Of a stretch of DNA of 64,000 bases, positions 1 to 64,000 are shown one piece after another. The stretch lies in the sequence record NC_054911.1. The stretch is one strand, 5' to 3'. Within the stretch, counting starts at the first letter, position 1; each line of letters begins with the position of its first letter. The translations under genes were made by a program, and so were the position numbers. This DNA comes from Escherichia phage ECO4. The notes beneath the pieces were generated by a model. The model saw only the letters and a list, made by a program, of their open reading frames with translations, ran no database searches and had not been told where the DNA came from.

Positions 1-1134
1 TAAATCAGCAGCTGATTTACTTTTACTTTCTGGAGATTTAAATTTTTCAACCTTTGAGTTAATCAATTCATCAACTTCAGCTTCAACAATTTCATTACTA
101 TCAATAGCACCTAACTGATAAGCACGTTTAATAGCATCACGGAATGGTTGATGCTTAAATAAAGGACCCCAGAATGTAGTGCAGTTGGTATCTTTTGCGC
201 GCCAAGATTTTTCTTCGCGAATCATCTCACCAGTTTCTTCATCAAGAAATTCACGAGCATACCAACCATTTTTAGGTTTTACCACGAATCCTAATTCTAG
301 AGCCATATCTAACAATCCAGAATAAGGATCGATACCGCCGTCAAATTTAACATCAATAAAGAATTTACTTTTTTCTTTAACGGTACGAGATTTTTCTACA
401 TTTAGAACAAATTGATACCCTTGAAGATCAGAACCATCTTTAATCTGACGTTTACCGATAATAAATACGGTATCAGCCGAATACATTACGCCTGTACCAC
501 CTGTCATCACGGTTTTACTAAACATTTCAATTGTTTCAATTGTATGGTTAACCGCAACACATGGAATATTTTTAATGCTAAAGTAAGGAGTAACAATACG
601 GAATAATGACTTCAGTGATTTAGCACGAGTCATATCTGCCACAGATTTTTCATTCAAGGCATCTTCAGTTTCTTTCTTAGAAGCCATATTACCGATTGAG
701 TCGATGAATACAATAACTTTTTCACCGCGCTCAATAGCTTCAAGCTGATTCACCATATCAATTTTTAGCTGTTCAACTGACTGAATCGGCGTATGAATTA
801 CTCGTTCTGGGTCAACCCCCATGGATCGCAAATAAGCTGGAGTAATACCAAATTCGCTATCATAGAATAGACAAACCGCGTCAGGATATTTGTTCAAATA
901 TGCCGCAACCATAGTCAAAGACATATTTGATTTAAAGTGTTTAGAAGGCCCTGCGAAAATAGTTAAACCAGACTGCATACCGCCATCAATCGCACCAGAA
1001 ATAGCAATATTAAGCATTGGAATTTTTGTACGGATTACATCCTTTTCATTAAAGAATTTAGATGTAGTCAGTTCAGCAGTCATTTTAGAAGTGGAAGCTT
1101 TAATCAAACGGGATTTTAAATCTGCAATAGACAT
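1..1134 (-). CDS. uvsX: UvsX RecA-like recombinase (3' end cut by window edge)
   Basis: Reverse-strand translation starts MSIADLKSRLIKASTSK at 1134 and contains GAIDGGMQSGLTIFAG; matches recalled T4 UvsX; frame open to position 1. Confidence 0.95.
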   Translation of the reverse strand, partial: MSIADLKSRLIKASTSKMTAELTTSKFFNEKDVIRTKIPMLNIAISGAIDGGMQSGLTIFAGPSKHFKSNMSLTMVAAYLNKYPDAVCLFYDSEFGITPAYLRSMGVDPERVIHTPIQSVEQLKIDMVNQLEAIERGEKVIVFIDSIGNMASKKETEDALNEKSVADMTRAKSLKSLFRIVTPYFSIKNIPCVAVNHTIETIEMFSKTVMTGGTGVMYSADTVFIIGKRQIKDGSDLQGYQFVLNVEKSRTVKEKSKFFIDVKFDGGIDPYSGLLDMALELGFVVKPKNGWYAREFLDEETGEMIREEKSWRAKDTNCTTFWGPLFKHQPFRDAIKRAYQLGAIDSNEIVEAEVDELINSKVEKFKSPESKSKSAADL

Positions 1135-1211
1135 TCATTTTTTCCATAGGCATCATTATATTTTCCTCACTGGTTAAAGATAGGGTAATTATAACACAAT
1201 AAATTTAGGCA

Positions 1212-2054
1212 TTAATCAACTGCTATTGGATGAATAGCATTAAACTTATGAAATGCTTCTGATTTTTCTTTACGCGAAACACACATGCGAAGAACCTTTA
1301 ATGGTTCATCTTCTTCACCCAACGATTTTCGTTTTTCAATATTAGAAGTTTTCCAACGAGCTTGCTCTGGAAACTCTCTATTGATTTGCTCAAGCGCTCT
1401 ATTATGTTTAGAATTACTACGAATTGAACTGCACCCGCCAGGAGCTTGTGCTTTTCCGGATACAACCAGATATTTGAACAAGGCCAAATGTGGATAACCT
1501 TGATTAATTAAATTGAGAAATGCATACATATCTTCGCATAAATCAATTTTTCCATACCCAATTTGTTCTGTCGTAAGTTTTCCGAGGTCATACCATGTAT
1601 TCGTGAATCCATATGAATTTTCACGATAATTACCCCAAGATGAAGTAATTTTAAAAATAGGTAGACGAGCATGGCCATGATAATACCCACAATCCATGGC
1701 ATCCTCAACATATTGAATCAATTCATAGAACTGTTCACGAGTTAATTGATTGACTTTATCTACGCAGCGTCGATCATCTCTTTTTCGCATTGAACTCATA
1801 CGAATAGTAGTATCATCGTCAATCATCCAGATTCGTTGACCTGCATACATATCAGTAATTGCTTTACGAGTACCGGCAATTCCGTTTACATCATCAGGAA
1901 TAGTTATAATTTTAGCTTTAGACCCATAGGCATCATAATAAGCTTTTTCTTCATGTTCACGCACTACAATATGGGGTTCATAATCAGTCGGAAACATATC
2001 AAGGGCAGAAACTGCCCCGACACGCTGATAACTTGGAATTACGAATTGAATCAT
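1212..2054 (-). CDS. putative GT-A fold glycosyltransferase at the beta-gt locus (possible HMC-DNA beta-alpha-glucosyltransferase)
   Basis: ORF between uvsX and gene 42; DXD-like motif RIWMIDDDTTI; does not match recalled T4 beta-gt; ATG at 2054 overlaps gene 42 stop (ATGA); track start 2060 is a GTG artefact. Confidence 0.6.
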   Translation of the reverse strand: MIQFVIPSYQRVGAVSALDMFPTDYEPHIVVREHEEKAYYDAYGSKAKIITIPDDVNGIAGTRKAITDMYAGQRIWMIDDDTTIRMSSMRKRDDRRCVDKVNQLTREQFYELIQYVEDAMDCGYYHGHARLPIFKITSSWGNYRENSYGFTNTWYDLGKLTTEQIGYGKIDLCEDMYAFLNLINQGYPHLALFKYLVVSGKAQAPGGCSSIRSNSKHNRALEQINREFPEQARWKTSNIEKRKSLGEEDEPLKVLRMCVSRKEKSEAFHKFNAIHPIAVD

Positions 2055-2791
2055 TTCCACTCACCTTTATAGTCTTTTTTCACAATATGAGTTTCGCCAG
2101 TATTCCACCAATGATCAACCAAGTAAAAATGACGAGAATATACATGAAGACTTCCAACATTCCATATAATAGAACCTGCTTTATACTGACGAGTTGAATC
2201 GCCTGCATTCAAATCAGATACTAATTTATCTAATACGTATTTTTGCCATGCATAATCATTACGGAATCCGAAGACCACGTCATTTGAGCGCATGCTTACT
2301 ACTGCATTGACTTTCTTATCACGAATCAGGTACTGTACTGTATTAGTACACATGAAATCTGACATACCATCTTTATTGTAGTCAAATTGCATAGATGGAC
2401 GAGTATAAATCATGATACCACGTCGAGAATCAGGATTTTGACCAAGTTCAGCTAAACACATATCATACTGAGCATAGTTATCTTCTGACCAGATAGCCCA
2501 ACCATAATTCGAGTTAATTTCACCTTTAGAAGATGCTACTTGTTGCCAAATCTTCGGTGTTTCACCTGGAATATCTTTAACAAACAAGCTTTTAGATTTA
2601 TACCATTCAAGTTCACGCTGAATGTATTCATCATTAAGAGCGCCAAAAATAAACGGTTCATCTGCTACAAATGATGCGCCAATAATTTCAATAGTTTTAA
2701 CACCAGTTTTATCAACTACGAAATCTTTTTCTTTTAATGCAAGCCCCAAATGAAGACGGATTTCTTCAACTGTCATAGAGTCACTAATCAT
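2051..2791 (-). CDS. 42: dCMP hydroxymethylase
   Basis: 246 aa, MISDSMTVEEIRLHLGLALKEKDF..., matches recalled T4 gp42. Confidence 0.95.
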   Translation of the reverse strand: MISDSMTVEEIRLHLGLALKEKDFVVDKTGVKTIEIIGASFVADEPFIFGALNDEYIQRELEWYKSKSLFVKDIPGETPKIWQQVASSKGEINSNYGWAIWSEDNYAQYDMCLAELGQNPDSRRGIMIYTRPSMQFDYNKDGMSDFMCTNTVQYLIRDKKVNAVVSMRSNDVVFGFRNDYAWQKYVLDKLVSDLNAGDSTRQYKAGSIIWNVGSLHVYSRHFYLVDHWWNTGETHIVKKDYKGEWK

Positions 2792-2944
2792 TTAAACCTC
2801 AATTGATACATTCATATTTAACTTGTAACAGTAATAAACTCCAACCTAAAATAATAGTTGGAATCATAAGAGGAACCGTTACACTATAGTATATACTTAT
2901 TATAATCATCAAGATTAAAAGCAATGCTGCTATAATTTTGCTTT

Positions 2945-3196
2945 TCATTCCTTCTCTCTGATGATAATTACCTGATTTGGCTGCGCAGACTTTTTAGTTT
3001 CACCAGCAATTGACCAAATAAATGTAATAAACCAACCAATAATTGACCAGTTAAACAGTAAAGATGTGAAAAAGATTCCTACTGTCGATTTTGACCCACG
3101 CATCAAGGCGATAAACCATGGAAGCATGTATATAATAATAGCCAACACGCCTGAAACTAAAACCATAAAAATTGAACCTGCTACTAAAGTTTCCAT
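2945..3196 (-). CDS. imm: Imm superinfection immunity membrane protein
   Basis: 83 aa, two hydrophobic helices, position after gene 43 and before 42, RBS GAGGAAA. Confidence 0.85.
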   Translation of the reverse strand: METLVAGSIFMVLVSGVLAIIIYMLPWFIALMRGSKSTVGIFFTSLLFNWSIIGWFITFIWSIAGETKKSAQPNQVIIIREKE

Positions 3197-3203
3197 GTTT
3201 TCC

Positions 3204-3584
3204 TCACTTAGTCAAATTTTTTACACATGAATTATAAGAATTCACTACATACTCCATCGGAGCATTTTTACCAGTACGCCATTGGTAATTATTAGCCCAA
3301 TTTGCCCAAAGCATGGCGCAGTAGTTTTCAATTTTTTCTTCGCGTGTAATTACATCTGAATTACGATATGCTTGAGCAGATTCATCTGGACGAATAGCTT
3401 CGTCAAAATTCGCCTGCATTTGTTCTACTGTTTGCTTTGGAGCTTCTTTATAACACTTGATATTAGGATTATAAAATTTGCTTGAACAGTTTACAATTTT
3501 TCCTGCATCAGACTGATTTACTACCGGTCCTTGAGCTACACAACCAGTAAGACCTAATGCAATAACCAAAATAGCGATTTTCAT
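3204..3584 (-). CDS. predicted lipoprotein
   Basis: N-terminal signal peptide MKIAILVIALGLTGC with lipobox LTGC; RBS GAGGAAA. Confidence 0.6.
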   Translation of the reverse strand: MKIAILVIALGLTGCVAQGPVVNQSDAGKIVNCSSKFYNPNIKCYKEAPKQTVEQMQANFDEAIRPDESAQAYRNSDVITREEKIENYCAMLWANWANNYQWRTGKNAPMEYVVNSYNSCVKNLTK

Positions 3585-3594
3585 AATAATTTCC

Positions 3595-3831
3595 TCAAAT
3601 GCAAGTAGTAATTACTCCAGTAGTGCTTATGCAGGTATTACCCATTTGCACACCTAAAGATCCATTTGTATTCACATGAAGATTATCGTCAATTTTAACT
3701 GATATTTTACCATTAGTGTGAATAACGGTGCTAGATTCAATCACAGGTTGAGTATCATTTTCAACACTAACAAATGGAACTGCTGCTAATGCAACTAAAC
3801 AAACTGCTAAGCATCCCATAACAATTTTCAT
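3595..3831 (-). CDS. small exported protein with signal peptide
   Basis: MKIVMGCLAVCLVALAAVPFVSV signal-like N-terminus; ATG at 3831 with GGAG 7 nt upstream; track start 3843 is TTG artefact; directly downstream of early promoter. Confidence 0.5.
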   Translation of the reverse strand: MKIVMGCLAVCLVALAAVPFVSVENDTQPVIESSTVIHTNGKISVKIDDNLHVNTNGSLGVQMGNTCISTTGVITTCI

Positions 3832-3868
3832 TTCATTCTCCAAATCCGTATCAGTAGTTGATAGTTGT

Positions 3869-3898
3869 ATAGTACCATAGAAGAACAGGGATGTAAAC
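3869..3898 (-). promoter_or_regulatory. early (sigma70) promoter, GTTTAC-18nt-TACTAT
   Basis: Minus-strand GTTTAC (3898-3893) and TACTAT (3874-3869), A-rich upstream element. Confidence 0.7.
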
Positions 3899-3980
3899 AG
3901 TTTTGTGAAAAAATTTTTAGGGAATCCAAAGGGTCCAGAATCATCTCTTTTTCATAAGTATAGATTTATATTACTTGTAT

Positions 3981-4003
3981 GAAAAAGGGACCCGGAGGTC
4001 CCT
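3981..4003 (-). terminator. intrinsic terminator after gene 43
   Basis: Hairpin AGGGACC-UCCG-GGUCCCU followed by U-run on minus strand. Confidence 0.6.
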
Positions 4004-4015
4004 AGATTTATTCTA

Positions 4016-6712
4016 TCAGCCAAACAGGAAGTCTAACGAAGCTTTTTCTTCATAGTCCATGCCAGCCGATTCACACATACCCGCAAGCGGTTTAACAAAC
4101 GATTTTTGGAACAAAGTTGAGTAGTCAATCCAAGACAGTACGTCAGAACGAATTTCTTTTGGAAGTTCTGTACCCGACGGCCAAGCAATGCATTTGTCAC
4201 CAAATGGATTTCCTTCACGCAATGGAAGAACCATTACTTTATTTCCATCCAAAATTGGAGCTACACCTAAACCGCTAACAGCTCGACGATAAGTTAGCAC
4301 ACCGCGAATATGGAACGGGCATTTAAATCCTGGCCAACCTTTATCATCATATTTCGCTATATCGTTCGCAGTTTTTACTTCAGCAATAACTTTATAGTCA
4401 AGTTGACGATATTCTTTCTCGAAGTTCTTGTAGTATTCTTGGACAGACTCTTCACCTTCTTGAAGAATACGACGAATACTTTCTTCGAGAGCTTCTTGCA
4501 CTGCTTTTGGTGTTGAACTCTGCTGAGTTTCCATACCCATGATTTTTAGATGCGGTTCAGCAAATCGTTTATCTTCCATATCATAAACGTTCAGAGCATA
4601 ACGCTTTTTCGCTTTCCAAAATCCACCAACACCCTTTGAACCAAGTGGAGGGCAAGAAATAGCTTCACGGTCCATATGCATCAGATGCTCGCGGTTATTC
4701 ATATAATCACATAACTCACGATATGCAACATCAATCATAGGTTCCATCTTTTTCTTACCGAACTGATTCATGAATTCAACTAAATCGTTCTGCTCTTTGA
4801 ATCGGTCAAGACCAACTTTTTCAATAACTTTATCTACACAAACATATACCGAATCAGTATCACCTGCTGCGATGAAATCTTCACCATTAGTTCCGCATAC
4901 TTTATTCAGATATTCATTAATTTTACGAGCAATCCACTGAATACCAACTTGGCCGAAAATTGTGATAGCAGTAGCATTTCGCAAATCATAGTAACGAAAA
5001 TGAATATTACCAAGAGCACCGTAAAGACTGTTAATAAGAATTTTACGGTTCAGCTGATTTGTGTTAGCAAGTGTAGCTGCTTTTTCACATTCTTCAATCA
5101 AACTATTGAGAACAGATTCGGTGTAATTCGATAGTTCATTTAAGAAATCATCACTGAACTTAACATATCGTTCAACTTCAGGTTTAGTTGAACAAGACCC
5201 TGCGCCTTTCATAATAATCTTTTTAATAGCTTCGGCATTCATTTCTTCAGCGAACATTTTCTTTTTCCAATCTTTACGCTGGAAAAATACTTTAGCGATT
5301 TCCTTTGGAATGATACCTTCTTGATGCTTATCATACATCCATCCATTCGGAGAACAAGAATATTCATCACTCGGTTTAGGAGCTGTTCCTGCAATATATT
5401 CATGAATTGGATGAACTTTAAACTGCCCACGAATAGTCTCAGGACTAATGTTAACCTGACGAATAATGCTCGGATACAGAGACGTCAAGTCAAAACTCAT
5501 AATATATCGACGAGCAATTGGTTTAGGTTCAAACACAAATGCACCCGGAAAACTCTGTTTAACGTGCGAACCCTGTTGAGGAATAACCTTATGTTCACCT
5601 TTCAATGAGTTAAAAATAATGGCATCCCAGGTTTTAATAGGACTCATTACACCAGAAAAAGGCATTTTAGCGTAATAAGACATACTTAAAACTAGATCGA
5701 TAAACCCGCGAATTTTATCAATTGCTTGAACTGATTCTACGTCAATGATGTTATAACTAATGTATCGTTGATGATTAGTCTCACGAAGTTTATTAATAGG
5801 ACCGTCGTATGGTAATTTACCTTTTTTGGTTTCATGCTGAGCAACTGATTCCAAAGAGAATGACGGCAAATTAGTAAATGCGAATTTCTTATACAAATCT
5901 AAATAATCAAGAATAGATACGCCATCAATAGAATAAATTTCTTTGCTACCGTACATATTTTGGATAAGTTTAGATTTTACTCGACCGATTGGAGAGAAGC
6001 GTTTCATACTACGTTCACCGAGAACCATTTTAACGCGATTCATGATATACGGAACGTCAAATCCCTCAATATTCCAACCAGTAAAAATAGCAGGTCGTTT
6101 CTGTTCCCAAAGATTAATATATTCCATGAGCATATCACGCTCATTATCGAATGGCATATAAATTACTCGGTCAAGAATTTCTTGAGGAACTTCATCACCA
6201 CCTTCACAGTCAAGCTTAGCAGCTAACTTTGCATCCCATTTTGATACTGAACCATACATTGAATTCAAAAGGTCGAAAACATAAAAACGATCGTCAATTG
6301 AATCATAATGAGTGATAGCATCAATTTCATATTCTGCTTTCATTGGGTCAGGAAATTTATCACCAGTAACCTCAATGTCACAGTTAGCTACACGAACAAA
6401 TTTTCGGTCATAAACAATTTCTGAACCATATGTATCACTGATATAAGCGAGTTTAAAATCGTTCATACCGAGAGCTTCGAGACCGATGTCTTCCATTCTC
6501 TTCATCCAATCTCGAGCATCTTTCATTGATGGAAATTTTTGAGGAGCGCAGTTTTTACCATAGATGTCTTTGTACTTTGACTCTTCCTTACAATGCCTAA
6601 ACATAGTTGGAAGATATTCTACTTCACGAGTACGTTCCTTTCCGTTTTCATCAATATAACGTTCAACAATGTTATTTCCGACTGTTTCGATAGAGATATA
6701 AAATTCTTTCAT
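4016..6712 (-). CDS. 43: DNA polymerase
   Basis: 898 aa, MKEFYISIETVGNNIVERYIDENGKERT..., exonuclease and polymerase motifs (FDIE, YGDTDS); matches recalled T4 gp43. Confidence 0.97.
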   Translation of the reverse strand: MKEFYISIETVGNNIVERYIDENGKERTREVEYLPTMFRHCKEESKYKDIYGKNCAPQKFPSMKDARDWMKRMEDIGLEALGMNDFKLAYISDTYGSEIVYDRKFVRVANCDIEVTGDKFPDPMKAEYEIDAITHYDSIDDRFYVFDLLNSMYGSVSKWDAKLAAKLDCEGGDEVPQEILDRVIYMPFDNERDMLMEYINLWEQKRPAIFTGWNIEGFDVPYIMNRVKMVLGERSMKRFSPIGRVKSKLIQNMYGSKEIYSIDGVSILDYLDLYKKFAFTNLPSFSLESVAQHETKKGKLPYDGPINKLRETNHQRYISYNIIDVESVQAIDKIRGFIDLVLSMSYYAKMPFSGVMSPIKTWDAIIFNSLKGEHKVIPQQGSHVKQSFPGAFVFEPKPIARRYIMSFDLTSLYPSIIRQVNISPETIRGQFKVHPIHEYIAGTAPKPSDEYSCSPNGWMYDKHQEGIIPKEIAKVFFQRKDWKKKMFAEEMNAEAIKKIIMKGAGSCSTKPEVERYVKFSDDFLNELSNYTESVLNSLIEECEKAATLANTNQLNRKILINSLYGALGNIHFRYYDLRNATAITIFGQVGIQWIARKINEYLNKVCGTNGEDFIAAGDTDSVYVCVDKVIEKVGLDRFKEQNDLVEFMNQFGKKKMEPMIDVAYRELCDYMNNREHLMHMDREAISCPPLGSKGVGGFWKAKKRYALNVYDMEDKRFAEPHLKIMGMETQQSSTPKAVQEALEESIRRILQEGEESVQEYYKNFEKEYRQLDYKVIAEVKTANDIAKYDDKGWPGFKCPFHIRGVLTYRRAVSGLGVAPILDGNKVMVLPLREGNPFGDKCIAWPSGTELPKEIRSDVLSWIDYSTLFQKSFVKPLAGMCESAGMDYEEKASLDFLFG

Positions 6713-6750
6713 AGATATTCCTTAGTTTATAGCCCGAGTTATTAGGCTCT
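6713..6750 (-). promoter_or_regulatory. gp43 translational operator (hairpin with AAUAACUC loop plus Shine-Dalgarno)
   Basis: mRNA reads AGAGCCUAAUAACUCGGGCUAUAAACUAAGGAAUAUCUAUG; loop AAUAACUC matches the known gp43 autoregulatory hairpin. Confidence 0.8.
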
Positions 6751-6770
6751 TGATATATTATACTCCAAAT

Positions 6771-6788
6771 AAGGGGCCGAAGCCCCTT
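6771..6788 (-). other. UUCG-tetraloop RNA hairpin (regA-43 intergenic)
   Basis: mRNA AAGGGGC-UUCG-GCCCCUU. Confidence 0.6.
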
Positions 6789-6790
6789 GC

Positions 6791-7159
6791 TTAATTACCA
6801 ATCGTATATTTAGGAACGAGTTTCCATTCATGTTTTTGTTTAAAAGAAATAACTCGGAAGTTATTAGTTAAATCTTTCATAAAAGTTCTTTGACCAGGGA
6901 CGATTTCAATCAGTCCCCAATCTTCTAACAGCCATGCAATCGAATCACGACGAACTTCATCTTCTTCTGTCATTTCAACTTGACGGCCATCCATACGAAG
7001 CATTTCTTTAAAATGAACGATATAGTATAGTCCTTTTTTCTGAAGAATATGACAGGACTGATACAGAACTTTATCTTTATTATTAGCAATTCCCATACGA
7101 GTCAAAGTTTCTTTTACTTTCAGAAAATCTTCAGGTTTTTTAAGAGTAATTTCAATCAT
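6791..7159 (-). CDS. regA: RegA translational repressor
   Basis: 122 aa MIEITLKKPEDFLKVKETLTRMGIANN..., matches recalled T4 RegA. Confidence 0.95.
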   Translation of the reverse strand: MIEITLKKPEDFLKVKETLTRMGIANNKDKVLYQSCHILQKKGLYYIVHFKEMLRMDGRQVEMTEEDEVRRDSIAWLLEDWGLIEIVPGQRTFMKDLTNNFRVISFKQKHEWKLVPKYTIGN

Positions 7160-7160
7160 T

Positions 7161-7724
7161 TTACCATTCCAATGCTAGTTTTTTGAGTTGTTTCTGTTCT
7201 TTTACGTTCTTAGTCACTTCTTTCAAAAAATCATCCGTGACTAATCCTTTAAGTTCTTTTAATACTAAAGGTAGTTTTCCATTTTTAGTAAGAATTGATT
7301 TATAGTTAATTGCATCATTTGTATTAACTTGATAACGCTTAGCAAGTAACTTAATAATCAATACTTCGGTGGAATCTTCAACTAGTTTTGCCCATTTACC
7401 ATATCTTTTACCACGAGGAACTGCAGCCATTAGATAATTAAAATGGGCTTCATCACTTAAGCCTGATCCAATTAAATTCATAGCATATACAGCCGGCATG
7501 CACTCTGGAAATTGTGATAATGCATTTTCAACCATGAATTTTGAATAATCTTTTTGAGCAATAGAGCATTTAGTTTTATTATTAATAGCTCCAATTATTT
7601 CAAAAAACTCATTTTCAGCTTTTTCTTTAAAAGAATCAGCAGCGGATTGGACAGCTGTCCAATCTTTTGAATACCAAGCAACTTGATGCTCGTTTAATTG
7701 AATATCATCTTCAAATAAGCTCAT
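7161..7724 (-). CDS. 62: clamp-loader small subunit
   Basis: 187 aa from [22 protein letters not shown]; ATG 7724 adjacent to gene 44 stop; track start is GTG artefact. Confidence 0.93.
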
Positions 7725-7725
7725 A

Positions 7726-8685
7726 TCACTTCCACTGCATTTCACATGCTAACTGAATGAAAAGATAAGCTAAATGCAATTCAGTATTAGCTGCAATACC
7801 ATGATACTGATTATTTTCACCAACAATTTCATACATACGAATAATACTTTGCGGAGTTACGCGTGTATAGATTTCTTCGGCAAGTTTACCTACGAACCAC
7901 GAATAATCAGCTGCATATTTTGGTGCTAAAGCTCTGAGCTGTTTAACATCTTTATTTTTGAGAGACTCAAGAACATCATCAATAGCACCACGATCGTTAG
8001 TAACCAGTGATAAAATACCAGCATCCAAAACACCTTTAGATGAATAACTATCGAGCTCGCCAATAGTTTTACGAAAATCAGGAAAATTCTTTTTAACCAA
8101 AGCTGCTACAACTTTCATATCAGCTATAGCAATTCCTTCATGCTTGCAGATTTCAGTCAATCGACGAATCATCTGCTTCATCATTTCAATTTTATCTTCA
8201 TCGGTCGGTTGACCGAATGTAATAACTCGGCAGCGTGACTGAAGTGGTTTAATAATACCATCAATATTGTTAGCAGTAATAATAATACTACAGTTTGAAC
8301 TATAAGCTTCCATAAAGGAACGAAGATGTCGCTGAGACTCTGCTAACCCTGAGCGGTCAAATTCATCAATAACGATTACTTTTTGACGACCATCAAATGA
8401 AGCGGCGCTGGCAAAATTAGTCAAAGGACCGCGAACGAAATCAATTTTACAATCTGATCCATTCACAAACATCATATCAGCATTTACATCATGACACAAT
8501 GCTTTTGCTACAGTTGTTTTACCTGTTCCTGGAGAAGGAGAATGAAGAATAATATGTGGAATCTTACCTTTACTTGTAATAGATTTAAAGGTTTCTTTAT
8601 CAAAGGCGGGAAGAATACATTCATCGATAGTAGATGGACGATATTTCTGTTCAAGAATGTGTTCTTTTTCATTTACGGTAATCAT
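7726..8685 (-). CDS. 44: clamp-loader ATPase subunit
   Basis: 319 aa from [17 protein letters not shown]; Walker A GTGKTT, DEFD Walker B; RBS GAGGAAA; track start is TTG artefact. Confidence 0.95.
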
Positions 8686-8717
8686 AATTTCCTCATTCAA
8701 GTTTTAGTGTAAATTAT

Positions 8718-8735
8718 AAAGGGCCGAAGCCCTCT
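8718..8735 (-). other. UUCG-tetraloop RNA hairpin (after gene 45)
   Basis: mRNA AGAGGGC-UUCG-GCCCUUU. Confidence 0.6.
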
Positions 8736-8736
8736 A

Positions 8737-9423
8737 TTAAAAATCGTGGGTAGAATCAGCTTCAAGAGCTACTACATAATTCGCGTGTTCACCTTCAAAT
8801 TTAGCAGCACCTTGTTTACCTTTTGCCCAGAGCAGAAGTTTATAATTTCCTGGTTGCATTTTCATATTTGCCATATTGATAATAAAATTAAATGTATTTT
8901 CACCATCATAATCACCAAGAGTCAAAGAATATTTAACACGGGTCAGAGCAGAATCTTCTACTTTATTAAAACCGTTAATTACGATTTTACCTTCTTTTAC
9001 CGTGATAGCAATTGTATCAATTTGCAGACCACGAGATACACGCAACAGTTGTTGAAGGTCTTCAGCTTTAATTTCAGTAACAACAGATGCTACCGGGAAT
9101 GGAATTGGTTTATTAGGAGCAACTACTGTACTCGGATCGGCTGCTGGCCAAAAAATTGTTGAACGAGCATCAGCAATTTTAATATTACCATCTTCTGACT
9201 GGGAAATTTCTGCATCATCATTAACTAGAGACAGAATACCGAGAAAACCGTTCAAATCGTAAATTGCTACATCAAAATCAATAACGTCAGAAATATTCGC
9301 TTCTGCATAAGTTGTACCATTAACCGCACGAGTCATAATAAATTGACCGGATTTAAGCATAATACCAGAGTTAATAGTAGCGAAATTTTTCAGCAGAGCA
9401 GTAGTATCTTTAGACAGTTTCAT
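8737..9423 (-). CDS. 45: sliding clamp
   Basis: 228 aa MKLSKDTTALLKNFATINSGIML..., matches recalled T4 gp45. Confidence 0.95.
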   Translation of the reverse strand: MKLSKDTTALLKNFATINSGIMLKSGQFIMTRAVNGTTYAEANISDVIDFDVAIYDLNGFLGILSLVNDDAEISQSEDGNIKIADARSTIFWPAADPSTVVAPNKPIPFPVASVVTEIKAEDLQQLLRVSRGLQIDTIAITVKEGKIVINGFNKVEDSALTRVKYSLTLGDYDGENTFNFIINMANMKMQPGNYKLLLWAKGKQGAAKFEGEHANYVVALEADSTHDF

Positions 9424-9452
9424 GTAATTTCCTTCAATTCAAATGAGATTTA

Positions 9453-9477
9453 ATTTTATAACTAATTTAATAAAGCA
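9453..9477 (-). promoter_or_regulatory. MotA-dependent middle promoter for gene 45
   Basis: Minus-strand TGCTTTA MotA box, 12 nt spacer, TAAAAT -10 element. Confidence 0.6.
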
Positions 9478-9478
9478 A

Positions 9479-9868
9479 TTAACGATTAAAATCAGCCGCA
9501 ATTGTTTCCGCAACAATTTGTGCAGCAACAATTAGACGTTCATCTGCATTACCACAATAATCGTCTTCAAGGCGTTCACCACATGAAGTCATAATAAATT
9601 TAGCACCGGCGTTTAGGGATTCTGCAGTATGTTTGCGCATTAGTTCAATCCATTTATCACTCACTTCGCGATCGATGGCTTCATAATACGCATGGCGAGC
9701 AGGTGCAGATTTAATTTTGCTCTGAATAACTTCCATTGCGTTATCAGAAAGAGACAAAACCCATGCTCGACGAATTTTATTTTGGTTTTGTGGATTTGAT
9801 TCAGAACGCACGTGTTTTGGCTGAATATCTTTTACATCAACAGTATAATTCACAGTAATTTTAGTCAT
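9479..9868 (-). CDS. rpbA: RNA polymerase-binding protein RpbA
   Basis: 129 aa ORF immediately upstream of gene 45, as in T4. Confidence 0.8.
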
Positions 9869-9877
9869 AATACACCT

Positions 9878-10066
9878 TTAGTCATAATAATCAGTAACAG
9901 TCCAAGCTTCATTTCTATTGGACATTATTTTTGTATATTCTGCTTTAAATGCATTCCTAAGCATAGATTCAGTAACTATATGCTCTTCATTAGAAAAATT
10001 ATTTCTCAGAATATATCGTTTTATTTCAGGAAAAGTTAATAAATGCTGTCCAGTTGAATATTCCAT
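9878..10066 (-). CDS. 45.2: hypothetical protein (45.2 position)
   Basis: 62 aa ORF, RBS GGAGGAA, downstream of MotA-type middle promoter. Confidence 0.6.
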   Translation of the reverse strand: MEYSTGQHLLTFPEIKRYILRNNFSNEEHIVTESMLRNAFKAEYTKIMSNRNEAWTVTDYYD

Positions 10067-10083
10067 GTTTTTCCTCCATAGAG

Positions 10084-10109
10084 ATTATACTCTAATAAAT
10101 TAAAGCATA
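10084..10109 (-). promoter_or_regulatory. MotA-dependent middle promoter upstream of 45.2
   Basis: Minus-strand TATGCTTTA MotA box, about 12 nt spacer, TATAAT. Confidence 0.6.
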
Positions 10110-10121
10110 ATCTCTTATAAA

Positions 10122-11804
10122 TTAAACCATTACAGTAAATCGACCAACTTTCTTCATTTGAAGATGCTGACCATATTCTTGCGGGTCATGGTCTTTATGC
10201 GAAATTATAAAAACATTAGTGTTTTTCATTGAATTTATAATATTAGCTACACCTTTAATACCTTCGGCATCAAATGACCCATCAAACACTTCATCAAGAA
10301 TTAATGTATTAATACTAACACCAGATACGATAGAAGCAATATCACGCCAAGTAAATAAAAGAGCAATATCAATTCGTGCCTTTTCACCTTCACTAAATGA
10401 AGCATAACTAAAATCTTCACGACCACGGGATTTAATTGTCTCATTAAATTCTTCATCTAATGTAAACACATAATCCGCTTCCATTATTTTAAGATAATGG
10501 TTAATCTGCTTATTAAATAATGGAATGTACTTTTTAATAATAGCACCTTTAATACCAGAATCTTTGAGCATATCAGTCAAAATTCCTCGGTGGTATTTTT
10601 CCATTACTAAATTAGTTTTTGTCTTAACAATTTTATCAAGTTCTTCTTGAAGCAATGCTATTTCATCAGCATGGTCAATAAACTCGGATGATGCTTTTTC
10701 TATAGCTGCTTTAACTTTTTTAGCTTTATCTACTGTCGTGATTAGAGATTGCTTTTTATTGCGAATATCATTTGCCAACGACTGCTGGGTTTTAATATTA
10801 TCTCGGTATTCATCAACAAGAACTTTTAAATTATCACGGTGCGTTGAAAGCTGTTCAAACGAATGCGTACATTCAGAAACTTTATCTTTAATTTTAGAAA
10901 CAACTTTATCACCGGAACTTAATTGTGACAAACAGGTTGGACATAATCCACCTTCGTGATACATATTAATGACTTTATTATACGAGTCAATTTTTGATTT
11001 AATTAAAAATGCTTCTTGACCGATTTTATTAAATGCATCAGTCGGGTCTTCATCCAAAACAATATTAACTAATCTTTCATTAGCTTCTTCTATTTCCGAT
11101 TTTAACGTTCTAGCTTCTTTTGCCAAATCATCATACATATTTTGCAGACGAGTAAGGTTGTCACCCGTTAATTTTTTCTGGCGTTCAACGTTATCATTAT
11201 ATATTTTAATTTGTTGGATAATACTATCTTTTTTAACATCAAGCACTTGGTTTTGTGAATTTAATTCACGTATTAGTGCTTTATTAAGCTTATCCATTTC
11301 AGCTAATGTTCCTACCTCAAGCAGGTCTTCCACAAGCTTTCTTCGCGCAGGGGTCGACAAACCCATGAAAGGGGTATACCCTGCTGTACCAAGGACAACA
11401 ATCTGCTTGAAACTGGCATATGACATTCCGATAAGCTGTTCAAATTCTGCTTGGAAATCTTTACTGCTGGCAGATTCATTAAGACGTGTACCGTTAACGG
11501 TGATTTCGAAAACGTTTGGTTTTTGTCCTCTTTTGATATAGTACTTTTTCTCATCATATTCCATCCACAGTTCAACTAAAAGTTCTTTCTTATTTGTGCT
11601 GTTTATTAATTGACCTTTCTTTACATCACGGAATGGCTTGCCAAAAAGCCCAAATGTGATGGCTTCTAACATAGTAGACTTACCACCGCCATTTCGGCCA
11701 GTAATAAGAGTTTTTTGAACCTTATCTAATTGAATGTCAATAGGATTTCCACCTACTGACATTATATTTTGATACCTAACTCGGTTTAGTTTAAAATTCT
11801 TCAC
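10122..11804 (-). CDS. 46: recombination nuclease ATPase subunit (Rad50/SbcC-like)
   Basis: 560 aa; Walker A GRNGGGKST, coiled-coil middle, signature/Walker B LILDEVFDGSFD; GTG start overlapping upstream stop. Confidence 0.93.
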   Translation of the reverse strand: MKNFKLNRVRYQNIMSVGGNPIDIQLDKVQKTLITGRNGGGKSTMLEAITFGLFGKPFRDVKKGQLINSTNKKELLVELWMEYDEKKYYIKRGQKPNVFEITVNGTRLNESASSKDFQAEFEQLIGMSYASFKQIVVLGTAGYTPFMGLSTPARRKLVEDLLEVGTLAEMDKLNKALIRELNSQNQVLDVKKDSIIQQIKIYNDNVERQKKLTGDNLTRLQNMYDDLAKEARTLKSEIEEANERLVNIVLDEDPTDAFNKIGQEAFLIKSKIDSYNKVINMYHEGGLCPTCLSQLSSGDKVVSKIKDKVSECTHSFEQLSTHRDNLKVLVDEYRDNIKTQQSLANDIRNKKQSLITTVDKAKKVKAAIEKASSEFIDHADEIALLQEELDKIVKTKTNLVMEKYHRGILTDMLKDSGIKGAIIKKYIPLFNKQINHYLKIMEADYVFTLDEEFNETIKSRGREDFSYASFSEGEKARIDIALLFTWRDIASIVSGVSINTLILDEVFDGSFDAEGIKGVANIINSMKNTNVFIISHKDHDPQEYGQHLQMKKVGRFTVMV

Positions 11805-12064
11805 AAAAGATTCCTTTTAATGTATCTTTTAGACCATTCTATCATATCATCATAATCTAAAAAGTATTCATCAAATTCAGCCATGCAAACAACGCCTTGT
11901 GCTGTTTTTGATGTAATATAAATTATTCCAACATATCTAGAATCTTCTTCGGTATAATCAATGTTTGCTATGAATTCATCATTAATGTCAAATGTCGAAA
12001 ACTTCACAGTATGCATCCTTAATACAAGATACGGCCATATCTCGCAATGATTTAGGTGTGTCAT
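11801..12064 (-). CDS. hypothetical protein (46.1 position)
   Basis: ORF between 46.2 and 46; start uncertain (overlaps 46.2 if full length). Confidence 0.4.
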   Translation of the reverse strand: MTHLNHCEIWPYLVLRMHTVKFSTFDINDEFIANIDYTEEDSRYVGIIYITSKTAQGVVCMAEFDEYFLDYDDMIEWSKRYIKRNLL

Positions 12065-12251
12065 TATCTAAAATGTTGAAGTTAAAAGATACAGCCCAGT
12101 CAGTGCAGACCGTGACCTTTTTAATACAATTATCTTCAACCTCTAGCGGTTCAAACCAATATTCAATAATTTCTTTATGCCCAATATCATCTTTTACTTC
12201 GCATTCAAAATGCTGACTCATCATAACATTTTTAAATTCATCAAAAGTCAT
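11988..12251 (-). CDS. hypothetical protein (46.2 position)
   Basis: 87 aa ORF directly downstream of gene 47. Confidence 0.5.
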   Translation of the reverse strand: MTFDEFKNVMMSQHFECEVKDDIGHKEIIEYWFEPLEVEDNCIKKVTVCTDWAVSFNFNILDNDTPKSLRDMAVSCIKDAYCEVFDI

Positions 12252-13267
12252 TGTGTTGCCTCTACATATAACTGATTTGCATATTGAATAAGTGCTTCAC
12301 GGTCAGAATCAGTGATGTCTGGAATTGCATTAATGTATTCTTCCATCAACGTCTGAAGAGATTGAACTTCAACTTCTTCACTGTCATCTGACTCGACAGA
12401 GTTATCAATCTTTGACACAACTCGTAATGAATGCACAACTTTTTCTAGTTCAGATTCGAACTTCGTTAGATTTTTGTCTACTTCAGTTACTATAACACGT
12501 ACTGATAGATTTGTAAAATCTTTATAGTCAATTTTTCCTTTAAATGGATAATGAATTCTACGATGCCAGGTAGTGTTGTTTGGAATAAATTCCATTCGTT
12601 CTGTTTCTGTATCAAACATCCAGAACCCACGAGGGTCATTCTCGTCACCTGCAGTTAGTGTCCATGGTGTCCCAATATATCTGACGTTAGCAGCCTCAGA
12701 GATAGTATGGAAGTGACCAGACCACACCTCTTTATAAGTCTTAAGGAAATCAGGTTCAAGACCGTGAGATTTCATTCCTTTATAAAAATAAAATCCATTC
12801 AGTTCCCAGTGACCAACACAAAAAGAAGCAGATGAAGTTTTGATGTGCTCAAGAATTTCACCAGTATTTTCTTCGCACATCCAAGGAATTAAATCAATCA
12901 AACATCCGTCAAAATCTACTGTAGTAGGCTTATCATATACTTTAACATTAGGATATTTAGCCAAAAGCTCAGTAGAGGCATTTGGATGCATTACATTTTT
13001 GTAGTGGAGATCGTGATTTCCTACAATAGTATGTAATGTGATTCCAGCGTCATCAAGCATTTGAACTATTTCACGGGCAAACTCCATAGTTTTATGTGTG
13101 ATTGCTTTTCGCACATCAAAAATATCACCATATTGAATCCATACAGTAATTCCATTTTTCTTAGAATATTCTATCGCTTGCTTAATTCCATCAATTTGAA
13201 TACCGCGAATCCACTCATCATCAGCTTTAACGCCTAAATGCCAATCACCCAAGTTTAGTATTTTCAT
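12248..13267 (-). CDS. 47: recombination nuclease subunit (Mre11/SbcD-like phosphoesterase)
   Basis: 339 aa; phosphoesterase motifs GDWH, GDIFD, GNHD; matches recalled T4 gp47. Confidence 0.93.
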   Translation of the reverse strand: MKILNLGDWHLGVKADDEWIRGIQIDGIKQAIEYSKKNGITVWIQYGDIFDVRKAITHKTMEFAREIVQMLDDAGITLHTIVGNHDLHYKNVMHPNASTELLAKYPNVKVYDKPTTVDFDGCLIDLIPWMCEENTGEILEHIKTSSASFCVGHWELNGFYFYKGMKSHGLEPDFLKTYKEVWSGHFHTISEAANVRYIGTPWTLTAGDENDPRGFWMFDTETERMEFIPNNTTWHRRIHYPFKGKIDYKDFTNLSVRVIVTEVDKNLTKFESELEKVVHSLRVVSKIDNSVESDDSEEVEVQSLQTLMEEYINAIPDITDSDREALIQYANQLYVEATQ

Positions 13268-13868
13268 GGTGTCTTTTCCATCCTAATTTAGCTGCTTTTG
13301 AAACCAGTTCTTTAATTTTTCCTTTTGTCCATTCAGGACCAGGAGGTTCATGACATAACATTTGCTTAACTCCGTTATTATACCATTTTTTACCTTTATT
13401 ATGTGATGAAGCTTTAAATTTATTTGACCTTCCTTTTACATAACCTTCTGGAATATAAGGCAAAAAGGCAGATTTTCCTGTTAATGGATCATGTGAATGT
13501 ATATTTCCTTTACAATTATGAGAACCATATAATGGATGATTTTGTCCTTTATTATCTCTTCCAAATGAACCTTTTGGAGCAGCATATGACATATTAAAGA
13601 ATAATGGATTTTTAACTGCATCATGCAATCGTTGATAATATAACTCGCATTTAATAGCTTCTTCACGCGTATCAAATTCAGCTAAAATGCATGAATCAAA
13701 TAAGTGAGGATTATCTGAAAGCTCTTTATTATAAATTTTCTTATACTTTTTAGATAAAACTGAACCATGATATCCAGCTAAATGCCTATCTAAAGACGTA
13801 GATCCAATATAAAAAGGAGGAAGTTTATCTCCACTATATATTGTTAAATAAGTTATATATTTTTTCAT
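13245..13868 (-). CDS. putative GIY-YIG-like homing endonuclease
   Basis: N-terminus KKYITYLTIYSGDKLPPFYIGSTSLDRH resembles GIY-(10-12 aa)-YIG; basic C-terminal region with NHPLYG/HS repeats resembling Seg-type DNA-binding modules; overlaps gene 47 start. Confidence 0.5.
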   Translation of the reverse strand: MKKYITYLTIYSGDKLPPFYIGSTSLDRHLAGYHGSVLSKKYKKIYNKELSDNPHLFDSCILAEFDTREEAIKCELYYQRLHDAVKNPLFFNMSYAAPKGSFGRDNKGQNHPLYGSHNCKGNIHSHDPLTGKSAFLPYIPEGYVKGRSNKFKASSHNKGKKWYNNGVKQMLCHEPPGPEWTKGKIKELVSKAAKLGWKRHHENTKLG

Positions 13869-14028
13869 ATATCAAGAACCGTCATTGAAATGCAAAATAA
13901 AATTATTGAAATAAACCCATCTGGTGTGCTAAAGAAACCAATCCAGCATGCTCTAGTGAATAGATAAAATGCAAGAAAAAGTATCACATATCCAAGAAAT
14001 ATCATTATATCAAACTCCGTATAAAGCT

Positions 14029-14046
14029 AAAGGGCCGAAGCCCTTT
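14029..14046 (-). other. UUCG-tetraloop RNA hairpin at a-gt stop codon
   Basis: mRNA AAAGGGC-UUCG-GCCCUUU. Confidence 0.6.
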
Positions 14047-15247
14047 ATTTTGTAATAATGTCAAACTGTTCTTTAAAGCAGAAGCTTGAATCTTGATGCT
14101 GATACAAAAATTCATATGCTTTTTCTCGCTCACGGTCATAAAGAGCTCGGTCAGATGACAGTTCTTTAATACGTTCAAACGTTGATTCCATATCATTTTC
14201 ATCAAACCAAATGATACCGCTATCATGCGAGGTCAAAGGAGTATTATCAACACGGAATTTTAAATTTTCGCCAGTAGATTTCCAAAATACCGGAATTGTT
14301 CCACATGCACCAAGCTCGAGATGAGTATATTCTAAAGAACGTTGTAGATATTTTTTATCCAACTTACTCAGCTGATAACCAAATCCGGATTTACTCATGC
14401 GTTCAAGCATTTCGCTATTTACATAACGGTCAAGAATTTGCGTTGGCAAATTAGGAGCAATTTTAATTTGGTCTACTTGATGAAGACGATAATACTCGTA
14501 TGGAATTCCTTTTTCTTTAATAGGAATGAACGCTGGAGAACGTTCCAGACCTTCCATAATAGTACTTAGTCCTGCAGGTTTAAGATGTTTTTCATGAAAA
14601 TCAAACATCTGATAAAAACCTTTCCATGTAGTCGTACGACCAATCCAACGGTTGATATTCATGTTAATTTCAGAAACATCTTTCCAGTAGGTTGATCTAA
14701 CCTTCGCAATATCCATAGGAGGCTGAAAGTTATATACTGTCGGTGCTTCTTCAATATCATCAAACAGAGAAACTGTTTCAGGATACCATTCTTTCATCAG
14801 AACTTTATTAAAATCACCATTATCAGAATGGCTAAAAATAACATCAGCTCGACGAACAGTTTCTTCTAATCCCAAATTTCGACGCAAAGAAAGAGAAGAA
14901 TGGTCATGTTGATAAACTACAACACGAACAGAAGGTTTAATGTTATCAATAATTTTTTTATAGTTATTAATAGTGTCTTCTTCAACCGAAGTAGCAGGAA
15001 CTGAATTAATAATTAGAATATCACAATCATTTACCAGCTTAAGTGTTTTATCATATTCTTTTGCCAATAAAACCGGAATTGAAAATGATTTATAATCATG
15101 CGCGCAATTACGAGTAAATGATTTATCTTTAGCATAAACCAAAGTTACTTCATGACCATTTTTAATAAACCAATCACGCTGCTCAAGAGAAAATTTAGTT
15201 ACACCGCAACCTTCAAGACCCCGAGCCAGAAAAATGCATACTTTCAT
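14045..15247 (-). CDS. a-gt: alpha-glucosyltransferase (HMC-DNA)
   Basis: 400 aa MKVCIFLARGLEGCGVTKFSLEQRDWFIKNGHEV..., matches recalled T4 alpha-gt. Confidence 0.93.
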   Translation of the reverse strand: MKVCIFLARGLEGCGVTKFSLEQRDWFIKNGHEVTLVYAKDKSFTRNCAHDYKSFSIPVLLAKEYDKTLKLVNDCDILIINSVPATSVEEDTINNYKKIIDNIKPSVRVVVYQHDHSSLSLRRNLGLEETVRRADVIFSHSDNGDFNKVLMKEWYPETVSLFDDIEEAPTVYNFQPPMDIAKVRSTYWKDVSEINMNINRWIGRTTTWKGFYQMFDFHEKHLKPAGLSTIMEGLERSPAFIPIKEKGIPYEYYRLHQVDQIKIAPNLPTQILDRYVNSEMLERMSKSGFGYQLSKLDKKYLQRSLEYTHLELGACGTIPVFWKSTGENLKFRVDNTPLTSHDSGIIWFDENDMESTFERIKELSSDRALYDREREKAYEFLYQHQDSSFCFKEQFDIITK

Positions 15248-15297
15248 TTAATATCCTCATTGTTTTGGTTTATTTTACCAAAAATTTATAAAGCAAT

Positions 15298-15317
15298 ATA
15301 GGAGCCGAAGCTCCTAT
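15298..15317 (-). other. UUCG-tetraloop RNA hairpin
   Basis: mRNA AUAGGAGC-UUCG-GCUCCUAU. Confidence 0.55.
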
Positions 15318-15490
15318 CCACATAATACGCCATACAAAGGCTCATTAGAGCTTCTAAATTTTCTGCGCCTATATGTTATAGTTCCTTCTGCTTTAGCTTT
15401 ATCGTAAGACTCTTTAAAGCGTCTCATCATTTCTACTTTAGAGGAACGAATTTTATTATAATCTATTTCAGAAGTCTGGGTGTTCATCTT

Positions 15491-15697
15491 TCATAACTGC
15501 CACCATTTTTTGACTTGATAAGAATCAACCCACACTTTCATATTAGGGTCTGCTCTTACAATAGGAGGATTAACTTCTTTAATTGAACTATCATGGTATT
15601 CTTTTTCAGAAATTTTCACACAAAGATGACCATTCAAAGATTCAGTAAATCCTGCATTAATTTTAAGACGCTTGAATTTTACGTGTGTAAGCATCAA
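15491..15697 (-). CDS. hypothetical protein
   Basis: ORF on early strand between a-gt and 55; start approximate. Confidence 0.4.
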   Translation of the reverse strand: MMLTHVKFKRLKINAGFTESLNGHLCVKISEKEYHDSSIKEVNPPIVRADPNMKVWVDSYQVKKWWQL

Positions 15698-15980
15698 TCA
15701 TATCCTCAATCTGCGATCTAGTAGTCTTCCAAAGAATACTGATGAGTTCATCGTTATATGGCTGTTTCAGAATATCCCGACTTTTCTTGATAGCATATTC
15801 GTATTGAGCAAAATTATTGTTTTCAGCTGCGATCTGAGCGTGCTTATAAAGACGATTCAGTTCGCGTTTGTTTTTAGACAATAACTTATTTGCTTTTCTT
15901 TCTGCTTCAAGACGGTTCTTTTCTTCAATAGAAGAAATAAGCTTTTCCACTTCATCATTAATTTCGGGTTTATCAGTCAT
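15663..15980 (-). CDS. hypothetical protein
   Basis: 105 aa ORF, charged/helical composition. Confidence 0.5.
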   Translation of the reverse strand: MTDKPEINDEVEKLISSIEEKNRLEAERKANKLLSKNKRELNRLYKHAQIAAENNNFAQYEYAIKKSRDILKQPYNDELISILWKTTRSQIEDMIDAYTRKIQAS

Positions 15981-15981
15981 A

Positions 15982-16200
15982 TTATTTCTCTAATATAAAA
16001 TAAAAATCATCATCTGTTAAATGATACCTGTAATTTAATTCTACACCATTAGATTTAAAAGCGGTATCATACGGATTTTCTGGATCAATATCAATGTCAA
16101 GAGCTAAAACTTCCCTGAGATACATTTTAAGTAAATAGGGAATAGCTTCAACTTCAGGTATTTCTTCCAAGAATCCGGAGAGGTTAATCGTTAGCCTCAT
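15982..16200 (-). CDS. hypothetical protein
   Basis: 72 aa ORF immediately downstream of gene 55. Confidence 0.5.
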
Positions 16201-16741
16201 ATAAAAAATCCAAACTAGGAGAATCGTCTACAACACTTTTCTTTTCAGCCCCCGGTGTTCTATAGGTTGATTCTTCGTAATGCGTCATTTTATCGTAGAT
16301 GTCTTGAATAAAAGTTTCATCTACTAACGCAACCATATCGTCGTCACGACTGTCATAGACATTGTGAACGAAGTAACTGTATTTCTTTGCAACTTCCTTA
16401 CGTTCTTTTTTAATACGTTGGACGAATGCATTAAAACAAGCTTGAGTTATATATGCATGTGGGTTTTTATATTTCGTTTCATCAAAATTATGAAGCCCCT
16501 TAATAGAAGCTTCTATACCATCTGCAATCATTTCTTGTTTCCAGGACTGGGTGTATCCTGAAAAGTTGAAACGCTTAGATAAGCCTTCTGCAATAAGCAT
16601 AATGGCTAATCCGATAGTATCATTCTGACGAACTACTTTATTTGGGTCTTTATTATTTGCTAATTCTGTTTTCCAATCAATAATAGCTTGTAAAAGCTCT
16701 TTATTGTTTACGTAATTATATTTAGGCTTAGTTTCTGACAT
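16184..16741 (-). CDS. 55: late-transcription sigma factor
   Basis: 185 aa from [23 protein letters not shown]; RBS GAGGTGAAA; track start is GTG artefact. Confidence 0.93.
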
Positions 16742-16819
16742 TTTCACCTCTTAGCTCAATTCATAGATCTATTATATCATAATATTTGAAGATCTATCTT
16801 AAAGCATAGAGGATATCAG

Positions 16820-17089
16820 TTATCTAAGTAAGCAGTATGCTTGGAATACTTTCTCCATCATCTTTTTAAATTCATGAATATCTATATAATGACTAGTTAG
16901 ATCAGCATGATATAAAAAGTCTAAAAACTTTTCATGTGTGCTAACATATTCGCTTTCATTTAATTCAGAAACATGGCTTTCCCAATATCCAACACCAGTC
17001 TTATTTGGGAAAAATGAAATTTTCATGTATTGGTCAACATAGAAAATGCCATAATTTTCAATAGTAATAGAAATATTAATAAATTTCAT
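16820..17089 (-). CDS. hypothetical protein (55.x region)
   Basis: 89 aa ORF on early strand. Confidence 0.45.
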   Translation of the reverse strand: MKFINISITIENYGIFYVDQYMKISFFPNKTGVGYWESHVSELNESEYVSTHEKFLDFLYHADLTSHYIDIHEFKKMMEKVFQAYCLLR

Positions 17090-17301
17090 ACATTCATCAA
17101 CTTAGCCGCTTCAAGAGCTGCATCTAGTGAATCAAATTGGTCAACATATTCAATCAATTCGCCGTAATTGGCATATAACCACCATTGGCTAAATTCATAC
17201 TCAAGGATGAATCCGTTTCCTTCAATTTGAGTTAAACCAATGCCATTTATATTTACTTCATATCCAGCAAGACGCAAATCGTTAATAAGAGCTTCGTTCA
17301 T
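17086..17301 (-). CDS. hypothetical protein (55.x region)
   Basis: 71 aa acidic ORF, stop/start overlap with neighbours. Confidence 0.5.
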   Translation of the reverse strand: MNEALINDLRLAGYEVNINGIGLTQIEGNGFILEYEFSQWWLYANYGELIEYVDQFDSLDAALEAAKLMNV

Positions 17302-17303
17302 AA

Positions 17304-17630
17304 TTATACCTTAGTAATTTTCAGGTCTGCAAATTTTTTCTTGCGTTGATTTTTCATACGACGAATAGTTTTATCGGAAATTTCATGCTTTTGATAAGCT
17401 TTAGATTCTACACCAAAAGCTTTAACATCAAATTCTGACAAGATATATTGAACCAGCAATTCACGGACAGTATTGCGTCCAATCTTCTGATCATTCTGTT
17501 TCATCATCTGATGAAGCTCTTTTTCCCATTTATCCAAAATTTGAGGAGTTACAATATCGCCTTTTTCTAGCAAAGAAACTACTTTATCATATGCGTAAGA
17601 ATTAATGACGTTTTTAATTTGAATAGTCAT
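17304..17630 (-). CDS. hypothetical protein (55.x region)
   Basis: 108 aa ORF. Confidence 0.5.
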   Translation of the reverse strand: MTIQIKNVINSYAYDKVVSLLEKGDIVTPQILDKWEKELHQMMKQNDQKIGRNTVRELLVQYILSEFDVKAFGVESKAYQKHEISDKTIRRMKNQRKKKFADLKITKV

Positions 17631-17668
17631 ACATTATCCTCAATTACGTTAAAATTTTATTATCCAAA

Positions 17669-17684
17669 AAGGGCCGAAGCCCTT
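17669..17684 (-). other. UUCG-tetraloop RNA hairpin
   Basis: mRNA AAGGGC-UUCG-GCCCUU overlapping stop codon of ORF 17683-17883. Confidence 0.55.
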
Positions 17685-17883
17685 AGCTAAACTTTTTGGC
17701 ACCCTTCCAGCCTTCGTACATCATTGCGACTGACAATGACAAAGCTCCTTCACATGCTGCATACTTATTATTCCAGAACCAATTTAGAAAAACTTCATCC
17801 TCAATACCATTGTGTTTCATGTTCTGGAAAAAATTGGCGCGTTCTTCACGAAGCTTTTGCGATAATTTAGATTCAGGATTCAT
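17683..17883 (-). CDS. hypothetical protein
   Basis: 66 aa ORF; UUCG hairpin at its stop codon. Confidence 0.45.
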   Translation of the reverse strand: MNPESKLSQKLREERANFFQNMKHNGIEDEVFLNWFWNNKYAACEGALSLSVAMMYEGWKGAKKFS

Positions 17884-18099
17884 TTAAATTTCCCAATTAC
17901 CATTTTCATCAATAAATTTAATCCAGTCATTTACTGACCACTTGGTCGTATCGCCTTTTGGAGCAACATTTAAAGTGTATAATCCTTGTTTAAAAAGCAT
18001 TCGTTTGATATTCATATTTTCCTCAGCTGTAACGATAGCACTCGTTTGATTTGCGCTTAGCAACTCGTTGAGAAGTATTGTAATCAAAATCATCGTCAA
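17884..18099 (-). CDS. hypothetical protein
   Basis: 71 aa ORF. Confidence 0.45.
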   Translation of the reverse strand: MTMILITILLNELLSANQTSAIVTAEENMNIKRMLFKQGLYTLNVAPKGDTTKWSVNDWIKFIDENGNWEI

Positions 18100-18128
18100 T
18101 GTAAACTGATTTTTTCAACTTTCTTACT

Positions 18129-18356
18129 TCACCACGTAATTGGCGGATTTAGCTCATCTTTAACTTCTGAATCAATACCTTTCATTCTACGCCATTTATC
18201 AGAGCGAAAAATGTTTTCAACCATATCTTTATGACTTACACCATCAGGAGCTTTACGCTTTCCGAAATAGTCATAATCACGCACTTTTAAGTCTTTACGA
18301 CGATACGTTTTACCCATGGAGTTTAATTTCCTTAGCAACTGAACTAAATACAGCAC
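18129..18356 (-). CDS. hypothetical protein
   Basis: 75 aa basic ORF. Confidence 0.45.
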   Translation of the reverse strand: MLYLVQLLRKLNSMGKTYRRKDLKVRDYDYFGKRKAPDGVSHKDMVENIFRSDKWRRMKGIDSEVKDELNPPITW

Positions 18357-18492
18357 GATCGCAAATCATGCGTTTATGTAACTTGAGTATAATATAGCAA
18401 ACTTCAAAACTATTTACATGAGTAACACGAACAGCATTACCATTAATGAGATAATACTGTCCCTTTTTAATTTCTTTATCAACCATAACCAT
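18310..18492 (-). CDS. hypothetical protein
   Basis: 60 aa ORF directly downstream of an early promoter. Confidence 0.4.
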   Translation of the reverse strand: MVMVDKEIKKGQYYLINGNAVRVTHVNSFEVCYIILKLHKRMICDRAVFSSVAKEIKLHG

Positions 18493-18522
18493 ATCAATTC
18501 CTCAAAGGCAATTCATATGTTA

Positions 18523-18552
18523 ATAATACCACAGTTTGAGCTTGTTGTAAAC
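18523..18552 (-). promoter_or_regulatory. early promoter, GTTTAC-18nt-TATTAT
   Basis: Same architecture upstream of ORF 18310-18492. Confidence 0.65.
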
Positions 18553-18620
18553 AACTTTGTGAAAATTATTTTAGGGAATGATAAGAAGGGAACGATAGCT
18601 TAGAATGGTAATATACAGAA

Positions 18621-18647
18621 TGTGAGAAAGAAAGGCCCAGAGGGCCC
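18621..18647 (-). terminator. intrinsic terminator after nrdH
   Basis: GC-rich hairpin GGCCC-AGA-GGGCC followed by U-rich tract. Confidence 0.55.
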
Positions 18648-18650
18648 GTC

Positions 18651-18974
18651 TTAGTCTTCTATGATATCTCTATCATATCCAAGTGAAATGAGAGTTTCTT
18701 TGAAGTGTTTAATGTTCTTTTGTCTAGAATCATTAATGAAAATGACTGGATAACGAATGTTAAGAGATGTGAATCCAGCGCGTTTAGCAAGAGATACAAT
18801 CAGCGGACGATCATACTCAATCTTACCGTTATTTGTAAGAACTTTATAGAAAGTAAAAGGAGCATTAAGCTCCTTTAGAAGTTTTGTAACTGATTGACAT
18901 CCAGGACAACGACCTACTTCTTCGGGGATGCCATAGATTTCAATCTTATTCTTTAAATTCGAGTTTTGTTCCAC
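18651..18974 (-). CDS. nrdH: glutaredoxin-like protein
   Basis: CPGC redox motif, KIEIYGIPEEVGRCPGCQSV; no in-frame ATG, probable GTG start at 18974 (uncertain); terminator hairpin just downstream. Confidence 0.55.
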   Translation of the reverse strand: MEQNSNLKNKIEIYGIPEEVGRCPGCQSVTKLLKELNAPFTFYKVLTNNGKIEYDRPLIVSLAKRAGFTSLNIRYPVIFINDSRQKNIKHFKETLISLGYDRDIIED

Positions 18975-19257
18975 GAGAAATAATTCCTTGATAAGCCCAG
19001 TATGGCGGGTTAACAGAATCCTCACCAGAGTTTTCTTCAGGAAAATAAACCTGGATAACGAAGCCGGATTCATCAAAGGTGAAATAAGTAGTAGGCAGTT
19101 CACCTAACAAATCGGCACGAGCGTTGATTTCTTCGAGGTCTTGTTCACGTCCAGCCCAGAAGCTTGGGTTCAGACTACATTCATAGAAATAATAGTCATT
19201 ACCGAACATATCAAAACCATTCCAACTCTCTACTACATACCGCTCAAAACTAATCAT
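18946..19257 (-). CDS. hypothetical protein
   Basis: 103 aa ORF. Confidence 0.45.
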   Translation of the reverse strand: MISFERYVVESWNGFDMFGNDYYFYECSLNPSFWAGREQDLEEINARADLLGELPTTYFTFDESGFVIQVYFPEENSGEDSVNPPYWAYQGIISRGTKLEFKE

Positions 19258-19259
19258 AA

Positions 19260-19475
19260 TTAAGCCTTTTTATCAAGAACAGCATTCAGCTTGTTAGTAA
19301 TTTTATCCAGACGCTCATTGAACTCGCTAGAAGATAAGCCTTTTTCTGGAGAAATTAAGCTAATCACGAAAAATATAGCAATAAAAGGAATAAGAAAAAT
19401 AGCACCAACTGCCATAAACAGAAAGAATGTTACAGTTGTAAGAAAATCAGCTAAACCTTTACGAAATTTATACAT
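19260..19475 (-). CDS. small membrane protein
   Basis: 71 aa with one long hydrophobic segment. Confidence 0.5.
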   Translation of the reverse strand: MYKFRKGLADFLTTVTFFLFMAVGAIFLIPFIAIFFVISLISPEKGLSSSEFNERLDKITNKLNAVLDKKA

Positions 19476-19590
19476 ATTTTACCCTTAATTGATTAACCAA
19501 GCATTGATAAGCACTAAACTATATTGGGAATAAAATTCTGGACCAAAATGAAAAATCATATCATTTATAGTATCCATAATGTAATTCAAT

Positions 19591-20061
19591 TTAATCATGT
19601 TTCCACACCCCATCGGTATTTGACCAAAGTCGCTGATTATCTGATCCTCGCCACAGCTTTTTGGTCGGAAGATTTTTCTCATACTTCCCATCAATAATAA
19701 CATCAACATATTTAAGCATTTCTAGTTGTTTAATATCTTCAAACTTATATCCTGTCCACAACCAAATGCTTTTATTGGGATAAAGATTTTTAACTGTTTG
19801 AACGATGCAATGAATCACGTCTCTGTTATCAGGATAAAGAGGGTCACCTCCGGTTATAGTTAATCCTTCTATATAATCATTATTCAAACATTCAATTAAT
19901 TGTTCTAGTGTTTCACCAGTGAATGGAATACCATTTCTAGCATTCCATGTTGATTTATTATAACACCCTTCGCATTTATGCAAACAACCTGTAACGAAAA
20001 GAACGACCCTGCATCCAGGGCCATTAACAAAGCAGCACGGGTATATTCTGTCATAATTCAT
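19591..20061 (-). CDS. nrdG: anaerobic ribonucleotide reductase activase (radical SAM)
   Basis: MNYDRIYPCCFVNGPGCRVVLFVTGCLHKCEGC cysteine cluster; ATG 20061 overlaps upstream stop (ATGA); track start is TTG artefact. Confidence 0.9.
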   Translation of the reverse strand: MNYDRIYPCCFVNGPGCRVVLFVTGCLHKCEGCYNKSTWNARNGIPFTGETLEQLIECLNNDYIEGLTITGGDPLYPDNRDVIHCIVQTVKNLYPNKSIWLWTGYKFEDIKQLEMLKYVDVIIDGKYEKNLPTKKLWRGSDNQRLWSNTDGVWKHD

Positions 20062-20888
20062 AATAATATCCAATTTTTCCAAGCTTCATCAGTAGAATTA
20101 CAGCGTTTTAGTATAAGATGTCTAGAAACTTTTATGGCATTTGAGCACTTTTTAATTGAATCATATTTAATACCGTCAACTGAAACGGTTTTGCTAATTG
20201 GAGAAATTTTTCCATACATTGGATTTTTTGAACCAACTTGAAGTCCTTTTAAAGCTTTTGAAAGCTTTTGTCTAGATTCCAATGACATGGGAGAATTCTT
20301 TTTACCTTCAATAATTCGCTTGCGATGAAGTTCGCGTTCTTCTTCACTCAAAGAATTGTAATATTTTTTAACACCGTTTGATATAGATAATTTATCTTTC
20401 TCAGACCGCTCTCCAGCTAATTTACTTCTAACATCTTTTCGCTTCATAGCTATGCTTACGGCTTTATTTAAATTTGCTTGATGCTCTGGCGTACGTTTAT
20501 ATTTCTTTAAAGCACGTGAAATAGCTATTTTAGTTTCTTCTGTTCTCTTTTTACCTTTATTTGCTAAACTATTTTTGCGGCGATGTTCAAGTGTCTGTTC
20601 ATAGGCAGTTCCACCTTTTCCACCAGGTTTAATATTATATGTATTTTCTTTTAGACAATACTCTTCGGTTACAAGTTCAGCTTCTTTATCATACATCTGT
20701 TTTTCATTATCAAAAACATGTAAAATTTCTTTATTAAAATTTTTTCTACCATATTTTAATAAAGCGGCACGAATCAATGTTCCTGACCCCATATAACCGT
20801 CATTTATGTTATCGGTGCTATGCGCACCGATATATTCCTTTGAATTAATTATATTTGTTATTTTATAAATTATATAATACCTATGCAT
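20058..20888 (-). CDS. GIY-YIG family homing endonuclease (free-standing)
   Basis: N-terminus YYIIYKITNIINSKEYIGAHS = GIY-(10 aa)-YIG; lysine-rich C-terminal DNA-binding-like region; inserted between nrdD stop and nrdG start with overlaps at both ends. Confidence 0.75.
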   Translation of the reverse strand: MHRYYIIYKITNIINSKEYIGAHSTDNINDGYMGSGTLIRAALLKYGRKNFNKEILHVFDNEKQMYDKEAELVTEEYCLKENTYNIKPGGKGGTAYEQTLEHRRKNSLANKGKKRTEETKIAISRALKKYKRTPEHQANLNKAVSIAMKRKDVRSKLAGERSEKDKLSISNGVKKYYNSLSEEERELHRKRIIEGKKNSPMSLESRQKLSKALKGLQVGSKNPMYGKISPISKTVSVDGIKYDSIKKCSNAIKVSRHLILKRCNSTDEAWKNWILL

Positions 20889-22698
20889 GTTTTACTCGTT
20901 TTACCATTTCTTTCATTTTACCTAAATTCCATGGAACAACGCTAGGAGTTCCAAGATATCCGCATGTTCTTCTTATTGTATTCATCTTTTTAGGATCAGT
21001 TTCTCCACAAATAGAACAAATAAATCCGCTTTCAGTAGGAGTCATTTCATGGGTGCTTCCGCATGTAAAACATTTATCTACTGGCATATTAACACCAAAA
21101 TAATCTAAATGTTGTGCAGCATAATCCCATACGGCCTCAAGACCCTTTAAGTTATTTTTCATATCAGGAAGTTCAACATAAGAAATGTGACCACCTGTCG
21201 CAATGAAATGATATGGTGCTTCTCGAGAAATCTTTTCAAACGGAGTAATATTTTCTTCTACTGAAACATGGAAACTGTTAGTGTACCAGCCTTTATCAGT
21301 AACATCCTTTACACTTCCATATTTTTCTGTATCAAGTTTACAGAAGCGATAACAAAGGTTTTCAGCAGGAGTCGAATATAAACTAAAAGCAAATCCAGTT
21401 CTTTCAGTCCACTGTTTAAGATGAGCATTCATTTTAGTTAAAATTTCTTGCCCGATATCACGTCCAACAAGAATATTCAATTCATGAATACCAATGTATC
21501 CTAGGGACACTGAACTTCTACCGTTTTTAAATAACTCAATTATGTCGTCATCAGGTTTAAGACGAACCCCGAATGCACCTTCTTGGTAAAGAATAGGAGC
21601 AACAGTCGCTTTAACTCCTTTTAAGGAACTAATTCTACACATCAAAGCTTCAAAACACAAATCCATACGTTCATTGAATAATTCAACAAATTTCTGTTCG
21701 TTAAATTGTGTTCCAATATAAGAATCTAATGCAATGCGAGGAAGATTCAGTGTTACAACACCAAGATTATTACGTCCATCAAGAATTTCATTACCAGTCG
21801 AATCTTTCCATACGCTCAAGAAACTACGGCAACCCATTGGAGAAACAGGAATAGATGAACCGGTGATAGCTTTATTATTCTTAACTGAAATAATATCAGG
21901 ATACATCCTTTTGCTTGCACACTCTAGAGCAAGCTGCTTAATATCATAGTTCGGATCGTCTTTATAAAGATTAACGCCTTCTTCAACGAACATAACAAGT
22001 TTAGGAAAAATAGGAGTTATCCCATCACGACCAAGACCTTTAATACGATTTTTCAGAATTGCTTTCTGAATCATTCGTTCAGTCCAGTCAGTTCCCGTAC
22101 CAAATGTAATTGTTACAAAGGGAGTCTGTCCGTTTGAACTAAAGAGAGTATTTACTTCATATTCATAAGCTTGGAATGCATCGTATACGTCTTTTTCTGT
22201 TTTAGATTGGGCATAATTCAGTGCATCGGCGATTTGCCATTTTTCTGCGTCCTCGATATGTTTTGCATAGGTGCGTTTAACATAAGGAGAAAGTACTTTA
22301 TCTACATTAGCAAAAGTCGTTCCGCCATATTGATGGGAAGCAACTTGCGCAGTAATTTGTGCCATAATTGCAGTAGCAACGCCAATTGATTTAGGAGTTT
22401 CAATCTGTGCATTACCAAGCTTAAATCCGTTTTCAAGCATTCCTTTTAAATCTACTAAACAACAATTAGTAAATGGAAGAGCAGGGGAATAATCAATATC
22501 ATGGAAATGAATAATTCCGCTTTCATGCGCTTTCATAATAAAAGACGGGACCATATTTTTGGCAATGTGTTTAGACACAATACCAGCCATAAGGTCCCGT
22601 TGAGTTGGAAAAACACGAGAATCTTTATTAGCATTCTCGTTTAAAAGGTCTTTATTAGTTTTATGAATCAATCCTTCAATTTCTTTTTCAATTGTCAT
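20881..22698 (-). CDS. nrdD: anaerobic ribonucleoside-triphosphate reductase (uninterrupted, no intron)
   Basis: 605 aa continuous ORF; C-terminal zinc-ribbon CFTCGSTHEMTPTESGFICSICG and glycyl radical region. Confidence 0.93.
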   Translation of the reverse strand: MTIEKEIEGLIHKTNKDLLNENANKDSRVFPTQRDLMAGIVSKHIAKNMVPSFIMKAHESGIIHFHDIDYSPALPFTNCCLVDLKGMLENGFKLGNAQIETPKSIGVATAIMAQITAQVASHQYGGTTFANVDKVLSPYVKRTYAKHIEDAEKWQIADALNYAQSKTEKDVYDAFQAYEYEVNTLFSSNGQTPFVTITFGTGTDWTERMIQKAILKNRIKGLGRDGITPIFPKLVMFVEEGVNLYKDDPNYDIKQLALECASKRMYPDIISVKNNKAITGSSIPVSPMGCRSFLSVWKDSTGNEILDGRNNLGVVTLNLPRIALDSYIGTQFNEQKFVELFNERMDLCFEALMCRISSLKGVKATVAPILYQEGAFGVRLKPDDDIIELFKNGRSSVSLGYIGIHELNILVGRDIGQEILTKMNAHLKQWTERTGFAFSLYSTPAENLCYRFCKLDTEKYGSVKDVTDKGWYTNSFHVSVEENITPFEKISREAPYHFIATGGHISYVELPDMKNNLKGLEAVWDYAAQHLDYFGVNMPVDKCFTCGSTHEMTPTESGFICSICGETDPKKMNTIRRTCGYLGTPSVVPWNLGKMKEMVKRVKHA

Positions 22699-23168
22699 TT
22701 TAAACTCTTTCTAAGCTGCTTCTTAAATGAAGCTATTAATTGTGTTTTGGTGTCAAATTCATTATATTCAAATCCTCTTTGAAGCATCTCAGCCATCATT
22801 TCCTCTTTTCCTAAACGAGAAAATTCCTTTGATTTATCTCCAACGAAGTTAGGGTGAATATTATTTTGGGTGTAATCGGATTTTAAATAAGTAAGTAAAT
22901 TTTCTAACCATTCAAGATAATCAACACCCTGTCCCTTTAATCCAGAACGATTAAATTTATGCTTCATTTGACCTTCTGCAGCATTGCAGAGATTACAGAG
23001 CAATCCACGTACCTTTCCTGCTTTTGGTCCATTTAATTCATGGTCATGGTCAAGGTGATTAGCTTGAACATCAGGATTTAATTCTCGTTGGCAAATTAAG
23101 CATTTACCGTTTTGTGCATTATAAAATTTCTGTTTTTCTTCTTTATATAATTTGCCAGTCAATAACAT
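22695..23168 (-). CDS. 49: endonuclease VII (Holliday junction resolvase)
   Basis: 157 aa MLLTGKLYKEEKQKFYNAQNGKCLICQREL..., zinc-binding cysteines; matches recalled T4 gp49. Confidence 0.93.
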   Translation of the reverse strand: MLLTGKLYKEEKQKFYNAQNGKCLICQRELNPDVQANHLDHDHELNGPKAGKVRGLLCNLCNAAEGQMKHKFNRSGLKGQGVDYLEWLENLLTYLKSDYTQNNIHPNFVGDKSKEFSRLGKEEMMAEMLQRGFEYNEFDTKTQLIASFKKQLRKSLK

Positions 23169-23204
23169 AATAAAACCCTTACCTTAAATAGATAAGGGTA
23201 TTTA

Positions 23205-23480
23205 TTATTTTCAAGTATTGTAAAACATTCGATGCAATCGCTTATATTGTCGAATCATCTTTTTAGTAGGACGAGAATAGGTTCCTACGCAAGTGGTCAT
23301 ATGAGGGTCCGTAGAATGTCCTTTAATAAAAAGTTTCCAAACCTTACCGCCATTTAACTTTTCAGTATAAACCAATTCGGTTTTCATTAAAATGTCCTGT
23401 CAGAAAAAGAATTTTGAGTTTTTTCAAGTATTGTAAAACATTTGATTCAATCGCTTATATTGCCGAATCTTTTGGTCAGA
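23205..23480. repeat. direct repeat pair (about 50 bp, roughly 92 percent identical, 216 bp apart) duplicating the 3' end of pin
   Basis: ttttcaagtattgtaaaacatt(c/t)gat(g/t)caatcgcttatattg(t/c)cgaatc at 23207 and 23423; a second short repeat gtcagaaaaagaa(t/a)tttgagttt flanks copy B. Confidence 0.6.
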
Positions 23481-23909
23481 AAAAGAAATTTGAGTTTCAA
23501 GCCATTCAATGTACTCTGCGGCAGCTTGCATTAAATTTCCTTCATAACCATCGTTATTTTCTTGTGCAGCTAATTTAGCTAATGCGTATGAAATACGTTC
23601 ACCTTGAAAATCGGCTTTAGGCTTCTGAACAACTTGATTAGTTCGCTCTACAACTTCTTCAATTTCGCCATTTTCGACTGATTCAGTATTCCACAAGCAC
23701 CAATACGTAATTGGCTTATCATAGATGTTAATAATCTTTCCGTCGGAAAGTTCAATTTCAATAATTCCAGTATCAGGCTCTATATCATCTTCACATTCTT
23801 TTGCAAGTTCACGAACTTTAAAGACAGTACCTGCACTAAGTTCCGGCCAGTAATTACATAGCCCTGTATCAACACGATTAATTCTAAACCACTTATCTAC
23901 TGTAATCAT
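23424..23909 (-). CDS. pin: Pin-like protein (inhibitor of host Lon protease)
   Basis: 161 aa from MITVDKWFRINRVDTGLCNYW; position next to gene 49; track start is TTG artefact. Confidence 0.7.
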   Translation of the reverse strand: MITVDKWFRINRVDTGLCNYWPELSAGTVFKVRELAKECEDDIEPDTGIIEIELSDGKIINIYDKPITYWCLWNTESVENGEIEEVVERTNQVVQKPKADFQGERISYALAKLAAQENNDGYEGNLMQAAAEYIEWLETQISFSDQKIRQYKRLNQMFYNT

Positions 23910-23949
23910 GTCCCATCTCCATATCAATTAAGTCATTTATTGTAGGTTC

Positions 23950-23979
23950 ATTATATACTGTTTCTTCATCAGTGTAAAC
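23950..23979 (-). promoter_or_regulatory. early promoter, GTTTAC-18nt-TATAAT
   Basis: Upstream of pin. Confidence 0.6.
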
Positions 23980-24031
23980 CGGTTCTTCCGGCTCTGGCTC
24001 TACAGTTTCCCATCTAACCGCCCACCAAGGT

Positions 24032-24241
24032 TTAACCCCGAAGCTTATTAAGTTCTTCATAATCAATCCAGGATTCTAATCCTGATGGCAAATCAGATTC
24101 AATTTCCCAAAGAAGCTCTTCAATTTTCTGAAGACGATCTAGTTCTTCGGCTGGAATAGTAACCATTGACGGAGTTCTTGATACACTAATATCGTAAATC
24201 ATATTTACCCCAGTTTGACCATGCAATCGCCGTATTTCCAC
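24032..24241 (-). CDS. hypothetical protein
   Basis: 69 aa ORF. Confidence 0.45.
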   Translation of the reverse strand: MEIRRLHGQTGVNMIYDISVSRTPSMVTIPAEELDRLQKIEELLWEIESDLPSGLESWIDYEELNKLRG

Positions 24242-24420
24242 TTAGAAATAGACTTTTCGCCATTAGAATAATAAACTTCGAGTTTAGCACGATTATTTTT
24301 AATTTGAATAACCTTGGCTGTCATCAAAGTTCCATACCCATAATAAACTGCAACCTCATCACCTACATATACCGCGCTTCCGCGGTAGTCATGGATATAA
24401 TCAGTTCCTTCGAGCATCAT
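24205..24420 (-). CDS. hypothetical protein
   Basis: 71 aa ORF. Confidence 0.45.
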   Translation of the reverse strand: MMLEGTDYIHDYRGSAVYVGDEVAVYYGYGTLMTAKVIQIKNNRAKLEVYYSNGEKSISKWKYGDCMVKLG

Positions 24421-24680
24421 TTAAAGTATTCCCGCAATTGGTCAAATCCACCAATATGACTTCCATCAGGAGCAAATACCTGGGGCATTGTCAATCCAAT
24501 TTGAGTATCACGACCTAGTTTAGTCAGAAGCTCAGCGATTTTCTCATCATCAAAAACACCTTTTTCCGGCATAATGTTAATAAATTCAAACGGCTGTTTC
24601 TTCACGGTCAAAAGACGTTTTGCATTATCGCAATACACACATTTATGAATGTTGCTATCATAACCATATACTTTAAACAT
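24417..24680 (-). CDS. nrdC: thioredoxin/glutaredoxin
   Basis: 87 aa MFKVYGYDSNIHKCVYCDNAKRLL with CVYC active site; matches recalled T4 thioredoxin. Confidence 0.93.
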   Translation of the reverse strand: MFKVYGYDSNIHKCVYCDNAKRLLTVKKQPFEFINIMPEKGVFDDEKIAELLTKLGRDTQIGLTMPQVFAPDGSHIGGFDQLREYFK

Positions 24681-24681
24681 A

Positions 24682-24924
24682 TTATTCCTTAATTCCTAGT
24701 ACTTGTTTAAAAGTCTCGTCGTAATCAAGACTTTGGCCTGTTTGTTCTTTATGTTTGTATATAATATCACTTACTTCTGATAGCATATTTTTATATGAAC
24801 GAGTTAAAGCAGATTTAAGTACGCTGTACCTATCAGGAAATTTACCATGTTCATTATAATAAGCTATTGCTAATTCACGGACTGCCTTTTCAGCAGCCTC
24901 CATATATTCTTTACGCTTGGTCAT
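24682..24924 (-). CDS. hypothetical protein
   Basis: 80 aa ORF. Confidence 0.5.
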
Positions 24925-24926
24925 TT

Positions 24927-25316
24927 TTAATCCAAAATATTATTAGGCATTGGTTGAACACTCACAAGTTCTTTAAAGAACTCAGTAGAGTCAGGCAATT
25001 TAACCATTTCCGGAGCATGCTTACTGAATTTATGTTTACATTGACGGCATTTATATTCAAGCTCTGGTTTACGCCAGTTAATCAACTGAACTTGTTCAGT
25101 ACCGCATTCAGGGCAATTAGGAACGTTTTTAGAAGCTCTTTCACGTCGTTCAACCATAGCCATAATAGCATCCCATGCTGGAGGTTTAAAATCTAAATCA
25201 TCGCAGCCGTGAATCTTTCCACGCATTTCCATATCATCTTCCTCACCAGCCATAATAATTTTAATTAGACTAGAATTACTTGAAGCTGCAATGTCTTCTA
25301 ATAAACGCTTTTTCAT
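24927..25316 (-). CDS. hypothetical zinc-ribbon protein
   Basis: CPECG...CRQCKH paired Cys motifs. Confidence 0.5.
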
Positions 25317-26242
25317 TTCAATACCTCAATAGCATTACGTAAACCATTTGCTTTGGCGGTTAAAGCCTTAAGAACTTTAGTATGCTCTTCAATTTGTTTT
25401 TCAACTTCAGTCAAACGGGCATTGAGATATTCACGTTCTTCACCCAGATTATCAACCTTTTCTACTTTAGGCTCTTTTACAACTGTCTTATATGTATTAG
25501 GGTTCTTCAGTTTAATTAGAATGCGTGAACTGTATAACATTGAACCATTATCTTCGGTTTCGTCATACATTTCCACTACGTCCATAATTTTTAACATCAT
25601 GCGGAGTTTATAAGACAACGAACGAATAGTTTTGTTGTGCTTATTAATTTCTTTAGCTGTCATGGTGCCGAGATTACGTGAGTAATAATAAGGAACCTGG
25701 ATATTAATTAATACTGATGAACCACCTGGCTTGTGTGTTACTTCATCAGCAATAACCCAATCCTTAACATGAACTGTATTTGTACGGTCATCGCCCGCGG
25801 TAAATAGTTTGCGAGCATGCTTAAAAAGCATATTCACTTGGTCATTGAATTGACAAGCAAATTTATCAGCAAATTTAGTTTCAGGAATGGTAGATAACCA
25901 ATCAGCCAAATGGGTCTTTTTAACATCGTTAACAATAGTAAATTCAACCAAATCGGTTATAGATGTCGCAGATTTAATGAAGCTCGGCTTCATAAAGTTT
26001 TTAATGTTATCGCGAGCTACGGTAGAAGATAACATACGAGAACGTTTAAACCATTCAAGCAAATTGCCTAACGAATGAGAATAAGCGTTTTGAGTATCTT
26101 TACAGATATGATTTTCCTGGCCAACATATTGAAGGAAATCACGAAGAATATTATTGATTACTGCTCTGTGCCCGATCTGATAATTACGGTGTTTAGTAAT
26201 AAGACTGTCAAAATAATCAATATAATGTTTACGAGTTTTCAT
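25313..26242 (-). CDS. hypothetical protein with C-terminal coiled coil
   Basis: 309 aa; heptad-like C-terminus EEREYLNARLTEVEKQIEEHTKVLKAL. Confidence 0.55.
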   Translation of the reverse strand: MKTRKHYIDYFDSLITKHRNYQIGHRAVINNILRDFLQYVGQENHICKDTQNAYSHSLGNLLEWFKRSRMLSSTVARDNIKNFMKPSFIKSATSITDLVEFTIVNDVKKTHLADWLSTIPETKFADKFACQFNDQVNMLFKHARKLFTAGDDRTNTVHVKDWVIADEVTHKPGGSSVLINIQVPYYYSRNLGTMTAKEINKHNKTIRSLSYKLRMMLKIMDVVEMYDETEDNGSMLYSSRILIKLKNPNTYKTVVKEPKVEKVDNLGEEREYLNARLTEVEKQIEEHTKVLKALTAKANGLRNAIEVLK

Positions 26243-26294
26243 GTTCTTCTCACTTGGTTAATGATTTATACTCCGAGCCATCCTTGGCTTTAAA

Positions 26295-27296
26295 TTACTT
26301 AATTAACTGTAAAGCTTGTTCAAGACGATCCAAGCGATTAACAGATTCTTCCCAAATCTTTTTAGCCTTCTCATATTCTTTCTGCGCTTTATTAGAAATT
26401 TCTAGAACTTCTTTATAAGCTTTTTCTAGTGCAACAACTTCTGGACGAATTTCTACCGGTTCAGGTGAATCATCAAGATTATCCATTAGTTCCTCAAGGG
26501 TAGTTTCTTCTTTAGGAGTATTCACAATTTCATCACATTTTTGTTGATAAATTTCTTTATCAGTAGGTGAGTACGCGCACTTTACTTCACGAAGACTAAT
26601 TACAATTTTATATCCTTCCCAACCGCATATATTCTTAAAAGGATATGTATGAATATTTTCTACTGTTTCCATACAAAGTAATGCGGTCTCTAATTGACGA
26701 GTTATAGTGCTAGCAATTGAGAAAAATTTATTAATATTCTTTTGGTTAGTTTCTGGTGTAAAAAATCCATAATTCACAAAAATAGATACTTTATTTTTAT
26801 CAAGTTCATATTCTTTTATGATAATCATATCAGAAGCCAAAGGATGAATTTGACGATAATCGCCATAACATAATTTAGAAGCTGATTTTAGAATCTGTCC
26901 TTTGAAAAGTCTGAAATTACTAATCCAACGACGAGTAAAAATATTCTCAGGGTCTTCTTTATTATTAAGATGATAAGAATTAACATCACCGAACCAATTA
27001 TATCCTACTACATCTTTGGTTCGTTTAATTTCTTTCCCAAAATTACCAAGAATATCCCGATTAACCAAATATGAAAGAAGACGAGACTCTTTAAAGGTTT
27101 TCTTGATAACATCTTTATCTACACGGCTAGAAATTTTACGAATTTCATGAATAAATTTAGTAGAAGAAACAATACTTGCATCAACACTATTGAGCCATTG
27201 ATTGATAATAGAAAGAACGCTATTCTGACTAGACACAGGTTTAACTTTATCATCAATAACGCTATTGAATGATTTGATATATTCGTTACGAGTCAT
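26295..27296 (-). CDS. hypothetical protein with C-terminal coiled coil
   Basis: ATG 27296 (MTRNEY) with RBS GAGGAG, directly downstream of early promoter; track start extended. Confidence 0.55.
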   Translation of the reverse strand: MTRNEYIKSFNSVIDDKVKPVSSQNSVLSIINQWLNSVDASIVSSTKFIHEIRKISSRVDKDVIKKTFKESRLLSYLVNRDILGNFGKEIKRTKDVVGYNWFGDVNSYHLNNKEDPENIFTRRWISNFRLFKGQILKSASKLCYGDYRQIHPLASDMIIIKEYELDKNKVSIFVNYGFFTPETNQKNINKFFSIASTITRQLETALLCMETVENIHTYPFKNICGWEGYKIVISLREVKCAYSPTDKEIYQQKCDEIVNTPKEETTLEELMDNLDDSPEPVEIRPEVVALEKAYKEVLEISNKAQKEYEKAKKIWEESVNRLDRLEQALQLIK

Positions 27297-27324
27297 AATA
27301 ATCTCCTCAGTAGAAAGTAAGAAC

Positions 27325-27354
27325 ATTATACCACATCCTTGTGGCAAAGTAAAC
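27325..27354 (-). promoter_or_regulatory. early promoter, GTTTAC-18nt-TATAAT
   Basis: Upstream of ORF 26295-27296. Confidence 0.65.
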
Positions 27355-28376
27355 TAGTTCAGTGCATTTAGTGCATTGTTCAGTTTAGAACGTTGCTTCG
27401 TAAGATTTTTGACTTTTTCTTGAGCTTTTTCTAGCATCTTTTCAGCTTCTAGCACTTCATTGGTCACTTTAACGAGTTCATCATCTACTGCCTTAAGAGA
27501 CTTCTCAATCGCATCGGCGTGCCATTTTTCTACAGGTTTAAAATTTGAATTTTCAGTAGGAAGAAAACTCACTTTATTAAGTTTACATGCATCTATATTG
27601 CTTGAGCTATACATCCAAAATTTAGGATCGTTTGATGAGTAATTGGATAAATTTAAGATATCTTGCACTTCCTGCTTTTTCTCTTGCGGGACTTCGTCCT
27701 TTCTCAAAAAATCGTATTTAAATGAAACGATCATATCAAGTTCATATGTTGTTGTGTCTAATTTAAATCGCTCAAAACGAGGTAAAATCTTAGACTGAAC
27801 AGCGGCAACAACATCCATATACTTAAATGCTTCTGTCAACTGCGATTTAAGGCATTCGCAAATTGAAAGAGAATTTTTTGTATTAGGTTTAAAGCTAATT
27901 CGCGCAGTTCTGTTATTTTCTTTTAATGGTCTTACTTCCATCTGAAGAGTATAACCATCAAATTTCAGGTTCTTTAAGTTAATGTCAGAACCTTTTAATC
28001 GACTAGCAGTCGACAAAATTTGCTTTAATTGTCTACGGAACAGAGCAATAAATCTCCATTCAATACGATAATGATTTGGATTGAAAAATCCAGATGATAA
28101 ATCGACCTTACTTTGACCAACGCCTTGAACAAATAGAGGATTTTTATAATCAATAGTTTTACAGAAATCTGTGAGCTGCTCACGAGCAGTCATTTGTGTA
28201 ATATACCCCGCTTTACTAAAATTACTCACCCATTCACTGCTATTTAGATATTTAAAGTGATGAATAGCATGATTAACTTTATCAGGGTCTAAATTATTTT
28301 CACACAAAAATGTCATAACATTACGAGTATCGCTGGCAGTACGAACCATATCTTCAATTTGAGAACGAGTTTTCAT
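27354..28376 (-). CDS. hypothetical protein with C-terminal coiled coil
   Basis: 340 aa ORF, C-terminal heptad-rich segment. Confidence 0.55.
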   Translation of the reverse strand: MKTRSQIEDMVRTASDTRNVMTFLCENNLDPDKVNHAIHHFKYLNSSEWVSNFSKAGYITQMTAREQLTDFCKTIDYKNPLFVQGVGQSKVDLSSGFFNPNHYRIEWRFIALFRRQLKQILSTASRLKGSDINLKNLKFDGYTLQMEVRPLKENNRTARISFKPNTKNSLSICECLKSQLTEAFKYMDVVAAVQSKILPRFERFKLDTTTYELDMIVSFKYDFLRKDEVPQEKKQEVQDILNLSNYSSNDPKFWMYSSSNIDACKLNKVSFLPTENSNFKPVEKWHADAIEKSLKAVDDELVKVTNEVLEAEKMLEKAQEKVKNLTKQRSKLNNALNALN

Positions 28377-28384
28377 GGTATTCC

Positions 28385-29290
28385 TTAAGATTTAAGTAAA
28401 TCGACAATTTTAATTAACTTTTCACGCTCAGATTTAGCTTTACTACTCAATCCAGATAGTCTGAAAATTTCATCATCATATTGTTGAATAGAAACATTCA
28501 GCTCTTCAATCTGTTTATTAAAATAATCAATTTGTTCAAAATGTTTTTCGTTACTATGAACTGGTACAGGTTTTGTAGGCAATGTAGTTGAACTGGATTC
28601 ATCCGGGCGATAAATTAAAATACAACTTGAACCAATAGGGCATTTTGCACCAGATGAATATTCTAATGTTCCAGATTCTTTTAAAACTTCAAAAGCTAAA
28701 CAGAGATGATGCCCCATATTAACATAATCTGTAGAGTGAGCTCTGATGTAATAATCATCGCCACGAGTACTAAATTTAAAGCATTTAAGGTCTTCTGTAT
28801 TATTAGTCTTAAAAATCATTTGTTTATCTAGACCTTTAGCTAATCGAGCGCCTAATGCTAATAATCGTCTTTGATTTTCCCACAAATCCGCAATCATTTG
28901 ATCGAATGATAATTTTGGCATTAGTCGACCATAAAGGTCATATCCTTTATTATAATTACGAAGGATTTCACTCGCGTTAATACGAGACAATGCTCCAATT
29001 TTATTAAGGGCTTTCATAATGCGATTAGATAAACTCATTCCAGACCCATTTGTTCGCTGCAAATGTTTTTCTAATCCAAATCCAATATCAACTTTAAACT
29101 TATCTAAAATTTCTGCATGAACATCTCTGTCAATAACATTCAAATCCAAAGTTGGGTTAAATCTATGAAAAAATTTATCCGGCTCTCCACGGCGAAATAC
29201 AGTCCATTCATTCATCATTTTTTTATTAACTAAAGATTTAATTACTGCATTGACATTATTAATTACTACTGACATATTTTCCTCACTCAA
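28385..29290 (-). CDS. hypothetical protein with C-terminal coiled coil
   Basis: 301 aa ORF. Confidence 0.55.
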   Translation of the reverse strand: MSEENMSVVINNVNAVIKSLVNKKMMNEWTVFRRGEPDKFFHRFNPTLDLNVIDRDVHAEILDKFKVDIGFGLEKHLQRTNGSGMSLSNRIMKALNKIGALSRINASEILRNYNKGYDLYGRLMPKLSFDQMIADLWENQRRLLALGARLAKGLDKQMIFKTNNTEDLKCFKFSTRGDDYYIRAHSTDYVNMGHHLCLAFEVLKESGTLEYSSGAKCPIGSSCILIYRPDESSSTTLPTKPVPVHSNEKHFEQIDYFNKQIEELNVSIQQYDDEIFRLSGLSSKAKSEREKLIKIVDLLKS

Positions 29291-29684
29291 TTTTACTAAT
29301 TACGCGAAATAAGATTGAACAGACTATATAAGTACCGCATATAGACTGAACTAATGCCATTCCAAAGAACCAAATAATATTATCAAACCATGTCTGTTTT
29401 ACGTCGAAAGGACGTAAACTTACAGTAATATTATCACCTTTTTCTATTGAAGAATACATCTCTGGGGAAATATATTCACTAAATCTATAACCGTCTTTGA
29501 GTTCATATACGGCAATAAACGATAAACTAGACCCTTTTCCTTGTGTTCCTGTAATGGTATTAACTACAGTAACATCATAATCTTTATAATGCATATAATC
29601 ATTAATTGCGTAATAACCATATGCAATTACTACACATAAACAACATATCAATAAATTCAATCTTTTAATTATCAACTGTTTCAT
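29283..29684 (-). CDS. membrane protein
   Basis: 133 aa with N- and C-terminal hydrophobic helices. Confidence 0.5.
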   Translation of the reverse strand: MKQLIIKRLNLLICCLCVVIAYGYYAINDYMHYKDYDVTVVNTITGTQGKGSSLSFIAVYELKDGYRFSEYISPEMYSSIEKGDNITVSLRPFDVKQTWFDNIIWFFGMALVQSICGTYIVCSILFRVISKIE

Positions 29685-29739
29685 AATAATCTCAATTAAA
29701 AGGGCTTAGAACCATTATACCATCCTTGGTATAAAGCGG

Positions 29740-30267
29740 TTATGCGAGTACCGTCTTTAACCGTTCTTCAAACTTCCGAAGAGTATTTTGGCGTTCAGCT
29801 CTTTGCTTTTTGTAAGTTTCAATACGCTCTGAAATGAGAGTGTATCGTTCATTTACTGATTCTTTCATAAAATCAGGAATTTGACGAGAAGCTTTAATCT
29901 CGTCAAATTTATCAATAACAGCTTGCTCTTCAGCAATTAAGTTATCATACATTAAAATATCTTTCTTGATGAACTCAATATCTTCTTGAGTTACACGAGA
30001 TAATTTAGATGCTTTATCCTTTTTGTACTGTTCGTTAGTATCACGAGACCAGTGTAATGTACGATTTTTATTCGTATTCTTATAAATTTCTACAATACCA
30101 ATCTCATCAATAATAACGATCCAATTCCAACGGGATTTGTAAATTTGTCCTCCATCAACAGTGATTTCACCTCCGATTGAGATGTCATTAAAGAACTTGC
30201 TTTGTGCTTCAGATTTAAATTTACCATCGTTGTAATTTACCAAGTTGAAAATATCTTTAGCGTTCAT
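29740..30267 (-). CDS. hypothetical protein
   Basis: 175 aa, RBS GGAGGAA, directly downstream of early promoter. Confidence 0.55.
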   Translation of the reverse strand: MNAKDIFNLVNYNDGKFKSEAQSKFFNDISIGGEITVDGGQIYKSRWNWIVIIDEIGIVEIYKNTNKNRTLHWSRDTNEQYKKDKASKLSRVTQEDIEFIKKDILMYDNLIAEEQAVIDKFDEIKASRQIPDFMKESVNERYTLISERIETYKKQRAERQNTLRKFEERLKTVLA

Positions 30268-30295
30268 TTTCTGTTCCTCCGTAGTTGATAGTTGT

Positions 30296-30325
30296 ATAGT
30301 ACCACAGAGGAACAGTCTTGTAAAC
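30296..30325 (-). promoter_or_regulatory. early promoter, GTTTAC-18nt-TACTAT
   Basis: Upstream of ORF 29740-30267. Confidence 0.7.
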
Positions 30326-30327
30326 CA

Positions 30328-30642
30328 CTAAAAGAAACTTCTTTCACAATTTTTTCCACTGAACCAGGCGCTCACTGCTTTCTTGGTCTCAGGAGCAGTG
30401 TTATCCATAAACCATTCAAAGGCAGCCTTTTTATGATTCTGGAGGGCTTCTCGGGCTTTAATCTGCTCACGGTCTATTAACACTAACATATGAGCCTTTC
30501 TTGTCACCATGGGCTTCTTATGATTTTTTGAATACTCCCAGTCATTTGTCCATCGCATTGTTGTTGCGAACTGAAATACTGCTTCTTTAATTTTAGTTTC
30601 GTAAATTTCACGAGCCTTTGAGTATAACATCACTACCTCCAT
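30328..30642 (-). CDS. hypothetical protein
   Basis: 104 aa ORF. Confidence 0.5.
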   Translation of the reverse strand: MEVVMLYSKAREIYETKIKEAVFQFATTMRWTNDWEYSKNHKKPMVTRKAHMLVLIDREQIKAREALQNHKKAAFEWFMDNTAPETKKAVSAWFSGKNCERSFF

Positions 30643-30731
30643 TCATCAGTTTAATTCTAGTCATCTTTTTAATGGCAGTCCATATAATCTATTTCTGAAC
30701 TGCCTTTTTGTCATAGAAGTCCTCTTATGAA

Positions 30732-31700
30732 TTATTTCAAAAGAGTAACCTCAGCAATTTCTTCCCAACCGTTTTTGTCGGTCATAATAAAGTCAGCAAG
30801 ATAAAGAGCAGTACGCAGTGAAACATTGCGTAAACGATTAACATTAACTTTCATCCATGATAATGCTTTATAAGTTTCTTCATCAGAAAGACCGCGCTTT
30901 TGCATCATGTCAGTTGAAAGAATAACATCTTCAACCCTGACCATAATTTCTTCATTAGTGTGAACACCCAAATCTAAATAAACCGAGCGGGACACTAATG
31001 CTTGTAAATGTGGAGCAAGTTTAGTACCACGGTCTAATTCGCGGTCAATGTCAACGTTTGTGATAAAAACAATCGTTCCTTTAAATTCAAACTCACGCTC
31101 AATGCCTTTTTCTTCTAAGTAAGAAGACGCAGTGCTCCAGCAGACTTTACGGGTCTCTCCAGTGTCCAGAGCGGCTTTTAGAAGATTAAGAATGTCCATA
31201 TCAGAGAAAACATCTACATCATCAATCAAAAGGACAGAATTCTCTTCACGATTATTCCAAAGCTGCTCATAAAGACCAATACCAGAGATTTTACCATTAA
31301 TGCTTTTATATTCAATGTATCCAATATCATTTGCTTTATTTAAAGCTTTATCTAAAGAATACGTTTTACCAATACCTGCTGCGCCAGAGATAATTAATGA
31401 ACGAATATTTCCGTTAATAATACCATTCGTCATCATTCCCATAACATTAAATCTTTTATTAATGCGGGTTTTCATATCTTCATATGATTCTTTAACTTCT
31501 TCAACTTTTACACCATCATATGAAATATCTGATTTGTAAACCCAAACACCGCGACGTTTACCGTCAATTTCAACAAAAACTTTACCATCTCCTTGTGCAT
31601 CTACCGGAGCATTATCTGGGAACCATTCGCCTAAGAGCTCAAAAGTTCCAGAGATTTCTTTACCGAAGTAGATACCCTTATTGATAGTTACAGTTTTCAT
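30732..31700 (-). CDS. P-loop ATPase
   Basis: Walker A GAAGIGKT and Walker B LLIDDVDVF; ATG 31700 with GGAG RBS; downstream of early promoter; track start is TTG artefact. Confidence 0.6.
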   Translation of the reverse strand: MKTVTINKGIYFGKEISGTFELLGEWFPDNAPVDAQGDGKVFVEIDGKRRGVWVYKSDISYDGVKVEEVKESYEDMKTRINKRFNVMGMMTNGIINGNIRSLIISGAAGIGKTYSLDKALNKANDIGYIEYKSINGKISGIGLYEQLWNNREENSVLLIDDVDVFSDMDILNLLKAALDTGETRKVCWSTASSYLEEKGIEREFEFKGTIVFITNVDIDRELDRGTKLAPHLQALVSRSVYLDLGVHTNEEIMVRVEDVILSTDMMQKRGLSDEETYKALSWMKVNVNRLRNVSLRTALYLADFIMTDKNGWEEIAEVTLLK

Positions 31701-31734
31701 TTTATTCTCCAAATCCGTATCAGTTGATAGTTGT

Positions 31735-31764
31735 ATAGTACCATAAAGCTTTATGCTTGTAAAC
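31735..31764 (-). promoter_or_regulatory. early promoter, GTTTAC-18nt-TACTAT
   Basis: Upstream of ATPase gene 30732-31700. Confidence 0.7.
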
Positions 31765-31779
31765 CGTTTTGTGAAAAAA

Positions 31780-31812
31780 TTTTGAAATAAAAAAGGGAGC
31801 CCGAAGGCTCCC
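31780..31812 (-). terminator. intrinsic terminator (UUCG-loop hairpin plus U-tract)
   Basis: GGGAGCC-UUCG-GGCUCCC followed by UUUUUUAUUUC. Confidence 0.65.
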
Positions 31813-31814
31813 TA

Positions 31815-32828
31815 TCATTTATAATAACTTCGATGGTTTTCAAGATAAACCCTCTCAAGGAAGTCATCCCAGAAACCCATGTCTACTTTTTGCTGCATAC
31901 CGTTCTTAGAAGCTTCAATGGATGCTGCTTCTACTTGATCGACCACATCTTCCAAAAACTCTTGAACAGTTTTAAATGGATGTTTACCCAACTTCACGTC
32001 GAGAATAAATGGAGCGTCTTGAAGTGGATAGACTAAGTCACCAGTTTTGTAAATTTCCAATAGTTGGAGTCCACCACGGCAAGCATGACTCAGAGCTTTC
32101 CAGTCAATGCCCTCATTCGCTTCAGCCTTACGAGCACGTTCGCCGTATTCAGCATCAAGTTTATTCAAAGACTGCTTAAGCTCAATAAGAGAAAGCGTTG
32201 TTTGATATTTACGACCCAACACAGTGTAGAACGTTTGTGGACCTGTTTTCTCATGATTATGGAATACCCATTCACAGAATTCGTTCTCTGGAAGACGATG
32301 CTTAATATCTTCAACTTTAGTTCGACGCTGCTTAATGGAACCGTCTTCTTGGTAATCAACCCATTGCTCAGGGATTTGATTAACTACTTTCAACACATCA
32401 CGTAATGCGGCCAAACGAGAACCCTTAACACCGTATTTAGAAGCTTGCTTGCGAACATATCCTAAGTAGGATTTCATGTTGGTCGTATAAAAACGAGAAC
32501 GGTTGTCTTGAATAAACTTCCATACATCAGGCAAATCAGATTTAACTACTAGTTCCGGTGGAGTGTGGAGCATATCCAATGCTACAGTTTCACCATCTGC
32601 TGCTAATTTAAAGAAATACTTAAGACTGTATAGTTCATGGTCAATATCATCTTTAGTGTTTTTAGATGATGTGTTGTTAGTGTTTTTACTCATATGCTCT
32701 TTAACATTTCCAATAAGAATATCGCGAGCAGGAGGAACAAAGATTTCTTTAAAATCTACATCAGATTCTGGAGTAGAAGTTCCATAAAGATGACTACCAA
32801 AATAGCTTTTCATTACTGTTTTCATCAT
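31815..32828 (-). CDS. putative Pol-beta-superfamily nucleotidyltransferase-fold protein
   Basis: N-terminal GSHLYGTSTPESDVD (G-S-x10-D-x-D) followed by DIDHE acidic motif. Confidence 0.5.
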   Translation of the reverse strand: MMKTVMKSYFGSHLYGTSTPESDVDFKEIFVPPARDILIGNVKEHMSKNTNNTSSKNTKDDIDHELYSLKYFFKLAADGETVALDMLHTPPELVVKSDLPDVWKFIQDNRSRFYTTNMKSYLGYVRKQASKYGVKGSRLAALRDVLKVVNQIPEQWVDYQEDGSIKQRRTKVEDIKHRLPENEFCEWVFHNHEKTGPQTFYTVLGRKYQTTLSLIELKQSLNKLDAEYGERARKAEANEGIDWKALSHACRGGLQLLEIYKTGDLVYPLQDAPFILDVKLGKHPFKTVQEFLEDVVDQVEAASIEASKNGMQQKVDMGFWDDFLERVYLENHRSYYK

Positions 32829-33286
32829 TCAGCCTTATATTCAATAACAGGACATACTTTAGCTTTACGAGCTTTTAAAAATTCAACGATAATCGATTTC
32901 TTGGGTTGAATAGGAGGTAAACCTTTATACGCTCTATCAATATTTTCTACGTGTAAAGCATAATCCTTTTTCCATTTATAATCTTTATATTTTTCACGCA
33001 AATGTGCAGGAATAACAAATGAACAGATAATAAGTAAAACAACCAAAAGCGCAAGTATAAATGCCGATGGAAGAAGAGTCCATAAACTACCAAAAATAAG
33101 CCAACGTTGTAAACTTTCTGCACAGATAATTGTTAGCCCTACGAGTATAGCACATCCAAAAATAGAAACGAAAAATGTAGGAATGGCAATAGACCAAAAA
33201 TATGCGCATAGTGTCTTAGGTCGTTGCCATTCATCGTTAAACAATTTGAATAATTTATAGTGCCAAGAGTTTTCATTAATAATCAT
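32825..33286 (-). CDS. membrane protein
   Basis: 153 aa with multiple hydrophobic segments. Confidence 0.5.
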   Translation of the reverse strand: MIINENSWHYKLFKLFNDEWQRPKTLCAYFWSIAIPTFFVSIFGCAILVGLTIICAESLQRWLIFGSLWTLLPSAFILALLVVLLIICSFVIPAHLREKYKDYKWKKDYALHVENIDRAYKGLPPIQPKKSIIVEFLKARKAKVCPVIEYKAE

Positions 33287-33288
33287 AA

Positions 33289-33540
33289 TTATCCTTTCAT
33301 TGAAGGCGTAACGGTTGTTAAATACTTAATCATAGCTTCAGCTTCTGATTTTGACAATGAAATTTCTCCATTGTTTTGACGAATAGAAATAAAATCCGGA
33401 TGACGGTCACCACCAGCTTTTAAAACACACATATAAGTATCAGTTTCGCCTTCAATATTTGAAATGATTGAAGCAGTTCCACATGAATGCGGTTTTTGAT
33501 AAATCAATACAGCTTTTCTTCCGCCATTTGGACTGCTCAT
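33289..33540 (-). CDS. hypothetical protein
   Basis: 83 aa ORF; overlaps upstream ORF by 89 nt (possible frame break). Confidence 0.4.
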   Translation of the reverse strand: MSSPNGGRKAVLIYQKPHSCGTASIISNIEGETDTYMCVLKAGGDRHPDFISIRQNNGEISLSKSEAEAMIKYLTTVTPSMKG

Positions 33541-33811
33541 AGGCTTTTAATACATCAAACAAATCAGTTCTTTTATCAATAGCTAAAATGTTATTTTCAT
33601 CTTCAATGTTAAATCCTTCGGATACTTCATAAAGTGTCACCCATAAATCGCCAATATCAATAACAGCGTTCACTTTTCCATGACTTTCAAGAGCATGACA
33701 AATTTTCTTGATTTCGTCATAACTCATTTTAATAATATCATCTCCTTGAATAAGAAAGATGTCATTTTTAAATTCAACACGAATTAAACCACTTCCACTT
33801 GAAATAAACAT
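33452..33811 (-). CDS. hypothetical protein
   Basis: 119 aa, RBS GAGGAAA; C-terminal 25 aa look non-coding. Confidence 0.45.
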   Translation of the reverse strand: MFISSGSGLIRVEFKNDIFLIQGDDIIKMSYDEIKKICHALESHGKVNAVIDIGDLWVTLYEVSEGFNIEDENNILAIDKRTDLFDVLKAYEQSKWRKKSCIDLSKTAFMWNCFNHFKY

Positions 33812-34032
33812 ATTTCCTCACTTTGAAATCATAGTTGGAATGACAGAATCAAGATAAGTCTTTAGCGCAATAGCTTCGTCTTTGGTAAATGTGACAATAT
33901 GTGATCGAAAATCGTCAATTTGGCGAATAGTTAAGACATCTCCCTCTTCATAACATTTTGATACATTTAAAAGAGTTTCATCATTCTGATTGCAAGCGTT
34001 AGTAATAATAGCATTGCAATTTTTGAGCCATT

Positions 34033-34371
34033 TTAAACTATGTTTTCTTTCATTAGAATAATAAAATATTTAATCTTAGCTATAAAACTATCCCAATGGA
34101 TAACTGATAAACACATTGACTCGCTTTTAATATTAAATCCTGGGCATGAAGAATAAAAATGAATTTTATGCTCATCATTAATGCTTACAATTTTATCAGT
34201 GTAAGCATATTCAATTTGAGTTAAACGAACAATTTCACTAGGTGTAAAATACAGCATATCGTCTTCTTGCGTCAAACGATACATATTATTTACTTTTTCT
34301 ATAGCCAATTCACCAAAAAGTGGACTAACTTCTAATACTAATCGTTTCATATTAATCCTTTTTATTGGCAC
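34033..34371 (-). CDS. hypothetical protein (possible frame break near 3' end)
   Basis: 112 aa ORF; a start-less 83-codon open frame continues downstream to 33818. Confidence 0.45.
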   Translation of the reverse strand: MPIKRINMKRLVLEVSPLFGELAIEKVNNMYRLTQEDDMLYFTPSEIVRLTQIEYAYTDKIVSINDEHKIHFYSSCPGFNIKSESMCLSVIHWDSFIAKIKYFIILMKENIV

Positions 34372-34630
34372 GAATTTGTTCTAAAATTTTAGAGTATTCC
34401 TTTGTATCAGATTTACGTACAATCGATACACTATACGGCATACTATCGGTGTCTTTTATAAAGCGTTCCAAATGACATTCTAATAAAATTTCTGGATTAT
34501 AAATCGTGTACATCAAATTACCTGTTGCTCCACGATATTGACAGATTTCTACTGATTGAACACCATTCCATAATTTTGTTAAGACCAAATCACCTACTTC
34601 TAATTTAGGAAAGCCCATGTTATTCACCAA
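34352..34630 (-). CDS. hypothetical protein
   Basis: 92 aa ORF. Confidence 0.45.
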   Translation of the reverse strand: MVNNMGFPKLEVGDLVLTKLWNGVQSVEICQYRGATGNLMYTIYNPEILLECHLERFIKDTDSMPYSVSIVRKSDTKEYSKILEQIRANKKD

Positions 34631-34805
34631 TTAAAGTTTCAATATAAGAATCAAGATTTACTTTAGCTTCTTCCATAAGAGTTTTGTATTTAATCTTGTT
34701 GGCATGTCCGGAGAAAGCTGATTCATCAATAATTGTTGATGTATGAACAGCTTTACTATACGTCTCAATTAATTCTCTTAATTTAAAAGCCTGCTCACTT
34801 GTCAT
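34620..34805 (-). CDS. hypothetical protein
   Basis: 61 aa ORF. Confidence 0.4.
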   Translation of the reverse strand: MTSEQAFKLRELIETYSKAVHTSTIIDESAFSGHANKIKYKTLMEEAKVNLDSYIETLIGE

Positions 34806-34937
34806 TACATACTCCTCTGAATCATATCAATAATGTTGTTCACCAGATTATAAGTAAACATTGGGTAATTATATTGAATCATCACATACACAACAAACAA
34901 AACTTTCATTCTCTTCTCCTTGGCAGTTGACAAGATT

Positions 34938-34967
34938 ACTATACCATAACCTTGTCAACTTGTAAAC
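34938..34967 (-). promoter_or_regulatory. early promoter, GTTTAC-18nt-TATAGT
   Basis: Upstream of small ORFs near 34900. Confidence 0.6.
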
Positions 34968-34969
34968 CA

Positions 34970-35143
34970 TTAAATGACGTTTTCGATAAAATTCTGAAGC
35001 TTTGTATGAGCATCAACCATGATTTTCATTTCTTCTTTGGCAAAAGCTGTGCCTCTTTCACGAGAAGAACATTCATAGTCAGAAACTGCATTAGCATATT
35101 CTTCAATTAGCTTCATTAAAAACATCTGCTTTTCAGTTTTCAT
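34970..35143 (-). CDS. small hypothetical protein (57 aa)
   Basis: ATG with RBS GGTGGAA; below ORF-track size cutoff. Confidence 0.35.
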   Translation of the reverse strand: MKTEKQMFLMKLIEEYANAVSDYECSSRERGTAFAKEEMKIMVDAHTKLQNFIENVI

Positions 35144-35327
35144 TATTCCACCTAATCATTTCAAGATATTGAACTAACTTAGCTTTAGATTTATCCAAAT
35201 CCTTTTTAGCTGTTGCTATACCTTCGTATGAATATCCTTCGCAATGCTCAACTGCTAATTGATATGAATCTATTTCAACATCGCGTGCTAATTTAATGAT
35301 TTTTTCAAACTGTTCGTGTGTTAGCAT
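35133..35327 (-). CDS. hypothetical protein
   Basis: 64 aa ORF. Confidence 0.45.
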   Translation of the reverse strand: MLTHEQFEKIIKLARDVEIDSYQLAVEHCEGYSYEGIATAKKDLDKSKAKLVQYLEMIRWNNEN

Positions 35328-35329
35328 AC

Positions 35330-35569
35330 TTAAACTCTCGTATTATGATCGATAATTTCATCAAGAAACATATCTAACGCTTCTAAAGCATTATCAACTT
35401 TAGCTTCAAAGTCTTTAATGCCTTTATTTGCAATGCCTGACGAAAACCAAGCAAAGTCACTAAGTTCCTCATCTGCTTTACGAATTAAAGCTACCAATTC
35501 CTTAATTTTATCCGCTTGTTCGATACTAATCATTATTCCACCACATATGAAAGAGAGAATATTGCACAT
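35330..35569 (-). CDS. hypothetical protein
   Basis: 79 aa ORF. Confidence 0.45.
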
Positions 35570-35721
35570 GCCATGTGAGTTGCAACTTCATCACACATAT
35601 TATAACGTTTCTTAAGAAGTTCTACAAGTTCTTCACTGGTAACTTCATCCATGTCGACGAAAAAATCACCATTAATGATGACGTAGATATTTCCTTCTTG
35701 ATTAAGTGCTTCAATTTTCAT
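35533..35721 (-). CDS. hypothetical protein
   Basis: 62 aa from MKIEALNQ with RBS GAGGAGAA downstream of early promoter; track ORF over-extended through the promoter. Confidence 0.5.
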
Positions 35722-35749
35722 GATGTTCTCCTCTTTATCCGATGGTTGT

Positions 35750-35779
35750 ATAGTATCACAGCTCAAACGGAAAGTAAAC
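35750..35779 (-). promoter_or_regulatory. early promoter, GTTTAC-18nt-TACTAT
   Basis: Upstream of ORF 35533-35721. Confidence 0.7.
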
Positions 35780-35781
35780 CG

Positions 35782-35810
35782 GTAAAATGAAAAAGTCTCC
35801 CGAAGGAGAC
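35782..35810 (-). terminator. intrinsic terminator (UUCG-loop hairpin plus U-tract)
   Basis: GUCUCC-UUCG-GGAGAC followed by UUUUUCAUUUU. Confidence 0.65.
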
Positions 35811-35815
35811 TAATG

Positions 35816-36202
35816 TTATTCGAGGGAAAGAAGATACTTACTCTGGTAAAACATCCCAGTAATATCATCTATCGTGCTTTGAATGGCTGGAGGCATTTCT
35901 TTATAAATGCTGTTAGATTGGTCTAGTATGCGATCAATCATTTTAATTGTGTCGGTAGGAAGTTTACTGGCATCTGGAATTGAAGGCGTGTATTTTCTAC
36001 CAGAATACCCCAAATATTGCTCACCAAATTTATCAATCAAATCTGGCAATTCGGAGAAAATAAAATCGTATGCTTTGTGTCTAGCATAACTTTTAGTTTC
36101 AAAATGCGCAGAATGAAAATAAGCTTGTGCAGCCATTAATAAACCTAAGTATTCATCTGCCTTTGAAGGTTTTCCACTTTGTGAAAAGTCGCTGAATTTC
36201 AT
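35816..36202 (-). CDS. hypothetical protein (rI.-1 position)
   Basis: 128 aa ORF downstream of rI. Confidence 0.5.
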
Positions 36203-36492
36203 TCAGTCTCCAATTTAATGTTCATAATTCTAGCGTATGATTGTGCCATCTCCGCGCCTCGTTCTATACATTCAAAATCAGAAGAGCACGGGTCATTTTT
36301 ATAGGTCGTTCTCATAAAACTATAGAACTGTTCAGATGATTCTACGCTTTTATTTTCAAAAAGCATATAAACATGTCTAATACCAGATTCCATAAATTTA
36401 TCAAAATGAGGATCGACATTCGCTTCAATTGGTGGAGATAAAGCAAATGACAATCCTAGCATGGCAAATAGTGCCGTTGCTTTTAAGGCCAT
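36199..36492 (-). CDS. rI: lysis-inhibition regulator RI
   Basis: 97 aa MALKATALFAMLGLSFALSPPIEA signal-anchor; RBS AGGAGG; matches recalled T4 RI. Confidence 0.85.
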   Translation of the reverse strand: MALKATALFAMLGLSFALSPPIEANVDPHFDKFMESGIRHVYMLFENKSVESSEQFYSFMRTTYKNDPCSSDFECIERGAEMAQSYARIMNIKLETE

Positions 36493-36504
36493 AAAGGCCT
36501 CCTA

Positions 36505-36717
36505 TCATTTTTGTCCTGTATTTACTTTATGCCGATGCACGGCCTTAACTTTATCAAGGTATTTTTCAAAATTTCGCAATCTAGTATAGTCTGCCGGAGA
36601 TTGGTTGAGTGATACTTCTCGACGCAAAGCTGAAATGATATTTCCAACTTCCCTACGAATTTCATCTAATTGAAGCACAGTAAGATTGCGAAGTTGCTTT
36701 TCAGTTAATTGTAGCAT
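36505..36717 (-). CDS. hypothetical protein (rI.1 position)
   Basis: 70 aa ORF between tk and rI. Confidence 0.5.
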
Positions 36718-36759
36718 ATATACCCCTTTAGTTAGATAAACCTATTTATAACTTTTGCA

Positions 36760-37341
36760 CTAACCGAGCTTTTTAGTTAATTCATTCCAATGTTTTCTAC
36801 ACAAAGAAACATAAATTTCATCACCAATACAGATTTGATTACCTTCTTTAACTGGTGTTCCATCTTCCATTAATCGAGCTGTCATAATCGCTTTTTTGCC
36901 GCAATGACAAACTGCCTTTAGTTCAATAAGTTTATCTGCAATCGCTAAAAGTTCTTTAGAACCTTCAAACAATTTTCCAGCGAAATCAGTCCTTAATCCA
37001 TAAGCCATAACAGGAACATTATATGTATCAACAATTCGACTTAATTGATGCACCTGTTCAGTTTTTAAAAACTGAGCTTCATCTACAAATACGCAATGAA
37101 TATCTTTTTGTGCTTCAGCCCATTTATAGAACTCGAAAATATCCATATCATCTGTAATAATATTCGCTTCCTGTTTAATTCCAATGCGAGAAACAACTTC
37201 ACAGACAGAATCGCGAGTATCAATAGCAGGCTTAAGAACTAATACACTCATTCCACGTTCTTTATAATTATGTGCAGCAGTCAAAAGAGAAGCAGATTTT
37301 CCAGCATTCATTGCTGCATAAGTAAAAATTAAACTCGCCAT
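36760..37341 (-). CDS. tk: thymidine kinase
   Basis: 193 aa, P-loop AMNAGKS, C-terminal zinc cysteines; matches recalled T4 Tk. Confidence 0.93.
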   Translation of the reverse strand: MASLIFTYAAMNAGKSASLLTAAHNYKERGMSVLVLKPAIDTRDSVCEVVSRIGIKQEANIITDDMDIFEFYKWAEAQKDIHCVFVDEAQFLKTEQVHQLSRIVDTYNVPVMAYGLRTDFAGKLFEGSKELLAIADKLIELKAVCHCGKKAIMTARLMEDGTPVKEGNQICIGDEIYVSLCRKHWNELTKKLG

Positions 37342-37350
37342 ATCACCTTC

Positions 37351-37536
37351 TTAAAGCGTATTCACATAAGCTATTAATTCATTTTCTTTCTTATCAAACC
37401 GATCAGCAAATTCTTCCTGCTGTTCGGGAGATAGCGGGCCGTATTCATCATAAAAGGTGTTTGCTTCTGTATGCTCATCTAGAAGTTCATGGATAAGCTC
37501 AAACAATTTATCTTTTTGTTCTTTGCTTAGACTCAC
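37351..37536 (-). CDS. hypothetical protein
   Basis: 61 aa acidic ORF. Confidence 0.45.
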   Translation of the reverse strand: MSLSKEQKDKLFELIHELLDEHTEANTFYDEYGPLSPEQQEEFADRFDKKENELIAYVNTL

Positions 37537-37705
37537 AGTATGTCAATCCCCAAAAGTTTTAAAATGACTCGTTTCTGATTCATAACCGCTACGATTGAAT
37601 GACCGTTGTGGTCTTTTTGACCTGATCCAATTATAAATCCTTTTTGCGCAGAAAGTTCAATCAAAACATCAAGTTCACGTAATAATTGATATTTTAAATC
37701 ATCAT

Positions 37706-37933
37706 TCATTTTGGTTTACCTTCTTTAACGAAATCAGGATAAGGATAAAATCCCGAATAAAATCCTTCACCTTTATGATTGATGCATCCTTTATTAGAAC
37801 AATAGCACCAATAATCGAAATCACAAGCCATTTCATCGTTGCATAAAGCAAAAACAACCGGCCACTTACACTTTTCACAGTGGGCATTTTTAAGAATACT
37901 AGTTTGGCTCATAACCATGTAACCTTTAAGCAA
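37706..37933 (-). CDS. hypothetical Cys-rich protein
   Basis: 75 aa with CEKCKW...CYCSNKGC. Confidence 0.45.
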   Translation of the reverse strand: MLKGYMVMSQTSILKNAHCEKCKWPVVFALCNDEMACDFDYWCYCSNKGCINHKGEGFYSGFYPYPDFVKEGKPK

Positions 37934-38121
37934 TATTCTTCTACATGTTGTTTACGACCTTTCTTATCAATAAAGGTATATTCAACGAATGTTCCAATGT
38001 AGTCTTTATCTACATCATGTGGACTATTAATTGGACATTTAGTACGGCAAATGCGTTCCCATTGACGAATAATTTCCACTTTGTTTTTAGGATCAAACGG
38101 ATGTGGGTAATGTACTTTCAT
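37909..38121 (-). CDS. hypothetical protein
   Basis: 70 aa ORF. Confidence 0.45.
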   Translation of the reverse strand: MKVHYPHPFDPKNKVEIIRQWERICRTKCPINSPHDVDKDYIGTFVEYTFIDKKGRKQHVEEYCLKVTWL

Positions 38122-38572
38122 AATCCACCACTATTAAATCAATATCAGGAGTAAACATGTCGATTAATTTAGAAACCTTATCCCAATCGCCGCCAGCAAT
38201 ACCACAACCTATGCGTGGAATGTAAATTACTGGTTTAAACAAAAGGGTTTCTGCCTGTAGATTTAATTCTATCATGCAGTTTACTAAAGCACCATAATCA
38301 AGATTAGGACCTGGTTCGTATTGCGTGTACAAGTTATAACATATGCCAAAACCATTAGGTTTATGTTTAAAAACAATAGACATATCGCCTAATTTATCAC
38401 GAGAACCGTACTCAGTAGTGGTTTTATCTATTTCTAAAATTTTGGGATAGGCTCTTGCTAATTGACCCGCTACACCTGAACCCATAGTATGAAAACAATT
38501 GCACCCGTGCGCAATAATATTACCTTGAAGAAATAGGGCGACAATATCGCCCTTGATATATTTTACAATCAT
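38093..38572 (-). CDS. macro-domain protein (ADP-ribose binding/processing)
   Basis: GNIIAHGCNCFHTMGSGVAGQLA and IPRIGCGIAGGDW match macro-domain core motifs. Confidence 0.65.
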   Translation of the reverse strand: MIVKYIKGDIVALFLQGNIIAHGCNCFHTMGSGVAGQLARAYPKILEIDKTTTEYGSRDKLGDMSIVFKHKPNGFGICYNLYTQYEPGPNLDYGALVNCMIELNLQAETLLFKPVIYIPRIGCGIAGGDWDKVSKLIDMFTPDIDLIVVDYESTLPTSV

Positions 38573-38910
38573 CTAGTACTCAATCCTCGATTATAAGAAT
38601 CTACCAAACGGTCAACCATTGAATGACAAGCGGCTTTATCTTTCTCCTCCGCAACTGAACATTCTAAGGTATTCCACTTTTTAGCATATCGTTTTAACAA
38701 TGTATCGTTTTTGTATCTGCTTGATTTATCTCTTTCTCCGTCTTTATATGCATATATTAATTTCTGCGCAAATTCAGCTTGGCATGCTTTATTTTTCCCG
38801 CAATAATCCGCTGCAGTACGGTTTACATACTCTCTAATTTCAGTATATGATGTATCTGCTAACGCAGAAAATGAAATTAATCCTATACATAAAACCAAAA
38901 TTTTAGTCAT
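38569..38910 (-). CDS. hypothetical exported protein (vs position)
   Basis: 113 aa with N-terminal signal-like segment; positional equivalent of T4 vs, identity not verified. Confidence 0.45.
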   Translation of the reverse strand: MTKILVLCIGLISFSALADTSYTEIREYVNRTAADYCGKNKACQAEFAQKLIYAYKDGERDKSSRYKNDTLLKRYAKKWNTLECSVAEEKDKAACHSMVDRLVDSYNRGLSTR

Positions 38911-39448
38911 TTACTATTTCCAAAAGTTTATTATTTTTAAGGTAATTAGCCTTTTCTAGGACTTCAGAAGCATATTTAGAACCTGCTTTAACATTCCATC
39001 CCGAATTATAAGAGGATATTGCTTTTCTTATATCGCCCTTATGTATATTTAACCAATAAGAAAGTTCAATGTACGCCCAGGAAGCTGAATTGGACCGTTT
39101 ATTCAACATTCTTTTTATTTCAGCATCGGTCATATTATAACCAAGTTCCTTAACTCTTGCTCGCATAGTAGGCAAATAATTTTGGAACATTCCATAAGCG
39201 TGATGCTTTGGTTTAGATTTTAAATTAACTCCGCCAGAGCTTTCTTGCCATAAAATAGCAGCCATTATATGACCTAATCCGCTCTTGTGGATATTTTTGT
39301 GTGTTTTATATTTTCCATCCTTAGAAAATTGTTCCCCGAATTGATACGCGTAACGCATGTTATCGAGTTGGACATTACTGAAAGTATGCTCGGAGCTATG
39401 TGCCATCATTGAAATGGCCAATAGACCAGCGAGTAGTGCTTTTCTCAT
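38903..39448 (-). CDS. putative lytic transglycosylase-like exported protein
   Basis: Signal peptide MRKALLAGLLAISMMA; ILWQESSGG resembles SLT-domain catalytic motif. Confidence 0.5.
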   Translation of the reverse strand: MRKALLAGLLAISMMAHSSEHTFSNVQLDNMRYAYQFGEQFSKDGKYKTHKNIHKSGLGHIMAAILWQESSGGVNLKSKPKHHAYGMFQNYLPTMRARVKELGYNMTDAEIKRMLNKRSNSASWAYIELSYWLNIHKGDIRKAISSYNSGWNVKAGSKYASEVLEKANYLKNNKLLEIVND

Positions 39449-39455
39449 GCTTACC

Positions 39456-39917
39456 TCATTGAGTTTTAATTACTGCTTTAGAAGCCTTTCCTGGTAAACG
39501 ACGACTGTTGATAATTGCCATCCTACATTGAAGTGACGGGTCTTTGAACTTCGCATTAGGTTTACAAACTGTAAATCCAAGCCAAAGATTTCCATCTGTG
39601 ATTTCTAAACGTCCAGGACGATATTCAACCCCATCAATAAAATCCTCGTCAATGTCAGGACGCGGAGGCATACTCAGGAATTCATTAACTTCTAAAACAT
39701 GGTCTTTTATTTTATGGAATAATTCAAAAACATATGTCTCATCAATCTCCCGTTGAATTGCACGATCAAGAAGATGTTGAGAATATTTTAGATGAAACGA
39801 TGAGACTCCTGCTGCTTTTGATGCCTCACGAATCTCATTGTTAATTTGACGAAACTCCGACTCAAAGTGACGACGAAGCTTATTTCGACGGATAAAAACT
39901 TCTGTATTGATAGTCAT
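39456..39917 (-). CDS. regB: RegB site-specific endoribonuclease
   Basis: 153 aa MTINTEVFIRRNKLRRHFESEFRQ...; downstream of early promoter; matches recalled T4 RegB. Confidence 0.9.
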   Translation of the reverse strand: MTINTEVFIRRNKLRRHFESEFRQINNEIREASKAAGVSSFHLKYSQHLLDRAIQREIDETYVFELFHKIKDHVLEVNEFLSMPPRPDIDEDFIDGVEYRPGRLEITDGNLWLGFTVCKPNAKFKDPSLQCRMAIINSRRLPGKASKAVIKTQ

Positions 39918-39944
39918 GTTATTCTCCTCTTAACTGATAGAAAA

Positions 39945-39974
39945 ATTATACCACAGTCAAGAGGAAAAGTAAAC
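39945..39974 (-). promoter_or_regulatory. early promoter, GTTTAC-18nt-TATAAT
   Basis: Upstream of regB. Confidence 0.7.
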
Positions 39975-39976
39975 AG

Positions 39977-40297
39977 TTATTCTTTAAATCTAATCAATTT
40001 ATTCATAGACTTTGAAACCTCTGCACGAACCTCATGTAGATTTTTGAGCTGTTCAAGACGCTGCTCATAGTAAGCAATTTCATCTTCTTCGAGACAGTCC
40101 TGTGAATCTTCTTTAAGATAACGTGCATAGTCCTGGAAAGCGTTACGAACTACTTCCTGGAAGTCATCAAGACTTTGAATTTTCTTAGGAGCAGCAGATA
40201 CACGACGAGGGGCAGTATAATACTCATAACCAAACCCTGCGCTTAATTGAGCCATTAGTATTTTTCCTCTGGTTGGAACACTGCGCGACAAGCCCAC
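39977..40297 (-). CDS. hypothetical protein
   Basis: 106 aa ORF. Confidence 0.5.
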
Positions 40298-40557
40298 ATA
40301 CTGGCTTCTTTGAGTTTCGTTTTAGCAATAGTTAACTGATCGAGGCTTTCGGCGTAATTCTTCGCGAGTTCATCATCTTCACAGCTATCAAATGCTTCCC
40401 AAAATTCATCGTATAAAGCATCAAAGATAAGTCCTAAACGAACTTCAGCGTCTTTAATAGCATTTACTTTACCGATTTTTTCGTCGGTGTGTGGCTTATA
40501 ACCTTTAATATCTTCAATCATATTTGACTTCCTCACCAGTGCATAAATCATATTCAA
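40255..40557 (-). CDS. hypothetical protein
   Basis: 100 aa acidic ORF. Confidence 0.5.
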
Positions 40558-40735
40558 CTAAACGAATAGGTTCATGAATGCCATATCCCTGAACAGAAAT
40601 TTCTGTCGTAGGATAAATTCCATTAATATCACCCATGTTCCATGCTTCGTTAAATTGCTGTTCGCCTGAATTACTAAACCACTCGGCGAAAGCATTTAGC
40701 ACATCTTCAGAACCTTCAATAATTATCTTTGCCAT
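40514..40735 (-). CDS. hypothetical protein
   Basis: 73 aa ORF. Confidence 0.45.
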   Translation of the reverse strand: MAKIIIEGSEDVLNAFAEWFSNSGEQQFNEAWNMGDINGIYPTTEISVQGYGIHEPIRLVEYDLCTGEEVKYD

Positions 40736-41109
40736 TACAAACTCTCGGTGAAGGTACGAGCGATAACGTCGCGCTGCTGTTCCGGAGTCAGAGAGTTAAA
40801 GCGAACTGCATAACCGGATACACGGATGGTCAGCTGCGGATATTTTTCCGGATGCTTAACTGCATCTTCCAGAGTTTCACGACGCAGAACGTTAACGTTC
40901 AGGTGTTGACCACCTTCAATTTTAACTGTAGGTTGTGTTTCAATTTCAATTTCACGGGCATGCAAACCATAGAAAATTTCTGGGTCTACAAAAGAGTCCT
41001 CTTTAAAGGTTTTAGAAACAATAATTCGCGCTTGAATACCATCTTCAAAATAAATAGTACCTTTATGCGTGCCTTCAAGAATTTGATATGCTTTCATATA
41101 ACCTCTCAA
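40735..41109 (-). CDS. autonomous glycyl-radical cofactor (GrcA/YfiD-like)
   Basis: C-terminus [62 protein letters not shown] carries the glycyl-radical RVSGY motif. Confidence 0.8.
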
Positions 41110-41435
41110 TTAGAAAATAAATTTATCCAAGATTGTTCTTTAATTAAAAATGGCTCAGAATCGTATGCCATTAAACTTTGGGTGATTAGTCCTTTAAAAG
41201 GTCCATCAATAAATTCCATAGTAAAATATGGAATTTTATTCATTAATCTTGCATTAGGAGCAGTACACAAAACTCTGCATCCTTTGAATACGCCTTTTTG
41301 TAATTTGTATTGCTTGGGATAAAATTCGCTCAAAATGTTATTTTTTGCCAAAATTTCAAAATGATTCACCAATTTATTTTTAATAGTTTTTGGCGAAAAA
41401 TAAAGATATTCGAAAAGTTGCGTATCTGTCATCAT
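41106..41435 (-). CDS. hypothetical protein
   Basis: Start trimmed to MMTDTQL to remove overlap with upstream gene. Confidence 0.4.
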
Positions 41436-42019
41436 TGCATTCCGATTACGAAAAACTGTGGACGAGTAATACCACCAATGCAACATTTAATATTACAGCA
41501 GCAGTGTACAGTGTCAATATGGACACTATAAATCTTATCCATATCAGGAGATTTGACAGGCTCATCAATTATATACAAAATTCGCGAAAGCGATAAACCT
41601 CTGAACTTGCTTCCTTTATTACCAATAAAACTGCGCACAGAATCAGTAAATAAACGAAAACGTATATCATCATTAGAATAACGCGAAAATTCCTTTTTAA
41701 TATTATCTGCGGAAATTTTAGCGTAAGCTGAAGTATTAGAAAGAACAATAACTGTTCCGCCATCATACAGCCAATTAGCAGCAAAGTTAGTCACAGCAAT
41801 TGATTTGCCGGATTGACGTCCACCATCTATACGAAGTGTGCAGTACTGTTTAAGTAATTCTTCAAATGGCGGGATATAATCGTTTTTACAAATTTCTTCT
41901 ACTCTAGCATCAGAATGGTGTGTAAAAGCATTCATCAGGGATAGATAAGGACCAGTTAAAAATGTTCTCATTTTATTCTCTCTAGGTTTGGGCCATTCCG
42001 TGGCACATGAATTGTCCAT
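41432..42019 (-). CDS. P-loop NTPase
   Basis: Walker A GGRQSGKS and Walker B-like ILYIIDEP; start approximate. Confidence 0.5.
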   Translation of the reverse strand: MDNSCATEWPKPRENKMRTFLTGPYLSLMNAFTHHSDARVEEICKNDYIPPFEELLKQYCTLRIDGGRQSGKSIAVTNFAANWLYDGGTVIVLSNTSAYAKISADNIKKEFSRYSNDDIRFRLFTDSVRSFIGNKGSKFRGLSLSRILYIIDEPVKSPDMDKIYSVHIDTVHCCCNIKCCIGGITRPQFFVIGMQ

Positions 42020-42124
42020 TTCTGTATTTACCCATTACCGCACTTGGGCTCGACCTTATTACAGGTTGGCGGGAATCCCTCATAGAATCATGAGGTCCAG
42101 CTTGTTCCCATATTTCTTATTTGC

Positions 42125-42598
42125 TTATTTAAATGATTTGACGTACTGAACAGAACCTTTACTATTCACGAAAGCGATTTTACCATTTTTATTATACATG
42201 GTAGCAGTACGCTGATAGCCATAAGTTTGCTTACCAGATTGATAACCAACTAATGCAAAATTATCTTCACCCATTTTATTCTGTTTAGCGCGAATGCGTT
42301 CATGACCATGTGCCATAAGAACCTTAGCATCACCCGTTGCAATGGATCTACGAGTTTTTTCATCTTCAACTGTATTAACAAAATCATCAAATGAATCAAA
42401 TTTAGCATGAGATTTATTATACAGTTTTCCATCTACTGCATAATTATATCCTTGCACATCCATCTCAACTTCTGTACCATCATCCAATACAGCAGTGATT
42501 TTCTGTCCTTTTTTAAATTTCAAAAGATCAGTAAAAGATTCAGCAATAATTTGAGAATTAATAGCTGCTTCAGTGATAAATTCTTGATATGTTTTCAT
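42125..42598 (-). CDS. internal-protein-like head protein with capsid-targeting N-terminus
   Basis: N-terminus MKTYQEFITEA matches the capsid-targeting sequence of T4 internal proteins. Confidence 0.6.
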   Translation of the reverse strand: MKTYQEFITEAAINSQIIAESFTDLLKFKKGQKITAVLDDGTEVEMDVQGYNYAVDGKLYNKSHAKFDSFDDFVNTVEDEKTRRSIATGDAKVLMAHGHERIRAKQNKMGEDNFALVGYQSGKQTYGYQRTATMYNKNGKIAFVNSKGSVQYVKSFK

Positions 42599-42607
42599 AT
42601 GTTTCCT

Positions 42608-43024
42608 TTAAATGTAAATATTTTTGCCGTAATACTTGTACCAGTGTGGCTTCATTAAAATTTTTTCATCGAGTCGTTGTTGACTCAATTTAATAGCTGA
42701 TTTGCATGGATTATAATCATTTTTCCATTCTGCTGGAATATCGCTGATGTCAGGAACTTCAGTATCTTTTATACTAAACCCGCGTTTTAAGCATTCCGTT
42801 ATAATGTCTGATTGACGCTTTCGCAAAAATTCTAACTTATCGTAAAAGAACGTAACATGACCAGAACCTAAAATAAACTCGGAAGATATTTTAAAATCTT
42901 TAACCCGCTTACCATTTGCCACATGTTTACGAACTATACCAAAAACACGTGGCAATTCACGGTATTCTGCGATTAAATGCTGATCAGCAAGTTCAGATAC
43001 TAAAGTCAAATTAATACGAGTCAT
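42608..43024 (-). CDS. denV: endonuclease V (pyrimidine-dimer DNA glycosylase)
   Basis: 138 aa [29 protein letters not shown]...; downstream of early promoter. Confidence 0.93.
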
Positions 43025-43049
43025 TTTATCCCTCCAAGTAACTGTGAAT

Positions 43050-43079
43050 ATACTATCACAGTTCTAGGAGAAAGTAAAC
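43050..43079 (-). promoter_or_regulatory. early promoter, GTTTAC-18nt-TAGTAT
   Basis: Upstream of denV. Confidence 0.7.
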
Positions 43080-43083
43080 AACT

Positions 43084-43614
<531 letters not shown>

Positions 43615-44070
43615 TTAAAAGAGGTTGTTCATTATTCGGTAAAGTGAAGGACCCATCACATATTGCCACTGAGTACGAGGAATAAGAGCAAAAGCGTCCA
43701 TCTCTGGAATCATAACACCATCTTTATTTTCAAAATAAGACTCACAATGGCAATTTCTAAACATCTCATGCTCTACTGGAATCGTATAATAAAATAACTG
43801 TAAGTCTTTATTACTAGAATATTTAAATACACCTAGGTCTTCTAGAAGGTCTGGATTATAATTGCTAAAACCGGTCTCTTCTAAGCATTCTCTTTTTGCA
43901 GCTTCCAGTGCATTCAAATCAGAACTTTCTACACGACCTTTTGGAATATCCCAACGATGTGCCATCATTCCAGGCTTACGAGAACCAGTAACCCGACCCA
44001 TAAATAAATCTTTATCTTCTGTCATGAAGATAATACCAGCTGATAATGTTTTCATTTTAATTTCCTGCAT
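43615..44070 (-). CDS. nudE: Nudix hydrolase
   Basis: Nudix box GRVESSDLNALEAAKRECLEETG; alternative start at 44055. Confidence 0.85.
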   Translation of the reverse strand: MQEIKMKTLSAGIIFMTEDKDLFMGRVTGSRKPGMMAHRWDIPKGRVESSDLNALEAAKRECLEETGFSNYNPDLLEDLGVFKYSSNKDLQLFYYTIPVEHEMFRNCHCESYFENKDGVMIPEMDAFALIPRTQWQYVMGPSLYRIMNNLF

Positions 44071-44540
44071 TCAGTGATAAAGCTATTTAAATTTTGAGCA
44101 TATTTCTTTTCATCATAAATCTTTTGCTGTCTGCGTAAACGCCATGGCATTTCAATGAACGTGTACCATATCCCAGATAATATTGCTGCTGTAAAAATAT
44201 TAACAAGTATGGTTAAAATAATCCAATCTCCCGTTCTGTCTACTGGACTTTCTCCAAAGAAGCAAAATACAAATGATGTCACAGGAAAACTAATAATGTA
44301 CCACAGAATCATAATTTTATCTGTGAACCAATCAGCGTTCGTTAATTTAGCGCGACCATTATGAATACACACGAATTTATCATCTGTTACAGTAGATGGC
44401 TTAACTGCTTGATATCCCATTCTAAACTCCCTAATTAATCGTTTCTTTGTATCTTCAGAACAGCCGCTCCAGTCAACTCTATCGACTGAAATGCCATCGT
44501 CCCCATCATCTAAATCATACCAGCGAGTTTTTAAAATCAT
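44052..44540 (-). CDS. membrane protein
   Basis: 162 aa with hydrophobic helices. Confidence 0.5.
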   Translation of the reverse strand: MILKTRWYDLDDGDDGISVDRVDWSGCSEDTKKRLIREFRMGYQAVKPSTVTDDKFVCIHNGRAKLTNADWFTDKIMILWYIISFPVTSFVFCFFGESPVDRTGDWIILTILVNIFTAAILSGIWYTFIEMPWRLRRQQKIYDEKKYAQNLNSFITECRKLK

Positions 44541-44899
44541 TTGATTTTCCTACAATCATTCACGAATTCTTTCATTGATTCATTTTCAATATAAGACATG
44601 TAGTTATTATATTCTTTTAATTGTATTTTGTAATCCTTTTTTCTTTGCCAATTTATTTTAAAATTATCATAATGAAAATATAAAATGATACTAAAGAATG
44701 AAAATAATGAAATTGCTATAGTATAATGAAGTTCACTCCAAACTTCTATTATATTTACTGTGCCGTCAATGTTTAAAATAATACAGTCAATTAACAATCC
44801 AAAAAGACTACCCGCAAGAGCTGCAGCCAACGCCACAGCAAAAATTAAAAATGACTCAGGAAGAGAATATTTGACTTTATTTAGTTTTGGCTTTTGCAT
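44537..44899 (-). CDS. membrane protein
   Basis: 120 aa with two hydrophobic helices. Confidence 0.5.
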   Translation of the reverse strand: MQKPKLNKVKYSLPESFLIFAVALAAALAGSLFGLLIDCIILNIDGTVNIIEVWSELHYTIAISLFSFFSIILYFHYDNFKINWQRKKDYKIQLKEYNNYMSYIENESMKEFVNDCRKIK

Positions 44900-45273
44900 C
44901 GTGATTCCTTAACAAATTTCATAATTTCATCAAATTCATGTGCAGCAAGTTTAAGCTGATGTTCCTTTTTAATCTTTTTACACTGGGCTTTCCAATCACG
45001 TACACGTTTACGATAGTGTCTTCCTTGATACCAGTATCCCACCCAATTTACAGGTACTAATAAAAATGGAACTATCATTGGAAGAATTAGTGTTGACGCA
45101 AATATTATATTAGATTCAATATCAGTCATAACATCTATAACTATTCCAACCCCCAGTAGAATTACAAATGATACAGCTATTACAGGACCTATTAATACAT
45201 CAGTAGAAATTAGCTGGCGCTTTAATTCATACTTCAACGGTTTACTTGGAAGATACATTGATGGCTTTGACAT
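44881..45273 (-). CDS. membrane protein
   Basis: 130 aa with two hydrophobic helices. Confidence 0.5.
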   Translation of the reverse strand: MSKPSMYLPSKPLKYELKRQLISTDVLIGPVIAVSFVILLGVGIVIDVMTDIESNIIFASTLILPMIVPFLLVPVNWVGYWYQGRHYRKRVRDWKAQCKKIKKEHQLKLAAHEFDEIMKFVKESRCKSQN

Positions 45274-45844
45274 ATTCTCTACATTCCTTCACAAATTTTT
45301 CTAATAATAAATCGCTTTCAAAATTGGGATTTTCTACGAATTTATCAAAAAGATCATCAACAATAGTTAAGATATTCTTTTTACTAAGAATACGCTTATT
45401 TTCATGCTTCGTTTCAGAATCAACTATAAGAGTAAAGAAATATTTCTTGCCCTGAAATTTTACAGTAGTATCAATATAGAATAAATTTGACTTTTGTAAA
45501 TTACGTTTAAACCATGCATCACTTAAACTATAAACGCCAAGATAATCATAATCGTCGTTTAAATAACAGACCGTCCATTCAGGAGAAACAAAATCAGTAA
45601 ATTCAACGTCAAAATCGCATGTTAATGAATGAATTGATTCAATACTGTTAATAAGTATTCCAGGACGTATTAAAGACTTTTTACCTCTAGAAAATCTTCC
45701 AGAAAGATTTTCATCAGTTTCATATGAAGAACCCCAATAATAATTACGTCCTTCTGCCATACGTTTAAGAGCATTTAATAATTGGTCTGGAACATCAACT
45801 TGTCTTTGGAATTCTTCAAACATTGAATTGAAATCACTTTGCAT
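45242..45844 (-). CDS. hypothetical protein
   Basis: 200 aa ORF. Confidence 0.5.
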   Translation of the reverse strand: MQSDFNSMFEEFQRQVDVPDQLLNALKRMAEGRNYYWGSSYETDENLSGRFSRGKKSLIRPGILINSIESIHSLTCDFDVEFTDFVSPEWTVCYLNDDYDYLGVYSLSDAWFKRNLQKSNLFYIDTTVKFQGKKYFFTLIVDSETKHENKRILSKKNILTIVDDLFDKFVENPNFESDLLLEKFVKECREYVKAINVSSK

Positions 45845-45871
45845 TTTTCATTCCTATTTACTCCAAGTAAT

Positions 45872-45887
45872 AGGGGCCGAAGCCCCT
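45872..45887 (-). other. UUCG-tetraloop RNA hairpin
   Basis: mRNA AGGGGC-UUCG-GCCCCU just after stop of ORF 45893-46486. Confidence 0.55.
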
Positions 45888-45892
45888 TATCA

Positions 45893-46486
45893 TTATTTCA
45901 GAGAATTAATATATTCCTGAACATCGGCAGAGGTAGTTTCAACCCCAGAAATATTGCCATTAAAGGTTTCAACTCGGGCAAGAGTATCTTCAATATCAAC
46001 CTTAGTCAGCGCTGCAATTTCAACTACATCATCAGCAGTACTAATTCCGAGGGCATTCGCGGCGCGAGTTTCACGGATATATTCCAATTTAACTGCAAGT
46101 TCTTGGCGAGCATCATCTAACTCAACTACTTTCTTGGCGATTTCAATTCGCATTTCAGCATAACCATCAGCTTTAGTAGTCAGCTGCTCAGCTGTTCGAC
46201 GATATAGTAAACCGAGTTTAGCATGCATTGTTACATCTTGACCTTCAGAAAGGAGCTTGCGAATTTCGCGCTCTTTTGATTCGGCCTGCTTATTCTTTTC
46301 GACAATAAGTTCACGAATACGCTTTTCTTCGTTAATAGATTTAATGGAAGCAGTTTTTAGGTCTTTAATCTTATCAAGTAGTTTTGCTGCTGCAGCAGTA
46401 TACTGTTCTTCAACAGATAGATTTTTAGCCATAACAGAACCAAGTTTAGTGCGAATAAACTCAACAATTTTCTTCAGTGTGTTCAT
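45893..46486 (-). CDS. hypothetical coiled-coil protein
   Basis: 197 aa, long heptad-rich helices; UUCG hairpin after stop. Confidence 0.5.
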
Positions 46487-46528
46487 AGTATTTCCTTAGG
46501 TTGATTAAAATTAAAATCCACAGAAAAA

Positions 46529-47047
46529 TTATATCATGCTATTTAAGAGATGTAAACTATTTTTAATTTTACAAATTCGTTCAGCTTCTTCAACAGCGGC
46601 AGTGATAATGCTTTTAGCTATAGGAGTACTAATACTAGTAGCTTTTACACTTAACACGATTTCTTTATCTTTACCAGGCCAACCCCACGATTTTTCACCA
46701 TGAGTGCCTTTAATTACAGCAGACACCTCAAGTGAGCATCCATTATCACATGTTTTTACATTAACAACCCAAGTGTCACTTTTCTCAACCGGTTTATCCC
46801 AGTAAATATTGAGAATACGCGGGACATCAAATTTAGCAGGGCAAATCTTAACCGTAAGACCTTCGCTTTCTAGCCAATTAATAAGAGGACGTTCATACAT
46901 GCGGCGATGTGGGCTTTGAACTCGACAAGCCTTGTACCCATTGCTTGCGGCTTCACTAAGCTCTTCTAATACCTGCTTTTGCATTATTGATAAGATACCA
47001 TCAAAAGATTTTTCGGAAGTTTCATTCAGTTCGGTATAAAGAGACAT
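46529..47047 (-). CDS. hypothetical protein
   Basis: ATG 47047 (MSLYTE) with RBS GAGGAAA; track start is TTG artefact. Confidence 0.5.
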   Translation of the reverse strand: MSLYTELNETSEKSFDGILSIMQKQVLEELSEAASNGYKACRVQSPHRRMYERPLINWLESEGLTVKICPAKFDVPRILNIYWDKPVEKSDTWVVNVKTCDNGCSLEVSAVIKGTHGEKSWGWPGKDKEIVLSVKATSISTPIAKSIITAAVEEAERICKIKNSLHLLNSMI

Positions 47048-47103
47048 AACAGTTTTCCTCAAATTATAGGCTCATAATATCTCAATCATGAGCCTATGTA
47101 AAC

Positions 47104-47367
47104 TTATTTCATATTATTGAAATATTCTTCTGCAATTTCGTCGTTATCATGATAAACTTTAGAAGACAGTTTAACATAACCTTCAGCAGTGAACATGTTA
47201 ATCACAACCTTTACAGTATACCACTGACCATCTTCATTACCCATTACTGCGTAAGTTTCAAACATCGGATGATCAGGACCGATAACTTTAATATCATTCA
47301 CTGTACGACCAAAATCTTCTGAAACACATTTCATAAAGAAGTTGAACAGTTCGCCGTAATTATCCAT
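47104..47367 (-). CDS. hypothetical protein
   Basis: ATG 47367 with GGAG RBS downstream of early promoter; track start is TTG artefact. Confidence 0.5.
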   Translation of the reverse strand: MDNYGELFNFFMKCVSEDFGRTVNDIKVIGPDHPMFETYAVMGNEDGQWYTVKVVINMFTAEGYVKLSSKVYHDNDEIAEEYFNNMK

Positions 47368-47410
47368 TTCATTCTCCAAGTTGTTTTCTGTATCAGTAGT
47401 TGATAGTTGT

Positions 47411-47440
47411 ATAGTACCATGGAAGAACAGGGATGTAAAC
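47411..47440 (-). promoter_or_regulatory. early promoter, GTTTAC-18nt-TACTAT
   Basis: Upstream of ORF 47104-47367; about 70 bp near-identical to the 3841-3912 copy. Confidence 0.7.
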
Positions 47441-47573
47441 AGTTTTGTGAAAAATTTTTTAAAAAGTTTTGGGGAATTCTAGGGCAAGGAGGGGAAATCA
47501 AAGGATAGGATAATATATTATAAAGGGTAGAAACTAAATGATGCCTAGAGAGGCCTGGAAAGGCCTAGATACC

Positions 47574-47601
47574 AAAAAGCCCCAACCTTTTGGTCGGGGC
47601 T
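47574..47601 (-). terminator. intrinsic terminator (10-bp stem, GNRA loop, U5)
   Basis: AGCCCCGACC-AAAA-GGUUGGGGCU followed by UUUUU. Confidence 0.75.
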
Positions 47602-47608
47602 AAGAATG

Positions 47609-48084
47609 TTATTTGATTTGTTTAGCAGACCAAATGCGGTCTTTAATAATTTTTTGGATGTCTTCAACATACTCTAGGTCATGAGCATGTGGGTTATCTT
47701 TAAAGCTATGAGCACGAGCTAGCTTTTGGCCTTCAGTTTTGATTACTAAAAGCTCTTTAAGGATAGCTTCATATTTGGAGATAATTCCTTTAACGATATT
47801 TTTTTTTCTTGTGCGACTTTAGGATCTGCTTTAGGAGCAGGTTTACCCGAAGCCTTTGCAAAAGCAGCGCCAGTAGCAACTAAACTTTTCCAGGCCATAC
47901 TAACTGCATTTCCCGTAAATCCTTCCGCTTTCATGTCGCGTGCGAACTGAAATCGCGATTCATCAGAAGCATCTTTGTAAGAATATTTACCCGCTGCAAT
48001 GGCTGCTTTTGCGACAGCTTGAATTTCGGTGCTAGATGCTTCATTTAACACCGCTTCATTTAAAAATTGAGTATATGATTTCAT
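47609..48084 (-). CDS. internal-protein-like gene with capsid-targeting N-terminus, broken by a frameshift at an A9 tract
   Basis: N-terminus MKSYTQFLNEA; annotated frame stops at 47746 but a start-less protein-like frame continues to a stop at 47609 next to the terminator; frames meet at the T9/A9 run 47799-47807; late promoter TATAAATA upstream. Confidence 0.5.
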
Positions 48085-48120
48085 CTTATTTCCTGTTTTA
48101 ATTCGTGGATTTAATATACT

Positions 48121-48128
48121 TATTTATA
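48121..48128 (-). promoter_or_regulatory. late promoter TATAAATA for internal-protein-like gene
   Basis: Minus-strand TATAAATA immediately after terminator hairpin, 37 nt upstream of ATG 48084. Confidence 0.6.
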
Positions 48129-48130
48129 CT

Positions 48131-48158
48131 AAAAAGCCCCAACCTTTCGGTCGGGGCT
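48131..48158 (-). terminator. intrinsic terminator (10-bp stem, GAAA loop, U5); near-identical copy of the 47574 element
   Basis: AGCCCCGACC-GAAA-GGUUGGGGCU followed by UUUUU. Confidence 0.75.
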
Positions 48159-48465
48159 AAGCCTTGCGGCAACCTTGTCGGGGTTCCACCTGCTAAGGCA
48201 AGTGTTTGTACGAAACGCCGGGATTCGAACCCGGTTATCAAGCAGTTGACGCTACTCAATATTTTTAAAAGGCCATATCTCGACCATATCCGAACGTTCC
48301 GTCAAAAACGCTACTCGGTTTACGGCAAAGATATTTCCTCGAATCGATAATTCGGTGCGCCGTTTCTGCTGTGATAGTAAAGAGCCAGAACACAGTAAAA
48401 CTGTGGGAGGAAACTATACTCCAGGGAACATCAGTCCGACGACTTACCGGTAGCGACCCGGTTTC
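48159..48465 (-). ncRNA. candidate small stable RNA(s) downstream of tRNA cluster (T4 RNA C/D-like position)
   Basis: No ORF; contains tRNA-like T-arm GGGTTCGAATCCCGG and stem-forming segments; ends at a strong terminator hairpin. Confidence 0.35.
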
Positions 48466-48816
48466 TTAGTATTCTTTTAAAGCATCAACCTGTTCACGAC
48501 GTTTACGCCATAAATCAATTACTTCATACGCAGATTCAGCATTTCGAATTGGACGGCATTTATATAAAGACTTGTGATTTTGATATTGTGTAGATAACGG
48601 AATTTTATCTAAAAGGTCTTTACGTTCAAAATATTCGTAACCATCTAAACCAAATGAACGATTTTTGAGAAATTGCCAATGACCAAATTCGTTTTCGACA
48701 TAAACATAATCTGCGTGTTGATAAAGCAAATTAGTTTCACGAGATGAGATATGGTTTTCATATTCATTGAAGTAAAATGTTAAATCATGAACTACTAAGT
48801 AAACATTACCTTTCAT
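48466..48816 (-). CDS. hypothetical protein
   Basis: 116 aa, strong RBS GAGGAAAATATG, immediately downstream of tRNA-Arg. Confidence 0.55.
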   Translation of the reverse strand: MKGNVYLVVHDLTFYFNEYENHISSRETNLLYQHADYVYVENEFGHWQFLKNRSFGLDGYEYFERKDLLDKIPLSTQYQNHKSLYKCRPIRNAESAYEVIDLWRKRREQVDALKEY

Positions 48817-48834
48817 ATTTTCCTCACTTATAAT

Positions 48835-48910
48835 TGGTCGAGGCAGTAGGGATCGAACCTACGACCCAGGACTTAGAAGGTCCTTGCTCTTCCTTCTGAG
48901 CTATGCCTCG
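48835..48910 (-). tRNA. tRNA-Arg (anticodon UCU), CCA encoded
   Basis: Manual cloverleaf: acceptor CGAGGCA/TGCCTCG, anticodon loop CTTCTAA, T-loop TTCGATC. Confidence 0.8.
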
Positions 48911-48914
48911 TATT

Positions 48915-48989
48915 TGGCGGACGTGATAGGATTCGAACCTATAACCAATCACTTAACAGGCGATCGCTCTGCCATTGAGCTACACATCC
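48915..48989 (-). tRNA. tRNA-Asn (anticodon GUU), CCA encoded
   Basis: Manual cloverleaf: acceptor GGATGTG/CACGTCC, D-stem GCTC/GAGC, anticodon loop CTGTTAA, T-loop TTCGAAT. Confidence 0.75.
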
Positions 48990-48993
48990 AAAT

Positions 48994-49080
48994 TGGTGGG
49001 GAGTGATGGAGTCGAACCACCCGAGTCGCAATGACAATGGATTTACAGTCCACACCGCTACCTCTACGGGATAACTCCCC
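48994..49080 (-). tRNA. tRNA-Tyr (anticodon GUA), class II with long variable arm, CCA encoded
   Basis: Manual fold: acceptor GGGGAGT/ACTCCCC, anticodon loop CTGTAAA, long variable arm, T-loop TTCGACT. Confidence 0.7.
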
Positions 49081-49089
49081 AAATTAATT

Positions 49090-49164
49090 TGGTGGCCCTG
49101 GGTGGAATTGAACCACCATCTGGCGATTATGAGTCGCTTGCTTGAACCTTCCAGCTACAGGGCC
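49090..49164 (-). tRNA. tRNA with CAU anticodon (Ile2 or Met), CCA encoded
   Basis: Acceptor GGCCCTG/CAGGGCC, anticodon loop CTCATAA, T-loop TTCAATT; position of tRNA-Ile in T4. Confidence 0.75.
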
Positions 49165-49165
49165 T

Positions 49166-49241
49166 TGGTGCTGATTGACGGAATCGAACCGCCGACCTTC
49201 TCATTACAAGTGAGTTGCTCTACCTACTGAGCTAAATCAGC
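49166..49241 (-). tRNA. tRNA-Thr (anticodon UGU), CCA encoded
   Basis: Acceptor GCTGATT/AATCAGC, anticodon loop CTTGTAA, T-loop TTCGATT. Confidence 0.8.
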
Positions 49242-49246
49242 AAAAC

Positions 49247-49336
49247 TGGCGGAGGCGATAGGATTTGAACCTATGAGTCGCCGGAGCGACTGCCGGTTTT
49301 CAAGACCGGTGCATTAAACCACTCTGCCACGCCTCC
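49247..49336 (-). tRNA. tRNA-Ser (anticodon UGA), class II
   Basis: Acceptor GGAGGCG/CGCCTCC, anticodon stem CCGGT/ACCGG with loop CTTGAAA, long variable arm. Confidence 0.8.
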
Positions 49337-49338
49337 AG

Positions 49339-49412
49339 TCTCCGCGGCAGGATTTGAACCTACGACATTCTGCTCCCAAAGCAGACGCTCTACCAAACTG
49401 AGCTACACGGAG
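49339..49412 (-). tRNA. tRNA-Pro (anticodon UGG), CCA not encoded
   Basis: Acceptor CTCCGTG/CGCGGAG (C1-G72), anticodon loop TTTGGGA, T-loop TTCAAAT. Confidence 0.8.
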
Positions 49413-49422
49413 TAAATTAAAT

Positions 49423-49496
<74 letters not shown>

Positions 49497-49501
49497 AAAT
49501 T

Positions 49502-49588
49502 TGGTGCGAGAAGTGGGACTCGAACCCACAAGGAAATCATTCCGCAGCATTTTAAGTGCTGTGCCTTTACCAATTTGACCATTCTCGC
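49502..49588 (-). tRNA. tRNA-Leu (anticodon UAA), class II, CCA encoded
   Basis: Acceptor GCGAGAA/TTCTCGC, anticodon stem CAGCA/TGCTG loop CTTAAAA, long variable arm. Confidence 0.8.
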
Positions 49589-49589
49589 G

Positions 49590-49662
49590 CTGGGAATAAA
49601 GGACTCGAACCTTTGCATCCTGGAATCAAAATCCAGTGCCTTACCAACTTGGCTAATTCCCA
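49590..49662 (-). tRNA. tRNA-Gln (anticodon UUG), CCA not encoded
   Basis: Acceptor TGGGAAT/ATTCCCA, anticodon stem CTGGA/TCCAG loop TTTTGAT, T-loop TTCGAGT. Confidence 0.8.
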
Positions 49663-49759
49663 ATTATTAACAAAGGCTCTCTAACAAGAACCCTTGATGA
49701 TAGAGGGTATTAATCAGTGCGGTATGAGTTAATAATAACAAATAATTCTTAAAGCATAT

Positions 49760-50053
49760 TTACCATTTATGATAATACATATTTACGATGCATTCAAGAC
49801 CCAAAGGATTCTTGAAAATATCATATTCAAGAGGACCTTTTTCTGTTTCAATAAAGAAATCAAAATTTACTGTATTAAATTTACGGTCTTCCTTCACTAA
49901 TTTAACTTGTGAAGATGAACGGTCAATGTAAACCTTTTCAACTTCAAAATATGTTAAAATGCCATAATCATCAATCAAGGCTTTAGCCGCGTCTTGATCA
50001 TATTTATATCCATTTTCAATGGATGATACTTTCGCATAAAGAATCATTATCAA
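49760..50053 (-). CDS. hypothetical protein
   Basis: 97 aa ORF between tRNA array and ipI. Confidence 0.5.
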   Translation of the reverse strand: MIMILYAKVSSIENGYKYDQDAAKALIDDYGILTYFEVEKVYIDRSSSQVKLVKEDRKFNTVNFDFFIETEKGPLEYDIFKNPLGLECIVNMYYHKW

Positions 50054-50472
50054 CCTTCATCAACAATAGTGTGCGTATTGGCATTTACAATTTGCCACCA
50101 ATCAAAGCGATTAGAACCATAATCTAGTTTGTTTTCATTTTCTTTGATAATGTCACGGAGTTCATCTTCGGTAGCGGCTTTCGCTATTAAATCAGCATAT
50201 CCACCACGAGGATAATAATTATCACCTGCAAAAAGTAAAAAGTTTGGTTTAATGTTATTGAACTCTTCAAGAGTAATAACTTTTCCTAGTGGTAGTTGAA
50301 CAATCTCTACATATTTATATCCTAATTTTTGAGCAGCATCTACTGCTTCAAGCAAAGTATCATGAGCCCATCCAATTTGACAACCTGGCTTTTCCGATGG
50401 ATTAGCCTGATAATCCGCATACACTTTGTACATTCTATTCACCTTTAGAAATTTTATCCATAACGATAGCAA
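50050..50472 (-). CDS. hypothetical protein
   Basis: 140 aa ORF; start approximate (possible MYKVYADY start). Confidence 0.5.
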   Translation of the reverse strand: MLSLWIKFLKVNRMYKVYADYQANPSEKPGCQIGWAHDTLLEAVDAAQKLGYKYVEIVQLPLGKVITLEEFNNIKPNFLLFAGDNYYPRGGYADLIAKAATEDELRDIIKENENKLDYGSNRFDWWQIVNANTHTIVDEG

Positions 50473-50620
50473 TTAAACCAATTAAAAATGCTACTACAAG
50501 TGAAAACACATTTTCTGCTGTAGTCAATAATCCGCATATAAATCCAACAAACATTGAAAAACTAAAAGCGGAAGCAGAAATTGCAATAGCAACATTTCGA
50601 ATTAATTCACAACGTTTCAT
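50435..50620 (-). CDS. small membrane protein
   Basis: 61 aa, two hydrophobic helices, RBS GGAG, downstream of early promoter. Confidence 0.5.
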   Translation of the reverse strand: MKRCELIRNVAIAISASAFSFSMFVGFICGLLTTAENVFSLVVAFLIGLIAIVMDKISKGE

Positions 50621-50648
50621 TTTATTCTCCTCAGTAGTTGATAGGGTA

Positions 50649-50678
50649 ATAGTATCACAACTAAAACCCTATGTAAAC
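50649..50678 (-). promoter_or_regulatory. early promoter, GTTTAC-18nt-TACTAT
   Basis: Upstream of ORF 50435-50620. Confidence 0.7.
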
Positions 50679-50696
50679 AACTTTGTGAAAAATTTA

Positions 50697-50981
50697 TTAC
50701 AAAAGATTTTTAGCAATAATTTTAAGCTGAGCTACTGAAATATGCTTGGCTTTAAACAAAGCAGTTTCTTCAGCAGGTGAGATAACGATTGTAGCACCAT
50801 CTTTCTTAGCGGACCATCCATCACCCAGGTAAACAGTACCTTTGACTTCTTCGCCATCAACCAGGCTAATCATCGGTTTACCTTCACGTCCTTTGTTTGC
50901 TTTAATAACTTCAGAAGTAAGGGTCGCTTCAGTCAAAGTAGAAGCGTTAGTCGTTGAAGTGAATTCTTGATAAGTTTTCAT
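50697..50981 (-). CDS. ipI: internal protein I-like (capsid-targeted, DNA-co-injected protein)
   Basis: N-terminus MKTYQEF capsid-targeting sequence; position immediately before 57B as in T4; early promoter upstream. Confidence 0.7.
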   Translation of the reverse strand: MKTYQEFTSTTNASTLTEATLTSEVIKANKGREGKPMISLVDGEEVKGTVYLGDGWSAKKDGATIVISPAEETALFKAKHISVAQLKIIAKNLL

Positions 50982-51016
50982 TTTATTTTCCTAAATTAAT
51001 AAATGTGTTGATGGAG

Positions 51017-51046
51017 ATAATATCACTTCTCCATCATCGTGTAAAC
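51017..51046 (-). promoter_or_regulatory. early promoter, GTTTAC-18nt-TATTAT
   Basis: Upstream of ipI. Confidence 0.7.
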
Positions 51047-51063
51047 AACTTTGTGAAATTATT

Positions 51064-51742
<679 letters not shown>

Positions 51743-51743
<1 letters not shown>

Positions 51744-52468
51744 TATAGTACCTTTAGTGTATTTTTAATTTTAGAAAAAAGTTCTTCAAGAGAACCATCG
51801 TTTGTAATTACTAAATCACCATCACGAATTGGCAATCCAGCTTCTGTAATATGTGTATCATTGGATTTTTGACCAGGACGAACTACATGAATTACTGTAG
51901 CACCCATCGCCCTAGCCGCATCCATTTCATGATCTTGACGGGTATCAGGAACGATATAATAATCATAACCTGAGTTAAATTTATCAAGATAATCTAAAGC
52001 AAATAATTTTACCCAGTACATGCGGTCGAAGTTATTAACAATCAAATCCGTACCTAGGGCTTGCATCAGACGACGGACTGACCATTGATCTTCAATATTA
52101 TTTATAACGTCAATAATCTTGTTAAATGCTACGGAATTAACTGATTCTTGTCCTTCGTCATCAAAAACAAACACACCCTTAATTGGGCTTTTACCATTAA
52201 GATAGCAAAATGCTTGTTCCATAATCGTAATTACTTCTAATTTAGTCAGATTTAAATTAGTTTCACGATCATAGTCAATTCCTTCAAACTCTTTACGAGT
52301 TAAACAAGGATAGTCAGTGTTTGCTGCAAATACACCCCATGCATAAGCCAATGCATCCTTAATAGGACCAGCAAGTTGGTATTTAACTGCAGAATAATTG
52401 CTCATGATAAAATCAGCAGTAGTATCTTTTCCACTACGCTTTACACCGCTTAAAAAGATTAGTTTCAT
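51743..52468 (-). CDS. 1: deoxynucleoside monophosphate kinase
   Basis: 241 aa from MKLIFLSGVKRSGKDT (P-loop); RBS GAGGAGAAA; track start extended. Confidence 0.93.
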
Positions 52469-52517
52469 GTGTTTCTCCTCAAATTTAATTAAGATTATAA
52501 CACACAAAACTGAAGCA

Positions 52518-53048
52518 TTAAACTTCCGCTATAATTTTTCCATCTTTTTCTACTTGAAAATAGGTGTAAGGAATCGTTGCAGTACATACTAAAGCCGGGT
52601 CTGAATCTTCTGTGTAGCTAAATTCTACTTCAGATAGGTCAGAAACCCAAGGCTTATAAAAATTTATTGACATCACGATTTCAGTTTTGCTATTATCTAA
52701 GATGTAAAGCGTAATGTACTCAGGACCTGTTTTTTGGGCAGTATTTTCACCTGTAAGATAGTTGCTAGTTCCTAACATCCATTCATACATTCCTATCCAC
52801 GACTTAAGTTCTTCATCAACTATAAATCTCACAATGAGTGGATCATACTCAAATGTAACACCTGGACGTTGTGCTCGGCCCAGTCCAAACGGCCCAGTCA
52901 CGGTATCAGTAACAGGTATCCTAATTCCCGGAATAGGAACTGACTGAGCATTTAAAGTAAAAGCAGATGTAGTATTACTATGCGGTATTGATACTACAAA
53001 GTTAGTTGTATTTGCTTGGTTAAAAATTTGTTGTAGTGCTTGCGACAT
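52518..53048 (-). CDS. 3: tail completion/sheath stabiliser protein
   Basis: 176 aa from MSQALQQIFNQ; RBS GAGGAA. Confidence 0.85.
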   Translation of the reverse strand: MSQALQQIFNQANTTNFVVSIPHSNTTSAFTLNAQSVPIPGIRIPVTDTVTGPFGLGRAQRPGVTFEYDPLIVRFIVDEELKSWIGMYEWMLGTSNYLTGENTAQKTGPEYITLYILDNSKTEIVMSINFYKPWVSDLSEVEFSYTEDSDPALVCTATIPYTYFQVEKDGKIIAEV

Positions 53049-53154
53049 ATATTCCTCATAATGCTTCATAAATGTTGGTGGTATAATGGGTCTAAGTCCC
53101 TTCCATTCAATTCCAATTAGAACAAACAACAGAAAAGAATGGAAGATAATAGAA

Positions 53155-53979
53155 TTAGATATTTGACCAGACTTTGTTTGCAGAGAAACGTTTTCCTTTT
53201 GAAACGAACTGCTGAAGTGGCATCAACACAACGTTCGCCCAGTCTTTCGGGGCGATTTCAACGAGGCTACCCATAATATTACCGGGTATATATGCCTTAA
53301 TCATTTGATCTGCACCCCTAAATCCTTTCACTTGACTCCAATCAATTTTTAATTTCGTTTTATTAGTAATAGTAGGTGTATTTGAATATTGCTTTAAAAG
53401 CTCTTCTAGAAATTGCTGACGAGCTTTAGGTGGAATATAGTGCAAGTTCAATCCGTACATTAAATTATGCTTACCTAAACCAAGGTAAATTATCAAAGGA
53501 AATTTATCCCAGTAAGGAAGAGTTTCCTTGTGTTTAGCATCATAAGCAAAAGCATATATTCGTCCCGGCTGCGGGCGAACAACTTTATGTCCTTTTACTT
53601 GCTTAATAGTTTCAGCAAACCATTTTCTGGTTTTATTATTAATTGCTGCACCTTCATTACGAATTTTATCGCGCAATGTTTGTCTGAATGAATTTATCAT
53701 AAGCAGTTGTCTTTCTTGCTTATTGAGTTTATTCATTGGTTTTGATTCAAGCTTTTGAATCTTTTCAGCTGTTTTAATTCCTGAAGCATATTTTGACATT
53801 GCCGAAGTAAACGTAGAGTATTTGATTCCTCTTTCTTCAGCAAATTGCTTTCCTGTCATTCCTTTTGCTTTGGCCTTTTTGTATTCAAGACCTATCTGAA
53901 TCCATTTCTTTTCGTTTAATGATTGCTTAACCTTTGGAACTTGGGGAGTACTTTCATTAATTATTTGAAAAATAGCCAT
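53155..53979 (-). CDS. 2: DNA end-protector protein
   Basis: 274 aa [19 protein letters not shown]...; length and position as T4 gp2. Confidence 0.88.
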
Positions 53980-54431
53980 TATGCCCCCTTAAAGCCAAGA
54001 GCTCGTAATCCATCTTCTGTTAGAATTCTAAATTTTATTCCACGCTTTTCAGCTAAAGCTTGCGCTGCTTTCCATTTGTCAGTATTAACGGAATATGTAT
54101 AAATTTCATTCATAAATCTTTTCTTCGCTGCAGTTGTTAGATGTGCTGGTTTAACTGGTGGTTGTGTTTCTTTTTTAGGTTTTATTTCAATAAAAAATTC
54201 TTGCCCAGAAGAATCTTTCATCCAAATATCCATGAAGTATCTACGTTTTTTCCCTTCTGCATTACAAAAATAAGGAATTACTGCTGTTTCACTACCCCAT
54301 GCAATAATTTCTGGATTTTTATCTAACCATTCAAAAAAGAATTTTTCCCAATTTGATCTATACGTAATTTTTTTAGGGTCACCTCTATATTTTGATATAT
54401 TTTTAGGAACCCATTTTCCAGAATATGCCAT
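53979..54431 (-). CDS. 4: head completion protein
   Basis: 150 aa [32 protein letters not shown]; late promoter upstream. Confidence 0.9.
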
Positions 54432-54442
54432 TGGATTCTCCT

Positions 54443-54450
54443 TATAAATA
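54443..54450 (+). promoter_or_regulatory. late promoter TATAAATA for gene 53
   Basis: Plus-strand TATAAATA 29 nt upstream of gene 53 ATG. Confidence 0.7.
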
Positions 54451-54457
54451 GATAATA

Positions 54458-54465
54458 TATTTATA
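54458..54465 (-). promoter_or_regulatory. late promoter TATAAATA for gene 4 (divergent with gene 53 promoter)
   Basis: Minus-strand TATAAATA 27 nt upstream of gene 4 ATG. Confidence 0.7.
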
Positions 54466-54478
54466 AACAGGAGGGCCC

Positions 54479-55069
54479 ATGCTCTTTACATTTTTTGATC
54501 CGATTGAATATGCGGCCAAAACGGTGAATAAAAACGCGCCGACTATTCCTATGACAGATATTTTTAGAAACTATAAAGACTATTTCAAACGCGCTCTTGC
54601 GGGATATCGCTTACGCACTTACTATATCAAAGGTTCACCACGCCCGGAAGAATTAGCAAATGCTATATATGGAAATCCACAGCTGTATTGGGTTTTATTG
54701 ATGTGTAATGATAATTATGATCCATATTATGGATGGATTACTTCGCAAGAAGCTGCTTATCAAGCATCTATACAAAAATACAAAAACGTAGGTGGAGACC
54801 AAATAGTATATCATGTGAATGAGAACGGTGAAAAATTTTACAATTTAATATCATACGATGATAATCCATATGTTTGGTATGATAAAGGCGATAAAGCTAG
54901 AAAATATCCTCAATATGAAGGAGCGCTTGCTGCGGTCGATACGTATGAAGCGGCTGTTCTTGAAAATGAAAAACTTCGTCAAATAAAAATAATAGCAAAA
55001 TCAGACATCAATTCATTTATGAACGACCTTATACGTATAATGGAGAAATCTTATGGAAATGATAAGTAA
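54479..55069 (+). CDS. 53: baseplate wedge protein
   Basis: 196 aa; late promoter TATAAATA upstream. Confidence 0.9.
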   Translation: MLFTFFDPIEYAAKTVNKNAPTIPMTDIFRNYKDYFKRALAGYRLRTYYIKGSPRPEELANAIYGNPQLYWVLLMCNDNYDPYYGWITSQEAAYQASIQKYKNVGGDQIVYHVNENGEKFYNLISYDDNPYVWYDKGDKARKYPQYEGALAAVDTYEAAVLENEKLRQIKIIAKSDINSFMNDLIRIMEKSYGNDK

Positions 55070-56780
55070 TAACCTTAATTGGTTTGTTGGTGTTGTTGAA
55101 GATAGAATGGACCCATTAAAATTAGGTCGTGTTCGTGTTCGTGTGGTTGGTCTGCATCCACCTCAAAGAGCACAAGGCGATGTAATGGGTATTCCAACTG
55201 AAAAATTACCATGGATGTCAGTTATTCAACCTATAACTTCTGCAGCAATGTCTGGAATTGGAGGTTCTGTTACTGGACCGGTAGAAGGAACTAGAGTTTA
55301 TGGTCATTTTTTAGACAAATGGAAAACTAACGGAATTGTCCTTGGCACGTATGGTGGAATAGTTCGCGAAAAACCGAATAGACTTGAAGGATTTTCTGAC
55401 CCAACTGGGCAATATCCTAGACGTTTAGGAAATGATACTAATGTATTAAACCAAGGCGGAGAAGTAGGATATGATTCGTCTTCTAACATTATCCAAGATA
55501 GTAACTTAGACACTGCAATAAATCCCGATGATAGACCACTATCAGAGATTCCAACCGATGATAATCCAAATATGTCAATGGCTGACATGCTTCGCCGTGA
55601 TGAAGGATTAAGACTAAAAGTTTATTGGGATACTGAAGGATATCCGACAATTGGTATTGGTCATCTTATCATGAAGCAGCCAGTTCGTGATATGGCTCAA
55701 ATTAATAAAGTTTTATCAAAACAAGTTGGTCGTGAAATTACTGGAAACCCAGGTTCTATTACGATGGAAGAGGCGACGACTTTATTTGAACGTGATTTGG
55801 CTGATATGCAACGGGACATTAAATCACATTCTAAAGTAGGACCAGTCTGGCAAGCTGTCAACCGTTCTCGTCAAATGGCGTTAGAAAATATGGCATTTCA
55901 AATGGGTGTTGGCGGTGTAGCTAAATTTAACACAATGTTAACTGCTATGTTAGCCGGAGATTGGGAAAAAGCATATAAAGCCGGTCGTGATTCATTGTGG
56001 TATCAACAAACAAAAGGCCGTGCATCCCGTGTTACCATGATTATTCTTACGGGGAATTTGGAATCATATGGTGTTGAAGTGAAAACCCCAGCTAGGTCTC
56101 TATCAGCAATGGCTGCTACTGTAGCTAAATCTTCTGACCCGGCTGACCCTCCTATTCCAAATGACTCGAGAATTTTATTCAAAGAACCAGTTTCTTCATA
56201 TAAAGGTGAATATCCTTATGTGCATACAATGGAAACTGAAAGCGGACATATTCAGGAATTTGATGATACTCCTGGACAAGAACGATACAGATTAGTTCAT
56301 CCGACTGGAACTTATGAAGAAGTATCACCGTCAGGAAGAAGAACAAGAAAAACTGTCGATAATTTGTATGATATAACCAACGCTGATGGTAATTTTTTGG
56401 TAGCCGGTGATAAAAAGACTAACGTCGGTGGATCAGAAATTTATTACAACATGGATAATCGTCTTCACCAGATAGATGGAAGCAATACAATATTTGTACG
56501 TGGCGACGAAACGAAAACTGTTGAAGGAAATGGAACTATCCTAGTTAAAGGTAATGTTACTATTGTAGTTGAAGGTAATGCTGACATTACAGTTAAAGGA
56601 GATGCTACCACTTTAGTTGAAGGAAATCAAACTAACACAGTAAATGGAAATCTTTCTTGGAAAGTTGCTGGGACAGTTGATTGGGACGTTGGTGGTGATT
56701 GGACAGAAAAAATGGCATCTATGAGTTCTATTTCATCTGGTCAATACACAATTGATGGATCGAGGATTGACATTGGCTAA
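55053..56780 (+). CDS. 5: baseplate hub/cell-puncturing protein with lysozyme domain
   Basis: 575 aa; OB-fold N-term, lysozyme domain MLRRDEGLRLKVYWDTEGYPTIGIGHLI, C-terminal beta-helix VxGxxxxx repeats. Confidence 0.95.
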   Translation: MEMISNNLNWFVGVVEDRMDPLKLGRVRVRVVGLHPPQRAQGDVMGIPTEKLPWMSVIQPITSAAMSGIGGSVTGPVEGTRVYGHFLDKWKTNGIVLGTYGGIVREKPNRLEGFSDPTGQYPRRLGNDTNVLNQGGEVGYDSSSNIIQDSNLDTAINPDDRPLSEIPTDDNPNMSMADMLRRDEGLRLKVYWDTEGYPTIGIGHLIMKQPVRDMAQINKVLSKQVGREITGNPGSITMEEATTLFERDLADMQRDIKSHSKVGPVWQAVNRSRQMALENMAFQMGVGGVAKFNTMLTAMLAGDWEKAYKAGRDSLWYQQTKGRASRVTMIILTGNLESYGVEVKTPARSLSAMAATVAKSSDPADPPIPNDSRILFKEPVSSYKGEYPYVHTMETESGHIQEFDDTPGQERYRLVHPTGTYEEVSPSGRRTRKTVDNLYDITNADGNFLVAGDKKTNVGGSEIYYNMDNRLHQIDGSNTIFVRGDETKTVEGNGTILVKGNVTIVVEGNADITVKGDATTLVEGNQTNTVNGNLSWKVAGTVDWDVGGDWTEKMASMSSISSGQYTIDGSRIDIG

Positions 56781-57309
56781 TATACTTCCAATGAGCGCTG
56801 ATTTAGGAGAATCCATGGAAGGTTCTTCTATCGACGTCACCTTTACCGCTCAATTAGAAACAGGTGAAACGTTAGTATCTATAAATATAACTAGTTACGA
56901 AGAAACTCCTGGGGTTTTAGTAGAAGAAAATCGCTTATACGGAACATATGAATCTGTGTTTGGATTTGGAAATGACGCGTTGAAATATCGTTTAGGCGAT
57001 GAATTTAAAACTGCTGCTTCATGGGAAGAACTTCCTACTGATTCTGATACTCAGTTGTATTTATGGAAAGCTCCTCAAAACCTCCAGAAGACATTCACTT
57101 ACGAAGTAACATTAATATATGACTACCAAGAACAAAGTGAATCTGGAGGTTCTGGCAGTAATTCTAGGTCATCTTCTGATACTACTGAACCGACAGATCC
57201 TCCTGCTCCAGTAAGAAAAACTCTCGTTAAAAATTATACTAAAACTATAGTTGGAAATTGGAGTCGTTGGGCTAATAAATTAAGAAGCTATGTGTATGAG
57301 AGGTCATAG
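56752..57309 (+). CDS. 5.1: hypothetical protein 5.1
   Basis: 185 aa ORF between 5 and 5.4; start approximate. Confidence 0.6.
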   Translation: MMDRGLTLANILPMSADLGESMEGSSIDVTFTAQLETGETLVSINITSYEETPGVLVEENRLYGTYESVFGFGNDALKYRLGDEFKTAASWEELPTDSDTQLYLWKAPQNLQKTFTYEVTLIYDYQEQSESGGSGSNSRSSSDTTEPTDPPAPVRKTLVKNYTKTIVGNWSRWANKLRSYVYERS

Positions 57310-57603
57310 ATGTCAGGATTAAGTTATGATAAGTGTGTTACTGCCGGCCATGAAGCATGGCCTCCAACAGTTGTGAATGCTACACAAAGTAAAGTATTCA
57401 CTGGAGGAATTGCTGTTCTCGTAGCAGGTGATCCAATTACAGAACATACAGAAATTAAAAAGCCATATGAAACACATGGCGGAGTGACACAACCTAGAAC
57501 TTCTAAGGTATATGTCACTGGAAAGAAAGCGGTTCAAATGGCTGATCAAATATCATGCGGTGATACTGTGGCTCAGGCATCATCTAAAGTATTCATTAAA
57601 TAG
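57310..57603 (+). CDS. 5.4: PAAR-like spike-tip protein
   Basis: 97 aa ORF directly upstream of gene 6. Confidence 0.75.
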
Positions 57604-57611
57604 GATTTAAA

Positions 57612-59594
57612 ATGGCAAATACCCCTGTAAATTATCAATTAACAAGAACAGCAAATGCTATTCCCGAGATATTCGTCGGGGGTACGTTTGCTGAAATAAA
57701 ACAAAACCTCATTGAATGGCTTAATGGCCAAAATGAATTTTTGGATTATGATTTTGAAGGCTCAAGATTAAACGTTCTGTGTGACCTTTTAGCTTATAAT
57801 ACATTGTACATTCAACAGTTTGGTAATGCTGCTGTGTATGAAAGCTTTATGCGTACTGCTAACTTACGAAGTTCAGTTGTTCAAGCTGCACAAGATAACG
57901 GATATTTACCTACTTCAAAATCCGCTGCGCAGACCGAAATTATGTTAACATGCACCGACGCATTGAATAGGAATTACATTACTATTCCTCGCGGAACTCG
58001 CTTTTTAGCATATGCAAAAGATACTTCTGTTAATCCATATAACTTCGTTTCTACCGAAGACGTTATTGCTATTCGTGATAAAAATAACCAATATTTTCCG
58101 CGTTTAAAATTGGCCCAGGGACGTATAGTAAGAACTGAAATCATTTATGATAAATTAACACCTATTATCATTTATGATAAAAATATTGATAGAAACCAGG
58201 TTAAATTATACGTTGATGGAGCAGAATGGATTAACTGGACAAGAAAGTCAATGGTTCATGCTGGTTCTACATCAACAATTTACTACATGCGTGAAACTAT
58301 TGATGGAAATACTGAATTCTATTTTGGTGAAGGTGAAATTTCTGTTAATGCTTCTGAAGGAGCTTTGACCGCTAATTATATCGGAGGTCTTAAACCTACT
58401 CAGAACTCTACGATTGTTATTGAGTACATCAGTACTAATGGTGCTGACGCGAACGGAGCAGTCGGATTTTCATACGCAGATACATTAACAAATATAACTG
58501 TCATCAATATTAATGAAAATCCAAACGATGACCCAGATTTTGTTGGGGCAGATGGCGGCGGTGATCCAGAAGATATTGAGCGTATTCGCGAATTGGGTAC
58601 TATTAAACGCGAAACCCAGCAACGCTGCGTAACTGCAACCGACTATGATACATTCGTCTCAGAAAGATTCGGTTCTATTATTCAAGCGGTTCAGACTTTC
58701 ACTGATTCTACTAAACCTGGTTATGCATTTATTGCTGCTAAACCTAAATCAGGACTATATTTAACTACTGTACAACGTGAAGATATTAAAAATTATCTCA
58801 AAGATTATAATTTAGCTCCTATTACACCATCAATTATTTCTCCTAATTATCTTTTTGTTAAGACTAATTTAAAAGTCACATATGCTTTAAATAAGCTGCA
58901 AGAATCAGAACAGTGGCTAGAAGGTCAAATAATTGATAAAATTGATCGTTATTATACCGAAGACGTAGAAATTTTTAATTCATCTTTCGCTAAATCTAAG
59001 ATGTTGACATATGTAGATGATGCAGATCATTCTATTATTGGCTCATCGGCGACAATTCAGATGGTACGTGAAGTACAAAACTTCTATAAAACGCCTGAAG
59101 CGGGTATTAAATACAATAATCAAATAAAAGATCGTTCTATGGAATCTAATACGTTTTCATTTAATTCTGGACGAAAGGTTGTAAATCCTGATACTGGTTT
59201 AGAAGAAGATGTATTATATGACGTTCGTATAGTATCAACAGACCGAGATTCTAAAGGAATTGGTAAAGTTATTATTGGTCCATTTGCTTCTGGCGATGTT
59301 ACAGAAAATGAAAACATTCAGCCGTATACAGGCAACGATTTTAATAAATTAGCAAATTCTGATGGACGCGACAAATACTATGCTATCGGTGAAATAAATT
59401 ATCCAGCTGACATGATTTATTGGAATATCGCTAAAATTAATTTAACATCCGATAAATTTGAGGTTCAGACTATTGAGCTATATTCTGATCCAATAGACGA
59501 TGTTATCTTTACTCGCGATGGTTCACTGATTGTATTTGAAAATGATTTACGTCCACAATACTTAACTATCGATTTGGAGCCTATATCACAATGA
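57612..59594 (+). CDS. 6: baseplate wedge protein
   Basis: 660 aa; length and order as T4 gp6. Confidence 0.93.
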   Translation: MANTPVNYQLTRTANAIPEIFVGGTFAEIKQNLIEWLNGQNEFLDYDFEGSRLNVLCDLLAYNTLYIQQFGNAAVYESFMRTANLRSSVVQAAQDNGYLPTSKSAAQTEIMLTCTDALNRNYITIPRGTRFLAYAKDTSVNPYNFVSTEDVIAIRDKNNQYFPRLKLAQGRIVRTEIIYDKLTPIIIYDKNIDRNQVKLYVDGAEWINWTRKSMVHAGSTSTIYYMRETIDGNTEFYFGEGEISVNASEGALTANYIGGLKPTQNSTIVIEYISTNGADANGAVGFSYADTLTNITVININENPNDDPDFVGADGGGDPEDIERIRELGTIKRETQQRCVTATDYDTFVSERFGSIIQAVQTFTDSTKPGYAFIAAKPKSGLYLTTVQREDIKNYLKDYNLAPITPSIISPNYLFVKTNLKVTYALNKLQESEQWLEGQIIDKIDRYYTEDVEIFNSSFAKSKMLTYVDDADHSIIGSSATIQMVREVQNFYKTPEAGIKYNNQIKDRSMESNTFSFNSGRKVVNPDTGLEEDVLYDVRIVSTDRDSKGIGKVIIGPFASGDVTENENIQPYTGNDFNKLANSDGRDKYYAIGEINYPADMIYWNIAKINLTSDKFEVQTIELYSDPIDDVIFTRDGSLIVFENDLRPQYLTIDLEPISQ

Positions 59595-62500
59595 CAGTAA
59601 AAGCACCTTCAGTCACTAGTCTCAGAATTTCCAAGTTATCCGCAAATCAGGTGCAAGTACGCTGGGATGACGTTGGTGCTAATTTCTACTATTTTGTAGA
59701 AATCGCTGAGACAAAAACAAACTCGGGAGAAAATCTCCCGAGTAATCAATATCGTTGGATTAATTTAGGATATACAGCAAATAATAGTTTCTTTTTTGAT
59801 GATGCTGATCCACTGACATCATATGTTATTAGAGTAGCTACAGCTGCGCAAGATTTTGAGCAGTCTGATTGGATTTATACCGAAGAGTTTGAAACTTTTG
59901 CTACGAATGCTTACACATTTCAAAATATGATTGAAATGCAATTAGCTAATAAATTCATTCAGGAAAAGTTCACTCTTAATAATTCTAATTATGTCAATTT
60001 CAATAATGACACAATAATGGCTGCGTTGATGAATGAATCATTTCAGTTCAGCCCATCGTATGCTGATGTTTCATCAATAAGTAATTTTATTATTGGTGAA
60101 AATGAGTATCATGAAATACAAGGTTCTATTCAACAAGTATGTAAGGATATTAACCGAGTTTATTTGATGGAATCAGAAGGGATTCTATATCTTTTTGAGC
60201 GTTATCAACCTGTAGTTAAAGTATCTAATGATAAAGGACAAACCTGGAAAGCTGTGAAGCTCTTCAATGACCGTGTAGGATATCCTTTATCTAAGACAGT
60301 ATATTACCAATCTGCGAACACAACATACGTTCTAGGATACGACAAGATTTTCTACGGCCGTAAATCAACTGATGTTAGATGGTCAGCTGATGATGTCAGA
60401 TTTAGTTCACATGATATAACATTTGCTAAACTTGGCGACCAATTACATCTAGGATTTGATGTAGAAATTTTTGCCACTTACGCGACTTTACCAGCGAATG
60501 TATACCGCATTGCAGAAGCTATTACTTGCACCGATGATTACATTTACGTTGTCGCCAGAGACAAAGTTAGATACATAAAAACGAGTAATGCACCTATAGA
60601 TTCTGATCCATTATCTCCAACATATTCGGAAAGACTTTTTGAACCTGATACCATGACTATAACCGGAAATCCTAAAGCAGTATGCTATAAAATGGATTCT
60701 ATCGGTGATAAAGTTTTTGCTCTTATTATTGGTGAAGTTGAAACATTAAATGCTAATCCTAGAACATCAAAAATAATTGATTCCGCTGATAAAGGAATAT
60801 ATGTTTTAAATCATGGCACGAAAACATGGAAAAGAGTTTTTGGCAACACTGAAGAAGAAAGAAGACGTATTCAACCTGGATATGCGAATATGTCAACTGA
60901 TGGTAAATTAGTTTCTCTATCTTCGAGTAATTTTAAATTTTTAAGTGATAATATTGTTAATGACCCTGAAACTGTGGTGAAGTATCAGTTAATCGGTGCT
61001 GTTAAATATGAATTTCCTCGTGAATGGCTAGCTGATAAGCATTATCATATGATGGCATTTATAGCAGATGAAAAATCTGATTGGGAAACTTTTACACCTC
61101 AGCCAATGAAATACTACGCAGAGCCGTTCTTTAACTGGTCTAAAAAATCTAACACACGCTGTTGGATAAACAACTCTGATAGAGCTGTAGTAGTTTATGC
61201 TGATTTAAAATACACTAAAGTTATAGAAAATATTCCGGAAACATCACCAGATAGATTAGTTCATGAATACTGGGATGATGGTGATTGTACGATAGTAATG
61301 CCAAATGTTAAATTCACTGGATTTAAAAAATATGCGTCTGGGATGCTTTTCTATAAATCCTCCGGTGAAATAATTTCTTACTATGATTTTAACTATCGAG
61401 TGAGAGACACGGTTGAAATAATTTGGAAGCCAACTGGAATATTTTTAAAAGCATTTTTACAAAACCAAGAGCATGAGACTCCTTGGTCACCAGAAGAAGA
61501 GCATGGATTAGCTGATCCCGATTTAAGACCATTGATTGGCACAATGATGCCTGATTCTTATTTGCTACAGGATTCGAATTTTGAGGCATTTTGCGAAGCA
61601 TATATTCAGTATCTTTCTGATGGATATGGAACTCAGTATAATAATTTACGAAATTTAATTCGTAACCAATATCCGCGAGAAGAGCACGCGTGGGAATATT
61701 TGTGGTCAGAGATATATAAAAGAAACATTTATTTAAATGCTGATAAACGTGATGCTGTTGCAAGATTTTTTGAATCACGTAGCTATGATTTTTATTCTAC
61801 TAAAGGAATTGAAGCATCATACAAATTTCTTTTTAAAGTTCTTTATAATGAAGAAGTTGAAATTGAAATTGAATCTGGGGCTGGTACTGAATATGATATA
61901 ATCGTTCAATCTGATTCTTTGACTGAAGACTTAGTAGGACAAACGATTTATACAGCTACAGGAAGATGTAATGTTACTTATATAGAAAGAAGCTATTCTA
62001 ATGGTAAATTGCAATGGACCGTAACTATTCATAATCTTTTGGGAAGATTAATTGCCGGTCAAGAAGTTAAAGCAGAAAGACTCCCTAGTTTTGAAGGCGA
62101 AATTATTCGTGGGGTTAAAGGAAAGGATTTGCTTCAAAATAATATAGACTATATTAATAGAAGTCGATCATATTATGTAATGAAAATTAAATCCAACTTA
62201 CCTTCTTCCCGCTGGAAATCTGACGTTATTCGTTTTGTTCATCCAGTAGGATTTGGATTTATAGCAATTACTCTTTTAACTATGTTTATTAATGTTGGTT
62301 TAACTCTTAAACATACAGAGACCATAATTAATAAATACAAAAACTATAAATGGGATTCTGGATTGCCTACTGAATATGCTGATAGAGTAGCTAAATTAAC
62401 TCCGACTGGTGAAATTGAGCATGATTCGGTAACAGGCGAAGCAATTTATGAGCCTGGCCCAATGGCTGGTGTAGAATATCCTCTTCCTGATGACTATAAT

Positions 62501-62689
62501 GCTGAAAATAACAATTCAATATTTCAAGGTCAATTGCCGTCTGAACGACGTAAATTAATGAGTCCTCTATTTGACGCATCTGGAACAACATTTGCGCAAT
62601 TTAGAGATTTAGTTAATAAACGTCTAAAAGATAATATAGGAAATCCAAGAGACCCTGAAAATCCAACACAGGTTAAAATAGATGAATGA
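59591..62689 (+). CDS. 7: baseplate wedge protein
   Basis: 1032 aa; length and order as T4 gp7. Confidence 0.93.
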   Translation: MTVKAPSVTSLRISKLSANQVQVRWDDVGANFYYFVEIAETKTNSGENLPSNQYRWINLGYTANNSFFFDDADPLTSYVIRVATAAQDFEQSDWIYTEEFETFATNAYTFQNMIEMQLANKFIQEKFTLNNSNYVNFNNDTIMAALMNESFQFSPSYADVSSISNFIIGENEYHEIQGSIQQVCKDINRVYLMESEGILYLFERYQPVVKVSNDKGQTWKAVKLFNDRVGYPLSKTVYYQSANTTYVLGYDKIFYGRKSTDVRWSADDVRFSSHDITFAKLGDQLHLGFDVEIFATYATLPANVYRIAEAITCTDDYIYVVARDKVRYIKTSNAPIDSDPLSPTYSERLFEPDTMTITGNPKAVCYKMDSIGDKVFALIIGEVETLNANPRTSKIIDSADKGIYVLNHGTKTWKRVFGNTEEERRRIQPGYANMSTDGKLVSLSSSNFKFLSDNIVNDPETVVKYQLIGAVKYEFPREWLADKHYHMMAFIADEKSDWETFTPQPMKYYAEPFFNWSKKSNTRCWINNSDRAVVVYADLKYTKVIENIPETSPDRLVHEYWDDGDCTIVMPNVKFTGFKKYASGMLFYKSSGEIISYYDFNYRVRDTVEIIWKPTGIFLKAFLQNQEHETPWSPEEEHGLADPDLRPLIGTMMPDSYLLQDSNFEAFCEAYIQYLSDGYGTQYNNLRNLIRNQYPREEHAWEYLWSEIYKRNIYLNADKRDAVARFFESRSYDFYSTKGIEASYKFLFKVLYNEEVEIEIESGAGTEYDIIVQSDSLTEDLVGQTIYTATGRCNVTYIERSYSNGKLQWTVTIHNLLGRLIAGQEVKAERLPSFEGEIIRGVKGKDLLQNNIDYINRSRSYYVMKIKSNLPSSRWKSDVIRFVHPVGFGFIAITLLTMFINVGLTLKHTETIINKYKNYKWDSGLPTEYADRVAKLTPTGEIEHDSVTGEAIYEPGPMAGVEYPLPDDYNAENNNSIFQGQLPSERRKLMSPLFDASGTTFAQFRDLVNKRLKDNIGNPRDPENPTQVKIDE

Positions 62690-63686
62690 TTCAAGTGTTA
62701 TCTATCGTGCGATAGTTACTTCAAAATTTAGAACAGAAAAAATGTTGAATTTTTATAATTCAATTGGAAGTGGTCCGGATAAAAACACTATCTTTATCAC
62801 ATTTGGAAGATCAGAACCGTGGTCATCAAATGAAAATGAGGTGGGCTTTGCTCCACCTTATCCAACTGATTCTGTATTAGGCGTAACTGACATGTGGACG
62901 CATATGATGGGAACCGTAAAGGTTCTTCCATCTATGCTTGATGCAGTTATTCCTCGTAGAGATTGGGGAGATACTAGATATCCGGATCCATATACATTTA
63001 GAATTAACGATATTGTAGTATGTAACTCAGCTCCTTACAATGCTACCGAATCAGGCGCAGGCTGGTTAGTATATCGCTGTTTAGATGTTCCTGACACAGG
63101 AATGTGTTCAATTGAGTCTTTAACTAATAAGGATGAATGCCTTAAGTTAGGTGGAAAATGGACTCCTTCTGCTAGGTCAATGACTCCTCCTGAAGGTCGA
63201 GGAGACGCGGAAGGAACAATCGAACCTGGAGACGGGTATGTATGGGAATATCTTTTTGAGATTCCGCCTGATGTATCTATAAATAGATGTACGAATGAAT
63301 ATATCGTGGTTCCTTGGCCCGAGGAATTAAAAGAAGACCCGACTAGATGGGGGTATGAAGATAACCTCACTTGGCAGCAAGATGATTTTGGGTTAATTTA
63401 TCGTGTTAAAGCTAATACAATTCGTTTTAAAGCATATTTAGATTCAGTTTATTTTCCTGAAGCTGCATTGCCGGGAAATAAAGGATTTAGACAAATATCG
63501 ATAATTACAAATCCTCTTGAAGCTAAAGTTCATCCAAATGATCCAAACGTTAAAGCTGAAAAGGATTATTATGATCCTGAAGATTTAATGAGGCATTCGG
63601 GTGAAATGATTTATATGGAAAATAGGCCACCTATTATTATGGCAATGGATCAGACAGAAGAAATCAATATTCTGTTTACATTTTAA
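62682..63686 (+). CDS. 8: baseplate wedge protein
   Basis: 334 aa; length and order as T4 gp8. Confidence 0.93.
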   Translation: MNDSSVIYRAIVTSKFRTEKMLNFYNSIGSGPDKNTIFITFGRSEPWSSNENEVGFAPPYPTDSVLGVTDMWTHMMGTVKVLPSMLDAVIPRRDWGDTRYPDPYTFRINDIVVCNSAPYNATESGAGWLVYRCLDVPDTGMCSIESLTNKDECLKLGGKWTPSARSMTPPEGRGDAEGTIEPGDGYVWEYLFEIPPDVSINRCTNEYIVVPWPEELKEDPTRWGYEDNLTWQQDDFGLIYRVKANTIRFKAYLDSVYFPEAALPGNKGFRQISIITNPLEAKVHPNDPNVKAEKDYYDPEDLMRHSGEMIYMENRPPIIMAMDQTEEINILFTF

Positions 63687-63691
63687 ATTAA

Positions 63692-63716
63692 GGGAGCCCA
63701 TGGGCTCCCTTTTTCT
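63692..63716 (+). terminator. intrinsic terminator after gene 8
   Basis: GGGAGCCCAUGGGCUCCC palindrome followed by UUUUUCUUU. Confidence 0.7.
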
Positions 63717-63717
63717 T

Positions 63718-63725
63718 TATAAATA
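63718..63725 (+). promoter_or_regulatory. late promoter TATAAATA for gene 9
   Basis: TATAAATA 25 nt upstream of gene 9 ATG, just after gene 8 terminator. Confidence 0.7.
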
Positions 63726-63749
63726 CTATAAACTCATAAGGAAACCGCT

Positions 63750-64000
63750 ATGTTCATTCAAGAACCAAAGAAATTGATTGATACCGGCGAAATTGGTAAC
63801 GCTTCTACTGGTGATATCTTATTCGACGGTGGTAATAAAATTAATAGTGATTTTAACGCAATTTATAATGCGTTTGGCGATCAACGTAAAATGGCAGTAG
63901 CAAATGGCACTGGAGCTGATGGTCAAATTATCCATGCTACTGGATATTATCAAAAACACTCTATCGCGGAGTACGCAACTCCAGTAAAAGTTGGCACTAG
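63750..64000 (+). CDS. 9: baseplate wedge tail-fibre connector (5' part, continues beyond window)
   Basis: ATG 63750 with RBS AAGGAAA; MFIQEPKKLIDTGEIGNASTGDILFDGG; late promoter upstream. Confidence 0.85.
   Translation, partial: MFIQEPKKLIDTGEIGNASTGDILFDGGNKINSDFNAIYNAFGDQRKMAVANGTGADGQIIHATGYYQKHSIAEYATPVKVGT

Follow-up and report, generated by a model that had tools for sequence, protein, structure and literature searches.

The window, that is, the whole 64,000-nucleotide stretch of Escherichia phage ECO4 (NC_054911.1) that was analyzed, is assigned by sequence to a Tequatrovirus over its entire length. In a DNA comparison, G4507 was the best match to positions 1–20000, with a value of 98.1%. 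Near the left edge of the window, a reading frame of 280 aa (ba-gt) lies between uvsX and gene 42, as the initial annotation had described, and both neighbors are clearly recognizable by their identity to T4 (Table 1).

Table 1 Genes and other features of the window, with positions counted from its first nucleotide.
Feature	Position	Strand	Product or role	Evidence and remarks
uvsX	1..1134	minus	flanking landmark	tblastn of T4 UvsX, 90% identity over 376 aa; annotation of a relative; 3′ part cut by the left window edge
ba-gt	1212..2054	minus	β-glucosyl-HMC-α-glucosyltransferase (aliases TAGT and ggt)	280 aa; DDD at residues 79–81
gene 42	2051..2791	minus	dCMP hydroxymethylase, source of the hm-dCMP precursor	97% identical to T4 gp42; PF00303
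49-aa ORF	2799..2948	minus	probable small membrane protein	strongly hydrophobic (MKSKIIAALLLILMIIISIYYSV...); occupies the space that separates gene 42 from imm
82-aa ORF	3595..3843	minus		signal-peptide-like N-terminus; between imm.1 and gene 43
seg-like ORF	13245..13868	minus	GIY-YIG homing endonuclease-like	between gene 47 and 47.1/a-gt
a-gt	14045..15247	minus	DNA α-glucosyltransferase, maker of the α-glucosyl-hmC acceptor for ba-gt	400 aa; PF11440; comparison with T4 α-gt
seg-like ORF	20058..20888	minus	GIY-YIG homing endonuclease-like	between nrdG and nrdD (genes for the small and large subunits of anaerobic ribonucleotide reductase)
tRNA cluster	48835..49662	minus	10 tRNAs: Arg, Asn, Tyr, Met(CAT), Thr, Ser, Pro, Gly, Leu, Gln	

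The ba-gt frame is intact and reads from an ATG at position 2054 to a stop codon ending at 1212 (843 nt). According to the ORF listing, an in-frame GTG at 2060 would give a product of 282 aa; the ATG is the start annotated in T2, G4507 and Some alike. Read from the sequence, the start of ba-gt and the stop of gene 42 overlap in the tetranucleotide ATGA, an arrangement compatible with translational coupling of ba-gt to the enzyme for the hydroxymethylated precursor. Between uvsX and gene 42, T4 carries segA and β-gt (351 aa). In a scan of positions 900–4100, the count of promoter-like sites was not above that in shuffled sequences (18 versus 14.1 ± 3.5), and terminator-like sites were modestly above it (5 versus 1.5 ± 1.3). 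Rfam and tRNA scans revealed nothing connected with the ba-gt locus.

Several other features of the window differ in their annotation among related phages. The 49-aa frame probably represents a genuine gene for a small membrane protein: it is open in T4 with 0 nucleotide differences (6228–6377 of the T4 locus compared, minus strand), in Some with 3 differences, in T2 and T6 with 12–14 differences, and in G4507, where one codon is lost in-frame. It carries no annotation in the T4 RefSeq, T2 and T6 records compared. The 82-aa frame had no Pfam match; the G4507 and Some records call it hypothetical, the T2 record gives it the wrong name ‘tail tape measure protein’, and no gene is annotated at this place in T4 and T6. 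The seg-like frame next to 47.1/a-gt is absent from the equivalent place in T4, narrowly missed the Pfam cut-off for GIY-YIG and is named ‘HNH endonuclease’ in RefSeq G4507, and the one between nrdG and nrdD shares 49% identity with T4 SegA over 115 aa. The T4 genes segA (beside β-gt) and mobB (beside a-gt) are absent here. In the tRNA cluster, the Tyr gene was barely over the Rfam threshold (30.2 versus 29 bits). T4 has eight tRNA genes and is not known to have any for Asn or Tyr.

Based on profile and protein comparisons, the ba-gt frame was matched by PHROG 842 (β-glucosyl-HMC-α-glucosyltransferase) over residues 1–275 with an E value of 5.6e-89 in the PHROGs search. The Pfam family PF20691 (TAGT, TET-associated glycosyltransferase), whose definition rests on association with genes for DNA base modification, scored 38.9 bits, above its gathering cut-off of 27.5, and the match comprised the whole domain (residues 3–207 for profile positions 2–205 of 205). 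The Pfam GT2 models gave no match to the frame. A comparison with the T2/T6 βα-glucosyltransferase returned 99% identity over 280 aa for the proteins of both T2 (AP018813) and T6 (AP018814), which are encoded at the same genome position, and the G4507 RefSeq record applies the name β-glucosyl-HMC-α-glucosyltransferase to exactly this frame. These data support the earlier proposal of a T2/T6-style enzyme.

Names for these genes are inconsistent across database records. The ba-gt frame also appears as ‘hypothetical protein’, ‘putative beta-glucosyltransferase’ or ‘glycosyltransferase like family 2’, and the RB55 and RB59 records give the name ‘beta-glucosyl-HMC-alpha-glucosyl-transferase’ to a true T4-type b-gt. 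‘Thymidylate synthase’ is a frequent name for gene 42, and the T2/T6 AP0188xx records contain clearly wrong transferred names, e.g. ‘major capsid protein’ for gp41.

The statement in the initial annotation that the frame does not resemble T4 β-gt was borne out, as BLASTP between the two proteins detected no similarity (best E 2.2) and PF09198, the T4-type β-gt family, had no match in the frame. The presence of a T4 β-gt elsewhere in the 64-kb window (of a roughly 168-kb genome) was rejected, since tblastn with the T4 protein gave no match at E ≤ 10. The same T4 tblastn recovered uvsX, 42, imm and imm.1 at 90–99% identity.

A PDB sequence search with ba-gt found no solved relative (best E 1.5, an unrelated protein), so that the fold was assigned from a predicted model. 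A search of a large protein database yielded 11 homologues, and an AlphaFold2 model was built from a shallow alignment of 10 sequences. The model was of moderate confidence (mean pLDDT 70.5, pTM 0.72), with pLDDT values of 85–95 in the N-terminal nucleotide-binding half and below 50 for residues 126–151, 194–211 and 261–280. For ba-gt, it predicts one Rossmann-like nucleotide-sugar-binding domain with GT-A topology, in line with the glycosyltransferase fold expected beforehand, and an independent published AF3 model agrees with this assignment. According to this predicted structure, ba-gt is a GT-A-fold, GT2-like enzyme. In the literature, the T6 TAGT is likewise described as GT-A and as sister to GT2, and both T2 and T6 possess α-GT and TAGT (PMC13216743). 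The DXD-like motif pointed out in the initial annotation, RIWMIDDDTTI, was located at residues 74–84. Within it, D79, D80 and D81 are invariant in the alignment of 10 homologues, down to 32% identity, and in the model they follow the strand formed by residues 74–77, as would a DXD-type motif at the end of strand β4. The enzyme presumably uses a metal ion through this motif.

Next to the enzyme itself, we considered how common the arrangement is among phages. By tblastn, homologues of the frame were detected in 687 of 50,697 phage records and are mostly annotated as β-glucosyl-HMC-α-glucosyltransferase. The protein is present at an identity of at least 95% in 470 records, and about 200 more, from Klebsiella, Enterobacter and Citrobacter T4-like phages, carry it at 60–80%. 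In comparison, T4-type β-gt at an identity of at least 90% was found in 29 records, almost exclusively T4 itself and phages very close to it. The 13 phages nearest to the window among the matches listed were all missing from the best 45 of the 126 records holding a β-gt. A published survey likewise found the pair of α-GT and β-GT in 6 of 753 genomes, with α-GT plus TAGT as the norm (PMC13216743). On these grounds, it is T4 that is exceptional and the window that is ordinary: ba-gt is the usual occupant of this slot in T4-like coliphages. Hence, the view of a different glycosyltransferase at the β-gt locus stands insofar as the gene is not β-gt, but its framing as an unusual replacement does not, given 470 versus 29 records. 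The gene, its product, fold and distribution have already been described (PMC11078745, PMC13216743, PMC13390438).

In one subgroup of E. coli Tequatroviruses, β-GT and TAGT occur together: a β-gt homologue of 55% identity is immediately adjacent to a TAGT ~96% identical to that of the window, for example in OR539218 (KMB26, 23132–25047), MK327936 and MZ234034. Which acceptor TAGT uses in such phages has also been posed as a question elsewhere (PMC13216743).

The a-gt gene, claimed earlier to be intact and T4-like, is indeed full length; its product shares 91% identity with T4 α-gt in an ungapped alignment, is recognized by PF11440 with an E value of 1.8e-237 and shows one substitution (L7M) relative to Some and G4507. 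The identity of ba-gt, its intactness, synteny, fold class and motif conservation, and its α-gt partner were all established in the present analysis. In the proposed pathway, gp42 would supply hm-dCMP, such that replicated DNA would contain 5-hydroxymethylcytosine (hmC), and α-gt would move glucose from UDP-glucose onto hmC in an α linkage. By analogy with its orthologues, ba-gt would then move a second glucose from UDP-glucose onto the α-glucose in a β-1,6 linkage, yielding α-gentiobiosyl-hmC.

For the chemistry and the defense phenotypes we draw on the literature on these orthologues. Deletion of ba-gt in T6 abolished gentiobiosyl-hmC, leaving only α-glucosyl-hmC, and increased the sensitivity of the phage to Brig1, a glycosylase (PMC11078745). 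By HPLC/MS, Tequatroviruses with α-GT and TAGT and no β-GT contain 5-hmdC, α-glucosyl-mdC and α-gentiobiosyl-mdC, and no β-glucosyl-mdC (PMC13390438). In the same study, the DNA of phage vB_Eco_Some consisted of ~1/3 5-hmdC and ~2/3 α-gentiobiosyl-mdC with a trace of α-glucosyl-mdC and no β-glucosyl form (PMC13390438). Some is 97.6% identical in DNA to positions 1–20000 of the window, and its TAGT and α-gt are 3 residues and 1 residue away, respectively, from those of the window. Because this close relative was measured as T6-like, a T6-like pattern is expected here as well: most likely, a fraction of the hmC would be bare and most of it gentiobiosylated, with little α-monoglucosyl-hmC and no β-monoglucosyl-hmC, the quantitative pattern being carried over from the relatives. 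Taken as a whole, the data are best explained by a T2/T6-type ba-gt that would add a second glucose onto α-glucosyl-hmC, with T6-like DNA as the likely outcome, and we hold this explanation with high confidence. The gentiobiosyl reading of the initial annotation and its relevance to host defense thereby gain support by way of published orthologue data (PMC11078745, PMC13216743, PMC13390438).

The same enzyme might instead act as in T2, with a few per cent of the sites modified and DNA containing mainly α-monoglucosyl-hmC and little gentiobiose. Gentiobiosyl-hmC amounts to 5% in T2 and 72% in T6 (PMC11078745, PMC13390438), yet the two enzymes are 99% identical, and hence sequence alone does not predict the ratio of mono- to diglucosylation. 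The T2 protein is 3 substitutions away from that of the window, and the Durham phages EL, BGP and Geo, which have the same gene set, show an intermediate ratio of 1:2:2 (PMC13390438). However, Some, the measured phage among the close relatives listed, is T6-like (PMC13390438), its α-gt differs by a single residue, and at both T2-specific positions (H11 and S251) the window carries the residues of T6 and Some (R11 and P251). We therefore regard a T2-like outcome as unlikely, although a minority chance is left to it. The residue K46 is unique to the window among the ba-gt proteins compared; at this column, the consensus residue of the family is Lys. That this variant (K46, R11, P251), together with the α-gt variant, produces a pattern unseen in T2, T6 and the Durham phages is very doubtful; such a pattern could be, for example, near-complete gentiobiosylation that leaves no hmC bare, or a switch to another sugar donor. 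If it were true, a comparison of natural variants might explain the difference between 5% and 72% in T2 and T6.

Alternatively, ba-gt could be a functional analogue of T4 β-gt, glucosylating directly, in a β linkage, the bare hmC at sites left by α-gt. The frame occupies the β-gt position, the model predicts an inverting, β-forming GT2-like enzyme, and some records bear the ‘putative beta-glucosyltransferase’ label. T2 and T6 classically keep about 25% unglucosylated hmC, which counts against such an activity. Moreover, Tequatroviruses with this gene set lack β-glucosyl-hmC while ~1/3 of their hmC is bare (PMC13390438), and it was specifically gentiobiose that was lost in T6 Δba-gt (PMC11078745). 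Based on these published LC-MS and deletion data, action on bare hmC was rejected as highly improbable. It is scarcely credible that the enzyme serves a non-DNA acceptor (for instance, a glycan of the host envelope or a protein of the phage) with its adjacency to gene 42 being incidental: the structural neighbors of the model are mostly polysaccharide or teichoic-acid GT2 enzymes, but T6 genetics tie ba-gt to DNA gentiobiosylation (PMC11078745), its Pfam family is defined by DNA base modification, and the overlap with gene 42 would fit translational coupling.

T6 is the classic example of a gentiobiosyl phage, yet its two public genome records each contain a different apparent lesion in ba-gt. 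In AP018814 (4135–4974 of the locus compared), one Asp codon is missing from the invariant DDD79–81, and in MH550421 (2138–2980 of the locus compared), CAG is changed to TAG at codon 10 and the gene is annotated from Met20. The stocks might not be the same, or the gene might tolerate change or lose function in the laboratory.

With a T2/T6-type ba-gt, the gene would predict the type of phage DNA, namely hmC and α-gentiobiosyl-hmC with a trace of α-glucosyl-hmC and no β-glucosyl-hmC. Published work shows that the modification pattern governs sensitivity to modification-dependent defenses (PMC11078745, PMC13216743, PMC13390438): α-glucosyl-hmC is attacked by Brig1, glucosylated and gentiobiosylated DNA is cut by GmrSD and BrxU, and the remaining bare hmC is usable by Brig3 and McrBC-type systems. 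The use of the result lies in phage annotation and in host-range prediction when choosing phages, rather than in new biology.

Among known systems, the cellular inverting GT2 enzymes (TarP, TarS, AvpGT and the catalytic domain of cellulose synthase) are only 7–16% identical to ba-gt, and their acceptor is a polysaccharide or lipid-linked glycan, in contrast to a sugar on DNA. GT2-like enzymes invert, converting an α-linked donor into a β product. T4 β-glucosyltransferase (b-gt, CAZy GT63, PF09198) occupies the same genome slot, and both it and ba-gt, as is known for the two families, use UDP-glucose as donor and form a β-glucoside on modified phage DNA (see also PMC13216743). The two enzymes differ in length (351 versus 280 aa), in acceptor (bare hmC versus α-glucosyl-hmC) and in fold, which is GT-B in T4 β-gt (PMC13216743) and GT-A in the model predicted here for ba-gt. 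The T6 protein (AP018814) is 4 substitutions away from that of the window, plus the lesion of the record itself. The T2 ba-gt has the same length (280 aa), the DDD motif and an α-gt partner, its gene likewise lies between uvsX and gene 42, and it differs from the enzyme of the window by three substitutions (R11H, K46R and P251S).

What the first reader, a model, noticed from the sequence alone, without database searches (positions are those of the whole stretch)
3204..3831. Lipoprotein and small exported protein downstream of gene 43, next to imm
Between gene 43 and imm there are two secretory-type ORFs: a 78-aa protein with a signal peptide behind its own early promoter, and a 126-aa predicted lipoprotein (LTGC lipobox). 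Envelope-targeted early proteins adjacent to the superinfection-immunity gene are candidates for additional superinfection exclusion or receptor masking.
Basis: inference. Interest (0 to 1): 0.4.

Follow-up and report, generated by a model that had tools for sequence, protein, structure and literature searches.

The report
T-even imm.1 lipoprotein plus variable small ORF
The two ORFs are real early genes of a T4-like phage: one is the already catalogued but uncharacterised imm.1, a predicted outer-membrane lipoprotein that sits next to the superinfection-immunity gene in every T4-like lineage examined, and the other is a strain-variable small exported or membrane protein in an insertion hot spot that T4 itself leaves empty.

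Summary
On the minus strand, after the gene 43 terminator and an early-type promoter, lie a 78-aa ORF (3831-3595) and a 126-aa ORF (3584-3204), followed by imm.

The 126-aa ORF is the ortholog of T4 imm.1 (Pfam DUF5481, 233 bits). It is an annotated gene of unknown function. In T4 it is early-expressed and detected as protein, and it is non-essential in two genome-wide screens. Its lipobox (LTGC, Cys15, no Asp at +2) passes a PROSITE-style rule and is conserved in distant homologs. The Cys pattern suggests periplasmic disulfides.

New here: an Imm.1-type lipoprotein ORF lies directly beside imm in 26 of 26 T4-like loci, in at least eight lineages, either upstream or downstream. It is rare next to non-T4-like imm homologs. 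This supports a functional link to Imm. Receptor masking is unlikely, because T2, T4 and T6 carry 96-97% identical Imm.1.

The 78-aa ORF (phrog_4189) is a real gene (dN/dS about 0.3), but it is cargo in a three-state slot: this ORF, an unrelated T2-type ORF, or empty as in T4 and T6. It has a 21-residue hydrophobic N-terminus and no lipobox.

No fold or sequence relative of known function was found. Function remains inferred. Interest is modest.

The parts
3986..4003 (-). Intrinsic-terminator-like hairpin after gene 43 (AGGGACCTCCGGGTCCCT + TTTTT)
   Evidence: The equivalent site is annotated as a terminator in T4 M37159 and in phage DalCa.
3869..3897 (-). Early-type sigma-70 promoter-like site (G)TTTACA-17 nt-TACTAT with an upstream TG and an A/T-rich upstream stretch. 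It serves the orf78-imm.1-imm-orf49 gene string.
   Evidence: Nearly identical in T4. T4 imm.1 is classed as early RNA and early protein (PMC9697503 supplement). The scan alone is not statistically significant.
3595..3831 (-). orf78 (phrog_4189). A 78-aa small envelope protein: K2, a 21-residue uncharged hydrophobic N-terminus (signal anchor, or signal peptide with a candidate ALA|A site after residue 16), then a ~55-residue Thr/Asn/Val-rich, strand-predicted C-terminal part with Cys67 and Cys77. SD GGAG at 3841-3838.
   Evidence: Absent from T4 and T6 through a start-codon-to-start-codon 247-bp indel.
3204..3584 (-). imm.1 ortholog (DUF5481/PF17578, phrog_1754). A 126-aa predicted lipoprotein precursor. 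The mature protein starts at Cys15 and has four further Cys residues (33, 44, 89, 120).
   Evidence: (E=4.7e-70).
3540..3584 (-). Signal peptide plus lipobox of Imm.1 (MKIAILVIALG-LTG-C15; +2 residue Val, so no Asp inner-membrane retention signal)
   Evidence: The lipobox is conserved in T4 (LAGC), Mosigvirus (LTGC) and P0005 (LVGC). In P0004 it is replaced by a plain AHA|S signal peptide.
2945..3196 (-). imm, the superinfection immunity inner-membrane protein (83 aa). Its start lies 8 nt after the imm.1 stop.
   Evidence: (PF14373, E=7.7e-16). 100% identical to T2 and T6 Imm.
2799..2948 (-). orf49 (called 42.1 in RB51). A 49-aa very hydrophobic peptide whose start overlaps the imm stop (ATGA). 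It is the third conserved member of the envelope gene string.
   Evidence: (phrog_3610). Present but unannotated in T4 RefSeq.

Best explanation
Shown:
- The region is the promoter-proximal part of an early operon of a Tequatrovirus (T2/T4/T6-like). All four of its small products are envelope proteins: orf78, Imm.1, Imm and orf49.
- The 126-aa ORF is the ortholog of T4 imm.1.

Inferred from sequence, for Imm.1:
- It is made as a lipoprotein precursor, lipidated on Cys15, and sorted by Lol to the inner leaflet of the outer membrane, because there is no Asp at +2.
- It exposes to the periplasm a short conserved N-terminal motif (VVNxSDxGK ... YNPN) and a helical C-terminal domain. The domain appears to be held by one conserved disulfide (C89-C120), plus a lineage-specific one (C33-C44).

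Inferred from conserved gene neighbourhood:
- Imm.1 works with Imm as the outer-membrane or periplasm-side accessory of the T-even block to DNA entry by superinfecting phage.
- Most plausibly it binds a component of the incoming tail tip or its delivery channel, or positions or stabilises Imm, in the way the small helical disulfide-bonded periplasmic protein Spackle binds gp5 lysozyme.
- It is not a receptor mask.

orf78:
- It is a separate, strain-variable cargo gene inserted between the operon's SD and imm.1.
- It encodes a small bitopic or exported beta-rich protein. Its role may be another envelope or exclusion function, but its position does not establish that.
For: Identity:
- Pfam DUF5481 at 233 bits against a cut-off of 27.
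- 97% identical to T4 Imm.1 at the same position between gene 43 and imm.

Real, expressed gene:
- dN/dS 0.09-0.16.
- T4 Imm.1 is classed as early RNA and early protein (PMC9697503 supplement).

Lipoprotein:
- The lipobox rule is passed by all Tequatrovirus, Mosigvirus and P0005 homologs, and by the imm-adjacent ORFs of S16, Nispero, PS2, SP18 and IME08. None has Asp at +2.
- One variant (P0004) has swapped the lipobox for a plain AHA|S signal peptide, so periplasmic export is the constant feature.

Oxidising compartment:
- C89 and C120 are invariant.
- C33 and C44 are either both present or both absent.

Link to imm:
- imm.1 is directly upstream of imm in T4 (43|imm.1|imm), in Mosigvirus at a different genome location (dmd|imm.1|imm|sp), and in two metagenomic lineages.
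- A lipoprotein of the same architecture is upstream of imm in Gelderlandvirus, Jiaodavirus and Muldoonvirus, and downstream in Gaprivervirus and Dhakavirus.
- 26 of 26 T4-like imm loci from IMG/VR have it adjacent, against about 3 of 54 non-T4-like imm loci.
- Only one lipobox ORF exists in the 64-kb window.
- Remote homology is bridged by P0005: mature region against Nispero z=4.95, SP18 z=3.7, IME08 z=3.0.

Against receptor masking: Imm.1 is 96-97% identical in T2, T4 and T6.

orf78 as cargo:
- It is missing from T4 and T6 through an indel that runs from start codon to start codon, within a shared ATGAAAAT.
- It is replaced by an unrelated ORF (phrog_18567) in T2-type phages.
- It occurs in 324 records against about 500 for Tequatrovirus imm.1.
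- dS is 0.30-0.43, against 0.08-0.15 in imm.1.
Against: - No functional data tie Imm.1 to exclusion.
- Imm alone expressed from a plasmid excludes T4 and binds the tape-measure protein directly (bioRxiv 10.64898/2026.03.06.709160).
- T4 imm.1 shows no fitness effect in CRISPRi-ART ('Not Fit') and is non-essential in HIDEN-SEQ (31 of 31 TA sites hit). Neither assay measures exclusion.
- Lipidation and outer-membrane sorting rest on pattern rules only. The same rule also flags Mosigvirus Spackle, which is described as a soluble periplasmic protein.
- Cys15 is at the lower limit of the rule.
- The AlphaFold model is mediocre (pLDDT 62.8, with the N-terminal 50 residues below 50). It has no structural neighbour of known function.
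- Homology between DUF5481 and the lipoproteins of the other genera is not significant by profile comparison once the signal peptide is removed (P about 0.07).
- One DUF5481 lineage lacks the lipid anchor (P0004).
Confidence: 0.5

Rival explanations
1. Receptor masking or adsorption block. Imm.1 (or orf78) would be an outer-membrane lipoprotein that binds and inactivates the phage's own receptor, as T5 Llp does with FhuA or Cor does in phi80/N15.
For: Imm.1 is a predicted Lol-sorted outer-membrane lipoprotein, made early, and small with disulfides. That is the same general make-up as Llp. orf78 is strain-variable, as a receptor-specific factor might be.
Against: Imm.1 is 96-97% identical in T2, T4 and T6 and above 95% in about 500 Tequatroviruses. 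By established knowledge these phages use different receptors (FadL/OmpF, OmpC/LPS, Tsx). There was no Foldseek hit in the PDB or among viral predicted structures outside its own family. The gene is linked to imm and the DNA polymerase gene, not to the adhesin genes. The window's orf78 has no lipobox and is predicted to stay at the inner membrane or in the periplasm.
Confidence: 0.06
2. Envelope proteins with a role other than blocking DNA entry. Candidates are resistance to lysis from without, tuning of the lysis-inhibition signal in the periplasm, protection of the infected envelope, or countering an envelope-associated host defence. On this reading, co-location with imm only reflects a common early 'envelope' operon.
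For: All four products of the gene string are envelope proteins. imm and sp mutants also affect lysis inhibition (review PMC6832632). In Mosigvirus the string continues into sp. Imm works without Imm.1 on a plasmid. There is no fitness phenotype under laboratory conditions.
Against: Adjacency to imm specifically is kept through relocation and inversion of gene order in at least eight lineages. That is more than expected for mere co-expression. Nothing positive points to any one of these alternative roles.
Confidence: 0.3
3. One reading: both ORFs together form an additional, previously unrecognised superinfection-exclusion device next to imm.
For: Both are early and envelope-targeted, and both lie in the imm operon. 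orf78 has two divergent allele groups and is patchily distributed. Such a pattern is seen in genes involved in phage-phage competition.
Against: orf78 and imm.1 do not travel together. imm.1 is present in all T4-like lineages, whereas orf78 is found only in about two thirds of Tequatroviruses. Its slot is empty in T4 and T6 or holds an unrelated cytoplasmic-looking ORF in T2. The model is poor (pLDDT 52.7) and there are no relatives of known function.
Confidence: 0.12
4. One or both ORFs are not real genes, i.e. chance ORFs in an intergenic leader.
For: The ORFs are small and A/T-rich. orf78 is absent from the reference phage T4.
Against: dN/dS is well below 1 for both. Reading frames are intact in hundreds of genomes. 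SD sequences are well spaced. There are Pfam and PHROG families. T4 Imm.1 is detected as a protein.
Confidence: 0.02

Closest known systems
Bacteriophage T4 Imm.1 (gene imm.1, ORF 42.2; UniProt P18057; Pfam DUF5481/PF17578; phrog_1754)
   Same: It is the same gene. It is 97% identical, sits at the same position between gene 43 and imm, and has the same promoter/SD context, lipobox and cysteines.
   Different: The window phage has LTGC where T4 has LAGC, one extra C-terminal residue, and the 78-aa ORF inserted in front. In T4 the gene is annotated only as a 'predicted membrane protein' of unknown function. RefSeq mislabels it 'iduronate sulfatase'.
T4 Spackle (Sp), a periplasmic inhibitor of the gp5 tail lysozyme
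   Same: Sp is an early, exported, small, helical, disulfide-bonded periplasmic protein of the T-even exclusion repertoire (PMC7677548). In Mosigvirus sp lies immediately after imm.1-imm. It is the best analogy for how Imm.1 might work.
   Different: There is no detectable sequence or fold similarity: no Foldseek PDB match at E<5. Imm.1 is predicted to be lipid-anchored, and its target is unknown.
T5 Llp and Cor-type outer-membrane lipoproteins (receptor-blocking superinfection exclusion)
   Same: These are phage-encoded, early, small lipoproteins predicted or shown to act from the periplasmic face of the outer membrane.
   Different: There is no similarity in sequence or predicted fold. Imm.1 is not linked to the receptor-binding-protein gene. 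It does not vary with receptor specificity across T2, T4 and T6.
imm-adjacent lipoproteins of other T4-like genera (S16 gp27, Nispero gp23, PS2 gp047, SP18gp045, IME08 orf44)
   Same: All have a lipobox without Asp at +2, are 146-167 aa long, carry a Cys pair in the C-terminal third, and are directly adjacent to imm. A post-lipobox motif ([VI]-[VP]-x-[SAN]-[SDE]-[VI]-G-[KQ]) is shared with DUF5481 members. P0005 gives z=3.0-4.95 against three of them.
   Different: They are not recognised by Pfam DUF5481. The profile comparison of the mature parts is not significant. They are longer, with an extra charged helical segment, and lie downstream of imm in two genera.
phrog_4189 / 'hypothetical protein' of about 320 Tequatrovirus genomes (orf78)
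   Same: The window ORF is a 100% identical member (E=4.8e-30).
   Different: Some alleles carry 7-residue duplications in the hydrophobic segment. One of these (P0018) creates an LAAC lipobox and is labelled 'Lipoprotein' by UniRef. The window allele has no lipobox.

Membership tests
T4 Imm.1 / Pfam DUF5481 (PF17578) | Match to the family HMM above the gathering score | tested here: met
   233 bits against a cut-off of 27, E=4.7e-70, covering profile positions 1-103 of 103. phrog_1754 E=1.2e-42.
T4 Imm.1 / Pfam DUF5481 (PF17578) | Position directly upstream of imm, same strand, in a T-even phage | tested here: met
   The imm.1 stop is at 3204 and the imm start at 3196. The arrangement is the same in T4, T2, T6, Mosigvirus, L007 and L008.
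T4 Imm.1 / Pfam DUF5481 (PF17578) | Conserved residues of the family (YNPN, YR-SD, C89, C120) | tested here: met
   Invariant columns Y38 N39 P40 K43 Y45 Y73 R74 S76 C89 C120 in an alignment reaching down to 34% identity.
Bacterial-type lipoproteins (lipobox, PROSITE PS51257-style rule) | Basic residue in the first 7 positions, uncharged h-region, [LVI][ASTVI][GAS]C with Cys at positions 15-35 | tested here: met
   Imm.1 has K2, ILVIAL, GL-T-G-C15 (rule written from memory). The Pfam LPAM_1 match is only weak (E=0.42). orf78 of the window does not meet the rule: Cys7 and Cys11 are too early and Val is at -1.
Bacterial-type lipoproteins (lipobox, PROSITE PS51257-style rule) | Actual Lgt/LspA processing and acylation; localisation by the +2 rule | not testable with these tools
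   Only inference is possible. The +2 residue is Val, Ala, Gly, Ser or Gln in all homologs and never Asp. LipoP and SignalP are unavailable. The same pattern rule also flags Mosigvirus Sp, so it can over-call.
Receptor-blocking phage lipoproteins (T5 Llp, Cor) | Sequence or fold similarity to Llp or Cor | tested here: not met
   No Pfam or NCBIfam hit. No PDB sequence hit. No Foldseek PDB hit with E<5. The model has only moderate confidence.
Receptor-blocking phage lipoproteins (T5 Llp, Cor) | Specificity that tracks the phage's receptor, and genetic linkage to the receptor-binding protein gene | tested here: not met
   96-97% identity between T2, T4, T6 and the window phage. The gene lies between the DNA polymerase gene and imm.
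Receptor-blocking phage lipoproteins (T5 Llp, Cor) | Exclusion or adsorption-block phenotype | not testable with these tools
   This needs plasmid expression and EOP or adsorption assays.
Spackle-like periplasmic inhibitors of virion components | Homology to Sp | tested here: not met
   No Foldseek or HMM match to Sp structures in the PDB.
Spackle-like periplasmic inhibitors of virion components | Early, exported, small helical disulfide-bonded protein | tested here: inconclusive
   Early RNA and protein in T4. Export signal present. Helices 53-125 have pLDDT 70-89. A conserved Cys pair is present. The disulfide and any binding partner were not shown.
Sec signal peptide proteins (for orf78) | n-region, h-region and a c-region with small residues at -3 and -1 | tested here: inconclusive
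   K2 and a hydrophobic run are present, with candidate sites LVA|L, ALA|A and LAA|V at residues 14-17. However, the hydrophobic stretch is 21 residues long, tolerates 7-residue duplications, and is followed by acidic END. This fits an uncleaved signal anchor equally well. No dedicated predictor was available.
phrog_4189 (for orf78) | Match to the family profile | tested here: met
   E=4.8e-30 over the whole profile. 324 phage records by tblastn.

The most novel reading that the evidence does not exclude
Imm.1-type lipoprotein, Imm and the 42.1-like two-helix peptide form a conserved, envelope-spanning three-part exclusion module of all T4-like phages. Imm.1 would be the so far missing outer-membrane or periplasmic component. 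It might capture or misdirect the incoming tail-tip/tape-measure complex, or tether Imm at injection sites. Its fast divergence between genera (about 32% identity between T4 and RB69 types, against about 65% for Imm) would set which phages exclude which. orf78 would be an add-on specificity factor in some strains.
Probability: 0.22. Interest if true: 0.6.

Novelty: already known. Interest (0 to 1): 0.3.

Why it matters
T4 superinfection exclusion is a textbook phenomenon whose mechanism is only now being solved: Sp-gp5 in 2020 and Imm-tape measure in a 2026 preprint. Imm.1 has sat next to imm since the locus was sequenced and is still listed as 'unknown'.

The comparative result here gives a concrete, cheap hypothesis to test with existing T4 genetics: a lipoprotein of this type is the invariant neighbour of imm across T4-like genera, even when the pair moves or flips. 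The result also argues against the receptor-masking idea.

If the link is real, the exclusion system would have a component in each envelope layer. That could help explain cross-exclusion patterns between T-even genera. If the link is not real, these remain two more small envelope ORFs of unknown role, and the finding is ordinary.

Tried and rejected
- **Literature.** Full-text searches for 'imm.1' mostly returned journal-abbreviation noise. 'DUF5481' returned nothing. The original Lu and Henning papers (PMC250924, PMC237878) are not held. No paper was found that characterises Imm.1 or describes it as a lipoprotein partner of Imm.
- **Sequence reach.** The word-indexed search found only 3 clusters. 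The exhaustive HMMER scan of 1.84 billion representatives found only 5 true relatives. The family is tiny, so no deep alignment was possible.
- **Structure.** The AF2 model of Imm.1 has pLDDT 62.8 and that of orf78 has 52.7. Foldseek against the PDB gave nothing below E=5. BFVD returned only the protein's own family, plus an insignificant 'Lipoprotein [Citrobacter phage CF1]' at E=0.24. PDB sequence and profile searches gave only noise. That includes an E=3.1 match of orf78 to a baseplate spike protein, which I do not regard as meaningful. NCBIfam gave nothing.
- **Remote homology to imm-adjacent lipoproteins of other genera.** The full-length hhalign probability of 95.8% covers only the signal peptide and the first about 25 mature residues. 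With signal peptides removed it is not significant. Only the pairwise shuffle test with P0005 as a bridge gave support. I therefore call them positional analogs and probable remote homologs, not proven family members.
- **The search for related loci.** I replaced it with an Imm-based scan.
- **Paralogs.** None of orf78, imm.1, imm or orf49 has a paralog in the window.
- **orf78 as a lipoprotein.** Rejected for the window allele. The UniRef 'Lipoprotein' label belongs to a duplication allele (P0018).
- **Count of T4-type empty junctions.** The figure of 234 records is not reliable, because split matches may be joined. I use the difference between instead.
Full report
**1. What is there**

The window is from a Tequatrovirus (T2/T4/T6-like phage). 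The 1.4-kb stretch around the finding is 98-99% identical to hundreds of such genomes. On the minus strand the order is as follows:

| Feature | Coordinates |
|---|---|
| Gene 43 (DNA polymerase) | 6712-4016 |
| Terminator-like hairpin | 4003-3986 |
| Early-type promoter-like site, TTTACA-17-TACTAT with TG | 3897-3869 |
| SD GGAG | 3841-3838 |
| 78-aa ORF | 3831-3595 |
| SD GAGGA, overlapping the 78-aa ORF's stop | 3596-3592 |
| 126-aa ORF | 3584-3204 |
| imm | 3196-2945 |
| 49-aa hydrophobic ORF, overlapping the imm stop | 2948-2799 |
| Gene 42 | 2791-2051 |

**2. The 126-aa ORF is T4 imm.1**

- It matches Pfam DUF5481 at 233 bits (cut-off 27) and phrog_1754.
- It aligns base for base with T4 imm.1 between imm and gene 43.
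[quoted passage not shown] The RefSeq label 'iduronate sulfatase' is spurious.
- In T4 it is classed as early at both RNA and protein level (PMC9697503 supplement).
- It scores 'Not Fit' in CRISPRi-ART (PMC11879866 supplement) and non-essential in HIDEN-SEQ, with 31 of 31 TA sites hit (bioRxiv 10.1101/2025.11.20.689424 supplement).
- I found no paper that assigns it a function.

**3. Export signal and compartment of Imm.1**

- The N-terminus MKIAILVIALG-LTG-C15 passes a PROSITE PS51257-style rule (the rule was written from memory). It is the only ORF in 64 kb to pass a stringent lipobox filter.
- The lipobox is kept in T4 (LAGC), in the 32%-identical Mosigvirus homolog (LTGC) and in a 41%-identical metagenomic homolog (LVGC).
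- One 44%-identical variant (P0004) has Phe in place of the Cys, followed by AHA|S, which is an ordinary signal peptide. Export to the periplasm is therefore the constant feature, and lipid anchoring is the usual but not universal form.
- No homolog has Asp at +2. By the E. coli +2 rule (established knowledge) this predicts Lol sorting to the outer membrane.
- C89 and C120 are invariant. C33 and C44 are present together or absent together. This is the pattern expected for two disulfides in an oxidising compartment.
- AlphaFold2 on the shallow alignment gives a mediocre model (pLDDT 62.8). The N-terminal 50 residues are unstructured, and a helical C-terminal half (residues 53-125) has pLDDT 70-89.
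- The model has no neighbour of known function in the PDB or BFVD. PDB sequence searches also find nothing.
- The family is tiny, with five true relatives among 1.84 billion cluster representatives.

**4. The conserved neighbourhood (the main new result)**

imm.1 lies directly upstream of imm in several settings:

- In T4, T2 and T6.
- In Mosigvirus, where the pair sits elsewhere in the genome: dmd | imm.1 | imm | sp.
- In two divergent metagenomic lineages.

In five further genera that lack a recognisable DUF5481 protein, the ORF next to imm is again a lipoprotein:

- It is upstream in Gelderlandvirus S16, Jiaodavirus Nispero and Muldoonvirus PS2.
- It is downstream, behind the small hydrophobic ORF, in Gaprivervirus SP18 and Dhakavirus IME08.
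- All five pass the lipobox rule, lack Asp at +2 and carry a Cys pair in the C-terminal third.

I then fetched 80 imm loci from IMG/VR and scanned them with the lipobox rule:

- All 26 T4-like loci have such an ORF 8-62 nt upstream or 46-184 nt downstream of imm on the same strand.
- Only about 3 of the 54 loci with more distant, non-T4-like Imm_superinfect homologs do.

Whether these lipoproteins are homologous to DUF5481 is only partly shown:

- Full-length hhalign gives 95.8%, but only over the signal peptide and the first about 25 mature residues.
- Mature parts alone are not significant (P about 0.07).
- The bona fide DUF5481 member P0005 is significantly similar, in its mature part, to the Jiaodavirus, Gaprivervirus and Dhakavirus proteins (z=4.95, 3.7 and 3.0 against shuffles).

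I treat them as positional analogs and probable remote homologs. Either way, the adjacency has survived relocation and a change of gene order. That is good evidence for a functional link to Imm.

**5. What Imm.1 probably does**

This part is inference.

- Imm is an inner-membrane protein that binds the tape-measure protein gp29 and blocks formation of the DNA conduit. It works alone from a plasmid (bioRxiv 10.64898/2026.03.06.709160).
- Sp is a small helical, disulfide-bonded periplasmic protein that inhibits the gp5 lysozyme (PMC7677548).
- An early, outer-membrane-anchored, periplasm-facing helical protein encoded next to imm is most simply read as a third, accessory envelope component of the same defence against secondary infection.
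Imm.1 is 96-97% identical in T2, T4, T6 and the window phage and above 95% in about 500 genomes. By established knowledge these phages use different receptors.
- Between genera Imm.1 diverges far more than Imm does (about 32% against about 65% identity between T4 and Mosigvirus types). Sp behaves similarly. This would fit a target on the incoming virion that differs between genera.
- Other envelope roles cannot be excluded, such as lysis-inhibition signalling or resistance to lysis from without.

**6. The 78-aa ORF**

It is a real gene:

- dN/dS is 0.26-0.34.
- It belongs to phrog_4189 and occurs in 324 phage records.

It is not part of the conserved module:

- T4 and T6 lack it through a 247-bp indel. 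The ends of the indel fall in the ATGAAAAT shared by the two start codons, so in T4 the same promoter and SD drive imm.1 directly.
- T2-type phages carry an unrelated, non-hydrophobic 83-aa ORF (phrog_18567) in the same slot.
- Shigella phage CT01 has a scrambled version, with a duplicated promoter and imm.1 5' end around an orf78 fragment.
- Synonymous divergence is about three times that of the flanking imm.1 (dS 0.30-0.43 against 0.08-0.15), with two allele groups.

Its product looks like this:

- It has K2 followed by a 21-residue stretch without charged residues, then END.
- It has no lipobox. The UniRef 'Lipoprotein' label belongs to an allele (P0018) in which a 7-residue duplication creates LAAC.
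- Candidate signal-peptidase sites exist (ALA|A after residue 16). However, the length of the hydrophobic stretch and its tolerance of 7-residue duplications fit an uncleaved signal anchor equally well.
- The remaining about 55 residues are predicted as short strands, with low confidence (pLDDT 52.7).
- There is no relative of known function.

Because the slot is a cargo site, adjacency to imm says little about its role.

**7. Verdict**

Envelope targeting and, for the lipoprotein, a link to imm are supported. Receptor masking and the 'own promoter' are not.
- The lipoprotein is the known but uncharacterised gene imm.1. The small ORF is a known hypothetical protein of many Tequatroviruses.
- The added value is the comparative evidence that an Imm.1-type lipoprotein is the invariant partner of imm in T4-like phages, which gives a testable hypothesis.
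- Caveat: the lipoprotein call is pattern-based. The same rule also flags Mosigvirus Sp, which is described as soluble in the periplasm.

Noticed in passing
window 2799-2948 (-): A 49-aa very hydrophobic ORF whose ATG overlaps the imm stop (ATGA). It is identical in T4, where NC_000866 does not annotate it. It is conserved in divergent lineages (L007, L008, SP18 47 aa) with the motif MIPT...KYEC(I/F)N and dN/dS about 0.3. RB51 calls it 42.1 (phrog_3610). It appears to be a third conserved member of the imm module, except in Mosigvirus.
   Followed up: partly
window 3585-3841 (-) compared with L020 436-700 (T2) and L001 (T4): The slot between the early promoter/SD and the imm.1 start codon has three states in Tequatrovirus: orf78 (324 records), an unrelated 83-aa non-hydrophobic ORF phrog_18567 (T2, RB27, RB51, RB68 and others; 31 Tequatrovirus records; homologs lie elsewhere in Dhakavirus genomes), or empty (T4, T6). 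The boundaries are nearly exact at the start codons.
   Followed up: partly
L004 (Shigella phage CT01) 909-1746: A rearranged locus. The promoter leader and the first about 32 codons of imm.1 are duplicated and flank a fragment of orf78. This gives annotated chimeric ORFs of 101 and 179 aa, evidence of recombination between the similar 5' ends of the two genes.
   Followed up: no
L003 3737-4030 and L027/L028 (Mosigvirus sp): The signal peptide of Mosigvirus Spackle (MKKLSLAAILLAVSC...) also satisfies the lipobox pattern rule, although Sp is described in the literature as a soluble periplasmic protein after signal cleavage. Either the rule over-calls or the maturation of Sp deserves another look.
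   Followed up: no
L001 3637-4014 (T4 NC_000866 imm.1): RefSeq names T4 Imm.1 'iduronate sulfatase'. Many GenBank phage records call imm.1 homologs 'immunity protein', apparently by name transfer from imm. Neither label has a basis in the sequence.
   Followed up: yes
window 3828-3944 (-): A 38-aa ORF spans the promoter region upstream of orf78. Similar ORFs are annotated in T2 (35 aa), and some metagenomic gene calls fuse it to orf78 (P0009, P0011, P0015). It is probably an artefact of ORF calling across the promoter.
   Followed up: no
window 1212-2060 (-): The gene after gene 42 is of the beta-glucosyl-HMC-alpha-glucosyltransferase type found in T2, T6 and S16 (annotated as such in T2 and S16), not the T4 beta-glucosyltransferase. 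There is also no segA-like gene here. The window phage is therefore T2/T6-like in its DNA glucosylation genes.
   Followed up: no

Follow-up and report, generated by a model that had tools for sequence, protein, structure and literature searches.

What is the promoter-like element at 3829..3923 in the genome of Escherichia phage ECO4 (NC_054911.1), at the gene 43/imm.1 locus, and why does it recur almost unchanged at distant places in the same genome? This question was addressed in a stretch of 64,000 nt, here called the window, which is a Tequatrovirus (T4-like) segment running from uvsX to gene 8 with ~95-98% identity to known phages. The promoter and hairpin coordinates below refer to the minus strand. 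At this locus, the -35 element (3893-3898) and the -10 element TACTAT (3869-3874) are followed by a GGAG-containing leader and an ATG at 3831, which starts a 78-aa accessory ORF; the corresponding -35 in T4 is at 27080. The reading preferred here, with a probability of about 0.87, is that this and similar elements are early promoters (Pe) of a T4-like phage, that the long copies among them are promoter-early stem-loop (PeSL) cassettes, and that hairpins embedded in the promoters probably restrict translation of read-through RNA. The early-promoter consensus and the PeSL linker cassettes are already known in T4-type phages. The result confirms a typical Tequatrovirus early region and places 15 likely early promoters on the map of the genome.

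An earlier sequence-only reading had listed 13 early sites. All 13 are present on the minus (early) strand, with the G of GTTTAC at 3898, 18552, 23979, 27354, 30325, 31764, 34967, 35779, 39974, 43079, 47440, 50678 and 51046. The motif search that it had proposed, when run on the window, returned 10 exact matches to GTTTAC-N18-TAnTAT, all on the minus strand, where 0.06 were expected from 100 shuffles. With the relaxed pattern GTTTAC-N17-19-TAnnAT, 17 matches were found against 0.85 expected, and one of these is on the plus strand. The list of 13 was incomplete, as at least two good sites had been missed: one upstream of e.6 (46484..46582; GTTTAC at 46557, -10 TATAAT) and an e.7-type promoter (47045..47128; GTTTAC at 47103, -10 TATTAT; T4 70359). 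The complete T4 genome contains 38 such sites, without exception on the early strand, and 33 are followed by a Shine-Dalgarno sequence (SD) and an ATG 15-70 nt downstream. Fourteen of the 15 window sites are orthologous to T4 sites located upstream of named genes, namely imm.1, 55.6, pin, nrdC.4, nrdC.8, nrdC.10, mobD.2, mobD.5, regB, ipIII, e.7, e.8, trna.4 and ipI. The T4 RefSeq and GenBank records carry no promoter features, the close relative KJ668714.2 has an annotated terminator and no annotated promoter, and no Rfam family overlaps any of the cassettes.

The architecture of the sites is highly uniform. Exact GTTTAC, which occupies positions -36 to -31 in the published consensus, is found in 15/15 sites and is followed in all of them by 18 nt. 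The "fixed 18 nt" of the first description equals the canonical 17-bp spacer when the -35 is read as TTTACa. Its list of -10 hexamers (TACTAT, TATAAT and TATTAT) was too narrow: site 34967 has TATAGT and site 43079 has TAGTAT, of which only the second fits the more general TAnTAT. An extended -10 TG (-15/-14) is present at 13 sites, and the distance from the -10 end to the ATG is 25-43 nt throughout. A nearby downstream ORF with a GGAG-type ribosome binding site had been described for each; GGAG occurs in 11 of the 15 leaders. Counting from the G of GTTTAC, the A at -4 is conserved (1.59 bits; local consensus "aaA" in the site alignment). Also, the A/T-rich tract said to precede the sites is visible in the mean A+T of the 30 upstream nt (0.73 vs 0.65 for the genome), with three sites at or below 0.6. 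The primary lists of T4 early promoters are reportedly those of Liebig and Ruger (1989), Wilkens and Ruger (1994/1996) and Miller et al. (2003). The early consensus of T4-like phages places GTTTAC at -36 to -31 and an A-rich segment at -40 to -44 (Nolan 2006, PMC1524935). T4 early promoters have been described as a combination of UP, -35, TGn and -10 elements (Hinton 2010, PMC2988021), and the PST/T4 PeSL promoter pattern as TTTACW-N17-TAYWAT (Comeau 2014, PMC4122927). The window sites share with T4 Pe the GTTTAC -35, the 17 bp effective spacer, TGn, the TAnnAT -10 and the A-rich UP, as well as a position in front of early genes, on the strand that is transcribed early. No substantial difference is seen, except that a few different accessory ORFs are found under the same promoters. 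In addition, the T4 orthologues of the downstream genes are classed as early RNA, and published work places regB under "a typical early promoter". The identity of the sites as early promoters is supported by the consensus, the T4 orthology and this published work. Right after infection, the unmodified sigma-70 RNA polymerase of the host would bind the composite element (A/T-rich UP, (G)TTTACa, 17-bp spacer, TGn and TAnnAT) and would start ~7 nt downstream of the -10, giving a leader of 20-35 nt. In this leader the SD, usually GGAG, would be a target of RegB, the phage nuclease.

About half of the promoters are located inside a hairpin, in which the promoter spacer pairs with the leader or the SD and which only read-through RNA forms. 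Such -10-bracketing hairpins are found at 7-8 of the 15 sites. In the cassette upstream of nrdC.8 (30265..30350; T4 53943), pairing between the spacer CTGTTCCTC and the SD region GAGGAACAG gives a folding energy of -23.8 kcal/mol (z -6.5) in the read-through RNA. The regB early promoter (39915..39999; T4 62797) has a similar arrangement, with TTTTCCTCTTGACTG of the spacer paired to CAGTTAAGAGGAGAA of the SD region (-22.4 kcal/mol, z -5.6). At the ipIII-type promoter (43022..43104; T4 66498), the hairpin AACTGTGA/TCACAGTT extends over the SD. Other hairpins bracket the -10 at the promoter upstream of mobD.2 (34907..34992; T4 57990; 10-13 bp, AGTTGACAAG/CTTGTCAACT), at the e.7-type promoter (ATAGGCTC/GAGCCTAT), upstream of trna.4 (50618..50703; T4 73572; ATAGGGT/ACCCTAT) and upstream of the ipI-type internal protein gene (50979..51071; T4 73939; TGATGGAG/CTCCATCA). 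The summed stems amount to 91 bp in the window against 67.7 +/- 3.7, and to 196 against 150 +/- 5 in T4. Folding energies of the read-through RNAs range from -12 to -24 kcal/mol, with z scores between -2 and -6.5, whereas the promoters' own transcripts, taken from the inferred +1, fold at 0 to -1.6 kcal/mol. The promoter spacer, which precedes the inferred +1, contains the 5' arm. The minimum-free-energy folds at 30325, 39974 and 43079 engage all four SD nucleotides in pairs, and the hairpins at 34967, 47103, 50678 and 51046 leave the SD uncovered.

The structure of these hairpins, their strand bias and their covariation are direct observations of the present analysis. Of the 11 lineages sampled, 9 have the regB hairpin, each with its own distal stem. 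A T-A pair of the ipIII hairpin in T4 is a C-G pair in the window, and in the ipI hairpin AGGTA/TACCT becomes GAG/CTC between T4 and the window. The complementarity between spacer and leader would allow read-through RNA to fold into a hairpin, with the SD covered in several cases, while the transcript of the promoter itself would start inside the hairpin and stay open. We infer that, most likely, translation and access of RegB are in this way confined to promoter-proximal early transcripts. A wider proposal is that the embedded hairpins form a general "transcript-origin filter" across the Tevenvirinae, in which only RNA from a gene's own promoter has a free GGAG; the odds for this generalization are even. 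In such a filter the 5' arm would be the spacer, the loop would hold TGn and the -10, and the 3' arm would lie on the leader or SD, a layout that is proposed for regB, nrdC.8, 30.8 and the ipIII-type promoter. Read-through RNA would then be translationally silent and also shielded from RegB, which needs single-stranded GGAG. If this is true, the RegB nuclease and similar products would be made only in the first 2-3 min of infection.

The most serious alternative is that the inverted repeats around the -10 act as DNA cruciforms and endonuclease VII hot spots, or as terminators or attenuators, and not as translation-controlling hairpins. In RB49 and phi1, stem-loops overlap the -10, terminator activity has been shown for one of them, and it has been speculated that they are targets of a recombination protein (Arbiol 2010, PMC2839356). 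The four hairpins that leave the SD uncovered would also suit such a role. On the other hand, a U-run follows the separate upstream AGGGA...TCCCT terminators but is absent after every -10-bracketing hairpin. G-U pairs occur in the stems of the latter, and the sense strand folds more strongly than the antisense strand beyond the composition baseline (P ~0.005, for sequences that are partly non-independent). In addition, the invariant part of the regB stem is the SD/anti-SD pairing itself, which at least 7 of the 11 lineages show. A role in DNA or in termination is therefore considered unlikely, and translation-controlling hairpins remain the preferred reading.

Hairpins that sequester a ribosome binding site and contain an internal promoter have been described for T4 e, soc, 49 and I-TevI (Uzan and Miller 2010, PMC3014915). 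As in the gene e type, the SD would be paired in long transcripts derived from upstream, and a promoter in the 5' arm or loop would give a shorter, translatable transcript without the inhibitory arm. The difference is the class of the internal promoter, which is late in the gene e type (TATAAATA), with expression delayed, and early in the window, where the arrangement would confine expression to the first minutes. Related elements are also known from the internal protein (IP) locus of the T-even phages (Repoila et al. 1994, as far as it is related in Arbiol 2010, PMC2839356). According to that account, the highly polymorphic genes ipI, ipII and ipIII are flanked by T4 early promoters whose AT-rich stem-loops vary in size. 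Compared with the T4 IP locus, ipIII and ipII are missing from the window and an IP-type gene is located elsewhere. Because of this absence, the ipIII-type promoter is fused to denV in the window. Unlike in the IP locus, the hairpin-in-promoter arrangement is also found at regB, nrdC.8, mobD.2 and trna.4 in the window and at dmd, 30.8 and motB in T4. No description of such a hairpin for regB, or for Pe promoters genome-wide, was found in the accessible literature. A covarying regB hairpin that sequesters the SD in many genera would be of modest interest for post-transcriptional control in T4.

A second class of hairpins is located upstream of the promoters at five sites. These hairpins have T-runs and look like intrinsic terminators. 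Downstream of gene 43, AGGGACC...GGTCCCT followed by a T-run (3986..4003) is 88 nt upstream of the 3898 promoter and corresponds to the annotated terminator of KJ668714.2; it forms the stem-loop part of a PeSL-type unit. The early promoter of the 55.6 orthologue (18490..18577; -35 at 18547-18552, -10 TATTAT; T4 41706), whose UP element TTTTCACAAAGTT is common to the cassette family, has the terminator-like hairpin GGGCCCTCTGGGCCT with a T-rich tail (18633..18647) 81 nt upstream of 18552. In the cassette upstream of nrdC.10 (31698..31789; T4 55384), the hairpin AGGGAGCC...GGCTCCCT with T6 (31794..31813) is 30 nt upstream of 31764. Upstream of mobD.5 (35719..35804; T4 58780), AGTCTCC...GGAGACT with a T-run (35794..35811) is only 15 nt from 35779. 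The fifth terminator-like hairpin (47578..47601) is found 138 nt upstream of the 47440 promoter, in front of the e.8 cassette (47365..47465; T4 70696). It is duplicated at 48135-48158, and the pair flanks a 557-nt insertion. Neither an upstream hairpin nor a -10-bracketing hairpin is present at 23979, at 46557 or at 27354, the last being the early promoter of the nrdC.4 orthologue (27294..27379; -10 TATAAT; T4 50973). Site 23979, the candidate early promoter upstream of pin (23907..24004; T4 47452), is the weakest of the set. It is located inside the coding region of 49.1, has no TGn and is preceded by G+C-rich DNA, features that suggest that it may be weak or inactive.

Three of the sites, at 3.9, 31.7 and 47.4 kb, had been described as near-identical across promoter and leader, and this was borne out. 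The copies at 3.9 and 47.4 kb (3845-3919 vs 47387-47461) are 96% identical over 75 nt. The 31.7 kb copy shows ~92% identity when a 3-nt indel is allowed, with 100 aligned nt of a 111-nt segment. In the ungapped repeat D3 (3821-3855 vs 31690-31724; 94%), the similarity runs 11 nt into the ORF. The composite repeat is seen in the direct-repeat families D1-D3 and in the alignment, with paralogue identities of 86-96%, and partial members of the cassette family are found at 30325, 50678 and 18552. These copies of ~75-100 nt are also present at the three places in T4. The nrdC.10 cassette is 100% identical to that of T4 over 111 nt. In general, the long copies show 94-100% identity to their orthologues and 86-92% among themselves. 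Homogenization between the three long copies is weak, because they are closer to their orthologues than to each other, and strong concerted evolution was rejected on the same comparison.

A subfamily of the promoters shares ~60-100 nt, which run from the UP element through the -35, the -10, the initial transcribed region and the SD and, in some members, into the first codons. The long copies correspond to the PeSL cassettes, known in T4-type phages as promoter-plus-terminator linkers (Arbiol et al. 2010, PMC2839356; Comeau et al. 2014, PMC4122927). Like these, they are composites of ~70-100 bp with an AT-rich region, early promoter, SD and ATG, and have a stem-loop just upstream (AGnA-loop-TCnT terminators) or overlapping the -10. 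They are also repeated in the genome, adjoin variable ORFs and are found at both ends of some replacements. Two differences from PeSL were observed: cassettes explain a minority of the differences between the window and T4, and the T4-type stem-loops overlapping the -10 are AT-rich and without U-tracts, which makes them unlikely terminators.

The recurrence of cassettes was followed across T4-type genomes. An exact 21-nt core occurs in 21 places on 6 IMG/VR contigs, before 8 different genes including motA, and the cassette core precedes at least 14 distinct unrelated genes in T4-type genomes. The module table, whose main cassette subfamily is ACAACTATC, holds 10 spacer types and 16 downstream gene clusters, of which 2 are ATG-calling artefacts; leader clustering is rough, as the internal ATG of "gaATGaaATG" was sometimes taken as the start. 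In this table every major spacer type occurs with 2-3 unrelated genes, and there are four-gamete sets. Spacer and leader modules have been reassorted among the cassettes of T4-type genomes. The long copies probably arose via duplication and recombination and not by convergence, since arbitrary spacers recur before unrelated genes and modules are reassorted.

Convergent selection for promoter and leader strength, in place of descent or recombination, could explain why the functional elements are common to all members and why the invariant positions of the alignment are mostly known contact positions. Also, T4 early promoters are described as holding extra conserved information beyond the standard elements (Hinton 2010, PMC2988021). 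However, the identity covers spacer positions without a consensus requirement, and specific 18-nt spacers recur before unrelated genes. In one genome, the stretch from GTTTAC to the SD is identical before two different genes (L010, L022). In addition, the orthologous spacers of the imm.1 locus differ by a clustered 3-nt patch, which is of the e.8 type in the window and of the nrdC.8 type in T4. Convergence is very improbable and already largely refuted, which leaves duplication and recombination as the preferred origin of the long copies.

It had also been suggested that the cassettes are natural substrates for recombination that can shuffle accessory genes. This agrees with the published PeSL model and with the cassettes that precede unrelated genes and exchange modules. 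Homologous recombination at the linkers would insert, delete or swap accessory ORFs while expression is kept. Excised mini-circles, which would result from recombination between neighbouring cassettes, also belong to the PeSL description (Arbiol 2010, PMC2839356). The accessory ORFs of the window that differ from T4 are the 78-aa ORF, an unrelated 172-aa ORF driven by the e.7-type promoter and denV, which replaces ipIII. The spacer and initial transcribed region of the e.6 promoter are not homologous to those of the T4 e.6 promoter. The indels between the window and T4 (n=20) were derived from a synteny chain made by dynamic programming, with junctions inspected at the base level. Of the 20, 2 have both ends in cassettes, where 0.05 would be expected (P ~0.0008), and 3 have one end or both in a cassette, where 1.8 would be expected (P 0.26). 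Cassettes as the dominant breakpoint sites between the window and T4 were rejected on the latter value. Cassettes could account for a small share of the differences, 2-3 of 20 or ~10-15% of the indels, and caution is needed; in most of the remaining events, homing endonucleases or introns were gained or lost. The indel of the 78-aa ORF is flanked by just an 8-nt repeat, ATGAAAAT, and not by two cassettes.

A generic sigma-70 consensus scan of the window gave no enrichment, with 93 matches found against 88 expected from shuffled sequence, indicating that the signal is specific to the T4-type form. The least credible explanation of all takes some or all sites for accidental sigma-70-like matches or for middle promoters that depend on MotA. 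This frequency of generic matches, the atypical site 23979 and a MotA-box middle promoter at the nearby site 52523 might point to it. Against it, the GTTTAC pattern is >100-fold enriched and strand-exclusive, no TGCTT MotA box is present at the required spacing in the 15 sites, all of which are 25-43 nt upstream of an SD and ATG, and 14 of the 15 are conserved in T4. A candidate MotA box at 31764 (AAGCTTTA in the spacer) was rejected for its wrong spacing to the -10. A weaker additional site is present at 18106.

A whole-window search places the pattern GTTTAC-N18-TAnTAT far above chance, with 10 matches, all on the minus strand, against 0.06 expected, and a relaxed pattern gives 17 matches against 0.85 expected. 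All 13 sites named in the sequence-only reading are present, but the set is incomplete, as the good sites at 46557 and 47103 (coordinates of the G in GTTTAC) were overlooked; a weaker additional site is found at 18106. The -10 hexamers listed in that reading are mostly correct, except at 34967 (TATAGT) and 43079 (TAGTAT). The proposed placement in front of an ORF with a ribosome-binding site is borne out, as an SD and an ATG are located 25-43 nt past the -10 at every site; the GGAG type ascribed to the SD is found in 11 of the 15 leaders but not in the other four. The supposedly fixed distance of 18 nt also holds, although it equals the canonical 17-bp spacer when the -35 hexamer is read as TTTACa. 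An extended -10 TG is present at 13 of the 15 sites. A generic sigma-70 scan of the window showed no enrichment (93 found, 88 expected), which ties the signal specifically to the T4-type form. The least convincing promoter candidate is site 23979 (pin), located within a coding region, lacking TGn and preceded by G+C-rich sequence. At 52494-52523 (minus strand), in front of gene 1 (dNMP kinase, 241 aa), GTTTAATGCTTCA is followed by TATAAT; this was rejected as an early promoter, as it has a TGCTT MotA box at middle-promoter spacing.

The window has a G+C content of about 35%, and queries with 3 kb around the finding and 24 kb from mid-window are approximately 95-98% identical to hundreds of Tequatrovirus (T4-like) genomes. 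Its colinear counterpart in T4 (NC_000866) spans about 22.4-87.5 kb, from uvsX to gene 8. A sign change in GC skew near 52-56 kb marks the switch of transcription from the early (minus) strand to the late (plus) one. The cassette at 3841-3912 directly follows gene 43 (DNA polymerase, 4016-6712, minus strand). Mapping onto T4 identified orthologous sites for 14 of the 15 window sites, preceding imm.1, 55.6, pin, nrdC.4, nrdC.8, nrdC.10, mobD.2, mobD.5, regB, ipIII, e.7, e.8, trna.4 and ipI. The promoter at 46557, in front of e.6, lacks a sequence counterpart in T4, whose e.6 locus uses another promoter of this type. Across the complete T4 genome, GTTTAC-N18-TAnnnT occurs 38 times on the early strand and never on the other, with an SD and ATG just downstream at 33 of the 38 sites. 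This orthology and strand exclusivity support the interpretation as early promoters, and we infer promoter activity at the exact window positions. The original observation is confirmed with small corrections, and published work on T4-type phages already covers both the promoter class and the cassette idea. The T4 reference contains an ambiguous base N in the e.7 early promoter spacer (ataggctNatg, around 70345); the window has a C at this position, which completes a hairpin arm.

In roughly half of the promoters, the stretch immediately following the -10 is the reverse complement of the spacer. Hairpins between the spacer and the leader or SD, with the -10 in the loop, are located at 30265-30350, 34907-34992, 39915-39999, 43022-43104, 47045-47128, 50618-50703 and 50979-51071 (all minus strand), and the same design is found at the compared loci L030, L034 and L039-L044. 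The hairpin arms differ in sequence between sites. The summed best Watson-Crick stems amount to 91 bp in the window versus 67.7 +/- 3.7 bp in shuffles, and stems of at least 7 bp occur at 7 of 15 sites versus 6.7% in cross-site controls; genome-wide in T4, the values are 196 bp versus 150 +/- 5 bp and 9 of 33 sites versus 4%. For read-through RNA spanning the -35 to the ATG, folding energies at seven sites are -12 to -24 kcal/mol (z -2.0 to -6.5), and only 2.8% of random 65-nt segments reach -18 kcal/mol. For RNA beginning at the predicted +1 of the promoter itself, they are 0 to -1.6 kcal/mol; since the 5' arm is part of the promoter spacer, the hairpin would form in read-through RNA only. 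Pairing takes in the whole SD at nrdC.8, regB and the ipIII-type/denV site, and at 34967, 47103, 50678 and 51046 the stem just surrounds the -10. No U-run follows any of the -10-embedding hairpins. Comparing T4 with the window, a T-A pair of the ipIII stem has become C-G by a double change, and AGGTA/TACCT in the ipI stem has become GAG/CTC. In 17 of 22 cases the sense strand gives the more stable RNA fold; the sense-antisense difference averages -3.4 kcal/mol, compared with -1.6 expected from composition (P ~0.005). This result, obtained with partly non-independent sequences, favours a role of the hairpins at the RNA level.

Of 11 sampled lineages, nine carry the regB hairpin (Tequatrovirus, two IMG/VR clades, Gelderlandvirus, Kanagawavirus, Karamvirus, Jiaodavirus, HMGUkp2 and Gaprivervirus); it is missing in Biquartavirus and Krischvirus. 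It folds at -16 to -25 kcal/mol (z -3.3 to -6.9), and in at least 7 of the 11 lineages an anti-SD TCTCC just past the -35 pairs with the SD. The distal stem is different in each lineage, with covariation across the nine. RegB requires single-stranded GGAG (Durand 2006), so that the hairpin on read-through RNA would shut out RegB as well as ribosomes. SD-sequestering hairpins are known from T4 e, soc, 49 and I-TevI (Uzan and Miller, PMC3014915), where the internal promoter is late, whereas at regB it is early; for regB, this review describes just RegB self-cleavage at the SD. In RB49 and phi1, PeSLs (promoter-early stem-loop cassettes) have stem-loops between the -35 and -10 or over the -10 (Arbiol 2010, PMC2839356), and AT-rich stem-loops on T4 early promoters at IP loci are attributed there to Repoila 1994. 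In the literature covered, no account was found of this SD-hairpin design, covarying across genera, at early promoters like that of regB. The covarying SD-sequestering hairpin in early promoters represents a modest, testable extension of a known mechanism.

The near-identity reported for some cassettes is confirmed, with 96% identity between 3845-3919 and 47387-47461 over 75 nt; the 31.7 kb copy reaches about 92% if a 3-nt indel is accommodated (100 nt aligned within a 111-nt segment). In the ungapped repeat D3, similarity extends 11 nt inside the ORF, and partial relatives are found at 30325, 50678 and 18552. These long copies are also present in T4 (27.08, 55.38 and 70.70 kb), and orthologues are 94-100% identical versus 86-92% for paralogues, indicating that the copies are old and not strongly homogenised. 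At the imm.1 locus, the spacer starts with ATCCC in the window, like the e.8 cassette, and with AAGAC in T4, like the nrdC.8 cassette; for this clustered patch, short-tract exchange between paralogues is the best explanation. Six IMG/VR contigs contain 21 exact occurrences of the 21-nt core GGTACTATACAACTATCAACT, preceding imm.1, a 78-aa ORF, nrdC.8, nrdC.10, e.8, motA, an 87-aa ORF and a 37-aa peptide, and in one genome (loci L010 and L022) the sequence from GTTTAC to SD is identical before two different genes. When the window, T4 and the IMG/VR core loci are tabulated by module, the spacers fall into 10 types and the downstream genes into 16 clusters; two clusters are ATG-calling artefacts, leaving at least 14 distinct genes. 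Every main spacer type is joined to 2-3 unrelated genes, and spacer and leader types form four-gamete combinations, which largely rules out convergence as the origin of the similarity and shows that cassettes were dispersed and reassorted, as the PeSL model proposes (Arbiol 2010, PMC2839356; Comeau 2014, PMC4122927). Five promoters are preceded, at a distance of 15-138 nt, by a terminator-like AGGGA...TCCCT hairpin with a T-run, which is the stem-loop type of the PST/T4 pair (Comeau 2014, PMC4122927).

The suggestion that cassettes are substrates for gene shuffling has qualitative support. Among the 20 indels or replacements of more than 30 nt between window and T4 in the early region, two have both ends in cassettes (0.05 expected, P ~0.0008), but only three touch a cassette with at least one end (1.8 expected, P 0.26). 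The first, a 233-nt insertion that separates imm.1 from the 3898 promoter, carries a 78-aa accessory ORF (3585-3831, minus strand) with a signal-peptide-like N-terminus, between the gene 43 terminator/early promoter and imm.1; the ORF is missing from T4, polymorphic, and present in 317 phage records, one copy each. The only flanking repeat is the 8-nt ATGAAAAT, taken from the start-codon region, and it points to a microhomology-mediated indel. In the second, ipIII and ipII (1094 nt) are missing, a T4 span from the ipIII cassette to the GTTTAC-N17-TACTAT cassette of denV, a promoter with its own SD-sequestering hairpin; at 43022-43104 (T4 65359-66454), the ipIII-type promoter is joined directly to denV, with a leader unlike that of T4. 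In the third, an unrelated 172-aa ORF takes the place of T4 e.7 (46513-47052, minus strand), with both junctions in leaders of consecutive cassettes, so that the swapped unit is leader, ORF and next promoter. Many of the other events concern homing endonucleases or introns (segA region, mobB, mobC region, I-TevII intron, mobD region). Absent from the window relative to T4 are mobB (15238-15263; T4 37817-38679), the nrdD group I intron with I-TevII (22160-22163; T4 44814-45850) and the segC region (57306-57311; T4 80217-80775). Mobile endonuclease elements explain more of the differences from T4 than promoter cassettes do.

A 557-nt insertion relative to T4 at 47604-48126 (region 47569-48161, minus strand) is flanked by a duplicated 36-nt terminator hairpin (94% identical) and carries, behind a TATAAATA late-promoter motif, an IP-like 112-aa ORF; its start, MKSYTQFLNEA, resembles the capsid-targeting N-terminus of internal proteins. 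Here too, a regulatory repeat delimits a module. The window contains ten tRNA genes (Arg, Asn, Tyr, Met, Thr, Ser, Pro, Gly, Leu and Gln; 48835-49662, minus strand), compared with eight in T4, and segB, the homing endonuclease gene of the T4 tRNA cluster, appears to be absent. Near the pin/49 region, a 63-nt direct repeat (23194-23256 and 23407-23469) is 86% identical between copies 213 nt apart.

Follow-up and report, generated by a model that had tools for sequence, protein, structure and literature searches.

A Seg-like GIY-YIG endonuclease gene, and likely homing cassette, between genes 47.1 and 47 of a T4-like phage

In the genome of Escherichia phage ECO4 (NC_054911.1) we analysed an open reading frame of 207 codons, here called ORF207, that lies within a stretch of 64,000 nucleotides (the window) belonging to a T4-like (Tequatrovirus) genome. 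We consider ORF207 likely to be a free-standing GIY-YIG-class homing endonuclease gene, carried as a selfish cassette of 601 bp exactly between genes 47.1 and 47. It is a new member of the Seg-like free-standing homing endonucleases and is ordinary in kind; our understanding of how such elements work is unchanged by it. The assignment corrects the labels "HNH endonuclease" and "hypothetical protein" that are attached to the gene in dozens of T4-like phage genomes, and the analysis shows that the small open reading frame supposed to be its partner is ordinary gene 47.1.

The insertion at the 47.1/47 junction

The genes of the locus are all encoded on the minus strand, and its features are as follows.

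10122-11804, minus: gene 46, which is followed by 46.1, 46.2 and then gene 47
12248-13267, minus: gene 47, Mre11/SbcD-like nuclease subunit (Pfam Metallophos, E 2.6e-8; T4 annotation)
13245-13267, minus: ORF207 3' end and gene 47 start, overlapping by 23 nt
13245-13868, minus: ORF207, ATG start, 207 aa plus stop (ORF listing)
13248-13556, minus: C-terminal basic region of ORF207, residues 105-207, presumed DNA-binding
13250-13259, minus: four synonymous changes relative to T4, gene 47 codons 3-6
13268-13868, minus: 601-bp block (MAFFT alignment to T4)
13569-13868, minus: N-terminal nuclease domain of ORF207, residues 1-100
13865-13868, minus: ATGA overlap of the 47.1 stop with the ORF207 ATG
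13865-14005, minus: gene 47.1, 46-aa predicted membrane protein (PHROG 6693, E 1.5e-31)
14015-14018, minus: GGAG Shine-Dalgarno of 47.1, 9 nt 5' of its ATG (read from sequence)
14045-15247, minus: a-gt (Pfam)

A first-pass annotation, working by hand translation, had already called a 207-aa ORF at this position with the N-terminus MKKYITYLTIYSGDKLPPFYIGSTS, and the ORF listing agrees with that call, including the reading frame. Its statement that the ORF overlaps the start of gene 47 is also true; the overlap amounts to 23 nt, and the first codons of gene 47, read in the other frame, encode the final 7 residues of ORF207. The same kind of overlap is seen in Gelderlandvirus SEA1 and in the Mosigvirus- and Dhakavirus-labelled homologues. 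Upstream, the annotation had described a hydrophobic ORF of roughly 46 codons with a GGAG ribosome-binding site and a stop codon overlapping the endonuclease ATG, and precisely this arrangement is present, with the GGAG at 14015-14018 and the overlap in the form ATGA. ORF207 is not a chance reading frame, as over 60 phage records contain an annotated, near-identical copy.

Alignment of the window to T4 with MAFFT opened one gap, of exactly 601 columns, at window positions 13268-13868. The boundaries of the block are ambiguous by 7 nt because the direct repeat ATGAAAA is found at both ends. Between a-gt and 47 the T4 annotation has a protein of 46 aa named "gp47.1 predicted membrane protein", and the protein of the small ORF in the window (MIFLGYVILFLAFYLFTRACWIGFFSTPDGFISIILFCISMTVLDI) is 100% identical to it. 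An identical ATGA in T4 contains both the 47.1 stop codon and the ATG of gene 47, and 47.1 adjoins gene 47 in the Tequatroviruses and Mosigviruses that have no insert. These sequence comparisons identify the small hydrophobic ORF as resident gene 47.1, which lies outside the mobile element. Thus, of the coupling between ORF207 and the small ORF proposed in the first-pass annotation, the overlap stands, but the role of partner to a mobile element falls away. Since the T4 alignment places its single gap at this point, the endonuclease gene has slipped into a 47.1/47 ATGA junction that was already coupled.

The same alignment could be read in the other direction, with the empty junction as the derived state: a non-mobile gene of the 47 operon would be ancestral and would have been lost in most lineages by deletion between the ATGAAAA repeats. 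We judge this history very unlikely, even though direct repeats of 7 nt could mediate a precise deletion. The GC content of the block (30.0%) is below that of its flanks (gene 47, 36.1%; a-gt, 34.3%), and the ATGA coupling of 47.1 to 47 is conserved in insert-less Tequatro- and Mosigviruses. Further observations that bear on this history come from the distribution of the gene and are given with it below.

A divergent GIY-YIG domain and the C-terminal region

The N-terminal 100 residues of ORF207 are a divergent GIY-YIG domain. The first-pass annotation had suggested a profile search for GIY-YIG similarity, and this gave a match a little short of the threshold: residues 4-84 of ORF207 align to positions 2-74 of the 78-position Pfam GIY-YIG profile (PF01541) with an E-value of 3e-4 and 21.4 bits, under the curated gathering cut-off of 22.6. 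When 5.8 billion proteins were searched, 170 relatives were retrieved. The family alignment comprises 63 sequences, in which residues ~1-105 are conserved and the remainder is variable; 16 of these relatives match GIY-YIG in Pfam (E<0.01) and 3 match SegE_GIY-YIG (PF19835). NCBIfam contained no relevant family for ORF207, and a sequence search of solved structures with ORF207 gave nothing meaningful; when the family profile was used against solved structures, only the NUMOD3 part of I-TevI was retrieved (E 0.078).

The GIY and YIG tyrosine motifs are located on strands 1 and 2, with Y7 in the sequence I-T-Y and a spacing between the motifs of 13 residues, versus 11 in I-TevI. Y7 and the run Y20-I21-G22-S23 occur in all 62 sequences that cover those columns, and E75, N92, Y33 and S39 are invariant (63/63). 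The metal-binding glutamate and downstream asparagine of I-TevI (E75 and N90) correspond to E75 and N92 of ORF207; hhalign pairs the two glutamates, within an overall match that is itself insignificant (prob 0.18), and I-TevI compared directly with the family profile was likewise insignificant (4.3 bits). R27 of I-TevI, the canonical catalytic arginine, has no clearly conserved counterpart in the ORF207 family. At position 28 (R28 in ORF207) the 63 sequences have K 38 times, R 15 times, N 7 times and another residue 3 times; K and R together account for 53, and the residues outside this pair are N, Q, S or E. Two other conserved basic residues, R68 (60/63) and K40 (57/63), are alternatives. 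In the place of R27...H31 of I-TevI the family has a G-Y-x-G-S loop containing the invariant Y33, and helix 1 is short.

The predicted structure is in agreement with the GIY-YIG assignment. The AlphaFold2 model of ORF207 has a mean pLDDT of 85.8, with values >94 for residues 1-90, and its elements follow the beta-beta-alpha-alpha-beta-alpha order of the GIY-YIG fold. A Foldseek search of the PDB with the model matched I-TevI (prob 0.99), and a search of BFVD gave 59 matches at E<=1e-3, of which those that carry names are nearly all GIY-YIG, Seg-like or intron endonucleases.

RefSeq and PHROG 10820 label the protein instead as an HNH endonuclease. This product name is found in many RefSeq phage records, and in the PHROGs search phrog_10820, labelled "HNH endonuclease", was matched at E 1e-94, alongside phrog_314, "homing endonuclease", at E 5e-18. 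We regard the HNH assignment as extremely improbable: no HNH-family Pfam match at E<=1 was obtained for ORF207, nor for any of the 63 relatives; the fold matches are to GIY-YIG enzymes only, with no HNH structure among them; and the protein has the Y..YIG..E..N pattern but lacks both an H-N-H motif and a Cys/His metal site.

The C-terminal half does not form a canonical NUMOD3 domain, and it matches no Pfam family and no solved structure. Its elements are a half-NUMOD3 motif (NHPLYG), a pair of beta-hairpins, the motif KKWYNNG and, at the end, a helix. The first-pass annotation had likened this region to the DNA-binding modules of Seg-type endonucleases. The likeness extends to "NHPLYG", which aligns where the NUMOD3 motifs of the relatives begin, but not beyond: ORF207 has no match to NUMOD3 or any other C-terminal Pfam family at E<=1 and no recognisable NUMOD3/HTH module, and the AlphaFold2 model has beta-hairpins where NUMOD3 has its helix. 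NUMOD3 is present in 34 of the 63 relatives, and the more distant relatives combine the same nuclease domain with NUMOD3 tails. These paralogues are placed in front of other conserved, essential genes: directly 5' of the gene for the large subunit of topoisomerase II in TG1, pKp20 and EcWhh-1, and between genes 19 and 20 in EnA02. A constant nuclease domain with exchangeable DNA-binding tails is the known modular pattern of GIY-YIG homing endonucleases (PMC1564403; PMC2988022).

Distribution of the gene and the start of gene 47

Megablast of the locus retrieved 516 phage records with the flanks, and 64 of the 516 also cover the insert. A 77-nt probe across the junction of the insert with gene 47 identified 67 carriers, and an empty-junction probe was covered by 465 records, giving ~450 empty sites. 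Because there are 64-67 carriers among ~516 records, ~13% (about one in eight) of the sequenced Tequatroviruses carry ORF207, the records being mutually related so that the carrier counts are not independent events. T4, T2, T6 and RB14 have no insert at 47.1/47. The exact 601-bp block is therefore present in ~64-67 and absent from ~450 close relatives at one precise site. The synteny comparison that the first-pass annotation recommended accordingly finds the junction empty in most Tequatroviruses, so that ORF207 is not universally conserved. Some copies are decayed: KNP1 and KNP5 have an internally shortened insert, and the copies of ESh36 and ZCEC15 match in two pieces and are possibly frameshifted.

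Homologues with 61-80% identity are found directly 5' of gene 47 in several other genera of the Tevenvirinae, as follows.

Before gene 47: Mosigvirus-type IMG/VR loci L024 and L027
Before gene 47: Gelderlandvirus SEA1
Before gene 47, as a split copy: Jiaodavirus KPV15
Before gene 47: Winklervirus LC53
Before gene 47: IME540, labelled Dhakavirus

A scan of IMG/VR with ORF207 returned no loci, and a scan with gp47 returned 28, 2 of which have an ORF207 homologue. We considered a horizontal transfer between the QL01-type ("Mosigvirus") and IME540 ("Dhakavirus") loci and rejected it, as the flanks are as similar as the gene. The divergence of the homologues between genera is about equal to that of gp47, which would suit an ancestral gene of the operon, and so would the existence of insert-less phages with the insert-linked allele, which resemble deletions between the repeats (see below). 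An ancestral gene would, however, have to have been lost precisely and independently many times in every genus; the QL01-type locus has the endonuclease gene in place of 47.1 and not after it, which implies separate insertion histories; and the family has paralogues at unrelated loci.

ORF207 is under strong purifying selection. The Tequatrovirus copies differ at 18-19 synonymous versus 3-6 non-synonymous positions (dN/dS 0.04-0.07), and dN/dS against the other genera is 0.1-0.2. Such selection, together with occupation of the same locus across several genera, would suit a useful function, and ORF207 could be the descendant of a homing endonuclease gene that no longer homes and is kept for another role, such as regulating the 47/46 operon by binding DNA, or attacking competing phages or host DNA as a nuclease. 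That the canonical arginine is not strictly conserved would be in keeping with another job of this kind, and I-TevI also acts as a repressor (PMC2988022). We nonetheless think this reading unlikely. Within each sampled genus some phages have the gene and others lack it, and there are deleted and possibly frameshifted copies, which is the pattern of a selfish element and not of a needed gene. In addition, the metal-binding glutamate and the YIG motif are conserved across the family, so that catalysis, as far as the alignment indicates, appears to be maintained.

The start of gene 47 differs between phages with and without the gene. Relative to T4 there are four changes, all synonymous (13259 T>A, 13258 T>C, 13253 T>C and 13250 A>G), by which codons 3-6 go from the T4-type ATT TTA AAT TTA to ATA CTA AAC TTG in carriers. 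When 19 Tequatrovirus loci were compared over ~2 kb, these four were the only variable columns that separated carriers from non-carriers. The exact carrier allele is found in 65 of the 67 insert-bearing records, and the ~450 empty sites have overwhelmingly the T4-type allele. Only four distinct insert-less phages have the exact carrier allele (SHFML-26, BCPEco_001, BCPSen_003 and Ec_YwIITB1), with a few more near-exact; in these the gene may have been lost precisely between the ATGAAAA repeats, or the flank may have been converted without the gene. In vB_EcoM_005 a divergent mosaic patch covers the C-terminal third of the endonuclease and the first ~330 nt of gene 47. One carrier with a T4-type gene 47 start, ERS-1, was set aside, as the record is marked UNVERIFIED and has indels even inside a-gt. 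In other genera, L024 and L046 (Mosigvirus/Dhakavirus-labelled carriers) show synonymous changes at the same four codons when compared with the insert-less L021, and phages of the Gelderlandvirus-like group can have the carrier allele while lacking the gene.

The four linked changes are candidates for target-site immunity or for a co-conversion tract, and because insert-less phages share the allele they need not be the determinant of immunity. Taken together, the observations on the start of gene 47 fit, without proving, that the enzyme recognizes or cuts its target right where gene 47 begins, a little upstream of the conserved GDWH phosphoesterase motif, and the candidate target is now narrowed to ~20 nt at this gene start. 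The locus is a natural experiment that can join the classic T-even set: sequenced phages include carriers, decayed copies and two kinds of empty site, those that look sensitive and those with the carrier allele.

A more specific proposal, which we offer tentatively and regard as doubtful, is that ORF207 represents a distinct branch of GIY-YIG enzymes in which the G-Y-x-G-S loop replaces helix 1 and the canonical arginine, DNA is recognized by beta-hairpins of the KKWYNNG type, the first codons of gene 47 by the GDWH motif have been tracked across several genera of the Tevenvirinae, and immunity is provided by the four synonymous changes. The unusual neighbourhood of the active site and the DNA-binding tail would matter only with experiments behind them.

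Expression, proposed mode of action and related systems

Because ORF207 has no Shine-Dalgarno of its own, as read from the sequence, its translation would depend on termination-reinitiation at the 47.1 ATGA. We propose that reinitiation at the 47.1 stop keeps translation of the endonuclease low, and expression of ORF207 is probably low. Gene 47, which is essential and is coupled to 47.1 in T4, would here be reinitiated from within the 3' end of ORF207. A reliance of gene 47 translation on the 3' end of the cassette would also discourage imprecise deletion, and it would favour retention of the ORF whether or not it homes, a point that applies equally if the gene has taken on another job. RNA hairpins masking the start of ORF207 or of gene 47 were not found beyond shuffled controls (z 0.1-2.0), a scan for sigma-70 promoters showed no enrichment (7 found versus 7.0 expected), and there was no match to the T4 late promoter (TATAAATA) or the MotA box within 13000-14100. 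Promoter-less cassettes and translational coupling have been described for the seg and mob genes of T4 (PMC2988022).

For ORF207 as a homing endonuclease gene, we envisage the following course of events. During mixed infection of a carrier with a phage whose junction is empty, the enzyme would bind DNA through its C-terminal region and cut the empty allele at the first codons of gene 47 or close to them. Repair of the break, by the recombination-dependent replication of T4 from the insert-bearing genome, would give the recipient a copy of the cassette and of a short stretch of flank. Carrier DNA may be protected by the split junction, by the four synonymous changes, or by both. By analogy, the mode of action would be like that of the T4 seg genes, that is, intronless homing with localized marker exclusion. 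Endonuclease genes of this sort shape the inheritance of markers in crosses, which is relevant to Tequatrovirus cocktails and to laboratory recombination.

SegA-G of T4 are free-standing GIY-YIG homing endonucleases, among which SegF and SegG are the best studied for localized marker exclusion. Like the seg genes, ORF207 is a free-standing intergenic cassette of a T-even phage with an N-terminal GIY-YIG domain and a C-terminal region presumed to bind DNA, is patchily distributed among close relatives, and adjoins a conserved essential gene. It also resembles segC, segF and segG in that it has no evident promoter of its own (PMC2988022). It differs from the T4 seg genes in its locus, 47.1/47, which is empty in T4, and in a C-terminal half without recognisable NUMOD3/HTH. 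ORF207 is not itself one of SegA-G, because T4 is empty here and the T4-type phages that match are too few for a close relationship; tblastn with ORF207 at E<=1e-5 found only 172 records, as against ~500 Tequatrovirus records.

The catalytic domain of I-TevI (PDB 1LN0/1MK0) has ~20% identity to ORF207, with no significant sequence match. Unlike I-TevI, ORF207 is not encoded by an intron, and its tail has neither a zinc finger nor a helix-turn-helix. Closer at hand is the second GIY-YIG ORF of the window (20058-20888), in a SegH-like position between nrdD and nrdG. The family HMM matches this ORF at E 8e-5 in a search of the 145 ORFs of the window, and both it and SegE_GIY-YIG (PF19835) share with ORF207 the signature "YIG-x(8-9)-GYxGS". 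However, PF19835 does not match ORF207 itself, and the ORF at 20058-20888 has NUMOD3 and DNA-binding modules of the I-TevI type, which ORF207 does not. A parallel for the arrangement with the upstream gene is provided by MobE/nrdA of T4, where an overlap with the upstream gene has been proposed to limit endonuclease translation by coupling (PMC2988022). ORF207 is like MobE in its start-stop overlap with an upstream ORF; MobE is an HNH enzyme at another locus, and ORF207 differs further in that it also overlaps the essential gene downstream, by 23 nt.

A search of the literature returned no paper on this gene and no cleavage or homing experiment with the ORF207 protein. The BASEL records already name ORF207 "putative homing endonuclease".

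Decayed copies and empty junctions

Not every carrier retains an intact insert. In KNP1 (KX452694.1) and KNP5 (KX452698.1), the two junction halves of the 601-bp insert lie approximately 124 bp closer together than in the window, and in ESh36 and ZCEC15 the TBLASTN match to the endonuclease gene of the insert, ORF207, is split into two pieces; the inserts of all four phages are decayed copies. Shigella phage SHFML-26 has an empty junction between 47.1 and gene 47 (L032 1460-1560), yet its gene 47 carries all four insert-linked synonymous changes, and the same combination is found in BCPEco_001, BCPSen_003 and Ec_YwIITB1. The carrier allele at these empty junctions may have been left behind when the endonuclease gene was precisely lost, or may have arrived by conversion of only the flank. 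Relatives have additional genes nearby, at these positions in their own loci:

SHFML-26 (L032), 2964-3049: "homing endonuclease" between 46.1 and 46, as annotated in the record
SEA1 (L043), 3615-4457: 843-nt ORF between genes 47 and 46

Recombination at the start of gene 47

The Mosigvirus phages ST0 (L033) and AV117 (L034) are missing 47.1 altogether (region 1700-1860). The first 51 nt of their gene 47 are identical to T4 in ST0 and 96% identical in AV117, and beyond that start both genes diverge from T4. This start is a short inter-genus recombination patch, located at the same spot as the insert site. In the vB_EcoM_005-type locus (L027 2250-2800), the ORF207 homologue is 251 aa, with a C-terminal third that is different from, and longer than, that of the QL01-type locus (L024). 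Beside it, the first ~330 nt of gene 47 share only 30-60% identity with the QL01-type locus, whereas identity is 95-99% on both sides of this divergent patch.

Signals and small ORFs flanking a-gt

14028-14047 (-): GC-rich hairpin directly after a-gt; several records label it a terminator
15248-16183 (-): interval between a-gt and gene 55, in which the ORF listing contains only small ORFs (57, 68, 105 and 72 aa)

In the Lutter record, the stretch corresponding to window 14004-14029 is annotated as a promoter and overlaps the start of 47.1; a transcript from this putative promoter would start inside 47.1. The hairpin and the equivalent of the Lutter promoter annotation together make up window 14004-14047 (-).

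In the T4 annotation, the HNH gene mobB is directly upstream of a-gt. In contrast, mobB is absent from the interval between a-gt and gene 55 in the window, and it is likewise missing from T2 and RB14.

A second GIY-YIG gene between nrdD and nrdG

20058-20888 (-): free-standing GIY-YIG endonuclease gene, the second in the window, 276 aa, with NUMOD3 and an I-TevI-type DNA-binding domain
20881-22698 (-): nrdD, an unbroken 605-aa ORF that matches the NRDD profile over the profile's whole length

T4 nrdD contains an intron with I-TevII. Because nrdD in the window is a single ORF that covers the full profile, this phage lacks both. The GIY-YIG ORF, flanked by nrdD and nrdG (19591-20082), matched TIGR01453 in a profile search (E = 2e-13). 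This interval is occupied by mobC in T4 and by segH in some relatives. The ORF has the signature "YIG..GYxGS" in common with ORF207.
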